In this document: positions 1-38,420 of the stretch, in pieces
Layout of the letters: each line of letters begins with the position of its first letter
Numbering within the stretch: the first letter of the stretch is position 1
Source of the DNA: Candidatus Zixiibacteriota bacterium
GTDB taxonomy: Bacteria; Zixibacteria; MSB-5A5; GN15; FEB-12
Direction: 5' to 3'
Length of the DNA stretch: 38,420 bases
NCBI GenBank assembly: GCA_034659895.1
Contig: JAYEIF010000208.1
Span: 1 to 38,420 of the forward strand
The notes under the pieces: generated by a model
The model's input: the letters and a program-made list of their open reading frames with translations, nothing else
Database searches by the model: none
What the model was told of the DNA's origin: nothing
Made by a program: the position numbers and the translations under genes

Positions 1-1074
1 ACTGCCAACGGTACCAAATCTAATGAGACCGTGACACTTGATGCTGCTGCTTCCTATGGATCTCTTTCGGATGTCGTGTCAGAGTTGAATAAAGATGCAA
101 CAGGGTTGGGGGGTGCAGCCTTTGGTGATGTTAAAGATGGTTCTGTGAATGACCTTGTTGCTTCTGTATACGATGATAACAAGATTCGGATTACCACTCG
201 CGATGAAGGCTCAGCTTATAGCATTCAAATGAATGCTGTAGGTACTAGTACTGGCGATCTCGAAACGTACTTAAATTTTTCTGAAGATGTGCTTGCAAAT
301 AACGGTATTGATGCCCGGGTCAGTTTTGATGAATATGTCAATACAATTGATACCGTCAATTATGCGAGTACTGGAACAACCACTCTTGCCACTGCAGAAT
401 TAGGTGATGCTAACCGCGGAACAATTTCAATGGTTGTCGCCAAGGGCTCCGGCGCTGGTGTTGAGCTTGGAGGTTCACTGCTTGATGTTACTGTTGCCCA
501 GTATGATGTCCGTCTCGACGGTGGACCGGCGCATAATATGTCGGCTGGATCTAACAACACAATTTATAATGCCGATCATACAGAATCCGCCATTGTGACT
601 TATGGACTGTCTTCGGCAGGAGGCACCGAGACGATTTCCAATGTGGATCGTTCATTGGTCTTCCAGATCGGCGGTAATGTTGGTCAGACAACAGAAGTCA
701 GTCTTCGATCAATGGCGGCTTCCTCTCTTGGGAATAACATATCTGGCAATTTGTATACATCGCTTGCCGGTATCGATGTTACTACGGTTCAGGGCGCACA
801 GGATTCGCAGTCGATTATTGACCAGGCAATTAATGAAGTGTCAACAACTCGTGGTACTCTTGGAAGTTTTCAGAAGAACACTCTGGATTCCAACCTGAGA
901 AATCTTCGAATTGCGTCACAGAACCTGATTGCTTCAGAATCACAGATTCGTGATACTGATATGGCCGCTGAAATGTCAGAGTTTACGAAACATCAGATTC
1001 TGCTTCAGGCTGGCACCTCAATGCTGGCTCAAGCTAACCAGGTTCCGCAGACAATTCTTTCTCTGTTCCGATAA
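1..1074 (+). CDS. fliC: Flagellin, 5'-truncated by the window edge
   Basis: Frame is open from base 1. Flagellin C-terminal signature FQIGGN...IDQAINEVSTTRGTLGSFQ...ASESQIRDTDMAAEMSEFTKHQILLQAGTSMLAQANQVPQTILSL; directly upstream of fliD. Confidence 0.95.
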   Translation, partial: TANGTKSNETVTLDAAASYGSLSDVVSELNKDATGLGGAAFGDVKDGSVNDLVASVYDDNKIRITTRDEGSAYSIQMNAVGTSTGDLETYLNFSEDVLANNGIDARVSFDEYVNTIDTVNYASTGTTTLATAELGDANRGTISMVVAKGSGAGVELGGSLLDVTVAQYDVRLDGGPAHNMSAGSNNTIYNADHTESAIVTYGLSSAGGTETISNVDRSLVFQIGGNVGQTTEVSLRSMAASSLGNNISGNLYTSLAGIDVTTVQGAQDSQSIIDQAINEVSTTRGTLGSFQKNTLDSNLRNLRIASQNLIASESQIRDTDMAAEMSEFTKHQILLQAGTSMLAQANQVPQTILSLFR

Positions 1075-1098
1075 GAACAGAAGAGTAGATAATAAATA

Positions 1099-1126
1099 CT
1101 TTGGGGGGGGGTTGCCTCCCCCAAAG
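1099..1126 (+). terminator. GC-rich hairpin after flagellin (probable terminator or mRNA-stabilising stem)
   Basis: CTTTGGGGG...CCCCCAAAG inverted repeat about 25 nt after the stop codon; no clear U-tract follows. Confidence 0.55.
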
Positions 1127-1197
1127 AGATTAGATTGAAAACGTCAGTACAATTTTTACTGGCGCGACATTGAAGTCAGGTATTACAGGAGTAAGTT

Positions 1198-3531
1198 ATG
1201 CCAGGCATTAATTCGATAGACGGCCTCAATTCCGGTTTTGACACCACAAGAATCGTTGATGCTATTATAAATGCTGAGCGTCAGGACGCTGTCCTTCTTG
1301 AATACGAAAAGACTGAAAAGACAAATGTAATAACCGCTTTTAAGGCATTTCAGGCTAAAGCACTTGCTCTAAGTGCGGCAGTTTCTCAATTAACCAACCG
1401 TTCTACTTTCAATGCGGCAACCGCTTCTGTTTCTGATGATTCAATTTTAACAGCGACAACTTCCGGACGAGTAGCTACCGGCTCGTATCAAATGCAGGTT
1501 ATGAATGTAGCGCGGAATCATCAAATTGCAAGCCAAGGCATTTCTGACAATGATGCGGGGATTATGGGGACGGGAAGTATAGAAATTCAGATAGGAGACG
1601 GCTCTCTTTACAATATCAATATCGACAGTAACAACAACTCGCTTGTGGGAATAAAGCAGGCAATCAATGATTCCAGTGTGGGAGTTACGGCATCAATTAT
1701 CAATGATGGGTCATCGTCTAATCCGTATCGCCTGATGCTGACTGCCGATAAGACAGGCCTGAGCAGTAAAATAGAAGTTACTTCCAATCTAACAGGCGGA
1801 ACAAACTTAAACTATACATCGGCGTTGTTTGACAGTCCGGAAATTATGTCATTTAATTCAGTCTCGGATTCGACTGTTTCACTTGATTCGATGGCTTCTT
1901 ACAGCGGTAATGAGAATAAAATATACTCGTTCACTGTCCTTGGCAGTGGAACTCAGACAGTCGGAACCGATGTAATAACAATTGAGTGGTCTGACGGCAC
2001 CAATTCCGGTCAAGTTAATGTTACGCAGGCAGACGCCGCGGTTGAATTGGTCGGCGATGGGGCGGACGGTCTTAAATTGAATTTTTCCACAGGTCAACTG
2101 ACAGCCGGCGATACTTTTCAGGTGTCTACTTTTGCCCCTCTTATTCAGGAAGCCTCGGATGCCAAGATATCCTTTGGCGCAGGCGGAGGCACTGGATCTC
2201 CAATTGTTGTAACTTCAGGAACGAATACTTTCGAGGATGTAATAGCGGGTGTTACGCTTAATGTTGCAAAAGTGACTCAGCCTGATGAATCTGTTACTAT
2301 TACTACTGATATTGATATTTCCGGAATAAAGTCAAAGGTGGATAATTTCATCAAGCGTTACAATAATGTGATGGATTATATCAGTGATCAGAATACTTTT
2401 GATGAGGATTCCGAAGAATCCGGTGTTTTGTTTGGAGAATCTTTACTGTGGACAATGCGCCATTCGATAAGTTCAGCAATTGGTTCAAAGATTGAGGGGA
2501 TGGACTCAGAGTTTTCGAATTTTTATTCTATTGGTATTCGCACTAATCTCGACGGCCATCTTGCGATAACTGACAACTCGAGGTTTGAGGATGCGCTTCG
2601 CAACAATTTGGATGAGGTAGTTGATCTGTTCACCGACGGCGGATCCGCTTCAAATAGCGATATTCAGTTTGTGTCCTCAACTACGGCAACAAAAGTTGGT
2701 GAAGATTATGAGGTAGATATTACAGCGGCGGCAACAAAGGGTGAAATGCAGGGAACCGCCATCAGTGATCCTGACGAAACTCCTCTGACTATTGATTCTT
2801 CCAACGACACTATTAAATTGAATGTCAACGGTCGCGAATCAGAAGAGATACGGTTGACCGCACGCACATATTCATCGTCTGATGAATTGGTCAATGAGAT
2901 TCAGAGTAAGATTGATAACGATGGACGCATTGGCTCTTACGGTGTGCAGGTAGAGTGGGTGGATGAAGGAAGCACTGGTTATCTGACATTTACAAGTGGC
3001 TCCTACGGCTCCAGTTCTACAGTTGAACGCATTACCTCTATTTCTGATTCAGCTTATGCCAGTCTTGGCTTAACCAATGCTACTTCAACTGAAGGAAATG
3101 ATGTGGCGGGCACTATCAACGGGGAAGAAGCTGAAGGGACAGGACAACTGCTGAAGGGAAAAGAAGATAATGAAACTACTGAAGGTTTAGTGCTCAGGGT
3201 AATGTTTGATTCGTCGGAGGTTGACGATAGCGTCGAGGGAACGATTACCATAACCAAAGGAATCGCCGCTCGTTTACGTGATAAGTTGTCCAGTTATACC
3301 AAATCTAACGTAGGTGCGCTTGACAGTAAGATAAAGAGTTACGAAACACAGATTGAGACTATAACTGAACGAGTTGAAGAGATTGACGAGCGATTGGTAA
3401 TGCGGCGTGAATCGCTGTTCCAGCGTTTCTACGAGATGGAGAAAACACTTGGCGAACTTAATTCCACAAAGGACTATCTTACGACACAATTGGAAAGTCT
3501 CAACTCTAATTGGATGTTTAATCAGAAATAA
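1198..3531 (+). CDS. fliD: Flagellar filament capping protein FliD (HAP2), long form
   Basis: N-terminus GLNSGFDTTRIVDAIINAER, central SNPYRLMLTADKTG, C-terminus RRESLFQRFYEMEKTLGELNS; position between fliC and fliS; SD AGGAG at 1187-1191. Confidence 0.93.
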   Translation: MPGINSIDGLNSGFDTTRIVDAIINAERQDAVLLEYEKTEKTNVITAFKAFQAKALALSAAVSQLTNRSTFNAATASVSDDSILTATTSGRVATGSYQMQVMNVARNHQIASQGISDNDAGIMGTGSIEIQIGDGSLYNINIDSNNNSLVGIKQAINDSSVGVTASIINDGSSSNPYRLMLTADKTGLSSKIEVTSNLTGGTNLNYTSALFDSPEIMSFNSVSDSTVSLDSMASYSGNENKIYSFTVLGSGTQTVGTDVITIEWSDGTNSGQVNVTQADAAVELVGDGADGLKLNFSTGQLTAGDTFQVSTFAPLIQEASDAKISFGAGGGTGSPIVVTSGTNTFEDVIAGVTLNVAKVTQPDESVTITTDIDISGIKSKVDNFIKRYNNVMDYISDQNTFDEDSEESGVLFGESLLWTMRHSISSAIGSKIEGMDSEFSNFYSIGIRTNLDGHLAITDNSRFEDALRNNLDEVVDLFTDGGSASNSDIQFVSSTTATKVGEDYEVDITAAATKGEMQGTAISDPDETPLTIDSSNDTIKLNVNGRESEEIRLTARTYSSSDELVNEIQSKIDNDGRIGSYGVQVEWVDEGSTGYLTFTSGSYGSSSTVERITSISDSAYASLGLTNATSTEGNDVAGTINGEEAEGTGQLLKGKEDNETTEGLVLRVMFDSSEVDDSVEGTITITKGIAARLRDKLSSYTKSNVGALDSKIKSYETQIETITERVEEIDERLVMRRESLFQRFYEMEKTLGELNSTKDYLTTQLESLNSNWMFNQK

Positions 3532-3569
3532 AATCTATATGGTGATAAATAATCATTGAAGGAGTAACC

Positions 3570-3998
3570 ATGGAAGGTAATCTAAAGACATATCGAGATG
3601 TTGAAACTGTCTCCAAATCGCAGATTGACCTCATACTGCAAGTCTATGACGGTGCCATTAAAGCTTACAATCAAGCGGCAGATTACTACAAAGTAAAAGA
3701 TTTTGATAAGGGCTACGAGCAACTCGAGCGTTCCAAGCGGTTTATTACTCATCTATATACAACTCTGGACGAGAAAAAAGGAGGAGAAGTAGCAGCTAAT
3801 CTTGGGAAACTGTATGCTTTCCTGCTTAATCAGACTGATTTTATTCAGGGGACGAAAGATTTGAAGGCTCTTGACGATAACATTAATATAATAAGTGAAC
3901 TTCGCCTGGGTTGGCAAGGGTTGAAAGATCAAGGGATAGAAGGACAGAATAATTCGGATAAATCACCAAACCCCGGCAGTTTTAGAGGATCGGCGTAA
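3570..3998 (+). CDS. fliS: Flagellin export chaperone FliS
   Basis: LILQVYDGAI and TLDEKKGGEVAANLGKLYAF, ELRLGW motifs; follows fliD. Confidence 0.93.
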   Translation: MEGNLKTYRDVETVSKSQIDLILQVYDGAIKAYNQAADYYKVKDFDKGYEQLERSKRFITHLYTTLDEKKGGEVAANLGKLYAFLLNQTDFIQGTKDLKALDDNINIISELRLGWQGLKDQGIEGQNNSDKSPNPGSFRGSA

Positions 3999-4003
3999 GC
4001 AAT

Positions 4004-4456
4004 ATGGACTATCAGGCAATAAAACAGTTGGAACGTGAATTAACTGCTGTTCTCAAAGAGGAATACTCTTTCTATCAGGCGTTGTATATCACGCTTGACA
4101 AGCAGAGAGATCTCATTAAATTTGACAGTGATGCAAGTCTTCTGGATCTTTTTGCAGAGGTCGAACGTTGTCAGTCACGGATTAAGCGCTCTGAGGAGAA
4201 AATCGAAATATTGAGGAAAAGGACTCCGCAAGGATTTAGGATGGTGTCAGTTTTGCCGGATGTCAAAAAAATCATCAATAGCATTACGACCTTGATAAAG
4301 AAAAACAGGGATATTGTGTCAGAGTGCGAAAGTTATCTCAAAGGACGCTCTGCGCGGATAAAAGAGGAGCTTGGAGAATTGCGTAACAGTGAGAAGATTT
4401 TACAGTATATGAGCGAAGGCGCCCCATCCCCTCAATTTGTCAATGGCAAGAAATGA
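4004..4456 (+). CDS. FlgN-like flagellar export chaperone (helical)
   Basis: 150 aa, all-helical pattern (L..E...Y..L.....KQR..I), C-terminal F(V)N.K end typical of FlgN, adjacent to flgM; mostly context-based. Confidence 0.6.
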   Translation: MDYQAIKQLERELTAVLKEEYSFYQALYITLDKQRDLIKFDSDASLLDLFAEVERCQSRIKRSEEKIEILRKRTPQGFRMVSVLPDVKKIINSITTLIKKNRDIVSECESYLKGRSARIKEELGELRNSEKILQYMSEGAPSPQFVNGKK

Positions 4457-4537
4457 ATCAAGAGTGGTATTATTTATGATGATTAGTGATGGCTCTTTGT
4501 TTGGTAATGATGAACATTTCATCGGAAAGAGAAGAGA

Positions 4538-4906
4538 ATGGAAATAGGACCACTGCATAACCAAAAGCCACAAGTGTCATCGGTCTCATCGGCGACTGAG
4601 CAGAAAGCGAAAGAAAATGTTCCATCAAAAGCTCAATCTGTTGACACTGTGGAATTGTCATCCGATGCGCGTGAGAAAATGGCTCAAATGGCAGACAGTG
4701 CGCGTGCAAAGTATGGACTGGGAGAGATGCCGACAAATGACAGTTCGGTGAAAAGTGAGAATAAAGCTGGACTTCGGATGGACAAAATCAAAACCGCTAA
4801 AGAGCGTGTCAAGCAGGGTTTTTACGATCAACAACACGTTCGACAGGAAATAGCGGACAAAATGATGGATGATATCAAAGGCTTTTCAAATGGAGAAACT
4901 GAGTAA
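4538..4906 (+). CDS. flgM: Anti-sigma28 factor FlgM
   Basis: DTVELSSDA motif and C-terminal RMDKIKTAKERVKQGFYD...EIADKMM match the FlgM pattern. Confidence 0.82.
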   Translation: MEIGPLHNQKPQVSSVSSATEQKAKENVPSKAQSVDTVELSSDAREKMAQMADSARAKYGLGEMPTNDSSVKSENKAGLRMDKIKTAKERVKQGFYDQQHVRQEIADKMMDDIKGFSNGETE

Positions 4907-4918
4907 ATAGGTGGCTTA

Positions 4919-5809
4919 ATGAATACAGCAACAGTTGAAAATAAGGTTAAACAGATTGTTTCAAATATCCGCAATTTTCCTACACCACCTATAGTATTTC
5001 AGCAGATTCAGAAAGTAATAAACGATCCGGACTGCACCGCTGCTAAGGTGGCCGCTATTTTGTCTGAGGACCCTGCAATGTCGGTGAAAGTCCTTAAACT
5101 TACAAACTCTGCCTTTTATGGCCTTGCGCGTTCAATTGACTCAATCAAACAGGCTGTAATGATAGTAGGTAATGAGGCAATTCAGAATCTTGTTCTTTCT
5201 ACAAGTGTTCTTAACATGTTCAAAGGGAAAGGGAAAGACAGTGATAAGGAATTCCAGGAAAGCTTTTGGCGGCACTCGGTAGCAACTGCATATTGCAGTC
5301 GTATCTTAGCTAAAAATGTAAGGTCTCGTGGAGTAGTTGACCCTGATTCTGCTTTTTCAGCAGGTTTGCTGCACGATATTGGGAAAATGGTTATTTTTTC
5401 TTTCCTGAAAGAGAAGCAGGCAATTCTTGATGACGCACGGGTGGTGGATGCAACATCTCTTGATTATGAACTTGAGGACAAAGTCTTAGGTTTTAACCAT
5501 GCACAAATTGGTGGATATCTTGTTAAACAATGGAAACTTTCCAAAAAGTTGAGCGATTCTATAATATTTCATCATTTTCCTCAGCAGGCAGAAAGTGAAG
5601 ATCCATTGATGTATTTGGTTTATTTGGCTAATTATGTAGCTAAAAAAACTTTTTATGAAGAGGATGATGCTTACAAAATTGGTACTCTTGATAATAATGT
5701 TGTCGACTTTATGCAATTGACAATGGGTGACTTTGACAAATTCAGCGAAACCCTTAAGGAAGAATATTTCAAGGCAGAAACGTTTATGCAGATGGTGGGT
5801 ATGAGTTGA
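4919..5809 (+). CDS. Stand-alone HDOD domain protein
   Basis: FPTPP, EDPAMSVKVLKLTNSAFYG, FWRHS, AGLLHDIGK, LGFNHAQIG, W.L....I.FHH.P motifs. Confidence 0.92.
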   Translation: MNTATVENKVKQIVSNIRNFPTPPIVFQQIQKVINDPDCTAAKVAAILSEDPAMSVKVLKLTNSAFYGLARSIDSIKQAVMIVGNEAIQNLVLSTSVLNMFKGKGKDSDKEFQESFWRHSVATAYCSRILAKNVRSRGVVDPDSAFSAGLLHDIGKMVIFSFLKEKQAILDDARVVDATSLDYELEDKVLGFNHAQIGGYLVKQWKLSKKLSDSIIFHHFPQQAESEDPLMYLVYLANYVAKKTFYEEDDAYKIGTLDNNVVDFMQLTMGDFDKFSETLKEEYFKAETFMQMVGMS

Positions 5810-5945
5810 TAACCTATTGCTGTTAGTATGAAATTAGCTGTTATCCTTCCATTTATTTTTGATATTTTCTGTTAATATGCGCTGTTAGAAACATAGGCCA
5901 TTCGAAGAAAATATGTTTTTGTAAATCAGAGCAAGTTATTTCACC

Positions 5946-5973
5946 TTGACAAATTTTTAGAAAAGTATATTAT
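5946..5973 (+). promoter_or_regulatory. Sigma70-type promoter for tRNA-Val/thrS
   Basis: TTGACA (5946-5951), 16 nt, TATTAT (5968-5973). Confidence 0.65.
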
Positions 5974-6026
5974 TATCGGTTCCACCTGTCCGATATGAAG
6001 GATGAAGGTTGAAAGATTGAAACTAT

Positions 6027-6103
6027 GGGCGATTAGCTCAGATGGTTAGAGTACTTGCTTGACATGCAAGGGGTCACTGGTTCAATTCCAGTATCGCCCA
6101 CCA
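6027..6103 (+). tRNA. tRNA-Val (anticodon GAC)
   Basis: Acceptor stem GGGCGAT/ATCGCCC plus ACCA end; D arm TAGCTCAGATGGTTAGAGT; anticodon arm CTTGC-TTGACAT-GCAAG; T arm ACTGG-TTCAATT-CCAGT. Confidence 0.98.
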
Positions 6104-6114
6104 TTTGATGATGT

Positions 6115-6159
6115 GAGCGGGTTTGCGTGGCCTGATCCACTCAATGATCCGCTTTTGTT
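6115..6159 (+). terminator. Imperfect hairpin plus T-run after tRNA-Val (possible terminator or processing stem)
   Basis: GAGCGG...CCGCTT outer stem with inner GTGG/CCAC, followed by TTGTT. Confidence 0.35.
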
Positions 6160-6161
6160 AT

Positions 6162-6223
6162 ATTTTGGAGCAAATGGTATTTGGAGCAAATGGTATTTGG
6201 AGCAAATTATATTTGGAGCAAAT
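6162..6223 (+). repeat. Four tandem 16-bp units, core ATTTGGAGCAAAT, over the thrS ribosome-binding site
   Basis: GGAGCAAAT begins at 6167, 6183, 6199 and 6215 (period 16). Confidence 0.95.
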
Positions 6224-6226
6224 AAG

Positions 6227-8152
6227 TTGGCTCAATTGCAGATTACATTTCCTGATGGTTCTGTGAAGCAGTATGAACCCGGGACAACCGGCTACGATAT
6301 CGCCTCTGCTATTTCTCCGAGGCTTGCAAAAGCAGCCATAGCGGTAAAAGTCAATGGTGAGATGCGTGACCTCAATGCGGTCATTTCTGATGATGCTTCT
6401 GTGGAAATACTTACTTTTGATAAATCTGAAGGAAAGAAAGTTTTTTGGCATTCCAGCTCACACATTATGGCTCAGGCTGTTCAGGAACTTTTTCCGGGAG
6501 TGAAACTCGCTATAGGTCCGTCAATTGATGAAGGCTGGTATTATGATTTTGATGTAGAGAAGCCGTTTTTACCTGATGATTTGAAAAAGATTGAGGGGAA
6601 AATGGGGGAAATCATCAAGGAAAATTCTGCCTTTTCCAGTAAGGAAATTGCTCGTAGTGATGCCATTGAGCAATGTCGCAGGGATGGTGAGGAATATAAG
6701 ATTGAGTTGCTTGAGGATATTGAAGACGAGACTGTAACCTTCTATTATCATTCGCGGTTTAAGGATCTTTGCCGTGGTCCGCACATTCCACGGACAGGTA
6801 TCATAAAAGCGTTCAAACTAACCTCGACATCAGGTGCCTACTGGCGTGGAGATGAACGACGCCCAATGTTGCAACGTATCTACGGAGTCTCATATCCTAA
6901 GAAAGCGATGCTCGATGATTATTTGTATCGTTTGGAAGAGGCTAAAAAACGCGATCATAGGGTCTTGGGCAAACAACTCGAGCTATACTCAATAAATGAT
7001 GAAGTTGGTGCTGGATTGGTGCTATGGCATCCAAAAGGAGCTCGGGTTCGAAATGAAATAGAAAACTTCTGGCGTGAGGAACATCTAAAGAATGGGTACG
7101 AGCTGGTCTTTTCGCCACACATTGCTTTACGTGGTTTGTGGGAACGAAGCGGGCATACCGATTTTTACAGCGATTCGATGCTCAGTCCGGTTGAAGTTGA
7201 GGGGCGCTTTTATCAGCTAAAACCTATGAACTGTCCTTTCCATATTTACATATACAAATCTCGCCTGTGGTCATATCGTGATCTGCCACTCCGATGGGCA
7301 GAGCTTGGAGCGGTATATCGCTTTGAACCAAGCGGGGTATTGCATGGTTTAATGCGCGTCCGCGGCTTCACTCAGGATGATGCCCATCACTTTGTGACAC
7401 AGGAAAATATGGAAGAGGAAGTCGTCTGGGTTATTAATTTTTGTGTTTACATTCTAAGTTCGTTTGGTTTTTCCAACTATGATATTTATCTGTCTACACG
7501 TCCTGAGAAGTCAATTGGAGAAGCCGAGGATTGGGAAAGGGCTGAAAGAAGTCTCAGATTTGCTCTTGAGAAAGCAGAATTGGCGTATCAGGTCGATGAA
7601 GGTGGAGGAGCTTTCTACGGTCCTAAAATTGATATCAAGATAAAAGATGCCCTCAATCGCAGCTGGCAGTGTTCAACTATTCAATTTGATTTTTCCTTGC
7701 CAGAGCGGTTCGATCTTTATTATATTGATGAGGATGGTCGTAAAAAGCGACCATATATGATACATCGCGCTTTGCTCGGATCAATAGAGCGGTTTTTTGG
7801 TGTGCTCGTTGAGCATTATGCCGGTAATTTCCCATTGTGGTTGGCGCCGGTTCAGGTAAAGATTATGCCTGTTACTGATAGCTTTAATGATTTTGGATGC
7901 CAAGTAGTTGACGAATTTACCAGCAAAGGTATTCGTGCTGTTATTGACGATCGTTCCGAGAAAATAGGTGCGAAAATACGTGATGCTGAATTGATGAAAG
8001 TGCCATATATGTGTATCGTTGGAGCCCGTGAAGCTGAATCAAAAACTGTGTCGTTGAGAAAGCATGGTGTTGGTGATTTAGGCTCAATGACTTTTTCTGA
8101 AGCTGTGGCGCTATTTAGGAAAGAGATTGATAATAAAGGACTTGATAGATAG
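6227..8152 (+). CDS. thrS: Threonine--tRNA ligase (TTG start)
   Basis: ITFPDGS TGS start, WHSSSH and DLCRGPH editing motifs, KPMNCP, RVRGFTQDDAH, FYGPKID. Start set at TTG 6227 (GGAG 8 nt upstream); the ORF-track start 6059 lies inside the tRNA. Confidence 0.97.
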   Translation: MAQLQITFPDGSVKQYEPGTTGYDIASAISPRLAKAAIAVKVNGEMRDLNAVISDDASVEILTFDKSEGKKVFWHSSSHIMAQAVQELFPGVKLAIGPSIDEGWYYDFDVEKPFLPDDLKKIEGKMGEIIKENSAFSSKEIARSDAIEQCRRDGEEYKIELLEDIEDETVTFYYHSRFKDLCRGPHIPRTGIIKAFKLTSTSGAYWRGDERRPMLQRIYGVSYPKKAMLDDYLYRLEEAKKRDHRVLGKQLELYSINDEVGAGLVLWHPKGARVRNEIENFWREEHLKNGYELVFSPHIALRGLWERSGHTDFYSDSMLSPVEVEGRFYQLKPMNCPFHIYIYKSRLWSYRDLPLRWAELGAVYRFEPSGVLHGLMRVRGFTQDDAHHFVTQENMEEEVVWVINFCVYILSSFGFSNYDIYLSTRPEKSIGEAEDWERAERSLRFALEKAELAYQVDEGGGAFYGPKIDIKIKDALNRSWQCSTIQFDFSLPERFDLYYIDEDGRKKRPYMIHRALLGSIERFFGVLVEHYAGNFPLWLAPVQVKIMPVTDSFNDFGCQVVDEFTSKGIRAVIDDRSEKIGAKIRDAELMKVPYMCIVGAREAESKTVSLRKHGVGDLGSMTFSEAVALFRKEIDNKGLDR

Positions 8153-8175
8153 TAAAAATATCTTAGGAGGATTTC

Positions 8176-8799
8176 ATAAGTAGTAAAGAACTGCGTATAA
8201 ATAGCCGAGTCAAAGTGTCGCCAGTTCGATTGATTGGTCCTGAAGGAGAACAAATCGGTATAGTACCGACCAGTGAAGCTCTCCAGCGCGCACAAGACTA
8301 TGGGCTTGATTTGGTTGAGGTGTCGCCTAAAAGTAGGCCTCCTGTTTGTCGTATTCTGGACTTTGGAAAGTATAAGTATGAACTTTCCAAGAAAGACCGA
8401 ATTGCCAGGAAAAAACAGCACTCTTTTCAGTTAAAGGAAATGCGTTATCGACCAAGGATTGATAATCATGACTTTACGTTCAAGACTAACCATGTTCGCG
8501 GTTTTGTCGAGTCTGGCAATAAGGTGAAGGTATTTGTAATGTTTCGCGGTCGAGAAATGGCGCATACTGAGTCCGGGCGGAAGTTACTTGAACGTGTAGC
8601 TGAAGAGTTAGAAGATGTGGCAACAGTTGAGATGAAACCACGTCTTGAGGGACGGCACATGAATATGATTATCGCCCCAAGTGTTGATGTGATGAAGAAG
8701 TTGCGAAAAAAAACAGATAAGTCTAAAGCGAAAAAACATAAAGAGAAATCACCAACAGTGGTTGAAGAAGAAAAAAACCAAACAGTTGACTCTGATTAG
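8176..8799 (+). CDS. infC: Translation initiation factor IF-3 (non-canonical ATA start)
   Basis: AGGAGG at 8165-8170, then in-frame ATA 8176 giving xSSKELRINSRV..VRLIG; DLVEVSP..RPPVCRILDFGKYKYE; FRGRE. Confidence 0.95.
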   Translation: MSSKELRINSRVKVSPVRLIGPEGEQIGIVPTSEALQRAQDYGLDLVEVSPKSRPPVCRILDFGKYKYELSKKDRIARKKQHSFQLKEMRYRPRIDNHDFTFKTNHVRGFVESGNKVKVFVMFRGREMAHTESGRKLLERVAEELEDVATVEMKPRLEGRHMNMIIAPSVDVMKKLRKKTDKSKAKKHKEKSPTVVEEEKNQTVDSD

Positions 8800-8832
8800 A
8801 ATAATTGATAATTGTAGAGAAAAAGGTAAATA

Positions 8833-9030
8833 ATGCCGAAGATGAAAACACATCGAGGCGCTGCAAAGCGCTTTAAGAAAACAGCGTCCGGCAAGCTAAA
8901 AAGGCGTAGAGCGTATAAGACTCATATTTTGACTAAGATGTCTCCAAAGCGCAGACGTCAGCTCCGTCGGCCGACACTTTTATCCAAAGCGGATACGAAA
9001 CGAATAGAACAGATGCTTCCCAATCTCTGA
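8833..9030 (+). CDS. rpmI: 50S ribosomal protein L35
   Basis: [21 protein letters not shown]; infC-rpmI-rplT order. Confidence 0.98.
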
Positions 9031-9069
9031 TTGGTTGTAGAGCTGAGTTATATACAGGAGAACTAAAAG

Positions 9070-9420
9070 ATGGCACGATCAAAGAACAGTGTTGCTTCGC
9101 ATAAACGTCATAAAAAGGTGCTTAAGCGGACACGTGGTAACTATGGTGGCCGTGGTAACTTATACAGGACGGCAATTGAAACGGTTCACAAGGGGCTGAA
9201 ATATGCGTACCGCGACCGTCGTAACAAAAAGCGTGATTTCCGTCGCTTATGGATTGTCCGAATTTCTGCTGCAGCTAAAATGTGTGGAACGAATTATTCA
9301 ACATTTATGGCGGGTTTGAAAAAAGCTGGAATAAATCTTGACCGTAAGATGCTGGCTGATATCGCAGCCAGAGATATGACAACTTTCAAATCGCTGGCCA
9401 AGATGGCTGCTGGCGAGTAA
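9070..9420 (+). CDS. rplT: 50S ribosomal protein L20
   Basis: [31 protein letters not shown]. Confidence 0.98.
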
Positions 9421-9438
9421 CGTTAAGCTGAAATATCA

Positions 9439-10452
9439 ATGTCAGTATTGGATGATATTAGTGTTCTGTCGGAAAATGCTTTTGAGCGAATCAGTCAAGC
9501 TGATTCGCTCGATGCGCTTAATGATGTCCGTGTGCACTACTTAGGGAAAAAGGGCGAAATTACAGTTATTTTGAAGGGGTTGGGTAAACTGCCTGTTGAT
9601 GAACGTAAGCAGATAGGGGCTGCTGCGAATAAAGCCCGAAAATCCATTGAAAAACGTATCAAAGAGAAGCAGGAAAGTTTTGGGGATGAAAAGCCTGCTA
9701 TTGTTATTGATTCTACCCTTCCTGGTACGGCACAGCCGTTGGGGCATGTACATATCCTGAATCAAGTGATGGGTGATATTTGTCGGACATTTCACGGGAT
9801 GGGTTTTGAGATTGCACATGGCCCAGATATTGAGGCTGACTACTACAACTTTGAAGCGCTTAATTTCCCCCCTGATCATCCCGCCCGCGATATGCAAGAT
9901 ACTCTTTTTGTCAAAGGCGATCGACTCTTGCGTACACATACTACACCGGTGCAAGTGCGCGAAATCGAAAAGAGAAAACCCCCAATTAAGATAATTACTC
10001 CCGGACGTTGCTTCCGTAATGAAGCTATTTCAACACGTGCCCATGTTGCCTTTCATCAGGTGGATGGGTTTCTCGTCGATGAAGATGTAAGTATGTCTGA
10101 TCTAAAGGGTGTCCTGGTAGCGTTTTGTAAAGCATTCTTTGGTGAAGATGTTAAACTAAACTTTCGACCATCATTTTTCCCTTTTACTGAACCGTCCGCC
10201 GAAGTAGATGTCTCCTGTATTCTGTGTGGTGGAAAGGGGTGCCAGTTGTGCAAATATTCAGGTTGGCTTGAGATACTTGGTTGCGGTATGATAGATCCAA
10301 ACGTTCTTGATAAAGCAGGTATCGATAGCGAGAAATACACTGGCTATGCATTTGGGTTGGGAGTTGAGAGAATAGCTATGCTGAAATATAAAATTGATGA
10401 TATCAGGCTGTTTTTCAACAATGACGTAAGATTTCTGAGTCAATTTAAGTAA
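9439..10452 (+). CDS. pheS: Phenylalanine--tRNA ligase alpha subunit
   Basis: HPARDMQDT, LLRTHT, FRPSFFPFTEPS, GYAFGLGVER. Confidence 0.98.
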   Translation: MSVLDDISVLSENAFERISQADSLDALNDVRVHYLGKKGEITVILKGLGKLPVDERKQIGAAANKARKSIEKRIKEKQESFGDEKPAIVIDSTLPGTAQPLGHVHILNQVMGDICRTFHGMGFEIAHGPDIEADYYNFEALNFPPDHPARDMQDTLFVKGDRLLRTHTTPVQVREIEKRKPPIKIITPGRCFRNEAISTRAHVAFHQVDGFLVDEDVSMSDLKGVLVAFCKAFFGEDVKLNFRPSFFPFTEPSAEVDVSCILCGGKGCQLCKYSGWLEILGCGMIDPNVLDKAGIDSEKYTGYAFGLGVERIAMLKYKIDDIRLFFNNDVRFLSQFK

Positions 10453-10455
10453 AAT

Positions 10456-12840
10456 ATGAAAATTTCATACAAATGGCTTCTGGAGCTGACTGGGTTGGAC
10501 TTGCCGGTGCATGAATTGGCTGACCGTCTGACTAATTGTGGCACGGCAGTGGAAGAAATCGAAGCCACTGACCGGTATATGGATAAAGTTGTAGTCGGTT
10601 ATGTAACTGATATTAATTCTATCAAGGGAGCTGATAAAATAAAACTGGCTACGGTTGATATTGGCTCGGATAAGTTGGACCTCGTATGTGGTGCGCCAAA
10701 TGTCGCTGTGGGGCAAAAAGTGCCTGTGGCTCTATTGGGCGCAAAGCTGGCTGGAGACTTTGTTATCAAAAAAGCGAAGATCCGCGGTGTAGAATCCTGC
10801 GGTATGATTTGTTCCGAGCGTGAATTGGGTATCTCAGACGATCATTCTGGAATAATGGTCTTTGATTCTGATGCCACAATAGGAACACCTCTGGCTGACT
10901 ATCTCGATTTTCATGACTATCAGCTGGCTTTTGAACTTACTCCAAATCGGCCGGATTCAATGTCCGCTATAGGAATAGCTCGTGATGCCGCTGCTTTGGT
11001 TTCGATGGCTGTTCATAAGCCTGACTTTGAATTGGTAGAATCATCTGAGAAGGCTTCGGATTATATTTCTGTCAAGATTGACGATCCCGATGCCTGTCCG
11101 AGATATGCGGCACGAATTATAAAAAATATAAAGATTGGTCAATCGCCGTGGTGGATTAAGAAAAAGCTTCTGACCTCTGGTATTCGTCCTATTAATAACA
11201 TAGTTGACATCACGAATTATGTCCTACTTGAAACCGGCCATCCGCTTCATGCTTTTGATTACGACCGTTTTGATTCAACTGAAGTGGTGGTTCGGCGGGC
11301 AACAGAGGGAGAAAAGTTTACTACTCTTGACGATCAAGAGCATAGTCTTATACCGGATGTTTTGCTAATTACAAATGGCAAACATGGTGTCGCCGCCGCC
11401 GGTGTTATGGGTGGGCTGGACTCTGAGGTTGAAGATAGCACAACTAATATCCTGTTGGAATCAGCGTATTTTAACCCATCAATGATTCGCAAGAGCCGTA
11501 AGCACTTGGGCTTTGTGACGGAATCATCGACAAGATTTGAGAAAGGCGCTGATCCAAATGGTGCCTTATTTGCCATTAATCGCGCTGCATCGCTGATGCA
11601 CGAATTGTGCGGTGGAGAAGTGCTCGATGGAATTATTGACTGCTATCCCGAACAAATTAAGCCGAAGACAATATCATTTCGTCCAGCTCGCTGTAATGCA
11701 ATTCTCGGAACTAAGCTGACTACAAAACGCATGAAGGAGATTCTTTCAAATCTTGAACTGGAAGTTACTGGAGAAGAAAAGCTAACAGTGACAGTGCCTA
11801 CTTTTCGACCGGATTTGGAACGCGAGATTGATCTTATTGAAGAAGTTGCTCGTATGGAGGGATGGGGAAACATTCCTGATGCTATTTCTAATGTTGGCCC
11901 TCTTTTTACACCGACCTACAAACAGGATGTTTTCGTTGATGAGGTGCGCACAATTTTGACTGGTGTTGGCTTTGATGAGATGGTCAACCATGGTTTGGTG
12001 GACAGCCGTTTCGCAAAGAAAGTTAATCCCGATCTTCCTTATGTTCAAATTGTCAATCCGTCCTCTTCAGACCTTGATGCCATGCGCAACAGTATGTCAC
12101 TGACCGCTCTGAATGTAATTGGACATAATATCTCCCATCGTAATACAGATTTGAGACTATTCGAAATTGGGAAAGTGTATCAACCCCCGGATGCTCACCA
12201 CGACTGGAATGAAGAGCAACGAATAGTCTTGACAGTAACAGGCAATACCACTAACGGTTGGCGTCAATCTCCTCGTCCATTTGATTTTTATGATTTAACT
12301 GGCGCTATTGAACGTCTGGCAGCCCATTTCAGATGGCCTGAATTACAATATGTGCCCAAAACTACGAATCATCTGGAATCAGGGGTATCTTTTCAAATAA
12401 GAGCTGGTGATACAACTGTTGGATCTATCGGACAAGTTTCTATGTCCATTGCCAGATTAGCTGATATAAAACAGATGGTTTATATGGCCGAATTCACTAC
12501 TGAGCCGTTGCAGGAAGTTGGCGCTTCATTACCATTCTTTAAGTCGCTTCCTCAGTTTCCTGCCGCTCCTCGTGATCTTGCTATTGTGGTTGCAGTTGAT
12601 GTTCCTGCTGGGGATTTGGTGAAAACTGTGCGAAATGCCGCAGGCTCACTTGCTGAAAAGGTTGATATATTCGATCTGTATATGGGCAAGCAGATAGAAA
12701 AGGGGAAAAAGTCAATAGCCGTAACCATCACATATCGATCCGCTGAACGTAGTCTTTCTGGTGACGAAGTTGATGTGGTGCAACAGAATGTGATGGCAGA
12801 TTTGAAGAAAAAGTTTAATGCGGAGATAAGGGACAAATAA
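10456..12840 (+). CDS. pheT: Phenylalanine--tRNA ligase beta subunit
   Basis: MKISYKWL, VCGAPN, GMICSERELG, TPNRPD, RFEKG.D, C-terminal FDX-ACB domain. Confidence 0.98.
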   Translation: MKISYKWLLELTGLDLPVHELADRLTNCGTAVEEIEATDRYMDKVVVGYVTDINSIKGADKIKLATVDIGSDKLDLVCGAPNVAVGQKVPVALLGAKLAGDFVIKKAKIRGVESCGMICSERELGISDDHSGIMVFDSDATIGTPLADYLDFHDYQLAFELTPNRPDSMSAIGIARDAAALVSMAVHKPDFELVESSEKASDYISVKIDDPDACPRYAARIIKNIKIGQSPWWIKKKLLTSGIRPINNIVDITNYVLLETGHPLHAFDYDRFDSTEVVVRRATEGEKFTTLDDQEHSLIPDVLLITNGKHGVAAAGVMGGLDSEVEDSTTNILLESAYFNPSMIRKSRKHLGFVTESSTRFEKGADPNGALFAINRAASLMHELCGGEVLDGIIDCYPEQIKPKTISFRPARCNAILGTKLTTKRMKEILSNLELEVTGEEKLTVTVPTFRPDLEREIDLIEEVARMEGWGNIPDAISNVGPLFTPTYKQDVFVDEVRTILTGVGFDEMVNHGLVDSRFAKKVNPDLPYVQIVNPSSSDLDAMRNSMSLTALNVIGHNISHRNTDLRLFEIGKVYQPPDAHHDWNEEQRIVLTVTGNTTNGWRQSPRPFDFYDLTGAIERLAAHFRWPELQYVPKTTNHLESGVSFQIRAGDTTVGSIGQVSMSIARLADIKQMVYMAEFTTEPLQEVGASLPFFKSLPQFPAAPRDLAIVVAVDVPAGDLVKTVRNAAGSLAEKVDIFDLYMGKQIEKGKKSIAVTITYRSAERSLSGDEVDVVQQNVMADLKKKFNAEIRDK

Positions 12841-13082
12841 TGACTGATACGAAACTCTCATACTTAGCTGAGAAAATCAATCAATTGATCGAGCGTATGG
12901 AATCTCTCCAACGAGAGAATAAAGAGCTGAAATCCGAAAATTCGAAACTGAAGTCGGAACTTAACGACTTTTCTGATGAACTTCAGCAGTTGAAACTCAA
13001 GAATTCAGACCAGTCACAGGCTGTAAAATCGCGATTGACCGGTGTTATGTCGCGTCTAACTGAACTCGAGCAGATTGGATAA
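12840..13082 (+). CDS. ZapB-like coiled-coil cell-division protein
   Basis: 80-aa heptad-rich protein between pheT and zapA, a conserved arrangement; start overlaps the pheT stop. Confidence 0.7.
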   Translation: MTDTKLSYLAEKINQLIERMESLQRENKELKSENSKLKSELNDFSDELQQLKLKNSDQSQAVKSRLTGVMSRLTELEQIG

Positions 13083-13093
13083 TAAGATTTTAC

Positions 13094-13122
13094 TTGACAC
13101 AAGCGATAGGATTTAGTATAAG
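13094..13122 (+). promoter_or_regulatory. Possible sigma70 promoter for zapA-rny
   Basis: TTGACA (13094-13099), 17 nt, TATAAG (13117-13122); the last -10 base is non-consensus. Confidence 0.45.
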
Positions 13123-13196
13123 ATACTGTAAGATAGTAGGATAAGAAGATTTGTTTTTTTTGGCGTTAGCCTAAATATCAGTAGCTGACAATATGA

Positions 13197-13517
13197 TTGG
13201 ATAATAAAGTTATTGTGAATAACAAAGTTATTGAGAATAACAAAGTTATTGTGAGTATATATGGCGAAGAATACCCAATTGCTGGAGATGAGGATTCATC
13301 GCACATATCCAAGGTCGCAGACCTTGTTGATTCCCGGATGAAAGATATTGCTGAGAGCGGTCGAGTTAAAGCTCGCGACAAAGTAGCGATTTTGGCTGCT
13401 ATGTCGATGGCTTCAGAATTAATGTCCAAGTCTGAGGAATTTGGCAATTTTTATTACGAATTTGATGCTGAGTTGAATACAATTATAGAACGTCTTGATA
13501 CAGCATTGCTCACGTAA
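13197..13517 (+). CDS. zapA: Cell division protein ZapA
   Basis: V.IYGEEY.I...VADLVDSRM..I...VAILAAMSMA.EL; lies between pheT/zapB and rny. Exact start uncertain because of the repeat. Confidence 0.88.
   Translation: MDNKVIVNNKVIENNKVIVSIYGEEYPIAGDEDSSHISKVADLVDSRMKDIAESGRVKARDKVAILAAMSMASELMSKSEEFGNFYYEFDAELNTIIERLDTALLT
13200..13253 (+). repeat. Three tandem 18-bp units (AATAACAAAGTTATTGWG) at the zapA 5' end
   Basis: GATAATAAAGTTATTGTG / AATAACAAAGTTATTGAG / AATAACAAAGTTATTGTG encode DNKVIV-NNKVIE-NNKVIV. Confidence 0.93.
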
Positions 13518-13618
13518 CTGTTTTAGTCCGATGTAGCAATAGAAAACCGCCGAATCTTCTATCCGTAACATTTTTAATAGATTAAACATCCACTCGGTTG
13601 TTTGGGTGGGAGGTTATT

Positions 13619-15187
13619 ATGAACCCCGACATGGTCCTGCTGATCGTGGAAATGATCGTGGTCGGTGTTGTGGCTTTTATTATAGCTTGGTTTTTAGCGC
13701 ATCGTACTTCCAAGGATAAGATAAGCCATGCCGCCAAAGAGGCAGAACGCTTAGTCGCTGAAGCGAAAAAAGAATCTGAAATAAGACAAAAAGAGGTTCG
13801 ACTCGAAGCTCGCGAAGAGCTTATGAAGCTCAAGAGTGATTTCGAGAAGGAATCTGATGCCGTACGGCGAGAGCTTGAAGCAGGTGAAAAAAATCTAAAA
13901 GAAGAGAGCAGCTCTTTTCATAAAAAACTGGATTTATTTGAAATACGCGAAAAAGAATTTAATCGCCACGAAAAAAGCATACAAGCCCGCGAGAAAAAGG
14001 TTGGATTCAGGGAAACAGAACTTGATGAAATAATAATTAGGCAAAATGAGCAACTCCAGAAAATTGCCCAGATGACTCCTGAAGATGCTAAAAAGCAACT
14101 TATGGATAATATGTTGAGCGCTGCCAAAGTTGATGCTGCAAGATACATAAAAGAAATAAAGGATAAGGCTGAAGCAGATGCTGACAAAGAAGCAAAGGAA
14201 ATTATCCTGTCGGCAATATACCGATGTGCTGCTGATCATACTGTAGAGACTACGGTGTCAGTAGTCAATCTTCCAACTGATGAGATGAAAGGTCGTATTA
14301 TCGGGCGCGAGGGGCGTAATATCCGCTCTTTTGAAACCGCCACTGGAATTGATGTAATTGTCGATGATACTCCCGAGGCAGTTATTCTGTCAGGTTATGA
14401 TCCGGTACGTCGAGAAATTGCCCGTATGTCTCTTGATAAGTTAATTACCGATGGCCGTATTCATCCGACTCGTATTGAGGAAGTGGTGGATAAATCCAAG
14501 CGTGAAATGGAAGTGATTGTGCGAGAGGCAGGTGAACAAGCCTGTTTTGAACTCGGTATTCACAATTTGCACCCGGATGTAGTTAGTCAACTTGGAAAAC
14601 TTAATTTTAGGACTTCCTATGGTCAGAACGTTTTGTTGCATTCTAAGGAAGTATCTATGTTGTGTGGTTTAATGGCAGCCGAACTGAATTTGGATGCGCA
14701 ATTGGCTAAATCATGCGGCCTTCTTCACGATATTGGAAAAGCTATAGATCGTGAAACTGAAGGAACCCATACTCAAATAGGAGCTGATTTCGTACGTCGG
14801 TATGGAATGTCTGAGGAGATAATCAACGCAGTAGAATCACATCACGGTGATGTTCCGATGCTGGGTCCTTATCCTGTACTGGTCCAGGCGGCAGATGCAG
14901 TTTCCGGTGCTCGTCCCGGCGCACGGAGAGAATCTTTGGAGGCATACATCAAACGCTTACAGCAGATAGAGGAACTGGCTGATTCCTTTAAGGGGGTTTC
15001 CAAGTCGTATGCTATTCAGGCTGGCAGAGAGGTACGTGTGATAGTCGAGCACGAGACTCTTGATGATCTTGCCAGTTCCATTTTAGCCAGTGATTTAGCG
15101 ACTAAGATAGAAAATGAATTACAATACCCGGGGCAGATTATGGTCACAGTAGTGCGAGAAATGAGATCAACTGAGTTTGCCAAATAG
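13619..15187 (+). CDS. rny: Ribonuclease Y
   Basis: N-terminal TM, coiled coil, KH (MKGRIIGREGRNIR), HD (LLHDIGK), SGARPGAR. Start set at ATG 13619 after GGAGG. Confidence 0.97.
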   Translation: MNPDMVLLIVEMIVVGVVAFIIAWFLAHRTSKDKISHAAKEAERLVAEAKKESEIRQKEVRLEAREELMKLKSDFEKESDAVRRELEAGEKNLKEESSSFHKKLDLFEIREKEFNRHEKSIQAREKKVGFRETELDEIIIRQNEQLQKIAQMTPEDAKKQLMDNMLSAAKVDAARYIKEIKDKAEADADKEAKEIILSAIYRCAADHTVETTVSVVNLPTDEMKGRIIGREGRNIRSFETATGIDVIVDDTPEAVILSGYDPVRREIARMSLDKLITDGRIHPTRIEEVVDKSKREMEVIVREAGEQACFELGIHNLHPDVVSQLGKLNFRTSYGQNVLLHSKEVSMLCGLMAAELNLDAQLAKSCGLLHDIGKAIDRETEGTHTQIGADFVRRYGMSEEIINAVESHHGDVPMLGPYPVLVQAADAVSGARPGARRESLEAYIKRLQQIEELADSFKGVSKSYAIQAGREVRVIVEHETLDDLASSILASDLATKIENELQYPGQIMVTVVREMRSTEFAK

Positions 15188-15287
15188 GATGATTGTGCGG
15201 AGTGTATAATTTTGGTGAACCGTAAAATCTCAACATTGGGGGGATGGATAGATAATGAGAATATGAACTGCGCAAAAGAGAAGTTAT

Positions 15288-16181
15288 ATGTCTGAATTTA
15301 CTATTATGTTCATCGCGGATATCTGTGGAAAAGCTGGTCGCCAGGCAACAGCTCACATGATAAAACCAATGCGTGAAAAATATTCCGTGGATTTCGTTAT
15401 TGCTAATATCGAGAATGCCGCTGGAGGTTTTGGTGTTACCCCTGAGATGGCGAGGAAAGCGTTTACTTATGGGATAGATCTTCAGACCTCTGGTAATCAC
15501 ATCTGGGATCGGTATGAGATACGTTCTTATATCAAAACAAACGCCAAGCTCCTTCGCCCCGCCAATTTTCCCCCTGGCGTTCCCGGGAATGGCTATTACA
15601 TAGAGACAGTTGGTGATTTTAAAATTGGTGTAATTAATCTGCAAGGGCGTACGTATATGAAGGATATTGATTGCCCGTTTGTCGTTGGTGGAAGGATTGT
15701 CTCTGAAATGCGCAGGAAGACAGATATTATTTTCGTCGATATGCATGCCGAGGCTACTTCCGAAAAACAGGCAATGCTCTACTGGTTTGATGGTCAGGTT
15801 TCAGCCGTGGTTGGTACTCACACTCACGTGCAAACGGCCGATGAGTACGTAACACAGAATGGGACTGCTTATATCACTGATGCTGGAATGACTGGTCCGT
15901 ACGACTCTATTATTGGTATGGAGAAAGAACCGTCCTTACAGCGGTTTCTTACGGGTATGCCGCATCGCTTTACAACGACCTCGAACGATGTTCGTATGTC
16001 TGGAGTTTTAGTGCGAATCAACCCGACTTCAGGGAAAGCTACGAGTATCGAACGCTTCTGTAAGAAATTTGACCTCGACAGTTTCAAACCTGAAGATATA
16101 ACTGGAAAACCAAGTAGAAAAGTCCAAGATAATCATACTGAGGAATCCGTGAGCGATTCGGAAGATATTTCTGAAACTTAA
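15288..16181 (+). CDS. ymdB: YmdB-like (TIGR00282) metallophosphoesterase
   Basis: IANIENAAGG, TSGNHIWD, VDMHAEATSEK, VGTHTHVQTAD, TDAGMTG; follows rny. Confidence 0.93.
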   Translation: MSEFTIMFIADICGKAGRQATAHMIKPMREKYSVDFVIANIENAAGGFGVTPEMARKAFTYGIDLQTSGNHIWDRYEIRSYIKTNAKLLRPANFPPGVPGNGYYIETVGDFKIGVINLQGRTYMKDIDCPFVVGGRIVSEMRRKTDIIFVDMHAEATSEKQAMLYWFDGQVSAVVGTHTHVQTADEYVTQNGTAYITDAGMTGPYDSIIGMEKEPSLQRFLTGMPHRFTTTSNDVRMSGVLVRINPTSGKATSIERFCKKFDLDSFKPEDITGKPSRKVQDNHTEESVSDSEDISET

Positions 16182-16195
16182 AGGAATAATTTAGT

Positions 16196-17080
16196 ATGCC
16201 AGCACAACTCATTGATGGTAAAGAAGTAGCGAAAAGTGTACGAAAGAATCTGAGGACTCGTATAAAGTCTCTCAAAGCGAAAGGTGTAATTCCTGGACTT
16301 GCGGCGGTGCTTGTGGGGGATGATCCAGCCTCAGGTACTTATGTTCGTTCCAAGGAAAGAGCGTGTGAGAAACTGGGGCTGTACTCAGAGGTTATCAAGA
16401 AACCTGCCACACTGCAACAGAACGAGTTGGTTGAGATAGTAAAGAGTCTAAACGATAATGATAAAATTCACGGTATTCTTGTACAGTCGCCACTACCTGA
16501 ACATATAGACGAATTGTCGGTAACTCTTACGATTAATCCTGACAAGGATGTTGATGGTTTTCATCCGTATAATGTTGGTATGATGCTTCTTGGCCGTCCT
16601 GGATTATTGTCCTGTACCCCTTACGGTATCATCAAGCTTATGTCATACTATCATATTGATCCGTGCGGGAAAGAAGTGGTGGTAGTGGGGCGGTCTAATA
16701 TCGTCGGTAAACCGATATCAGCGATGCTTTTTCAGAAAGCGGATATGGCAAATGCAACTGTTACTATAGCGCACTCCAAAACTAATAATTTGGGTGAGAT
16801 TACACGCAGGGCAGACATCTTAATTGCTGCTATTGGTCAACCGAAAACAATTTCGGCTGATATGGTCAAAGAGGGGGCTGTTGTGATAGATGTAGGCGTA
16901 AATCGGGTTGATGACTCTTCAGCGAAAAAAGGCTACCGCTTAGTGGGTGATGTTGATTTTGACGCCTGCTTTGAGAAAGTCTCATACATCACACCAGTTC
17001 CGGGTGGAGTTGGTCCGATGACAATTGCAATGCTGATGTCAAACACTGTAACAGCAGCAGAGAATCTGTCTATCGAGTAA
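16196..17080 (+). CDS. folD: Bifunctional methylenetetrahydrofolate dehydrogenase/cyclohydrolase
   Basis: GILVQSPLP, KDVDGFHP, GRSNIVGKP, ITPVPGGVGPMT. Confidence 0.98.
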   Translation: MPAQLIDGKEVAKSVRKNLRTRIKSLKAKGVIPGLAAVLVGDDPASGTYVRSKERACEKLGLYSEVIKKPATLQQNELVEIVKSLNDNDKIHGILVQSPLPEHIDELSVTLTINPDKDVDGFHPYNVGMMLLGRPGLLSCTPYGIIKLMSYYHIDPCGKEVVVVGRSNIVGKPISAMLFQKADMANATVTIAHSKTNNLGEITRRADILIAAIGQPKTISADMVKEGAVVIDVGVNRVDDSSAKKGYRLVGDVDFDACFEKVSYITPVPGGVGPMTIAMLMSNTVTAAENLSIE

Positions 17081-17312
17081 ATAATTTTGAAACATCCTTG
17101 CAAATAAATACCGATATCCTGCAAGCCATTACATAGCTTATTACATTATTATAGGTGTATATTATCTAAAATTACGCCTGTGGTCACTCCTGAAATTGGA
17201 TAATAATCCAACACATAACTAACCCATTTAACTACCACTTGTTAGAGTATTTTTAATCGCCTTGAAGATATGAATAAGAATCTTCTAATAATTTGTGCCA
17301 CAAGAAGATGCA

Positions 17313-17328
17313 GGGCATAAAAGTTGCT
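17313..17328 (+). promoter_or_regulatory. Sigma54-type -24/-12 promoter candidate
   Basis: GGGCATAAAAGTTGCT: GG (17314-15), exactly 10 nt, GC (17326-27), with GGCA and TTGC context. Confidence 0.55.
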
Positions 17329-17346
17329 TACTTTAGTGTTTGAACT

Positions 17347-20300
17347 ATGTCGATAATATGCTATTTTTGCCGTATAAATATATCCAGAGTTATATTTTCC
17401 TTTCTTATGCTCCTGGTTGTATTTTCAGGTTCGGTGGTAACAGCCGATCCTCCTGCAAATTTTGGAGCAATCTTTAGTACTCCTTCATCAGATCCAGTTG
17501 GTACATTTGATGATTTCCACGTCCTTACTACGGATTCGGTAGTAGGTAAGCAAGCCGGTTATACATTTTCATTTATTATGGCTTCTTTTGATTTTGGCAA
17601 TCTGGACAAAGGTGGATTTGTTTTTTCTTTTCCTGAGGAATATGATCTGTCAACTGTGACAAATTGTACGTTGGTGCACAGTTCAAATACTGTCGATTAC
17701 CATGTGAAAACTTTTGAGCTTTCTGATAACATGGTTATTGTAACTTTGAAAAGGACAAGTATGCATTCTGACGAGCAGGATGATACTACAATTTCTGTAA
17801 ATGTGCATTTTGAAGTTCTGAATAATCCAGCATCAACTGGTGATTACATGTTCGGAGGTTTGGCTTTTAAGAGTACTGGTTCTATCATTGCAGGTCCTTC
17901 TATTTCTGAAAAATTAGAGATTCTGCCAGATCAACCAATATCCCTTGAAATTACACCATCTGGCAATCTCACACTCAAAGCTGGTGAAAGTATCACATTC
18001 GATATAGCTATGTATGATAGTTATGGTAATCTCATTCCGTCTTCAGATGCGGTTTGGATTTTGGAGTGGGGTTCCGACCCGATAGGATACTTCTCCGGTG
18101 CGACACTTCATGTTACTTCTGTAGGGACAGGTCGAGCACAGGTGAGAGCTGGTGATATGATTCGTCTGTCTGGGGAAATTACTGTTCATCCGGGAAATCT
18201 GTCACGGCTTGAATTGAGCATCTCACCCGATCAGATAGTTGGCAATCCCCTTATGTCCGAAGCCCGACTGACTTTGTGGGATGCCTATGGAAACCTGAAA
18301 ACAGATTACAATCTTGCAGCTAATCCTATCGAGTTAATAATTGGCGATGGAAATCTTGCTCCCGCTATGCTTGAGGATAATGATTTACTTCATAATGGAT
18401 CGATTGATCTTTGTGCAGCCGATGTTACATACTCAGGGTCATCTGTGGTAACGAGTCTGCAAGCGCGAACGGAAAGCGGAATCACATCTTTTGCAGAAAC
18501 TGTTTCATTCAGTGGATATGATATTCTGGAAATCCTTGATGCTGACGGGGAACCTCTTCAGTCGATTTATCCAACGGTGGAAACACTCATTAAAGTCATA
18601 GTTACAAATAATGGTTATTTGACGCCTGTCAATACTCCGAAGATTGAGATTGCTCTTAATGGCGGACAGATAGCAACTGCATTGTTTGAACCCCACTCTG
18701 GTGGTTATATTGATACTGTTTCTGTTACATTGACAGGCCCCGACACATCGACATCTAACGATTTGCTTATGGTTACCCTCGAAGCTGAATTTGAGGTTGG
18801 CGGAGAAGTAATAATTACAAATAGTCAGGCAGAGCGGGACGTTGTGATACTGGAACCGATAGAAGTTTCGATAGTCGAGGGTAGTTTTCGCCCTGATAGT
18901 CTTTATCCTGACGCTCAGTCCAAATTGGCAATGGACATTATGGTTTCCGGACACCCAGAGTTTGTACCTGACGCATGGATGAAGGTTGCTATTACTGATG
19001 ATGCAGGCGGAGTAGAGACAGTTTTGTTCGATGATACCGTCGGATATTCTGATATTCTCGGATCAGTCATCAGCTACGATAATCTTATGATAGAAACGCC
19101 ATCTCCTGACATTCTGACATCTGGCTGGTACGATGTGGTTTTGGATTATGCCTTTCTTTCAGATGAAGGCGCTTATGTCATCAGTCACAAAGTCATTGAC
19201 TCTGTTTTTGTCCTTTCTGAGGTTGAGGTTTCCTATGTTGAGGATAGTTTCGATCCCGGTATTGTCTATGCCGGACGAGGAGCTTCATTCAGATTTACTA
19301 TTAATCTCGATAGTGAATATAGTGTACCGATTAATACCTTAGATGCAGTTATCAAAATATACGGCAATGATTTCTTTACTTCTACCACACTCCGTCTTGC
19401 TGACTCGGTTCTTCATCCGGGGCCGAATCTGGTGGAGTCTGATTCGGTGTTTATACCATCGAACCAGCAGGGCGTTGAATTGCATTTTGATGTTGTGTTA
19501 AGATTTATGATACCGGGTACTGATAATGTGTTAGATTTCTCTACGGATTTCAACACGGAGGGAGTCGAGGTAAACACAGCGCCGGTGGCTCGGATTATTG
19601 ATGTTGAGCTTCTTGCCCCTAATGCACCTAATGTAAACACAGGTCAGGATTTTCAGGTGCGAGCCAAAGTGGCTAATCTCTCTGGGTCTCTTATGGGATC
19701 GTTTGATATTGTCCTTCATAGTAATGGTATGTCGGTCTTTGATTCAATACAAACTGTTGATTCTATTAACGCAGATGATACCGCCGATATTCTTTTCGAT
19801 GTTGTCGCATCTGAGCAACCGAACGTTGCGGAAGTCTTTAAAGTTGCTATTGGCTCGTCAGATGTTTTGGCTCAGTCTCCAGTTAATGATGTAACTACAG
19901 CAGTTATTGAAACCCCCGCACATCTTTCTTTCAATTATGATTTGTCAGGCGTGGAAGATGGCTTGGTTGATTACAATAAGCCATTCTCTTTGGGTGTTGA
20001 TTTGGTCAATGAGGGTCAGGCTTCCGTAAGTAATGGAGAGTACTTGTTGACAATCGAAGGACTCGAACCTTCTGAAGAAGATAACATGACAGGAATGATT
20101 ACCGAGGATCAGCAAGTTAATTTTAGTTTTCTGTCGCCATCGTGTGATACTAATGTAGTTTTCACTTTTACGCTAACGTCAATACCGACTGATTTGAATA
20201 CTGATACACCAGCCATTATTGACGATACTTCGTTTACTTTTGAAGTTACCGTAACACAGCTTGATGTTGGACTGCTTGCAGATATTGAAATTGCGAGCCC

Positions 20301-21039
20301 TAATCTTATTCTCCCCGGAAGGCAGGAGGAATTGTTCTGTCTTACTTTGTTCAATCGAGGGACATCGGAATACCTTGCGGCTTCACTGGATGAAATCTCA
20401 TTTATTCTTAAAGGACGAGAAGGCAAATTGCTTGATGTGTCCTCGATCATTGATTTATCAGCATCGACTTTCTCTTGGAACAATGAGATTGTGCCTGCTG
20501 AACTCAGTGGTGTTGACCGCTTGGAAGCTATCTTTGAGGATCTCATCATCGAGCCGCAGCAGACATGCAGTCTTGTGTTTAATGCAACTATCCGTGAGCT
20601 TGATATTGATGAGTTTGATTTAGATTTCAAGAGTAATTCCATTATTGCTACGTATATTCGCGGTTCACAAACTGGATTGGCTGTTCCGATTGTGACTGCA
20701 TCCGGTGCTCCAGAACTGGTAACTCAAACATTCGTGATTAAAGGTTCGTCATTAGCCGAATCGTTTTTTGTCAGATATAACCCAGTTGATTTCACAGATC
20801 GTCCTGCTGAGTTTCAATATGAACTGGCAGAATCTTCAACAGTTGAGTTTCGTGTCTTCACTCTGACGGGTGAGGAAGTGTATGCTGATGATATCAAATG
20901 TGAAGACGGTGAATCTCAATATACATGGGATGGATGTAACAATAACAATCAAACAGTAAATAACGGTGTTTATATTGTTTCGCTTAGAATTGTAAACACT
21001 GGCGAAACAGCTCGTATCAAGTTGGCGGTGTTGAAATGA
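17347..21039 (+). CDS. Large acidic exported beta-rich protein with C-terminal FlgD-Ig / T9SS-CTD-like domain
   Basis: N-terminal hydrophobic signal-like segment ending VVTA; Ig/CARDB-like stretches (NVNTGQDFQVRAKVAN); C-terminus YNP...FRVFTLTGEEV...WDG.N.....V.NGVYIV.L.......KLAVLK. Confidence 0.75.
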   Translation: MSIICYFCRINISRVIFSFLMLLVVFSGSVVTADPPANFGAIFSTPSSDPVGTFDDFHVLTTDSVVGKQAGYTFSFIMASFDFGNLDKGGFVFSFPEEYDLSTVTNCTLVHSSNTVDYHVKTFELSDNMVIVTLKRTSMHSDEQDDTTISVNVHFEVLNNPASTGDYMFGGLAFKSTGSIIAGPSISEKLEILPDQPISLEITPSGNLTLKAGESITFDIAMYDSYGNLIPSSDAVWILEWGSDPIGYFSGATLHVTSVGTGRAQVRAGDMIRLSGEITVHPGNLSRLELSISPDQIVGNPLMSEARLTLWDAYGNLKTDYNLAANPIELIIGDGNLAPAMLEDNDLLHNGSIDLCAADVTYSGSSVVTSLQARTESGITSFAETVSFSGYDILEILDADGEPLQSIYPTVETLIKVIVTNNGYLTPVNTPKIEIALNGGQIATALFEPHSGGYIDTVSVTLTGPDTSTSNDLLMVTLEAEFEVGGEVIITNSQAERDVVILEPIEVSIVEGSFRPDSLYPDAQSKLAMDIMVSGHPEFVPDAWMKVAITDDAGGVETVLFDDTVGYSDILGSVISYDNLMIETPSPDILTSGWYDVVLDYAFLSDEGAYVISHKVIDSVFVLSEVEVSYVEDSFDPGIVYAGRGASFRFTINLDSEYSVPINTLDAVIKIYGNDFFTSTTLRLADSVLHPGPNLVESDSVFIPSNQQGVELHFDVVLRFMIPGTDNVLDFSTDFNTEGVEVNTAPVARIIDVELLAPNAPNVNTGQDFQVRAKVANLSGSLMGSFDIVLHSNGMSVFDSIQTVDSINADDTADILFDVVASEQPNVAEVFKVAIGSSDVLAQSPVNDVTTAVIETPAHLSFNYDLSGVEDGLVDYNKPFSLGVDLVNEGQASVSNGEYLLTIEGLEPSEEDNMTGMITEDQQVNFSFLSPSCDTNVVFTFTLTSIPTDLNTDTPAIIDDTSFTFEVTVTQLDVGLLADIEIASPNLILPGRQEELFCLTLFNRGTSEYLAASLDEISFILKGREGKLLDVSSIIDLSASTFSWNNEIVPAELSGVDRLEAIFEDLIIEPQQTCSLVFNATIRELDIDEFDLDFKSNSIIATYIRGSQTGLAVPIVTASGAPELVTQTFVIKGSSLAESFFVRYNPVDFTDRPAEFQYELAESSTVEFRVFTLTGEEVYADDIKCEDGESQYTWDGCNNNNQTVNNGVYIVSLRIVNTGETARIKLAVLK

Positions 21040-22865
21040 AGAGTCGGAGTCTTATTATTTCGATTTTTCTTGTAGTGTTCTGGACTGCCATTGCCCTTGC
21101 TGGTGATGCCGGGCGGGAATCACCATTTACCGTAGGCGCCGGTGCTCGCGCTCTCGGTATGGGAGGTGGGTTTACTTCATTAGCCGATGATGCTTCCGCT
21201 ATTTATTACAATCCAGCAGGACTGTCCTTGTTAGATTATCAAGAGGTTTCGTTCATGCACATGACCCTCTTCGAGGGTACGATGTACGATTTTGGTTCAT
21301 GGGCGTATCCTACTTCAACTATGGGTGGCTTTGGTCTTGCCTTCATGTATCTTGGCACAGATGACATTGTCAGACGGGATAACTATAGTCCAGGGGGAAC
21401 CTGTGATTATGCTTATTCGCAATTTCTGTTGTCGTATGGCCGTAGTCTGCAAGGCGGATTGGGAGCAGGGATCTCGCTTAAGTTTGTGAGCCAATCGCTG
21501 GACACATATTCCACTCATGGCATCGGATTAGATTTTGGCATGACAGCCAATTTGCATCGACATATTCAAGCTGGAATTATTGCGCGGGATATTGTTCCGG
21601 CAACTCTTCAATTGGATTCCGATAAAGAGACTGTCTCAACGTCTATTGCAGGAGGATTCGCTATAACGGGAGTGAAATTGTCTGACAATACGCTCTCATC
21701 AGCATCAGTGGAACTCGAGAAAATTGAGAACCGCTCTGTGCGAGTTCATTGTGGTGCCGAAGTGTTGTTTGATGATAAATACTCACTTCGCACCGGATAC
21801 GACAGAGACAATTTTTCTTTCGGTGCTGGTCTTCGATATCAACATTTGAAACTGGACTATGCCTACAAGATTCTTGATTACATAGAAGACAGTCATCGAT
21901 TTTCTGTATCTCTAATGCTTGGCACTTCGGTGTCGGAACAGGTTCGGCGCATAAAGGAGAATGAAATGCGTCGAAGTGACGATATGCTTGAAGTTGAGCG
22001 TCGCCGACAATTTAACTTCTATAGAAAAAAGGGCGGCGAATTCTATGACAACGCCAATCTTGATTCTGCCCTTGTTTATTATCAGCGGGCACTGGCATTT
22101 GATGAGAACAATCAGAAAATAGTAAAAACGATAGCTGACATAGAAGAAGAGCTGCGTATTCAGCAAGAGCAGGAGCAGAAATTGCAGGAAGCCGAGCGGG
22201 AACTGGCAATGACAGTCGAAAACTATTTATCCCATGCACAGAGTTTCTTTGAGAAGAAGTACTATCCTGCGGCATTGGATATGCTGGATTTAATTTTTGA
22301 TATTAATCCGAAGAATTCCAAGGCTCTTAAATTGAAAAAGACTATCTCTGAGGCAGTTAGCAGAGGAATTGTATCTTGTTTGCAGAAAGCCCAGAAAGCT
22401 GAGAGACGCGGTGAACAGGTAGAAGCTATTGGATTATATTCCCGTGTGCTGTATCTTGACCCGACAAATACAAAAGCGCTTCAAGCACAGCAGGAAATTG
22501 CCGAGAAGATGGACTTAGCGCGAATACTTAACGATGGTATGAATCTGTTTCACTCAGGCCGTTATGATGATGCTAAGAGAACATTTTTAACGGTTTTATC
22601 AGCCAGTCCGGAAGAACCTGTAGCGAAGGAGTATATCGAGCGCATCGATTCAGTTTTGACGCATCCTTCTACACTGGAGATGATACAGCATGACCGACAG
22701 GCATGGCAACATTATCTTGATGGTCTGCGATATATGCGTGATCATCAATACAAAATGGCTATTGAAGCTTGGGAAAAGGTCCTCGAAATCTATCCCAACA
22801 ATGAGAACACGCTCCGAAACATCGAGCAGGCTCGTTTGAGAATTAAGTCCAAACCGGGCAATTAA
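21036..22865 (+). CDS. PorV/PorQ-family outer-membrane beta-barrel fused to C-terminal TPR repeats
   Basis: Signal peptide (ALA), GARALGMGG.FTSLADDASAIYYNPAGL, G.GLDFG, LDYAY......SHRFS barrel end; then TPR motifs (YQRALAFDENN, WEKVLEIYPNN). ATGA overlap with the upstream gene. Confidence 0.82.
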   Translation: MKSRSLIISIFLVVFWTAIALAGDAGRESPFTVGAGARALGMGGGFTSLADDASAIYYNPAGLSLLDYQEVSFMHMTLFEGTMYDFGSWAYPTSTMGGFGLAFMYLGTDDIVRRDNYSPGGTCDYAYSQFLLSYGRSLQGGLGAGISLKFVSQSLDTYSTHGIGLDFGMTANLHRHIQAGIIARDIVPATLQLDSDKETVSTSIAGGFAITGVKLSDNTLSSASVELEKIENRSVRVHCGAEVLFDDKYSLRTGYDRDNFSFGAGLRYQHLKLDYAYKILDYIEDSHRFSVSLMLGTSVSEQVRRIKENEMRRSDDMLEVERRRQFNFYRKKGGEFYDNANLDSALVYYQRALAFDENNQKIVKTIADIEEELRIQQEQEQKLQEAERELAMTVENYLSHAQSFFEKKYYPAALDMLDLIFDINPKNSKALKLKKTISEAVSRGIVSCLQKAQKAERRGEQVEAIGLYSRVLYLDPTNTKALQAQQEIAEKMDLARILNDGMNLFHSGRYDDAKRTFLTVLSASPEEPVAKEYIERIDSVLTHPSTLEMIQHDRQAWQHYLDGLRYMRDHQYKMAIEAWEKVLEIYPNNENTLRNIEQARLRIKSKPGN

Positions 22866-22922
22866 GCCAACCATAGTTTTTTAGTTAGACTTAATCTGTC
22901 CTTTCATGTAAATTTTAATAAT

Positions 22923-24932
22923 ATGTGGCGACGTCCGATAAAGGAAATCACAGCAGAGTTTCTCGCTGAAGAGAAGTATCTCGATAGTATCCAGCGCACA
23001 GCTCGGAATAGCTGTGTGGCGGCTGGTATGTCTTCCAAAAATGTAAATGCTGTTCTTCTGGCTATTGAGGAAGGCGCCACGAATATCATTCGACATGCCT
23101 ATCTCTATGAAAAGGGGACTATTCGTTTGCGCGTTGTGATATATCGTAAACTTATAGTTTTTTCGCTTATTGATACAGGTCGTTCATTTCAGGCGTCAAA
23201 GAAGGGTACTCTCGATTTAGAACATCTGGTGGAATCTGGTCGTAAGGGCGGCCTTGGGTTTTACATGATAAATAAGATTATGGATTCCGTGGAGTACATC
23301 TCATCGGCAGGTTACAACGAACTTCGAATGATAAAACGCATTCGCCAGCCATCAGCCACTGCCGTTCCTCTGTTGCGACGGATGACATCACTCAGGGTGA
23401 AGTTTTCGGTGTGGACTATACTGATTATGTTAGTGATTCTGAGTGGCTCCTTTTACTATATTGATAACCAGATATCACATCATGTACAGTCACGTTTGAA
23501 TGATACTGTAACTTCGTTAGGGACCACCATTGCAGCACAGGCATCGGGATACACTATCAATCGGCGGTCCGATGCAGAATTTGATGAGCTTGTTGTAAGC
23601 TATCTCGAGGCGAATTCAGAGTTTCTTAAACAGGTAGTTATCACAGGAACAACAGGTAAAATCGTTGCACATTCCGAAGATATCCATAACATCCGCAAGA
23701 AATATAAATTTCCTGCTGGTATCAATCCCAATAGCTTAAAAATTCCACAGAGATTTGTTCGTGATAGTACAGAGTTGTTTTATATGATGGTTCCAGTCCA
23801 AACCAACAGGGGTAAGGTAGGGATGGTACATATAACTTACAGCTCCGCTTACATACAAGATGACCTTGCTCGGTCTCGTGAGAACACTTTGATGTTAACT
23901 CTGGCGTTGTTGCTTGTCGGTATTTTGGGTGTCTATTTGCTTTCGAGTTACTTTGTTGACCCTATTGTGAAAATTACACAGCGAGTCCGTCGCTTTGCCT
24001 CCGGTGATCTCAAATCGGAATTACCTTTGGAAGGTGCAGAGGAGTTCTTTGAAATCTCACGCGCTTTCAATGAGCTAATGACTCGCGTCAGTCAGGATAA
24101 GGAAAATATCGTGGCTCGCGAGAAGATGGCTAAGGAGATAGAGGTAGCCTCGCATATTCAAAAGACACTACTTCCCAATAAGATGCCGGACTTTTCAGGG
24201 TTGGAGCTGAGTACTTTTTATCGAGCGGCAGGAGTGGTCGGAGGAGACCTTTATGATGTTTTCGAGACGGACCCCGGTCGATATTGTCTTGTTGTGGCTG
24301 ATGTTTCCGGCAAGGGTGTTCCTGCTTCGTTGGTAATGTCAATGTTACGGACGGTAATCCAGATTCATGCCGCACATGAAATTTCAGCCAAAACTACGCT
24401 TATCAAAGTCAATGACTACCTCAGTGACAATATCCCCAAGGGTATGTTCATCACAGTTATGCTGGCTATGTATCACGCCTCAGAGAGAAAACTCAACTTG
24501 GTCTCAGCAGGTCATAACCCGATGCTGCTTTACCGGAGTTCTTCCGGTACTATCGAGAAATTAAACCCGGGTGGTATGCCGGTTGGGATGCCGGATACGC
24601 TCGAGACATCTTTTGATAATCGTATAGAAGAGATTAGTCTTGATCTCGACGATGATGATCTCTTTTTTATGTTCACTGATGGTGTTACCGAAGCTTCCAA
24701 TCGTGACAACGATAAATACGGTATAGAACGTTTAATAAAACTGTTTGAAAAGCAACTAAATGGTGGAGAAGCCAGCCCGAGTACAGAAACTCTCAGCAAA
24801 ACACTGATTGCTGAACTAGATGATTTCTCAGGTTTTACAAAACCATCAGATGATATCACGTTTGTTCTTGCGAGATCTCGCACCTCTGATGAAAAAGCAA
24901 CCGAGACAAAATCTATCAGTGAAGATGATTAG
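22923..24932 (+). CDS. Membrane sensor: RsbW-type HATPase kinase - TM - extracytoplasmic domain - TM - HAMP - SpoIIE/PP2C phosphatase
   Basis: EEGATNIIRHAY, DTGRSF, GGLGFYMI (kinase boxes); two hydrophobic helices; PIVKI...RRFASGDL...EFFEISRAFNEL (HAMP); VGGDLYD, ADVSGKG, SAGHNP, FTDGVTE, DDIT (PP2C). Confidence 0.9.
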   Translation: MWRRPIKEITAEFLAEEKYLDSIQRTARNSCVAAGMSSKNVNAVLLAIEEGATNIIRHAYLYEKGTIRLRVVIYRKLIVFSLIDTGRSFQASKKGTLDLEHLVESGRKGGLGFYMINKIMDSVEYISSAGYNELRMIKRIRQPSATAVPLLRRMTSLRVKFSVWTILIMLVILSGSFYYIDNQISHHVQSRLNDTVTSLGTTIAAQASGYTINRRSDAEFDELVVSYLEANSEFLKQVVITGTTGKIVAHSEDIHNIRKKYKFPAGINPNSLKIPQRFVRDSTELFYMMVPVQTNRGKVGMVHITYSSAYIQDDLARSRENTLMLTLALLLVGILGVYLLSSYFVDPIVKITQRVRRFASGDLKSELPLEGAEEFFEISRAFNELMTRVSQDKENIVAREKMAKEIEVASHIQKTLLPNKMPDFSGLELSTFYRAAGVVGGDLYDVFETDPGRYCLVVADVSGKGVPASLVMSMLRTVIQIHAAHEISAKTTLIKVNDYLSDNIPKGMFITVMLAMYHASERKLNLVSAGHNPMLLYRSSSGTIEKLNPGGMPVGMPDTLETSFDNRIEEISLDLDDDDLFFMFTDGVTEASNRDNDKYGIERLIKLFEKQLNGGEASPSTETLSKTLIAELDDFSGFTKPSDDITFVLARSRTSDEKATETKSISEDD

Positions 24933-24979
24933 ATTTGTTCCCTGTCGTTGGTAATGTCGATATTGTATTATGTGGAAAC

Positions 24980-25522
24980 TCAGGTTACATTAGATAAGTT
25001 GCGGCGGCAAATGTCGCAGAACTGATTATTCTTATTGTCAATATCCAGCATCATACGGCTAAAGTAGTTTACACATTTAGGATTGCGGCACTCAGAAAGA
25101 TTAAAAAGATGAGCTATCTGATGCTGGGTCTCTTTGAACAAACGAGGATATATTTTCGAGTCGTCTTCCGGCAAACCATAGAATTCTTGGCGAAGATGCC
25201 ACAGCGAGACTATTGCTGTCCCCGAGAGTGAATCCGCATGACCGATTACCGTGTTAACGTCGGGTAGGTATAGATCATCCTCACAGACACCAATTATTTT
25301 CTCTCGCGAGTTGGCTTTGGCGCGTTCAAGTTTGGAAAGAATAACAACTGCATAATATTGCCCACGAATGACATTGTGAGCTTCCTCAGGGAGTTTAAAC
25401 CCCTTAAGAATATCCACCGAATGATTGAAAACTGGTCCAATATCGGCTGCCAGATGGTTGACCATTATGAAATCAACTTCACCTAAAGGTACAACTACGA
25501 TTTTATTTTTCAGAAGTGCCAT
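24980..25522 (-). CDS. Archaemetzincin (peptidase M54)-like protein with degenerate active site
   Basis: P..A.N..R.QY, DLY, A.VS...L..EFYG......Y.RL.KE and C-x4-C...D.K...FC..C match archaemetzincins; the zinc motif reads HQIAHLFNLSE. Confidence 0.85.
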   Translation of the reverse strand: MALLKNKIVVVPLGEVDFIMVNHLAADIGPVFNHSVDILKGFKLPEEAHNVIRGQYYAVVILSKLERAKANSREKIIGVCEDDLYLPDVNTVIGHADSLSGTAIVSLWHLRQEFYGLPEDDSKIYPRLFKETQHQIAHLFNLSECRNPKCVNYFSRMMLDIDNKNNQFCDICRRNLSNVT

Positions 25523-25528
25523 TGGGAA

Positions 25529-25720
25529 TCAACTGGCGGTAAAAATCCGCTCTTTGGATCCAGTTGGGGATACTCGAACAGTAGTTTTTCTGGAGCATTT
25601 TGGACACCATCCGACAAAAGCAGTTCCTGATTTGTTGAGGTAGATGCGTGAGTAGATGCGACAACATTTGAAATACATACCTATAAACGGACGTTTATGT
25701 TTTTTTTTCTTATCATCCAT
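25529..25720 (-). CDS. Small basic Cys-rich hypothetical protein (putative zinc ribbon)
   Basis: RPFIGMYFKCC..Y.RIY.N..GTAF.GWCPKC; ends 6 nt before the archaemetzincin-like start on the same strand. Confidence 0.75.
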   Translation of the reverse strand: MDDKKKKHKRPFIGMYFKCCRIYSRIYLNKSGTAFVGWCPKCSRKTTVRVSPTGSKERIFTAS

Positions 25721-25868
25721 ACTTGTATAGTATCGTTAATATATGCTTCAAATGCAAGAAGTGTCGTAAATCTAATCGACATTCTCTTGAAAAATACATA
25801 TAATGAAGGATGAATGCTTGTTTTGACAGGATTATAACTACTAAACAATTTTTGTTCTTAATACGTGT

Positions 25869-26477
25869 GTGAGCAGACAATTAGTATTTATTGTTTTTTG
25901 GTTCCTTATTGGGGTTATACAGATCTCGTCAACAGAGGTAAATCCCGATGATGATGATTTGCCTTTCCTTACTGCCAACGTAATAAAACTTGCAGATACT
26001 ACAATAGGTGAATACAAGTTTATGCGCAGGGCTATTTGGATTGATAAATCTCCTTTAGAAATATGGGATCTCCTTACTAATCCGGAGGAGATAAAAAACT
26101 TTATGCCTAAACTCAAGAAATATGAACTTCTGGAATCATATCCGGACTCACAGATTTTTCTGTGTGCTGCAAAACCAAAGTGGTATCTAAAAACCTACGA
26201 ATGCAAGGTGTCGGTTATATTACAACCCTTTTCTGAGATATGGTGGATACGTACTGATGGTGACTTTGATGAATTTCGTTGTTGTTGGTTACTTGAGCAA
26301 CAGAACGATAGCTCTACTATGGCGACGTACCATATTTATATGGAACTTGGAGGGATTATCCCTGAGTTTTTAGTAAAATGGGGTGTTAAGAAAGGTTTGG
26401 ATGAAATGATGGGTTATTGTCAAGAGTGGATAGAGTCAAAAAGTACTGACAAAGAAAAAACTGACCAACAGAAGTAA
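25869..26477 (+). CDS. SRPBCC/START (polyketide cyclase-like) domain protein with N-terminal signal or anchor
   Basis: I..SP.EIWDLLTN.E....FMP, GDFDEF...WLLE, Y.......G.IPEFLV pattern; hydrophobic N-terminus; GTG start uncertain. Confidence 0.75.
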   Translation: MSRQLVFIVFWFLIGVIQISSTEVNPDDDDLPFLTANVIKLADTTIGEYKFMRRAIWIDKSPLEIWDLLTNPEEIKNFMPKLKKYELLESYPDSQIFLCAAKPKWYLKTYECKVSVILQPFSEIWWIRTDGDFDEFRCCWLLEQQNDSSTMATYHIYMELGGIIPEFLVKWGVKKGLDEMMGYCQEWIESKSTDKEKTDQQK

Positions 26478-26704
26478 AAACAATTCCTTCCCGTTTTTTA
26501 CTTGAGGCTTTGGTCTTTATGCTATGAAGTCTGTCTGGATACCTTGTTAAGGAAGTGTTTTTATCCTCAATCGCTGATTATTTTAATCAATTCCGTTGTT
26601 TCTCAATGAAATTATAGTTGAAGCTGTTCCCTGTCATCTCTAACTTGGGATATTGAATGGTCTATGTTAAACTGGTAGGAAAGCAGATGAGACAAACAAG
26701 AATA

Positions 26705-26725
26705 CCCCGCTGTTTGAAAGCGGGG
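26705..26725 (-). terminator. Intrinsic terminator of rpsT
   Basis: CCCCGCT-N7-AGCGGGG stem; on the minus strand it is followed by TATTCTTGTTT, about 30 nt after the rpsT stop. Confidence 0.75.
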
Positions 26726-26752
26726 CAGAAGAAAACTTGTAGCGAACAAAGC

Positions 26753-27007
26753 TTAGGAGAGCTTGTTTACAAACCTCGCAAGACGAGCCTTGTTTCGGGC
26801 TGCGTTGTTTTTGTGAATCAGTCCACGAGAAAACACTTTGTCAATTATGCTGACTACTTGGTTATACTTACGGGTTGCTTCCTCTTTGTTAGTTTCTGCC
26901 CGAAGGTCTCTGATGGAGGCACGGTATTGCGAACGAAGAGCTCGATTGCGATCGCGTCGTTCGCCGGATGTCCTGACCCGCTTGACGCAGGATTTATGTT
27001 GAGGCAC
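26753..27007 (-). CDS. rpsT: 30S ribosomal protein S20 (GTG start)
   Basis: PQHKS..KRVRT...RR.RNR..RS...IDK....GLIHKNNAAR.KARL; SD AAGGA upstream on the minus strand. Confidence 0.97.
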   Translation of the reverse strand: MPQHKSCVKRVRTSGERRDRNRALRSQYRASIRDLRAETNKEEATRKYNQVVSIIDKVFSRGLIHKNNAARNKARLARFVNKLS

Positions 27008-27053
27008 TACTTTATCCTTTCAAATTGCCATGAACTTTATTCTTTAGCTTATA

Positions 27054-27081
27054 AATATAATCGGTAAATTTGTTTTGTCAA
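27054..27081 (-). promoter_or_regulatory. Sigma70 promoter for rpsT, overlapping the murJ start codon
   Basis: Minus strand TTGACA (27081-27076), 16 nt, TATATT (27059-27054). Confidence 0.6.
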
Positions 27082-28640
27082 CCAGTAACCAAAGAAAGAG
27101 TTCACTAATTAAATCGGCCGGATTGGTCTCTGGCGCTACTGCTTTCTCAAGGGTTTTGGGCCTTGTTCGTGAGCAGGTTATGGCTTATTTCTTTGGCGCT
27201 GGTATGGCTACCGATGCTTTTGTGACTGCTTTCCGTATTCCAAATCTATTGAGAGATATGTTCGCCGAGGGAGCGCTTTCATCTGCATTTGTTCCTGTAT
27301 TCAAGGATAAAGCTATCAAAGAATCTACAAATGATGCTTTTTCTTTAGCCAATGTAGTTATTTCGGCTGTTCTCGTAGTTGTCGGCCTGATAGTGCTACT
27401 GGGGATTATCGTTACTCCAGTTGTAGTTTACCTTATGGCTAACGGTTTTACCGATACACCCGACAAGTTCGACTTGACTGTCGGACTGGGTCGAGTAATG
27501 ATGGTTTATCTATTGCTGGTTTCTCTTTCGTCTCTGGTTATGGGGATGCTTAATTCTTTTGGGCGGTTTGGGATTCCAGCTTTGTCGCCAGCTATGTTCA
27601 ATTTGGGGACGGTTCTGTCTGTTATTTTTCTTTATAATTATTTTGACCAACCGATTTATACGCTTGCAATTGGTGTGGTTGTTGGTGGAGTGGGACAAGT
27701 CGCTATTCAACTTCCCTCGCTGTTACGCATTGGATACCGATTTCGTTTTCATCTGTCATTTCTCGATGATGGATTGAAGCGAGTTGTGCGGTTGCTAACT
27801 CCGATGATTGTTGGTCTTTCAGCCGGACGTATAAATATCCTGTTGTCGACACTTATAGCCTCGTTTTTGATGGAAGGGGCTATGTCATATTTGAATTATG
27901 CTTACCGTCTTATGCATTTTCCTCTTGGGGTTTTTGCTGTTGCTCTTGGGACGGTTGCTCTGCCAAAAGTGTCAGAAATAGTAGCGCGCGGAGAACATGA
28001 CAAACTCGGCAGAACATTTGAAGAAGCCATTGGAGCCAATCTTTTTTTAGTGGTGCCGTCGGCTGTGTTCTTCGCAGTTATGGGTCGTGAAGTAATCGAA
28101 TTAATCTACCAATGGGGGGCTTTCTCAACAGTTTCCTCAGAGCGAACAGCGCTGGCTTTGATGCACTACTCTTATGGTCTAATTGGTTTTGCCGCAGTGA
28201 GAGTAACAGTATCATTCTTTTATGCCTTCAAAGATTCGCGCAGACCTATGAAAGCTTCAATGATATCCGTAGCGGTGAATCTTATTCTTTATTATCCAAT
28301 GGTACATTTGCTTGATTTTGCAGGTTTGGCAGCGGCAACATCGATTGCCGGACTCGTCAATTTTATTTTGCTGTTGAGTTGGCTACCGTCATTGGGGATT
28401 GATGTCTCTATGGTTCGTCTCGGTCTGAAAACTTTACGAATACTTATAGCGGCAGTCGCTGCATTTTATATAGCGCAAATAGTGCCGTACCAATTTTCAC
28501 TTGACCCGACTACACTGTCCGGCCGAATCCTTCAAGTGATAGTACCGTTGATAGTTGCAGGTATTTTGTATTTGCTTTTTTGTCTGATTTTGAGGGTTAA
28601 GGAACTTAGTTTACTTAAACGTTTCTTTATTCATAAGTGA
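27075..28640 (+). CDS. murJ: Lipid II flippase MurJ (MviN)
   Basis: SRVLGLVRE, DAF..AFRIPNLLR..FAEGALS.AFVP, YAYRLM.FPLG; divergent from rpsT as in many bacteria. TTG start. Confidence 0.96.
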   Translation: MSTSNQRKSSLIKSAGLVSGATAFSRVLGLVREQVMAYFFGAGMATDAFVTAFRIPNLLRDMFAEGALSSAFVPVFKDKAIKESTNDAFSLANVVISAVLVVVGLIVLLGIIVTPVVVYLMANGFTDTPDKFDLTVGLGRVMMVYLLLVSLSSLVMGMLNSFGRFGIPALSPAMFNLGTVLSVIFLYNYFDQPIYTLAIGVVVGGVGQVAIQLPSLLRIGYRFRFHLSFLDDGLKRVVRLLTPMIVGLSAGRINILLSTLIASFLMEGAMSYLNYAYRLMHFPLGVFAVALGTVALPKVSEIVARGEHDKLGRTFEEAIGANLFLVVPSAVFFAVMGREVIELIYQWGAFSTVSSERTALALMHYSYGLIGFAAVRVTVSFFYAFKDSRRPMKASMISVAVNLILYYPMVHLLDFAGLAAATSIAGLVNFILLLSWLPSLGIDVSMVRLGLKTLRILIAAVAAFYIAQIVPYQFSLDPTTLSGRILQVIVPLIVAGILYLLFCLILRVKELSLLKRFFIHK

Positions 28641-28655
28641 TTTTCAAGGACATAG

Positions 28656-30929
28656 ATGCTGCGCACTTACCCTTCTCTGTTTCTGCTGTCGATGATAGTT
28701 CCCGGTATTGTGCTTGCCGATCAGATACAGTTACCAGTTTGGGCACTTCTGCTTATATCAGCCTTTGTCGCACTGATTGGAATAATCTGGCTGCGTAAGA
28801 CAAAATTAACTCGAGCTACTCTTGCTCTGGGATTTGCATTACTTTTCTTTTCAGCTTTTCATTATAGTTTGTGTTACTATCCAACTGGTCAAAATCATAT
28901 TGCCAACTATGCCGATGGGGAACAGCGTTATCATATCTATGGTCAGATAATTGACTGGCCAAAATTGCGCGCTGAGCGAACTGAATTTAAGGTCAGTATA
29001 GATTCCTTGATTTCCAGTAATGCGCACCATGTGCACGGAGCAGTATTGCTGAAACTGCATGATACAACGACAAGTCTTCAACGAGGAGATCGCCTTGAGT
29101 TTTACGGTCGTATCTACCCTCTCAGGAATACTGCCACTCCAGGCGGTTTTGATTATCGGCGTTATCTGAATCTTAAGGGCGTACACGGTATTGTATATTT
29201 ATCGACACAGCTTAATGTACGGTTAGATAAGCGGAACCGATACGGATTAATAAATCTTGTGGATAAACTTCGGTCTGCTATTGTTGACAGCTTTAATCGT
29301 AATATGTCTCCTGTTTCAGCAGCGTTGGCGGCAGGGTTCCTTATAGGCGAAACCAGAAACATTCCCACCGAGATTTATTCATGGTTCCGAGATTCGGGGA
29401 CACTGCATCTTCTAGCGGTGTCTGGCTCAAATGTGGCTATTGTATTGGGTTTCTTTATTTTTCTAATGTGGCCTATGCCACTAACACGCCGATTACGGAC
29501 TGCTATTCTTATTGTTGTGATTATTCTGTTTACATTGATTTCGTATGGAGATCCTTCAGTGGTGAGAGCTTCAATTATGGCAATTCTTGTGCTGCTGAGC
29601 AGATTGATTCAGAGGCGAATAGACCTCAATAACATAATCGGTGCAACAGCCGTGGCAATTTTGCTGTATGATCCCACCCAGCTATTTGATGTTGGCTTTC
29701 AGTTGTCCTTTACTACTGCATGGGGATTGATATTTATCACGCCTGTTATTGTGAAACGTTTTGAAGCTGTTAAACATCGGCGGTGGTTTCTATGGATAAT
29801 TCTTCCAGTTGTAGTGTCAATTATTGCGCAGATATGCTCAGGTCCGCTCATAGCTTTTTATTTTCACCGCATCCCTGTTTTATCAGTACCAGCTAATATA
29901 CTGATAGTCATGCTTACTTCAGGTGCTGTGTTTGGGATTCTTGGTATTCTTCTCGCTGATGCTGTTTTGCCGCTATTGGGTATATTTACTGGTTCATTAG
30001 TCAATTGGTTTATGGAACTTATTCTTCACTGTCTGCGATTTTTTGGTGGTGAAGGAGCGCCAATCATTGAAGTAAGTTCGATCCCTGTCTGGTTTGTCCT
30101 TGCCTGTTATGTATATATTGTTTTGCTGGTGTTTGCAGTTCACTCATTGCGAAAGCGCCGAATAGTAGTCCTTTCGCTGGCGGTTTTGGTTAATCTGGTG
30201 TTGTTGAACTTGGCTGTGAATAGCTTTGCCACAGAGGATCATACAGATATGTGGCTTGTGACAGTACCGGGTGGTATTGCGGCTGTTGTCCAGCAAAACG
30301 GCCAACCCAATGGCGATCTTATTATAACAGGGCTGAATGCTCGAGATTATCCAATAGATGATCGTATTCTTGTCCCTATGTTAGAAGGAATGGGGATAGA
30401 GGACATCAATTCCATATTTATTATTTCTTCAGATTATGGAGCTATTGATGATATTGTTAGGACTGCAGACAGGATGGCCGCTGATAGGTTGATAATCGCT
30501 AATCAGTTGGAACATAGTGTTAATGACGTTGTTCGATTCTCTCAGTATCAGCTTAAAGCAACAGAGATCATTGTTACATCTGATATTTCGACTGAACACA
30601 GAGCTGTTGGATACTACCCTTTCCGAAACGGTGTGCTGTTCCAATATCGGGATTCCTCTGTGCTATTTGTGGATGAATTTGTTCCAGACAGGATATCGGA
30701 ATTTTCCAAGGAGAAGCTTGCCCGATTGGTTATAGGTAGAGGAATTGACAAAAACGAGGAACTGACAGATTGGGCTGTTGAGTATGGGGTTTCGTCCATA
30801 GTTGCTCGAAGCATATTTGGGTCGGGATCAAATGAACTCCTATCGGATTCTTTATCATCCCAAAAAGATTTGATAGATATTACGGATCTTAGGCAAGTCG
30901 GAGCGTTGCATATACGGTTCTCTCCCTGA
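28656..30929 (+). CDS. comEC: ComEC/Rec2 DNA-uptake channel
   Basis: PGGFDYRRYL (DUF4131/OB), SGTLHLLAVSGSNV, SVVRASIM, GFQLSF (Competence domain); degenerate C-terminal domain. Confidence 0.92.
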   Translation: MLRTYPSLFLLSMIVPGIVLADQIQLPVWALLLISAFVALIGIIWLRKTKLTRATLALGFALLFFSAFHYSLCYYPTGQNHIANYADGEQRYHIYGQIIDWPKLRAERTEFKVSIDSLISSNAHHVHGAVLLKLHDTTTSLQRGDRLEFYGRIYPLRNTATPGGFDYRRYLNLKGVHGIVYLSTQLNVRLDKRNRYGLINLVDKLRSAIVDSFNRNMSPVSAALAAGFLIGETRNIPTEIYSWFRDSGTLHLLAVSGSNVAIVLGFFIFLMWPMPLTRRLRTAILIVVIILFTLISYGDPSVVRASIMAILVLLSRLIQRRIDLNNIIGATAVAILLYDPTQLFDVGFQLSFTTAWGLIFITPVIVKRFEAVKHRRWFLWIILPVVVSIIAQICSGPLIAFYFHRIPVLSVPANILIVMLTSGAVFGILGILLADAVLPLLGIFTGSLVNWFMELILHCLRFFGGEGAPIIEVSSIPVWFVLACYVYIVLLVFAVHSLRKRRIVVLSLAVLVNLVLLNLAVNSFATEDHTDMWLVTVPGGIAAVVQQNGQPNGDLIITGLNARDYPIDDRILVPMLEGMGIEDINSIFIISSDYGAIDDIVRTADRMAADRLIIANQLEHSVNDVVRFSQYQLKATEIIVTSDISTEHRAVGYYPFRNGVLFQYRDSSVLFVDEFVPDRISEFSKEKLARLVIGRGIDKNEELTDWAVEYGVSSIVARSIFGSGSNELLSDSLSSQKDLIDITDLRQVGALHIRFSP

Positions 30930-30977
30930 AGTCTATTATGCTCTATATATAGCAAATATGATATTAGAGCTTTTTAT

Positions 30978-31005
30978 TCAAGTTACCATCAAAATTATCC
31001 GATAA
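30978..31005 (+). promoter_or_regulatory. Sigma28 (FliA)-like promoter candidate
   Basis: TCAAG (30978-82), 15 nt, TCCGATAA (30998-31005), 66 nt before the DUF4388 gene. Confidence 0.55.
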
Positions 31006-31071
31006 CTATACAGAAGTACCTCTGTTGGGGTGAAGTGTGAATTACGTACTTGACCAGTCGAAGGATATGAG

Positions 31072-32274
31072 ATGAGTCTGTCCGGGAATCTAAAAACAGT
31101 GTCGTTTCCTGATATTCTGCAATTGTTGTCTACTGGAAAGAAAACTGGAATTCTTTCTGTTGAGACAGAAACACGAAAAAAGGAAGTAGCATTCAAGGAT
31201 GGTAGTATTGTGTACGCATCCTCAGTGAATTCGACAGAGGATCTTTTGGGAAATATGCTGCTTAACCAAGGGAAAATATCGAAATCCGATCTTGAACGCG
31301 CTATCACGTTACATCGTCAGACAGGACGTCAACTTGGCACCACACTGATAGATATGAAACTTTTTGACAAGGATGAAATAGCTGAGGTACTCAAACAGCA
31401 AATCGAAGAAATTGTTTATAATCTTTTCTCTTGGAGAGATGGTGATTTCACCTTTCGTGAAAATGAGAGCCCCAAGAATGCTCAATTTTTGGTAGCTCTC
31501 CCAACGATGAACGTTGTTATGGAAGGAACGCGACGGATTGATGAATGGATGGAAATACAAAAAGTTCTTCCACCTGATGATGTTATGTTGGCTATTTCCA
31601 AAGCGCCAAAGGTAAAGCGTGAAGAGGTTAAATTATCAATTGAAGAATTTCAGATTCTTGGACTAATTAATGGTGAGAGAACGATAGCTGATTTGATGGA
31701 CCAATCACCAATTGGAGAATTTGTTACATGTCGGGCAATCTACCGTTTAATAAATGGCAATCTGGTTAAATCTGTCGGCAGACGTGATATGGAGAAATCA
31801 CAGAAGGAAGATGAGGAAGAAGTCATTCTATCAATTATTTTCAAGCTGTATAATGTATGTTTTTACCGTATTAACGGTCTCTTTGAGGACGTTCTTGGTG
31901 ATGACAACAAGCTCTATCAATCCTTTGCCGCTCAATATAACAATGGACTGACAGCATTTTTCCCTGGTGTGGACCCCGCATCAAGCAGAGCGCCATCACT
32001 TGAACGCTTCATAAACGCTGTTAAGAAATTACCAGCTCCAATTCGTTTTCACAGGTTGATGCGTGATCTGGACAATATGCTTTCTGACAACCTACAATTT
32101 GTTTACCAACTGCTTGGAATTGGCATTTTCCATAGAAGTGTATCCTCAGTCAAAAGGGAAATTGCCGAGCCATTGGCTATGCGGCGGGAGCTTGTTAAGC
32201 GTTTTGGAGTTGAAGATAATTTCTATATGACAATAAAACGAGCCAACAAGACTGTCAAGTTGGTGAGGGGATAA
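31072..32274 (+). CDS. DUF4388 (PATAN-like) domain protein
   Basis: LSGNL....FPDILQLL..GKKTG.L, F.DG.IV.A, LG..L repeats, LFSW.DG.F.F, EG.RR.DEW, winged-helix-like LINGERTI.DL. Confidence 0.88.
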   Translation: MSLSGNLKTVSFPDILQLLSTGKKTGILSVETETRKKEVAFKDGSIVYASSVNSTEDLLGNMLLNQGKISKSDLERAITLHRQTGRQLGTTLIDMKLFDKDEIAEVLKQQIEEIVYNLFSWRDGDFTFRENESPKNAQFLVALPTMNVVMEGTRRIDEWMEIQKVLPPDDVMLAISKAPKVKREEVKLSIEEFQILGLINGERTIADLMDQSPIGEFVTCRAIYRLINGNLVKSVGRRDMEKSQKEDEEEVILSIIFKLYNVCFYRINGLFEDVLGDDNKLYQSFAAQYNNGLTAFFPGVDPASSRAPSLERFINAVKKLPAPIRFHRLMRDLDNMLSDNLQFVYQLLGIGIFHRSVSSVKREIAEPLAMRRELVKRFGVEDNFYMTIKRANKTVKLVRG

Positions 32275-32277
32275 ATT

Positions 32278-32640
32278 ATGAGCCGAAGTTTCTTTCTTAG
32301 TATTGTATTATTATTGGTTGCAGGTTCAAGAGCTAATGCAGCGAACTTTGCAGTAATTACAGCTCCACCTACAATATTGAACATACTTGTTCTGGTATTT
32401 GGGGTGGTCTGTGTAGGTGTGTCTTTTCACGTGTATTCGGCTGTTCGAGGTGGACGACTTAGTCGAAGTTGGATTTTCTTTTTGGCTGCCTTTGCTTTGT
32501 TAGTCCTTACTCAATTGTTAAGTCTGTTTCACACTCTGGAGGTTATTTCATTGCCCAGTTTTGTGATACCAGCTTGCTTTACAGTTATGGTTGGACTGTT
32601 TTTGAAAGGTGTGCTTGAAGCCAGAAAGACATTTGGTTAA
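32278..32640 (+). CDS. Small membrane protein (signal-like N-terminus plus 3 TM)
   Basis: Four hydrophobic segments, first ending ANA; 3 nt after the DUF4388 stop. Confidence 0.7.
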   Translation: MSRSFFLSIVLLLVAGSRANAANFAVITAPPTILNILVLVFGVVCVGVSFHVYSAVRGGRLSRSWIFFLAAFALLVLTQLLSLFHTLEVISLPSFVIPACFTVMVGLFLKGVLEARKTFG

Positions 32641-32651
32641 GAAAGATATAG

Positions 32652-32684
32652 TTGACATAACTTATTGCTAAATTTATATTTAGC
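32652..32684 (+). promoter_or_regulatory. Sigma70 promoter with an inverted repeat over the -10 box
   Basis: TTGACA (32652-57), 17 nt, TATATT (32675-80); GCTAAAT-N4-ATTTAGC at 32667-32684. Confidence 0.7.
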
Positions 32685-32745
32685 TAATGAGGAAAGAGTA
32701 AATGGTTGCTAACAATGTGATAGAACATGAGTTACAGGGGCACAG

Positions 32746-33618
32746 ATGACAAGTATTTCCGAGATTGATGACCGAATAGCAAAATGTCGGAAGATTCTCG
32801 AAGCCGATCCGAATTCGCAGATTTTTGCTGCCCTATCTGATTCATATCGTAAGAAAGGTGAGTTTGATAAGGCATTTCATGTTTGCCAGGGTGGTTTGAA
32901 AATCCATTCTTCCTATGGAGCGGCTCATGTTGTCATGGCAAAGATTAATCTCGACCGCGGCTTGTATGATTGGGCTGAGTCTGAAGCCAAAAAGGCCGCT
33001 AAGATCGATGGCTGGACAAGGAATGTCGAATTGTTGCTGGCAGAGATATTAATCTATAAGGGAGAGTTTTCCGATGCCATAAAATTGTTGACTCGTCTTC
33101 GTCAATCTGACCCTAGTAACAATCATATAAAAAAGCTGTTGGATATTGCACGACATTTTCCTGAAGAGCAAGAAAAGATAATTGGAAAGTCTGCTTCTAA
33201 TGTCATCTCGTCAGACTCAAACAAAGATAAAGTTGATAATGTTGATAAGGGTTCAGAGACGGTTGAGGAATCTTCTCTTGATGCTGCTGGTTTGATAGAG
33301 CAGGCAATTGAAGTTGTTGGTATCAAAGGAGCTATGTTTGTCAATCTTGATGGGTTTATTATTGAATCCAAGTGGCTTTTGGATATGGATTCCACTCTGT
33401 TTGGAGCAAGTTTCAGTGAGATTATGGATGATCTCAAGGTTAAGTTATTTGAGAGTTCATTCGGACACCTTGAATTTGTTCTGATTGAGACAGAAGATCT
33501 AATTTTTTTGATTGCTCGAATGAAGGATGGATTGTTTCTTTTTGTCGCCGATGAAGACGTCAACTTAGGTACAGTCAAGATGAAAATTGAAAAACTTCTG
33601 AATGTTTACAGGTCATAA
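32746..33618 (+). CDS. TPR plus C-terminal roadblock/LC7 domain protein
   Basis: TPR helices (DPNS..FAALSDSYRKKG.FDKA...C..GL..H); C-terminal GIKGAMFVNLDGFII...FG.LE.VLIE...VNLG.VK. Confidence 0.8.
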   Translation: MTSISEIDDRIAKCRKILEADPNSQIFAALSDSYRKKGEFDKAFHVCQGGLKIHSSYGAAHVVMAKINLDRGLYDWAESEAKKAAKIDGWTRNVELLLAEILIYKGEFSDAIKLLTRLRQSDPSNNHIKKLLDIARHFPEEQEKIIGKSASNVISSDSNKDKVDNVDKGSETVEESSLDAAGLIEQAIEVVGIKGAMFVNLDGFIIESKWLLDMDSTLFGASFSEIMDDLKVKLFESSFGHLEFVLIETEDLIFLIARMKDGLFLFVADEDVNLGTVKMKIEKLLNVYRS

Positions 33619-33633
33619 AGGATACAGTTTGCA

Positions 33634-34623
33634 ATGAGAGTCAATGCGCGTAATATTCGTCAGATAGCAGTGTGGTCACTGGTTCTTCTTGTCCTGCCGA
33701 TTATATATTTTCCAGAAATGTTCGGCACTGATCTGGGGGGAATATCTTTTACCAGTATCCTGGTGGAACTGTTTTTCTACGGGATGGTCCTGTTTTTGTT
33801 TGAACGTAGTGCAACACTGAAGGATATATCACTTGGGACGGTTATCTGTCTTGGGTATCGACTAGTTCTTGGGTCATTACTGGGGCTAATCTTTTTTGTC
33901 ATATACTTTATGGATTTTTCGGTGTCTATGTCACTTTCTCTTGGTAGCTACTTGCCAGTAATCATTTTGCAGGCTCTCGCAACACCATTTATTTTACGAT
34001 CAGCACTTCGTGACTCTGTTTTTTCAAGTAAGGGACGCAGGTTTCATGAAAAATCACCTAAGGTGTACTCAGCTTCAGATAATACAAAGGAGATGACCAC
34101 ACAACCTCAAGTAGTATCTGTATCGCAGAATCGACAGCCCTCAGATTCTACTATCATTGAACCTGACAAGACAACTCGCGAGTTTAAGGTGAAGCATTCT
34201 AATAGTAGCAATACAAACGGTTTTGAGAATGCTACTAAGTATATTGGTGAGAATGGCTCAGTAAAGATGGCGGCGATTGTGGATAGTGAAGGCTTGTTGT
34301 TAGGGAATTTTGTGCGCGGTGGAATCGATCCCGAGGATTGGTCACCGTTGGCTCTTCTCTTTGAGGATAACAACAATCGGCTTCTGAACCGCACAGGGTT
34401 TGGGCAAGTTGAACGGATTGGATTGACAATGGACGATGTACGTGTGATTGTAGCACGTGAGGGAGTTTTTTGTCTGATGGTAGTTGCCGAACGTCAGCAT
34501 GATGAGGTTCTAAATGTAAGGATTGAACAAGCACTAGAGATGATTAGAAAATATACGGCGGAACGGTATAGCAATGTACTGTTTGTAAACGCGGAGAAGG
34601 AATATGTACGAAGTACTGAGTGA
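33634..34623 (+). CDS. Multi-TM membrane protein plus C-terminal roadblock/LC7 domain
   Basis: About 4 N-terminal hydrophobic helices, S/T/Q-rich linker, then VKMAAIVDSEGLLLG...G.G.VE.I.L...LMVVA. Confidence 0.78.
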   Translation: MRVNARNIRQIAVWSLVLLVLPIIYFPEMFGTDLGGISFTSILVELFFYGMVLFLFERSATLKDISLGTVICLGYRLVLGSLLGLIFFVIYFMDFSVSMSLSLGSYLPVIILQALATPFILRSALRDSVFSSKGRRFHEKSPKVYSASDNTKEMTTQPQVVSVSQNRQPSDSTIIEPDKTTREFKVKHSNSSNTNGFENATKYIGENGSVKMAAIVDSEGLLLGNFVRGGIDPEDWSPLALLFEDNNNRLLNRTGFGQVERIGLTMDDVRVIVAREGVFCLMVVAERQHDEVLNVRIEQALEMIRKYTAERYSNVLFVNAEKEYVRSTE

Positions 34624-34945
34624 ATTAAATAAGACAAGTGGTGTGACTGGTTCATTGGTTGTGGGGAATGATGGTATTGTTATAGCAGCAGACCTTGATT
34701 CCTCATATGAAGGGGAGACTGTTGGCGCTTTGGCGGCTTCAATTACGGCAAATATCCAGAAATCATTGAATCGTCTTAATTCCAGCCCTCAAAAGCAAGT
34801 CATGATAGAAGCTGACAAGGGAAAGTTGTTCTTTACGGATGCAGATTTGGGTATTCTGGTTGTAACAACAGCCCAAAAGGTTAATATAGGACTTATCAGG
34901 CTGGAAATTAAGAACGCTGTTGGTCAGTTAAGAATGAAAAAGTAG
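34604..34945 (+). CDS. Stand-alone roadblock/LC7 protein (MglB/MglC-like)
   Basis: L..L....GVTGSLVVGNDGIVIA, VGALAA, IEA..GK, VNIGLIRLE; overlaps the upstream gene by 20 nt. Confidence 0.9.
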   Translation: MYEVLSELNKTSGVTGSLVVGNDGIVIAADLDSSYEGETVGALAASITANIQKSLNRLNSSPQKQVMIEADKGKLFFTDADLGILVVTTAQKVNIGLIRLEIKNAVGQLRMKK

Positions 34946-34978
34946 GACAACGGGAATACTCAACGATGGGATCTGAGC

Positions 34979-36094
34979 ATGGTTTCGATTAATTATTCAG
35001 CACGAGAAGTATGCTGTAAAATTGTGTATTACGGCCCAGGATTGTCGGGCAAGACAACCAATTTGCAATATGTCCACTCGAAGGTGCCGGGGAATACTCG
35101 TGGAGACCTTATATCGTTAGCAACGGAGTCAGATAGAACACTTTATTTTGATTTTTTGCCAATTAACATTGGTACTATCAATGGCTTTGCTGCAAAGTTT
35201 CAACTGTACACTGTCCCCGGACAAGTTTACTACAATGCAACGCGTAAACTTGTGCTTCGCGGTGTGGATGGTATTGTATTTGTCGCTGACAGCCAGCCTG
35301 ATAAGATGGATGAAAACATTGAATCACTGGCTAACTTGGAAGATAATCTAATTGAGTACGGTTATGATATTAACACTTTACCGATGGTAATTCAGTATAA
35401 CAAGCGTGATTTGCCGGGAATACTGTCAGTTGAACAACTCAATGAGCAGCTCAACCCAGTGGGACGGCAGTTCTTTGAGGCTTCCGCGACAATTGGAAAT
35501 GGTGTATTTGACACGCTTAAATTGATAATCAAGTTGGTTCTGGATAAGGCGAAAAAAGCTGGTCAGAAGTCCACTCCAAAGGTTCAGGAGGTGAAGCCCA
35601 GCACTAAACAACCAGTTTCAGCTCAGCAACCGTTACCGAAGCCGGAAGCGTCATCACCTGAATCTTCAGTTTCTTCCTCAGCAGATGATTCTGCCGAGAC
35701 AGATTCTGCCGAGACAGATTCTGTCGAGAGCGTGCCACATAAGACCACTCGTCAGGATGGCGTGCCTTCAGTTTCCTCTGAGAGGGGGACTGAAAAACAG
35801 ACGAGGGAGACGGTGGTCGATAAAGAGCCATTACCCTCAGGGCAATATCGCCCTTACCCAGGAAATACACCTGTTCAGACAAAAGAAAAAAAGATTTCAG
35901 CGACAAAATTTTCACCGGGTTTGACTTCAGAGTCAAGTGAAAATGCTGCAGGACAGAAGGCTCTTCAAGCTAATAATGGTGATGCTGAACAATCCTCGGC
36001 AGAGGGGTATTCTCCATCAATGGCGCCGTCATTGCGACGAAGAACCGAAAAGAAAAAACGAGGGTTTTTTAAACGTTTGTTCGGAATTAAGTAG
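34979..36094 (+). CDS. mglA: MglA-family small GTPase with long C-terminal extension
   Basis: INY..REV..KIVYYGPGLSGKTTNL, DRTLYFDF, LYTVPGQ, QYNKRD, EASA...GVF.TL; about 180 extra residues follow the G domain. Confidence 0.95.
   Translation: MVSINYSAREVCCKIVYYGPGLSGKTTNLQYVHSKVPGNTRGDLISLATESDRTLYFDFLPINIGTINGFAAKFQLYTVPGQVYYNATRKLVLRGVDGIVFVADSQPDKMDENIESLANLEDNLIEYGYDINTLPMVIQYNKRDLPGILSVEQLNEQLNPVGRQFFEASATIGNGVFDTLKLIIKLVLDKAKKAGQKSTPKVQEVKPSTKQPVSAQQPLPKPEASSPESSVSSSADDSAETDSAETDSVESVPHKTTRQDGVPSVSSERGTEKQTRETVVDKEPLPSGQYRPYPGNTPVQTKEKKISATKFSPGLTSESSENAAGQKALQANNGDAEQSSAEGYSPSMAPSLRRRTEKKKRGFFKRLFGIK
35687..35731 (+). repeat. Three tandem 15-bp units (GATTCTGCCGAGACA) in the mglA tail
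   Basis: Encodes DSAET-DSAET-DSVES; two exact copies and one diverged copy. Confidence 0.92.
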
Positions 36095-36111
36095 CCACTA
36101 AGGAGGCATGG

Positions 36112-36603
36112 ATGACTGATAATAGTCTGATCCTCTATGAAGAGGAAATAAAACAGATTGACACTCTTATTTCAAAAATGCTTAAAGCTGCCGAGGCAAA
36201 GTGTGGTCTGCTCGTTGATAAGGATGGTCATTTGATTACCAGACAGGGGTTTACCAGCACATTGGATACTACAGCGTTAGCAGCGCTGCTTGCTGGTTCG
36301 TTTGCTTCTACAAAGGAAATTGCCAAACTTGTTGGGGAACCGGAATTTTCGGTTTTGTTTCATCAAGGGAAGAAAGATCATATACACATGTCGATTGTAG
36401 GCGAACGTTCTATCCTTGTGGTTATTTTTGATGATCGGACAACTATAGGGATGGTGAGATTGTATGCCAAGGAAACCGCTGTTGAACTCACCAAAGTGTT
36501 TGAAAAAGTGACTAACGATTCACGTGAAAAGACTCAAATTAGTGTTTCGAATGATTTTGCCGATGGAGCTCAGGACAGGCTTGACGACATCTTTCAGGAC
36601 TAA
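36112..36603 (+). CDS. mglB: MglB roadblock protein (GAP of MglA)
   Basis: L.LYEEE, LVDKDG.LI, DTT.LA.L.AG, LVGE.EF...FH.G.KD, LVVIFD.RT..G.VRL and an acidic C-terminal helix (LDDIF), as in Myxococcus MglB. Confidence 0.93.
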   Translation: MTDNSLILYEEEIKQIDTLISKMLKAAEAKCGLLVDKDGHLITRQGFTSTLDTTALAALLAGSFASTKEIAKLVGEPEFSVLFHQGKKDHIHMSIVGERSILVVIFDDRTTIGMVRLYAKETAVELTKVFEKVTNDSREKTQISVSNDFADGAQDRLDDIFQD

Positions 36604-36680
36604 GTTTTATATTTGTTACGCTTGTAGCGTTTCGTATTTGATGCGCTGACTACAGGTAATGAAACTCAGGTAAAAATGTT

Positions 36681-38381
36681 ATGATAACAGATCTTGGGGC
36701 AATGCTGGTCAAAGCTGGTAAAGTTACGCCAGAACAGGTTGAGGAAGCTGAGACTACTGCCAAGCAACAAAATATCAAGATTGAAGCAGCTCTTGTACGT
36801 GTAGGAGCATTTGAATCTGAAGATGATATTTCCAAGATAATTGGAAAACAGCTCAAAATTGGTACGTTGCACCTTAAAGATATTGAGCTCAATCCTGAAA
36901 TAGTCAAGCTTATTCCCGTTGATATCGCCCGCAAATTCAAAGTTATTGCTGTTTCCAAACTAAACAAGATTCTTCTCGTCGCTATAAGTGACCCCAATAA
37001 TATATATGTACTTGATGCCGTGAAGTTCATTACCGGCTGTACAGTGCAACCGGTCATCTCCCCCGTGTCGGCAATCGAGAAAGCTATTGACACTTATTAT
37101 ACTGATAGCGGAGCACTTTCAGAGATTGTTAAGGGGATGGAGGATCAAGATGATCTCGAAGTCGTTGAGGCTGAAGATTTGCCCAACGAAAGCGACTTAA
37201 TGTCGGCGATACAGGACAAGCCATTAGTAAAGTTGGTGGACTCTATTATTGCTGATGCAATACGAATGGGTTCCTCCGACATTCATTTCGAGATGTATGA
37301 GAAACGCATTCGAGTACGTTACCGCATTGATGGTGACCTGCGTGAGATGGCGCCATTGCCTTTCAAATATAGGGGAGCAATTGTCTCGCGCTTGAAAATC
37401 ATGGCTGATCTCGATATTTCCGAACGTCGTTTGCCACAAGATGGACGCATAAAGATTAAAATCTCTGGGAGGACTGTCGATCTGCGTGTTTCGGTGCTAC
37501 CGACAATTTTTGGCGAGAAGGTGGTTATGCGAATTCTGGATCCGAACGCTCTTATGGTCGATATGACAAAACTCGGTTTCCGTAAGAATGATCTCAATAA
37601 ATTTCAGGAAGCTATCCATCTGCCTTTTGGAATCATTCTTGTGACCGGTCCTACTGGATCAGGTAAAACCACTACGCTATATTCAGCTCTTAAGCAGATA
37701 AATACAATAGATGTAAATATTATGACCGCAGAAGATCCGGTAGAATTCAACTTTGATGGCATAAATCAGGTAGCAGTAAAATCAAACATTGGTATGACTT
37801 TTGCTGCTGCGCTGCGATCGTTTCTGCGACAAGACCCTGATATCATCATGGTGGGTGAGATTCGAGATACGGAGACTGCCGAGATAGCTATCCGCGCCGC
37901 ATTGACAGGCCACCTTGTTTTTTCAACACTTCACACTAATGATGCTCCTTCAGCGATCAACCGCCTTATCGATATGGGAGTGCCGGGCTATCTGGTGGCA
38001 TCGGCTACAAAGTTGATTATGGCTCAGCGTATGTGCCGTAAGATATGCCAGTCATGCAAGGAAGAAATAAATCTTACAGCGGAGCAAGTCGAGAGTCTTG
38101 GGGAACTTCCAAAAGAACTAAAGCGCAATATACGAGCTTTCAAAGGTCGTGGCTGTCGTGAATGTAATAATACCGGCAAGTCTGGTCGAACAGGTATTTT
38201 TGAAGTCATGCCGATCACACACGCTATAGAAAACCTGATTTTTGAGAGAGCGACAGATTCTGAGATCCGACGAGTAGCTCTCGAAGAAGGTATGTATAGC
38301 CTTCGTATGAGTGCCATTGAGAAAATGAAGGCTGGTATTATAAGTATTGATGAGGTCTTCGCCGTATCTTTTGGTGCATAG
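36681..38381 (+). CDS. pilB: Type IV pilus assembly ATPase PilB (GspE family)
   Basis: SDIHFE, ERRLPQDG, GPTGSGKTTT, TAEDPVE, LRQDPD..MVGEIRD, GHLVFSTLH, CxxC...CxxC zinc motif. Confidence 0.92.
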   Translation: MITDLGAMLVKAGKVTPEQVEEAETTAKQQNIKIEAALVRVGAFESEDDISKIIGKQLKIGTLHLKDIELNPEIVKLIPVDIARKFKVIAVSKLNKILLVAISDPNNIYVLDAVKFITGCTVQPVISPVSAIEKAIDTYYTDSGALSEIVKGMEDQDDLEVVEAEDLPNESDLMSAIQDKPLVKLVDSIIADAIRMGSSDIHFEMYEKRIRVRYRIDGDLREMAPLPFKYRGAIVSRLKIMADLDISERRLPQDGRIKIKISGRTVDLRVSVLPTIFGEKVVMRILDPNALMVDMTKLGFRKNDLNKFQEAIHLPFGIILVTGPTGSGKTTTLYSALKQINTIDVNIMTAEDPVEFNFDGINQVAVKSNIGMTFAAALRSFLRQDPDIIMVGEIRDTETAEIAIRAALTGHLVFSTLHTNDAPSAINRLIDMGVPGYLVASATKLIMAQRMCRKICQSCKEEINLTAEQVESLGELPKELKRNIRAFKGRGCRECNNTGKSGRTGIFEVMPITHAIENLIFERATDSEIRRVALEEGMYSLRMSAIEKMKAGIISIDEVFAVSFGA

Positions 38382-38420
38382 AATAGTTTAGTTTCCTACA
38401 AAAACTCTGTTGTATATTTA

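Follow-up and report, generated by a model that had tools for sequence, protein, structure and literature searches.

The closest described relatives of the locus analysed here are the MglA/MglB pairs of Myxococcus xanthus and Thermus thermophilus, which are linked to type IV pili. In M. xanthus, MglA and the TPR protein SgmX are reported to stimulate pili (PMC7519303), and MglA is described as binding the MglB dimer asymmetrically (PMC11016934). Accounts are also available of a Ct-helix in MglB (PMC6785124) and of a complex of RomR, MglC and MglB (PMC10329633). Actinobacterial conservons (CvnA-D) are presented in PMC4316618 as membrane-associated multi-protein systems that include an MglA-family GTPase and a roadblock protein.

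We analysed a window of 38,420 nucleotides (the whole stretch of DNA under study) from a Candidatus Zixiibacteriota bacterium. Eight of its genes, g1-g8 (Table 1), probably, if by no means certainly, encode a membrane-associated MglA/MglB polarity switch, the sole one found in the genome, that includes a roadblock scaffold and governs type IVa pili. As in M. xanthus and T. thermophilus, the MglA/MglB pair is accompanied by extra roadblock protein, there MglC, and is linked to type IV pili. In contrast to those species, the order is mglA-mglB here and mglB-mglA there, MglA is extended by a tail of ~175 residues that probably carries a membrane anchor, and the accessory roadblock proteins number three, of which one contains four membrane helices and another a TPR arm. 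The cluster also shares with conservons an MglA-family GTPase that occurs with a roadblock protein, but it contains neither a CvnA-type kinase nor a CvnC/DUF742 gene, and its MglA belongs to the group 1 type and has an intrinsic Arg.

Table 1. Positions of the cluster, its genes and two upstream neighbours in the window
Feature	Position	Strand	Length (aa)	Basis
MurJ	27075-28640	+		Pfam MurJ E 2e-110; conserved upstream neighbour
ComEC	28656-30929	+		Pfam Competence + DUF4131; conserved upstream neighbour
g1-g8 cluster	31072-38381	+		eight co-oriented ORFs
g1 PATAN (DUF4388) protein	31072-32274	+	400	Pfam PF14332 E 2e-36, residues 4-159
g2 small hydrophobic protein	32278-32640	+	120	read from sequence
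g3 TPR-roadblock fusion	32746-33618	+	290	TPR profiles, AlphaFold2, Foldseek, hhalign
g4 membrane-anchored roadblock protein	33634-34623	+	329	AlphaFold2, Foldseek, hhalign
g5 stand-alone roadblock protein	34604-34945	+	113	Robl_LC7 56.4 bits
g6 MglA-type GTPase	34979-36094	+	371	phmmer to M. xanthus MglA
g7 MglB	36112-36603	+	163	Robl_LC7 49.9 bits; phmmer
g8 PilB, type IVa pilus extension ATPase	36681-38381	+	566	TIGR02538 696.6 bits (cut-off 675.65)

Gene order and distribution of the cluster

An earlier note on this DNA had described eight co-oriented genes at 31072-38381 that encode DUF4388, small membrane, TPR-roadblock, TM-roadblock, roadblock, MglA, MglB and PilB proteins. All eight ORFs were located on the plus strand at that span, and profile matches and structure models agree with the domain content. 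Consecutive genes from g1 to g8 are separated by 3, 105, 15, -20 (the start of g5 overlaps the end of g4), 33, 17 and 77 nt. The neighbourhood survey that the note had called for found the cluster to be syntenic, with the order MurJ-ComEC-g1..g8 kept in 20 of 20 loci of relatives from four families. Because the same order recurs in all of these loci, the g1-g8 arrangement is not due to chance. MurJ and ComEC occupy the same position relative to the cluster in every one of the 20, and we treat them as conserved neighbours and not as demonstrated members of the module. Within the cluster, g1 is present in all 20 syntenic loci and g2 was detected by tblastn in 18 (missed in L023 and L026). The g2 product appears to have a signal-like N-terminal segment and about three membrane helices, and matched no family in Pfam or NCBIfam. 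All three Pfam roadblock matches and the only MglA match in this genome fall within the cluster; MglA is present in 30 of 31 related genomes, with ORF lengths of 321-422 aa.

Beyond these relatives, we sampled 80 MglA loci from many phyla, 33 with a tailed and 47 with a tail-less MglA. The tail-less loci have mglB upstream in 42 cases, in line with the earlier claim that the order is reversed relative to Myxococcus; three of the other five are miscalls from over-long ORF calls. Every tailed locus has an extra roadblock gene, and mglB lies downstream in 31 of the 33. In a quick tree of G domains, one branch (SH-aLRT 98) splits 42 classical from 39 expanded-type domains, and those described here lie on the opposite side from classical MglA. 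The combination of a tailed MglA, an extra roadblock gene and a downstream mglB is a wider module type, and this core extends beyond Zixibacteria: whether accompanied by TPR and PATAN proteins or not, it recurs under the labels Planctomycetota, Fibrobacteria, BRC1 and Gemmatimonadota, the labels being those of the records, which may be wrong for several loci ('Ignavibacteriales', 'Terriglobales' and 'Bifidobacteriales'). Only Zixibacteria-type loci showed the TM-roadblock and had pilB next to the module.

Accessory roadblock proteins and MglB

Four distinct roadblock domains had been proposed, two of them fused, one to TPRs and one to a membrane domain, and our results bear this out. The HMM scan suggested in the earlier note recovered DUF4388, TPR and, in g5 and g7, Robl_LC7. 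The two fused domains scored lower for Robl_LC7: g3 had 22.2 bits against a cut-off of 23 (24.6 bits for the same domain in the genome scan) and g4 just 13.2 bits. Structure models identified both. AlphaFold2, run on 20-row ortholog alignments, gave residues 180-289 of g3 and 196-316 of g4 an alpha-beta-beta-alpha-beta-beta-beta-alpha domain with pLDDT ~90. Foldseek matched these domains to the solved roadblocks 3kye, 7yh1, MglB 6hjm and LAMTOR2 with target TM 0.77-0.86 and probability 1.00 (g3, 0.84 to 7yh1 and 0.86 to LAMTOR2 5y3a; g4, 0.77 to 3kye, E 2e-7, and 0.80 to MglB 6hjm), and hhalign related both to g5 (g3, probability 98.1, E 8e-14; g4, probability 62.7, E 7e-5). On this evidence the C-terminal domains of both fusions have the roadblock fold. 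In g3 (mean pLDDT 84.5) the domain follows TPR helices at residues 4-152, with TPR_19, TPR_2 and TPR_14 above their cut-offs, and a disordered linker at 147-175; in g4 it follows four hydrophobic, predicted transmembrane helices at 5-128 and a disordered linker at 134-192. The g4 gene was detected in 149 of 151 sampled genomes of the phylum, and the ESM Atlas clusters most similar to it are commonest in Zixiibacteriota.

The stand-alone g5 has a mean column identity of 77% across 20 orthologs, and g5-like genes adjoin tailed MglA in other phyla. Its closest solved sequences are an Asgard roadblock (7yh1, E 1e-8) and LAMTOR2 (E 5e-3), and no match named MglC occurred among solved sequences up to E = 1. 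Because g5 resembles MglB or MglC no more closely than archaeal or eukaryotic roadblocks, homology does not reveal its role. Dimerisation is a generic property of roadblock domains, and sequence therefore does not tell their pairings either; a complex prediction of the g4 C-terminal domain with g5 weakly supports their pairing. Together, the roadblock proteins may form one scaffold and may bind MglA.

Residues 5-162 of g7 align with M. xanthus MglB (phmmer E 7e-38), essentially the full length with the C-terminal part included, and the roadblock domain is followed by a conserved segment ending in DDIFQD. Most of 20 orthologs end in D-D/N-I-F-Q/K/R-D/E, with L020 deviating. This bears on a rather unlikely alternative, that the extra roadblocks are alternative catalytic regulators, either with g5 and MglB as a heterodimeric GAP or with a roadblock pair as an exchange factor replacing RomR/RomX. 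In most of the 33 loci with a tailed MglA, among them Planctomycetota loci that have no other extra roadblock gene, a g5-like gene lies immediately 5' of mglA; a heterodimer could fix the asymmetry of MglA-MglB binding, and heterodimers of eukaryotic roadblock and longin proteins are reported to function as GEFs (PMC3747258). However, g7 by itself still resembles M. xanthus MglB over its full length, a classical homodimeric GAP would thus suffice, and the gene overlap points to g4, not MglB, as the partner of g5.

Several roadblock domains apparently held at a membrane beside a small GTPase also recall Ragulator and Rag, with LAMTOR2 among the closest folds, and a GTPase with a variable tail and a basic terminal anchor recalls Ras-type hypervariable-region anchoring. 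In contrast to these, the cluster has no LAMTOR1-like lipidated wrapping subunit, its GTPase does not end in a roadblock domain and is no Rag, and in place of lipids the proposed anchoring would rely on membrane helices plus an amphipathic helix. The roadblocks of the cluster resemble LAMTOR2 no more than they do bacterial or archaeal ones, and we regard the Ragulator parallel as an analogy only.

The MglA GTPase and its C-terminal tail

Residues 3-196 of g6 align with M. xanthus MglA (phmmer E 4e-77), so that the G domain (1-196) is matched end to end, and all 20 orthologs retain its P-loop, R53, TVPGQ and NKxD unchanged. The P-loop, the intrinsic Arg and the Gln of TVPGQ give the protein the catalytic signature of MglA of the group 1 type. 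The tail ascribed to MglA in the earlier note was found at residues 197-371. Across orthologs it spans 141-219 aa, with only 8-20% hydrophobic residues in its middle, and contains the conserved motifs YRPYPG (~290-295), P-x-MAPSLRRR (346-355) and a terminal KKRGFFKRLFGIK. This last motif is kept in 20 of 20 orthologs, with an end that is invariant in kind. Judged by its sequence, the tail is not a mere extension; it comprises a variable linker, three short conserved motifs and a MinD-like basic-aromatic end.

The end of E. coli MinD, KKGFLKRLFGG, likewise places a basic-aromatic motif at the extreme C-terminus and shares 8 of 9 residues with g6 over GF(L/F)KRLFG. Residues 256-270 of MinD are described as a membrane-targeting sequence of which a single copy binds the membrane weakly in E. 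coli, dimerisation being needed for stable attachment (PMC8155659), and monomeric MglA might therefore bind only transiently. Unlike in MinD, the motif of g6 sits on a GTPase of another fold, terminates a long disordered linker and is only predicted to bind membrane. The hydrophobic moment of the last 11 residues (0.40) is no higher than in shuffles of those residues (mean 0.44, with 54% reaching 0.40), so the case for an anchor is built on the motif's conservation, its position and its resemblance to MinD. We consider the end of g6 a probable membrane anchor. This genome has no true MinD, its best match scoring 85.7 bits against a cut-off of 212.9.

It is unlikely, in our view, that the C-terminal motif serves instead as a peptide for docking proteins or as a tag for regulation or degradation, with the tail recruiting partners such as the TPRs of g3. 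TPR domains commonly bind short peptides, YRPYPG and MAPSLRRR are two more conserved short motifs that resemble docking sites, and the hydrophobic moment is unremarkable. A docking peptide, however, would not explain the match to a tested membrane-targeting sequence, nor the tails of other lineages. Among the best 150 MglA representatives, which were ranked by a tailed query and thus favour tailed proteins (no share of all MglAs can be derived from them), every tail has at least 61 aa, and a classifier called 39 ends basic-aromatic and 16 TM-like, compared with 2 and 0 among 3000 shuffled tails. In those 16, and in four Planctomycetota loci, the classifier places an uncharged hydrophobic stretch of at least 18 residues at the same position. 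A shared role in membrane anchoring would account for both kinds of end.

The PATAN protein, PilB and the probable link to pili

PATAN genes were reportedly noted near mglA/mglB by Makarova (2006) and Wuichet (2014), and the gene for g1 also adjoins mglA/mglB, as well as pilB. The PATAN domain of g1 has an MshEN-like, alpha-helical insertion at residues 58-110, of which 59-110 match the NCBIfam c-di-GMP motif domain NF053729 (49.7 bits, cut-off 38). All 21 sequences conserve its tandem half-motifs. Compared with the MshEN motif (PMC5013675), however, both halves have another residue in place of the Arg at position 1, and the first half ends in His instead of Gln. For these reasons c-di-GMP binding by g1 is doubtful; the genome has three GGDEF matches. 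The cyanobacterial PatA-type regulators PixE and PixG also have a PATAN domain with a two-repeat alpha-helical insertion. Unlike them, g1 has no receiver domain; it has instead an uncharacterised C-terminal region of ~235 aa that matched no family among Pfam and NCBIfam profiles. [quoted passage not shown]

The g8 protein has the T2SSE and MshEN domains of Pfam. The contig ends after g8, and in relatives pilB is followed on its 3' side by genes for PilT, PilC and a PilS-like kinase; in L019 these encode a T2SSE (PilT-like) protein, a T2SSF (PilC) protein and a PAS-HisKA-HATPase protein with a 6TM_PilS domain.

For the binding, membrane attachment and function of the cluster products we infer the following arrangement. 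A flexible, hypervariable-like tail would hold MglA near the cytoplasmic membrane, its last 13 residues acting as a MinD-like basic amphipathic anchor, and MglB, with its C-terminal helix, would turn MglA off. The g3, g4 and g5 proteins would be membrane-bound roadblock platforms, in which the four-helix g4 probably pairs with g5 and the TPR arm of g3 is free for partner binding. These platforms would position MglB or MglA, in the manner of MglC, which acts with RomR and MglB in Myxococcus. The PATAN protein would couple the switch to PilB and PilC, the proteins that are bound by PATAN domains in Synechocystis, and through its MshEN-like insertion it may sense c-di-GMP. As output, the system would set the site and timing of pilus extension.

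The same pilus genes could serve a competence pilus, with the module steering DNA uptake together with ComEC for natural transformation and not surface motility. Type IV pili take up DNA in many bacteria, g1 directly follows ComEC in all 20 loci, and pilB, pilT and pilC, all motor genes, are the sole pilus genes seen beside the module. We nevertheless find this quite improbable: ComEC and g1 are separated by 142 nt here and the housekeeping gene MurJ precedes ComEC, so the adjacency may be simple conserved order, and PilT and a PilS-like kinase would be no less fitting for a motility pilus that retracts and is regulated.

Very unlikely is a merely historical adjacency to pilB, with the module controlling another polar process (flagellum placement, division or envelope growth), for although FlhA is encoded in the genome, MurJ and ComEC are likewise conserved neighbours and expanded modules outside Zixibacteria-type loci lie beside pilB in 0 of 12 tailed loci, pilB follows mglB in 20 of 20 loci of relatives and in 21 of 21 Zixibacteria-type survey loci, and experiments elsewhere are reported to tie PATAN and MglA to type IV pili (10.1101/2021.06.11.447907; PMC7519303). 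The flagellated host assumed in the earlier note is plausible, the FlhA match scoring 914 bits.

Composition and conservation of the cluster

Open reading frame (ORF) calls and scans with Pfam and NCBIfam profiles bore out the eight co-oriented genes and the domains that the earlier note had read from the sequence alone: a PATAN protein (g1), a small hydrophobic protein (g2), TPR-fused, membrane-spanning (TM) and stand-alone roadblock proteins (g3, g4 and g5), MglA (g6), MglB (g7) and PilB (g8). In the genome, assembled as 253 contigs totalling 2.36 Mb, scanning gave three Pfam roadblock matches, all within this cluster, and a single MglA match. Promoter and terminator scans returned nothing beyond consensus-level matches. 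The 105 nt between g2 and g3 contain the region's best sigma-70-like match (11 of 12 positions), a hint of a candidate internal promoter. The window is contained in four DNA sequencing runs of one brine-metagenome study, with no RNA runs listed. Elsewhere in the window, RNase Y and a YmdB-like phosphoesterase stand side by side, a pairing known from Bacillus.

Features of the window, with profile matches of the eight cluster genes
Feature	Position	Strand	Description
RNase Y neighbourhood	13598-17080		RNase Y, YmdB-like phosphoesterase and FolD in a row
Large-protein neighbourhood	17347-24932		Consecutive genes for a 1230-aa protein (C-terminal FlgD_ig match only), a 609-aa TPR/UPF0164 protein (gene overlaps the 1230-aa gene by 4 nt) and a HATPase_c_2-HAMP-SpoIIE protein
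g1-g8	31072-38381	+	Eight ORFs; successive gaps 3, 105, 15, -20, 33, 17 and 77 nt
g1		+	PATAN/DUF4388; Pfam PF14332, E = 2e-36, profile positions 1-121 of 122
g2		+	120-aa hydrophobic protein; no family match in profile scans
g3		+	TPR repeats and borderline Robl_LC7 (22.2 bits, cut-off 23; 24.6 bits in the genome scan)
g4		+	Faint Robl_LC7 (13.2 bits, profile scan)
g5		+	Robl_LC7 (56.4 bits)
g6		+	Small GTPase (MglA), 371 aa
g7		+	MglB; Robl_LC7 (49.9 bits)
g8		+	PilB, type IVa pilus extension ATPase; TIGR02538 equivalog (696.6 bits, cut-off 675.65)
Sigma-70-like match	32652-32680		Between g2 and g3
Terminator-like hairpin	36618-36630		Weak; 3' of mglB

Of 31 related genomes, 30 gave a match to MglA, in open frames of 321-422 aa. 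In 20 stretches around MglA, sampled from four families of the order, the genes for MurJ, ComEC, g1, g3, g4, g5, MglA, MglB and PilB stood in the same order in every case, and g2 was detected in 18. The cluster is thus syntenic in relatives. Where the contig continues, a PilT-like gene lies 3' of the module, and in one relative PilT, PilC and a PilS-like kinase come next. In a sample of 151 genomes from across the phylum, 149 had a match to the g4 profile; in a few families the match comprises the roadblock part alone, in ORFs of 134-179 aa.

Many of the g4-profile matches (in genomes G035, G018 and G076, among others) carry one TGA inside the match, which may mean no more than that the match reads through the g4 stop codon into the part where g5 overlaps. 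The sole close relative without an MglA match (G006, of the same family and 96% complete) is also without a g4 match, and three of its congeners do have g4; G006 may have lost the entire module, or the module may fall in an assembly gap. At one locus of the synteny sample (L020, genome G017), the PilB match at positions 5696-7392 falls into three pieces in different frames, suggesting a frameshift or an assembly error.

Roadblock domains and the PATAN protein

Structures of g3 and g4 were each predicted from an alignment of 20 orthologues. The g4 model has helices at residues 5-128, a disordered stretch at 134-192 and an alpha-beta-beta-alpha-beta-beta-beta-alpha fold at 196-316, with pLDDT near 90 in this domain; the g3 model has TPR helices at 4-152, a disordered stretch at 147-175 and the same order of elements at 180-289. 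In Foldseek, both matched solved roadblock structures with target TM scores of 0.77-0.86 and a probability of 1.00, the top matches including Streptomyces 3kye, Asgard 7yh1 and 9jue, MglB 6hjm and LAMTOR2. Alignment to g5 with hhalign gave a probability of 98.1 (E = 8e-14) for the C-terminal domain of g3 and 62.7 (E = 7e-5) for that of g4. By fold and profile likeness, both domains and g5 belong to the Roadblock/LC7 superfamily. Because the fused domains match solved roadblocks as well as the g5 profile, the possibility that they have some other fold, which the earlier note had named as fatal to its proposal, falls away.

Positive charges at the N terminus of g4 and after its last helix led us to predict that g4 crosses the membrane four times, with both termini cytoplasmic. 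The 20-nt overlap of g4 with g5 has counterparts in relatives. Complex prediction with g4 residues 190-329 and g5 gave an ipSAE of 0.55 (runs 0.55, 0.55 and 0.60), with 0.10 for the best of three controls, at least 76% of contacts agreeing between runs and a partner pLDDT of at least 80. The mark that this pair passed was reached by 58 of 80 solved complexes and by 2 of 110 mismatched pairs, and at ipSAE values up to 0.60 the passes comprise only 7 of the 80 solved complexes plus both passing mismatches. The prediction lends a little weight to a pairing of the g4 domain with g5, and the pass may reflect likeness only, roadblock dimers being among solved structures. When g5 was searched against solved sequences at E values up to 1, no match was named MglC, a roadblock paralogue described in PMC10329633 as binding MglB and RomR via surface patches (the FDI and KRR regions).

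At residues 58-110, g1 scores 49.7 bits against the NCBIfam model of the c-di-GMP motif domain, whose cut-off is 38. As in the MshEN motif (PMC5013675), this insertion consists of two 24-residue half-motifs and a 5-residue spacer, with the spacing and most hydrophobic positions kept. At position 1 of the half-motifs, Leu and Gln stand in place of Arg, and at position 24 of the first half-motif His replaces Gln, all three substitutions being common to the 21 sequences; Gly10 of the second is Lys here and Lys, Gly, Asn, Gln or Glu in orthologues. Given the substitutions of Arg1 and Gln24, c-di-GMP binding by g1 is putative. GGDEF domains gave three matches in the genome. An ESM Atlas search with g1 returned PATAN clusters only, with nothing naming the C-terminal region. 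Two more ORFs with a PATAN domain, of 294 aa and 718 aa, occur on other contigs of the genome, C56 and C19.

The tailed MglA and the adjacent MglB

A comparison with solved structures aligned M. xanthus MglA to residues 3-196 of g6 (E = 4e-77); the motifs GPGLSGKTT, DRTL, TVPGQ and NKRD fall in columns that are invariant in all 20 orthologues. The protein has the signature of group 1 MglA as set out by Wuichet and Sogaard-Andersen (2014), namely a Ras-like G domain with a P-loop, an intrinsic arginine finger (R53 in M. xanthus MglA numbering), a Thr-x-x-Gly-Gln switch II and NKxD. It also shows the coupling to mglB within four genes, with mglB 17 nt 3' of mglA here and the coupling kept in 20 of 20 loci. 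At 371 aa (337-415 aa in orthologues), g6 exceeds the single-domain length of under 240 aa; 449 of 488 sequences, those below this length, were kept in the group 1 study (PMC4316618, Table 1). Residues 5-162 of g7 align with residues 4-158 of M. xanthus MglB (E = 7e-38), a match that extends into the C-terminal helix region and identifies g7 as MglB; against the NCBIfam Thermus-type MglB equivalog it scores 100 bits, under the cut-off of 200.

The tail, residues 197-371 of g6, has no counterpart in M. xanthus MglA. Its middle varies in length and sequence among orthologues, contains 8-20% hydrophobic residues and is rich in Pro, Ser, Thr, Glu, Gln, Lys, Asp, Gly and Ala. Two tail motifs are conserved in orthologues, YRPYPG near residue 290 and P-x-MAPSLRRR at 346-355, and the end of the tail, KKRGFFKRLFGIK, is kept in kind in 20 of 20. 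As the search of this genome turned up no true MinD (best TIGR01968 match 85.7 bits, cut-off 212.9), we used that of E. coli for comparison. Its last 11 residues are KKGFLKRLFGG, and over GF(L/F)KRLFG 8 of 9 residues are shared with the end of g6; residues 256-270 of MinD form a membrane-targeting amphipathic helix (PMC8155659). The hydrophobic moment of the g6 end, 0.40, is not above that of shuffles of the same residues, 54% of which reach 0.40. The end of g6 is therefore a putative MinD-like membrane-targeting motif, to which its likeness and conservation in 20 of 20 orthologues point but the moment adds nothing.

Distribution across phyla and relation to known systems

A search of 1.84 billion representative proteins with MglA returned 6729 matches at E values up to 0.001. 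The best 150 of these 6729, a set from which no share of all MglAs can be derived because it was ranked by a tailed query, are 255-800 aa long with at least 61 residues past the G domain (median 252). In these best 150, a simple end classifier assigned 39 to a basic-aromatic type and 16 to an uncharged hydrophobic stretch of at least 18 residues; among 3000 shuffled tails, 2 had a basic-aromatic end and none a hydrophobic-stretch end. Several of the 95 unclassified ends in this set looked similar by eye.

With profiles built from the present cluster we also scanned 80 MglA loci, drawn from many phyla and all from named genomes, the counts being descriptive and without a test because kin are not independent. 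The mglB gene lies downstream of mglA in 31 of 33 tailed loci and upstream in 42 of 47 tail-less loci, and 3 of the 5 exceptions among the tail-less loci are miscalls from over-long ORF calls. An extra roadblock gene accompanies all 33 tailed and 5 of the 47 tail-less MglAs (one of the five loci, L087, being cut by a contig end), a PATAN gene is nearby in 27 and 5, respectively, and pilB is adjacent in 21 and 0. All 21 pilB-adjacent loci are of the Zixibacteria type. Planctomycetota-labelled loci comprise PATAN, TPR, a g5-like roadblock, an MglA with a hydrophobic end and MglB, and in a Fibrobacteria locus two roadblock genes accompany an MglA of 568 aa whose end is KKKGFFDGLFKKDK. In a quick, unrooted maximum-likelihood tree of 81 G domains, a branch with an SH-aLRT of 98 parts 42 classical (tail-less) sequences from 34 tailed and 5 tail-less ones, the last being those with extra roadblocks. 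The cluster and the 80-locus survey suggest a second type of Mgl module, whose GTPase has its own membrane tether and always occurs with extra roadblock proteins.

The parallel with eukaryotic Ragulator drawn in the earlier note holds for the four roadblock domains and the membrane tether, and for these only. Ragulator has a lipidated LAMTOR1-type subunit that wraps two roadblock heterodimers, whereas no cluster gene matched such a subunit in profile scans, and its GTPases form a dimer with roadblock C-terminal domains, whereas the tail of MglA is of low complexity and has no roadblock domain. With these two defining features missing, the parallel is one of analogy.

The MglA/MglB pair, accessory roadblocks of the MglC kind and PATAN genes near mgl genes have all been published (PMC4316618). 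That comparative study analysed no sequences but those under 240 aa, and the tailed class seems to have escaped description because longer proteins were left out. Our literature search, of incomplete coverage, found no description of a tailed or membrane-anchored MglA, of TM- or TPR-fused roadblock proteins, or of MglA in Zixibacteria; some of the neighbourhoods may be included in Table S2 of PMC4316618.

With gene content, folds and conserved order established, a mechanism can be proposed. MglA-GTP would act at the membrane, tethered by its tail, with MglB as its putative GTPase-activating protein. The g4 protein, probably with g5, would fix a roadblock platform in the membrane, to which g3 would add a TPR arm, and such platforms could position MglB or MglA in the manner of RomR, MglC and MglB in Myxococcus (PMC10329633). 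The PATAN protein would couple the switch to PilB and PilC. TPR proteins recur among the partners of MglA in pilus control, SgmX being the one in M. xanthus (PMC7519303).

MglA/MglB is the model for a bacterial Ras-like switch that sets cell polarity, and knowledge of it comes almost entirely from the tail-less, soluble type of Myxococcus and Thermus. A bolder proposal, which we consider possible but rather doubtful, is that there is a second, widespread class of bacterial MglA switch resembling eukaryotic membrane GTPases, with a tail and anchor and a membrane-bound, hetero-oligomeric roadblock platform. If so, the G domain would hang on a disordered tail of the hypervariable kind, anchored in Zixibacteria and Fibrobacteria by a MinD-like amphipathic helix and in Planctomycetota by a tail-anchor membrane helix. 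The cluster in Zixibacteria, with its direct wiring to the pilus motor, would represent the most elaborate version. The cycling of a Ras-like GTPase at the membrane, served by a roadblock platform, would then be a bacterial development, either independent of Ragulator-Rag and Ras/Rab anchoring or older than it. Archaeal Rab-like GTPases are reported in PMC4915359 to have no polybasic region, no extension at the C terminus and no other signal for the membrane. A small GTPase from a prokaryote that has a tail and a putative anchor thus bears on the origin of membrane-bound GTPase circuits.

Two observations concern individual loci of the survey. Nine loci labelled as Ignavibacteria-type or Terriglobales (L039, L040, L044, L049, L050, L052, L054, L057 and L058) have the full Zixibacteria-type cluster, with MglA sequences that fall inside the Zixibacteria set, and their labels may be mis-assignments. 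One Gemmatimonadota metagenome-assembled genome (isolate ZCIRG16) carries both module types in the same assembly (L062 and L071): a classical locus with mglB-mglA and a 192-aa MglA, and an expanded one with PATAN, TPR, a g5-like roadblock, an MglB-like gene and a 209-aa MglA. Classical and expanded modules can therefore coexist in one genome.

Follow-up and report, generated by a model that had tools for sequence, protein, structure and literature searches.

An extended mglA gene lies in a Roadblock-MglA-MglB-PilB cluster

The stretch of DNA analysed here (the window; 38,420 nt of contig JAYEIF010000208.1 of a Candidatus Zixiibacteriota bacterium) carries an mglA gene towards its end, within a cluster that also encodes Roadblock-domain proteins, a TPR protein and the type IV pilus ATPase PilB (Table 1). 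The mglA frame is the sole open reading frame listed at its position, and its translation agrees with that in the first-pass annotation of this DNA. The order Roadblock-MglA-MglB-PilB is conserved: among 48 related loci, mglB lies on the same strand in all 48, the small Roadblock/LC7 gene directly upstream of mglA is present in 47 and pilB in 46. MglB also matched NF052242 with 100 bits, under the 200-bit cut-off of that model. The 329-residue protein was considered as a further Roadblock-domain protein and rejected, as its Robl_LC7 match (E 0.074, 13.2 bits) lies below the cut-off of 23 and BLASTP gave no match between it and the 113-residue Roadblock protein.

Table 1 Genes and features in and around mglA. 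Coordinates are positions in the window; residues are those of the MglA protein.
Feature	Coordinates	Strand	Remarks
DUF4388 protein with MshE-related c-di-GMP-binding motif	31072..32274	+	DUF4388 125 bits; NF053729 49.7 bits (cut-off 38)
TPR protein, C-terminal Roadblock-like domain	32746..33618	+	TPR_19 34.6 bits; Robl_LC7 22.2 bits, just under cut-off 23
329-aa protein, hydrophobic N-terminal half	33634..34623	+	transmembrane-like by eye; sub-threshold Roadblock match at 208-284
113-aa Roadblock/LC7 protein	34604..34945	+	56.4 bits
mglA	34979..36094	+	371 aa
MglA G domain, residues 1-196	34979..35566	+	G3 motif TVPGQ, T78-Q82; R53 in DRTLYFDF
Low-complexity, probably disordered linker, residues 197-344	35567..36010	+	from composition, alignment and AF2
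Tandem repeat, 15 nt x 2.9	35687-35729	+	inside linker; encodes SAETD repeats
Conserved island YRPYPG, residues 290-295	35846..35863	+	within linker; possibly a docking motif
Semi-conserved island KKISATKFSP, residues 304-313	35888..35917	+	consensus KKISP..F.P (KKIS..F.P)
Conserved MAPSLRRR, residues 348-355	36020..36043	+	hydrophobic patch and start of basic run
Basic run and MinD-type C-terminal segment, residues 353-371	36035..36091	+	proposed membrane-binding core 361-371
MglB (Roadblock/LC7)	36112..36603	+	17 nt past mglA stop; preceded by AAGGAGG; Robl_LC7 49.9 bits
PilB, type IV-A pilus assembly ATPase	36681..38381	+	TIGR02538 696.6 bits (cut-off 675.65)

The length of the frame could stem from a gene call that is fused or frameshifted, or from misassembly, an explanation that we rejected as having practically no chance of being right: the same layout, its conserved end in frame, recurs in 119 other database proteins and at 48 genomic loci, contigs of two further samples from the same study span positions 34900-36200 without indels, and mglB follows with its own Shine-Dalgarno sequence.

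By sequence comparison, residues 1-196 are a true group 1 MglA G domain. Among PDB chains, M. xanthus MglA (6h17_A) aligns end to end with residues 3-196 (262.9 bits, E 4.2e-77) and T. thermophilus MglA (3t12_A) matches the G domain with 240.5 bits; the next best match after the MglA chains, to Arl8/Arl10, reaches 29 bits. The Pfam Arf and Ras models both score above their cut-offs on this domain. Thr replaces Asp in the G3/PM3 motif (TxxGQ, within LYTVPGQ at residues 76-82), a substitution described as a defining feature of MglA (PMC3000849). The predicted arginine finger R53 and catalytic glutamine Q82, residues whose roles in MglA have been described (PMC4316618), are both present and, together with T78, V79, P80 and G81, are invariant in an alignment of 56 sequences. 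This protein is the single MglA copy of its genome, which is 98% complete.

At 371 residues, the protein departs from the single-domain form of about 190-200 residues (at most 240 in the survey of PMC4316618). MglA chains in the PDB are 195-203 residues long; those proteins therefore end directly after the G domain, as had been stated for Myxococcus MglA in the first-pass annotation. The start that it gave for the extension, position 35551, lies near residue 191, where the last helix of the G domain ends.

A variable linker contains conserved islands

Residues 197-344 differ sharply in composition from the G domain, with 53% versus 24% S/T/E/P/Q and 13.5% versus 38.8% hydrophobic residues. In the alignment, which comprises 56 of 120 homologues, the majority-residue fraction is 0.17-0.34 in linker blocks 201-290 as against 0.45 in block 301-310. 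The richness in S/T/E/P/Q noted previously thus stands, but the stretch is about 150-156 rather than 165 residues long, and it is not featureless, as it holds conserved islands. R291, P292, P294 and G295 of the first island are invariant in the alignment; RP[YF]PG is present in all 120 best database matches, and the YRPYPG island in all 47 full-length open reading frames retrieved by a DNA pattern scan (see below). Closer to the end, P346 is invariant and M348, A349 and P350 reach at least 90% in the same alignment, and M[AS]P occurs inside the last 30 residues of 117/120 best database matches. Because of the islands YRP[YF]PG, KKIS..F.P and MAP[SP]LRRR, the tail reads as more than a tether. 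Their range is limited: none of the 12 tails examined in families f3, f5 and f9-f20 of the phylum has YRPYPG.

An AF2 model built from the 56-sequence alignment renders the tail as coil (block pLDDT 45-63) with one short helix at residues 363-368 (pLDDT about 60). The model is of low confidence, with a mean pLDDT of 56.7 and values under 50 even for G-domain residues 1-95, and the helix is therefore weak evidence.

Conserved islands without an assigned role would suit an Arf-like switchable anchor, in which the C-terminal helix or MAPSLRRR/YRPYPG docks on the G domain and masks the anchor in one nucleotide state, the other state sets the anchor free, and membrane binding is thereby tied to the GTP cycle; coupling of an amphipathic helix to the nucleotide state has a precedent in Asgard and eukaryotic Arf, as described in PMC11914678. 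We consider such an arrangement quite unlikely for the window protein, as approximately 165 residues of variable linker separate the putative anchor from the G domain, most families of the phylum lack the tail islands apart from the C-terminal end, and the low-confidence AF2 model contains no confident packing of the tail.

The C-terminal end resembles the MinD membrane-targeting sequence

The last 19 residues of the protein read RRRTEKKKRGFFKRLFGIK, directly followed by the stop codon, and the last 27 residues carry a net charge of +9. E. coli K-12 MinD, translated from NC_000913, ends in ...EEEKKGFLKRLFGG, so that the ending KKGFLKRLFGG given in the first-pass annotation is correct. RGFFKRLFGI and the MinD end KGFLKRLFGG are identical at 7 of 10 positions, and the motif, followed by only two residues, lies at the extreme C-terminus in the window protein. 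In the genome that the window comes from, a C-terminal 20-mer with a charge of at least +6 and at least two aromatic residues is found in 18 of 1907 crude open reading frames, and the MinD-type pattern occurs in this frame only. Judged by these comparisons, the likeness of the MglA end to the MinD ending exceeds chance. No protein of the same genome reaches the MinD family cut-off (best 85.7 bits versus 212.9).

Scanning the DNA of 185,579 species genomes with the degenerate pattern K[RS]GFFK[RS][LF]FG returned at least 119 stretches. Among the 119 listed, 48 encode MglA with the tail; in another 30 the MAP-type tail is the same but the G domain lies beyond the retrieved DNA. Five are true MinD proteins of other bacteria, which end in the 10-mer K[RS]GFFKRLFG at their extreme C-terminus (E 1e-39 to 1e-130 versus E. 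coli MinD). From the other 36 stretches, 30 were scanned, yielding the C-terminal ends of six penicillin-binding transpeptidases and of an FtsY-like SRP54 protein. The peptide thus appears to be a portable end module, carried by membrane-associated proteins as well.

The E. coli MinD peptide has been described as a transplantable membrane-targeting tag (PMC5471200) and as an amphipathic helix whose FL and KR positions are important (bioRxiv 10.64898/2026.10.05.756812); the window peptide reads FF and KR at these positions, and the hydrophobic residues of its core fall at i, i+1, i+4 and i+5. Its helical moment of 0.72 is reached by 28% of shuffles of the same 16 residues, and that of the validated MinD peptide, 0.69, by 31%; as the validated peptide also does no better than its shuffles, this test has no power here. 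On the Eisenberg scale, the moment of the last 13 residues is low (0.20). A rough interfacial energy, calculated on the Wimley-White scale, is -2.44 kcal/mol versus -1.55 kcal/mol for MinD.

The ending is conserved in sequence among close homologues and in chemistry across the phylum

Nearly all of the 120 best database matches, the window protein included, end in [KR]RGF[FLIW][KRN][KR]L[FL]G-x-x-stop (119/120; tails of 124-204 residues), and 110 have the exact sequence RGFFKRLFG. In the alignment of 56 homologues, the majority-residue fraction of the last 11 residues is 0.88-0.97, well above that of the variable linker, in line with the earlier expectation of a conserved end on a diverging tether.

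In the phylum of the window (named Zixibacteria in our source), the G domain was found in 270 of 285 genomes, and 148 of the 150 listed matches sit in open frames of 313-459 residues. The exact tail is present in 145/285 genomes, belonging to 4 of 20 families. The 17 copies that we read, from 11 families, all have a basic run followed by an aromatic/hydrophobic end of different sequence, three of them (family f2) being close variants of the window's ending. In each of the 17, the best 9-mer on the Wimley-White scale scores -1.75 to -6.1 kcal/mol with a net charge of +6 to +9; -1.5 kcal/mol or lower together with a charge of at least +5 is reached by 13/1907 crude open reading frames of the genome to which the window belongs. 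The i, i+1, i+4, i+5 hydrophobic pattern is kept in 120/120 close homologues and in 15 of the 17 copies; the end-type classifiers were written after the data had been seen, and by one of them even E. coli MinD comes out negative. Short MglA proteins of the phylum were set aside: the closest database entries of short length resemble fragments cut off at contig ends, and one entry of 195 residues, P0381, may be either a fragment or a genuine short form.

A parallel design is apparently present in MglA proteins named as Fibrobacterota (297-660 residues), 114/120 of which end in the same hydrophobic pattern preceded by a basic run. A quick tree of 75 G domains did not place the putatively anchored Zixibacteria and Fibrobacterota forms relative to each other, and since its groups were set by tail type, their clustering is partly circular. 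Another G-domain clade of MglA has a C-terminal transmembrane-like helix, and further MglA clusters end in 'RRAA' or in acidic residues.

That the chemistry is kept as the sequence diverges is more readily reconciled with lipid binding than with a specific protein site. Among the closest families, however, the near-invariance of RGFFKRLFG goes beyond what generic lipid binding would need, and a specific partner could be responsible. The C-terminal segment would then be a docking motif for MglB, Roadblock-domain proteins, PilB or the G domain, its resemblance to MinD being convergent; the other short conserved islands, above all YRP[YF]PG in 120/120, look like docking motifs too, and several Roadblock-domain proteins and the TPR protein are encoded in the same cluster. 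We regard docking as unlikely: across the phylum the end sequence changes freely with its basic and aromatic/hydrophobic content kept, which is unusual for a specific interface, and the identical 10-mer ends true MinD and unrelated proteins of other phyla that lack these partners.

The same charge and aromatic content bear on binding of another polyanion. Basic-aromatic peptides can bind nucleic acids, and a tail of charge +9 might bring MglA to the nucleoid or, through polyphosphate, to granules. This is highly improbable, because the end has its matches in a validated lipid-binding peptide and in actual MinD endings rather than in a known DNA-binding motif, and because the hydrophobic spacing is kept at the frequencies given above in close, phylum-wide and Fibrobacterota-named homologues.

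A putative membrane anchor on the MglA GTPase

Taken together, these sequence features make it probable, in our judgement, that this MglA-type polarity GTPase, the only one in the organism, is equipped with a peripheral membrane anchor of its own. Its G domain would act as a normal MglA switch, paired with the MglB encoded alongside, and would be joined by the roughly 150-residue low-complexity, probably disordered linker to a C-terminal module in which a small hydrophobic patch (MAPSL) is followed by basic residues (RRR..KKKR) and then by GFFKRLFGI, a short amphipathic segment of the MinD membrane-targeting type. The basic run would be drawn to anionic lipid head groups and the F/F/L/F/I face of a short helix would enter the inner leaflet, keeping MglA on the cytoplasmic membrane. 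With a rough rms reach of about 9 nm, the linker could let the G domain meet MglB, Roadblock-domain proteins and effectors, possibly at the type IV pilus base; the gene for PilB, the ATPase of this machine, belongs to the same conserved cluster. Membrane-based patterning with MglB is speculation.

MinD is described as binding membranes stably only as an ATP-bound dimer (bioRxiv 10.64898/2026.10.05.756812), and one copy carried by a monomeric GTPase might therefore hold too weakly. A rough argument to the contrary comes from the additional basic run and from an interfacial energy more favourable than that of MinD. We know of no MglA dimer comparable to the ATP-driven MinD dimer. Our literature search found no paper describing a MinD-type anchor on MglA.

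Discussion

In the textbook contrast, eukaryotic small GTPases are held on membranes by lipid or helix anchors, whereas MglA is a soluble single-domain protein placed by its partners. MglA with a putative built-in anchor of a validated kind occurs throughout a phylum and apparently in another as well, and membrane-anchored small GTPases may thus not be a eukaryote-only invention. If the anchor works, it would provide a simple bacterial model for the roles of tether length and anchor strength in surface GTPase signalling, would point to another means by which type IV pili may be positioned and would make the MinD-type peptide a portable module far beyond the ParA/MinD ATPases. A wider proposition, which we put forward tentatively and think unlikely to be right, is that membrane tethering of MglA-family GTPases is widespread in bacteria and arose more than once, through basic-amphipathic ends in Zixibacteria and Fibrobacterota and a transmembrane-like helix in another clade; MglA, its GAP MglB and membrane-associated Roadblock proteins would then form a self-organising membrane polarity system, like Min or Cdc42 patterning, that positions the type IV pilus motor with no need for the polar landmark proteins of Myxococcus.

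The MglA proteins of M. xanthus and T. thermophilus (6h17, 5ymx, 3t12) share with the window protein the full-length G domain, the TxxGQ motif, the intrinsic arginine, an adjacent mglB gene and a link to type IV pilus genes. They stop at 195-203 residues without a membrane anchor and are brought to the poles by partner proteins, whereas the window protein adds approximately 175 residues with a MinD-type end. An extension is also part of the 'group 2 MglA2' of Fremgen et al. 2010 (PMC3000849), for which that paper offers no interpretation, and the later main comparative survey of MglA (PMC4316618) left out sequences above 240 residues.

With the MinD membrane-targeting sequence, the window peptide shares its position at the extreme C-terminus, its 7/10 identity and an F/L-K-R-L-F core. 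In MinD, this sequence sits on a ParA/MinD ATPase with a deviant Walker A domain, which is absent here; the carrier is instead a Ras-like GTPase, attached through a probably disordered linker of about 150 residues. The window peptide also follows a strong basic run, with a net charge of +9 versus +1 for MinD over the last 25 residues.

Among eukaryotic GTPases, K-Ras4B has a polybasic anchor, and Rit and the RGK GTPases have lipid-free basic/aromatic tails. The first-pass annotation had seen in the MglA tail a counterpart of the Ras hypervariable region. The comparison holds as an analogy, in that, as in K-Ras4B, a variable and probably flexible C-terminal region leads to a putatively membrane-binding basic cluster, but it goes no further, because residues 197-371 contain no Cys and the protein ends in ...LFGIK without a CAAX box. 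Unlike K-Ras4B, the window protein would therefore not be prenylated; its linker is several times longer, and its origin appears independent.

A further comparison is with Arf/Sar1 and the Asgard Arf proteins, which are likewise small GTPases with amphipathic-helix membrane binding, proposed here for MglA, that requires no transmembrane segment; for Asgard Arf, a membrane-binding helix on a prokaryotic small GTPase has been shown experimentally (PMC11914678). According to the same source, the Arf helix is N-terminal and packs against the G domain until GTP binding releases it, whereas the helix predicted in the window protein is C-terminal and far from its G domain.

A MglA G domain with a long tail and a MinD-like end

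The MglA protein encoded in the window gives, over its residues 3-196, gapless alignments with M. xanthus MglA (6h17_A, also residues 3-196; 262.9 bits, E 4.2e-77) and with T. thermophilus MglA (3t12_A; 240.5 bits), and after MglA chains the nearest solved structures are Arl8/Arl10, at ~29 bits. The MglA hallmarks are present: TVPGQ replaces DxxGQ and R53 lies within DRTLYFDF, and neither varies across 56 aligned homologues. Solved MglA chains comprise 195-203 residues, and the 175 further residues that follow the window G domain are therefore extra. Residues 197-344, presumably disordered, are rich in S/T/E/P/Q (53%, versus 24% in the G domain) and poor in hydrophobic residues (13.5% versus 38.8%). 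This linker includes a tandem repeat (15 nt x 2.9, 96% matches, 35687-35729) encoding SAETD repeats, as well as one position, 35635, with an A>G difference in a contig from another sample. The protein ends in SPSMAPSLRRRTEKKKRGFFKRLFGIK, with a net charge of +9. The ORF, G-domain alignment, composition and C-terminal sequence thus bear out the first-pass annotation of a MglA with a low-complexity tail and a MinD-like end; the linker is of low complexity as it had described, with a measured length of ~150-156 rather than 165 residues.

Features of the MglA gene cluster in the window
Feature	Position	Strand	Remarks
DUF4388 protein with c-di-GMP-binding motif	31072-32274	+	MshE-related NF053729, 49.7 bits (cut-off 38)
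120-aa ORF	between DUF4388 and TPR proteins		no family
TPR protein with Roadblock-like end	start 32746
329-aa protein	33634-34623	+	hydrophobic N-terminal half (transmembrane-like by eye); two genes upstream of mglA
Roadblock protein, 113 aa	start 34604		between 329-aa protein and mglA
mglA	34979..36094	+	single ORF, 371 residues
MglB	start 36112		after mglA; preceded by AAGGAGG
PilB	start 36681		TIGR02538, 696.6 bits (cut-off 675.65)

Parts of this arrangement recur at 48 related loci, which carry a same-strand MglB (48), a small Roadblock protein (47) and PilB (46), and a link between this MglA and the pilus may be proposed. The DUF4388 protein at the head of the cluster hints at c-di-GMP input. 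The C-terminal part of the 329-aa protein matches Roadblock/LC7 below threshold (E 0.074); if this match is real, a Roadblock protein integral to the membrane would stand next to a membrane-tethered MglA. Genes for flagellin, FliD and FliS are found at 31-3998 (+) in the same window, and the organism appears, from its genes, to have the coding capacity for both flagella and type IV pili.

The end is conserved among close relatives while the linker varies

Among the 120 best database matches of 320-400 aa, a set that includes the window's own protein and whose named members are labelled Zixibacteria, 'FCB group' or 'bacterium', the tail measures 124-204 residues (median 165.5). All but one (119/120) end in [KR]RGF[FLIW][KRN][KR]L[FL]G-x-x-stop, and 110/120 carry RGFFKRLFG exactly. 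In an alignment of 56 of these matches, the majority-residue fraction was 0.97 over the last 11 residues (0.88 for the final K), 0.70-1.00 in the G domain and 0.17-0.34 in linker blocks 201-290. A constant end behind a changing linker, which the first-pass annotation had put forward as a check, is therefore what these homologues display (0.88-0.97 versus 0.17-0.34). The tail is nevertheless more than a tether, because it contains conserved islands: YRP[YF]PG (R291, P292, P294 and G295 invariant), KKIS..F.P and MAP[SP]LRRR. The first of these was found in 47/47 full-length ORFs from the pattern scan.

Across the phylum the chemistry of the end is kept and its sequence drifts

A MglA G domain was detected at E <= 1e-20 in 270/285 species genomes from the 20 families of the phylum (195/198 of those of good quality), nearly always as one copy per genome. 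Open frames of 313-459 residues hold 148 of the 150 phylum matches listed, the other two being split across contigs. A 40-residue query of the window tail matched 145/285 genomes, by family f1 102/107, f2 9/14, f4 32/33 and f9 1/6, with no match to this query in the other 16 families. Seventeen copies, drawn from 11 families (f2, f3, f5, f9, f10, f11, f13, f14, f16, f17 and f20), were read individually. Each has a low-complexity tail, roughly 130-250 residues long, that ends in a basic run and an aromatic/hydrophobic segment of differing sequence, for example KKKKKVFFLFRWFSRDKD, RKKTSFWRKLFSWK, KGKKKSGLFGWLKGKKQ and SIWGKFWWRWIRKIVDRR; the three f2 copies are close variants of the window ending, and the 12 tails from f3, f5 and f9-f20 lack the YRP[YF]PG island. 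A 195-aa database entry (P0381), 85% identical to the G domain, stops right past it on a 4-kb contig, and may represent either a genuinely short MglA or a truncated gene.

By Wimley-White interfacial values, the best 9-mer scores -2.44 kcal/mol in the window protein versus -1.55 in E. coli MinD, and -1.75 to -6.1 kcal/mol in the 17 phylum copies, whose last 25 residues carry a net charge of +6 to +9. In the window's own genome, 13/1907 crude ORFs reach <= -1.5 kcal/mol together with >= +5. That the nearest families conserve the exact sequence beyond the need of lipid binding alone weighs against a membrane anchor. Across the phylum, steady chemistry with drifting sequence is what a lipid-binding end would predict, and it is chiefly on this ground that we argue against a specific site of protein docking.

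Other carriers of the MinD-type peptide

A scan for DNA encoding K[RS]GFFK[RS][LF]FG, in one genome per species (185,579 species), yielded at least 119 stretches, and full flanks were obtained for 80 of the 119 listed. Of these 119, 48 encode a MglA G domain with tail, and in a further 30 the tail is likewise of this MAP type and the G domain lies beyond the sequenced stretch examined. Five encode true MinD proteins that finish with the motif (E 1e-39 to 1e-130 versus E. coli MinD), recorded as a Campylobacterales MAG, Caldimonas mangrovi, a Magnetococcales bacterium, an Igneacidithiobacillus MAG and an Acidithiobacillus strain. The remaining 36 are other proteins, 30 of which were compared with Pfam: six penicillin-binding transpeptidases carry the motif close to the C-terminal end, another protein is FtsY-like (SRP54), 11 matched no Pfam family, and among the rest are a secretin, a radical SAM protein and several proteins in which the motif is internal. 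Cell-wall enzymes thus also carry the MinD-type peptide at their C-terminus. It is a portable end module, borne by MinD, by MglA and also by further proteins working at membranes.

The six transpeptidases (stretches L022, L026, L028, L036, L055 and L058), recorded as Bacteroidetes, Agriterribacter, Acidobacteriota, Bryobacteraceae and Cyclobacteriaceae, have KKRGFFKRLFG and then a few basic residues as their end. In the FtsY-like protein (SRP54 and SRP54_N; Ruminococcus MAG, L057:1479-2873, minus strand), KKRGFFKRLFG lies seven residues before the end. At least two of the 36 other stretches, L081 and L085 (KSGFFKSFFG; open frames 10 and 62 aa long), are degenerate and probably chance matches. 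Two tailed MglA loci (L047 and L069) lie on short contigs of 2.9 and 8.6 kb from MAGs whose titles name Candidatus Acidoferrum and Candidatus Deferrimicrobium, and the titles of 15 more read 'uncultured Ignavibacteriales/Ignavibacteriaceae'; such names may be a product of binning or labelling, not of a genuine spread beyond Zixibacteria.

Long MglA proteins beyond the phylum

When only the G domain was used to search the full library, 6816 proteins matched (E <= 0.001). Each of the best 150 cluster representatives has between 225 and 717 residues, with the G domain N-terminal in nearly all; since few clusters take in the short MglA proteins, representatives give no proportions of long versus short forms. 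By end-type classifiers written after seeing the data, of which the amphipathic one scores E. coli MinD negative through its charge rule, these 150 comprise 40 basic-amphipathic, 21 transmembrane-like and 89 other ends, compared with 13 basic-amphipathic and 227 transmembrane-like among the 1907 ORFs of the own genome. One large group of long MglA is named Fibrobacterota (five named entries: Chitinivibrionales, Chitinispirillaceae, Fibrobacter sp.), with 297-660 aa, P/Q-rich linkers and ends like MYFTSVNTDRQRKKIKRPVNPKTKPQGGFLSKFFNKDKP; within the last 18 residues of 114/120 Fibrobacterota-named proteins, hydrophobic residues follow an i, i+1, i+4, i+5 pattern. Among short MglA proteins that are clearly complete, the nearest (192 and 202 aa, 61-69% identical) carry the name Gemmatimonadota.

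In a quick tree of 75 G domains, in groups defined by tail, each tail type falls within one G-domain clade, without the tree fixing how the Zixibacteria and Fibrobacterota tailed forms are related. The transmembrane-like ends (21 of the best 150 representatives: P0154, P0167, P0169, P0174, P0178, P0188, P0191, P0196, P0204 and others) form one clade (SH-aLRT 99). Another long type (P0195, P0201, P0203, P0206, P0214, P0218 and others) has a conserved C-terminal region ending in RRAA with a recurring P-V-x-L-x-P-E-D-L, and a further type (P0189, P0202, P0212) has an acidic D-S-P-F-I-D-L-Q-P-F-R-G-V-D end.

Proposed membrane anchoring and likeness to MinD

We consider it probable that the window MglA tail is a peripheral membrane anchor. 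Electrostatics would draw the basic run to anionic lipids, where the F/F/L/F/I face would insert into the membrane as a short helix. The linker would allow the G domain to meet partners close to the membrane, over a distance that a rough random-coil estimate puts at ~9 nm (rms) and ~59 nm (contour). Against such an anchor, the helical moment is no better than that of shuffles, for the window MglA end and MinD alike, the AF2 model is poor, and one MinD-type peptide on a monomer may be weak. In the openly accessible literature on MglA or Zixibacteria we found no description of this anchor; there, neither the peptide FFKRLFG nor Zixibacteria together with MglA gave a match.

The window's own genome (2.36 Mb, 98% complete, one MglA) has no MinD at the family cut-off, the best ParA-like match scoring 85.7 bits versus 212.9, and the MinD-type peptide there therefore sits on MglA, not MinD. 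KGFLKRLFGG is given as the E. coli MinD membrane-targeting tag, a tandem pair of which was used to tether a foreign protein (PMC5471200), and MinD residues 253-270 are described as an amphipathic helix, with binding predicted to be lost in an FL-to-GG variant and an eight-residue truncation and weakened by KR-to-AA (bioRxiv 10.64898/2026.10.05.756812, 2026 preprint). E. coli K-12 MinD, translated from the genome as our reference, ends in EEEKKGFLKRLFGG, identical to the window RGFFKRLFGI at 7/10 positions, and the FΦ-KR-LF positions of the MinD peptide are kept exactly in the window MglA tail.
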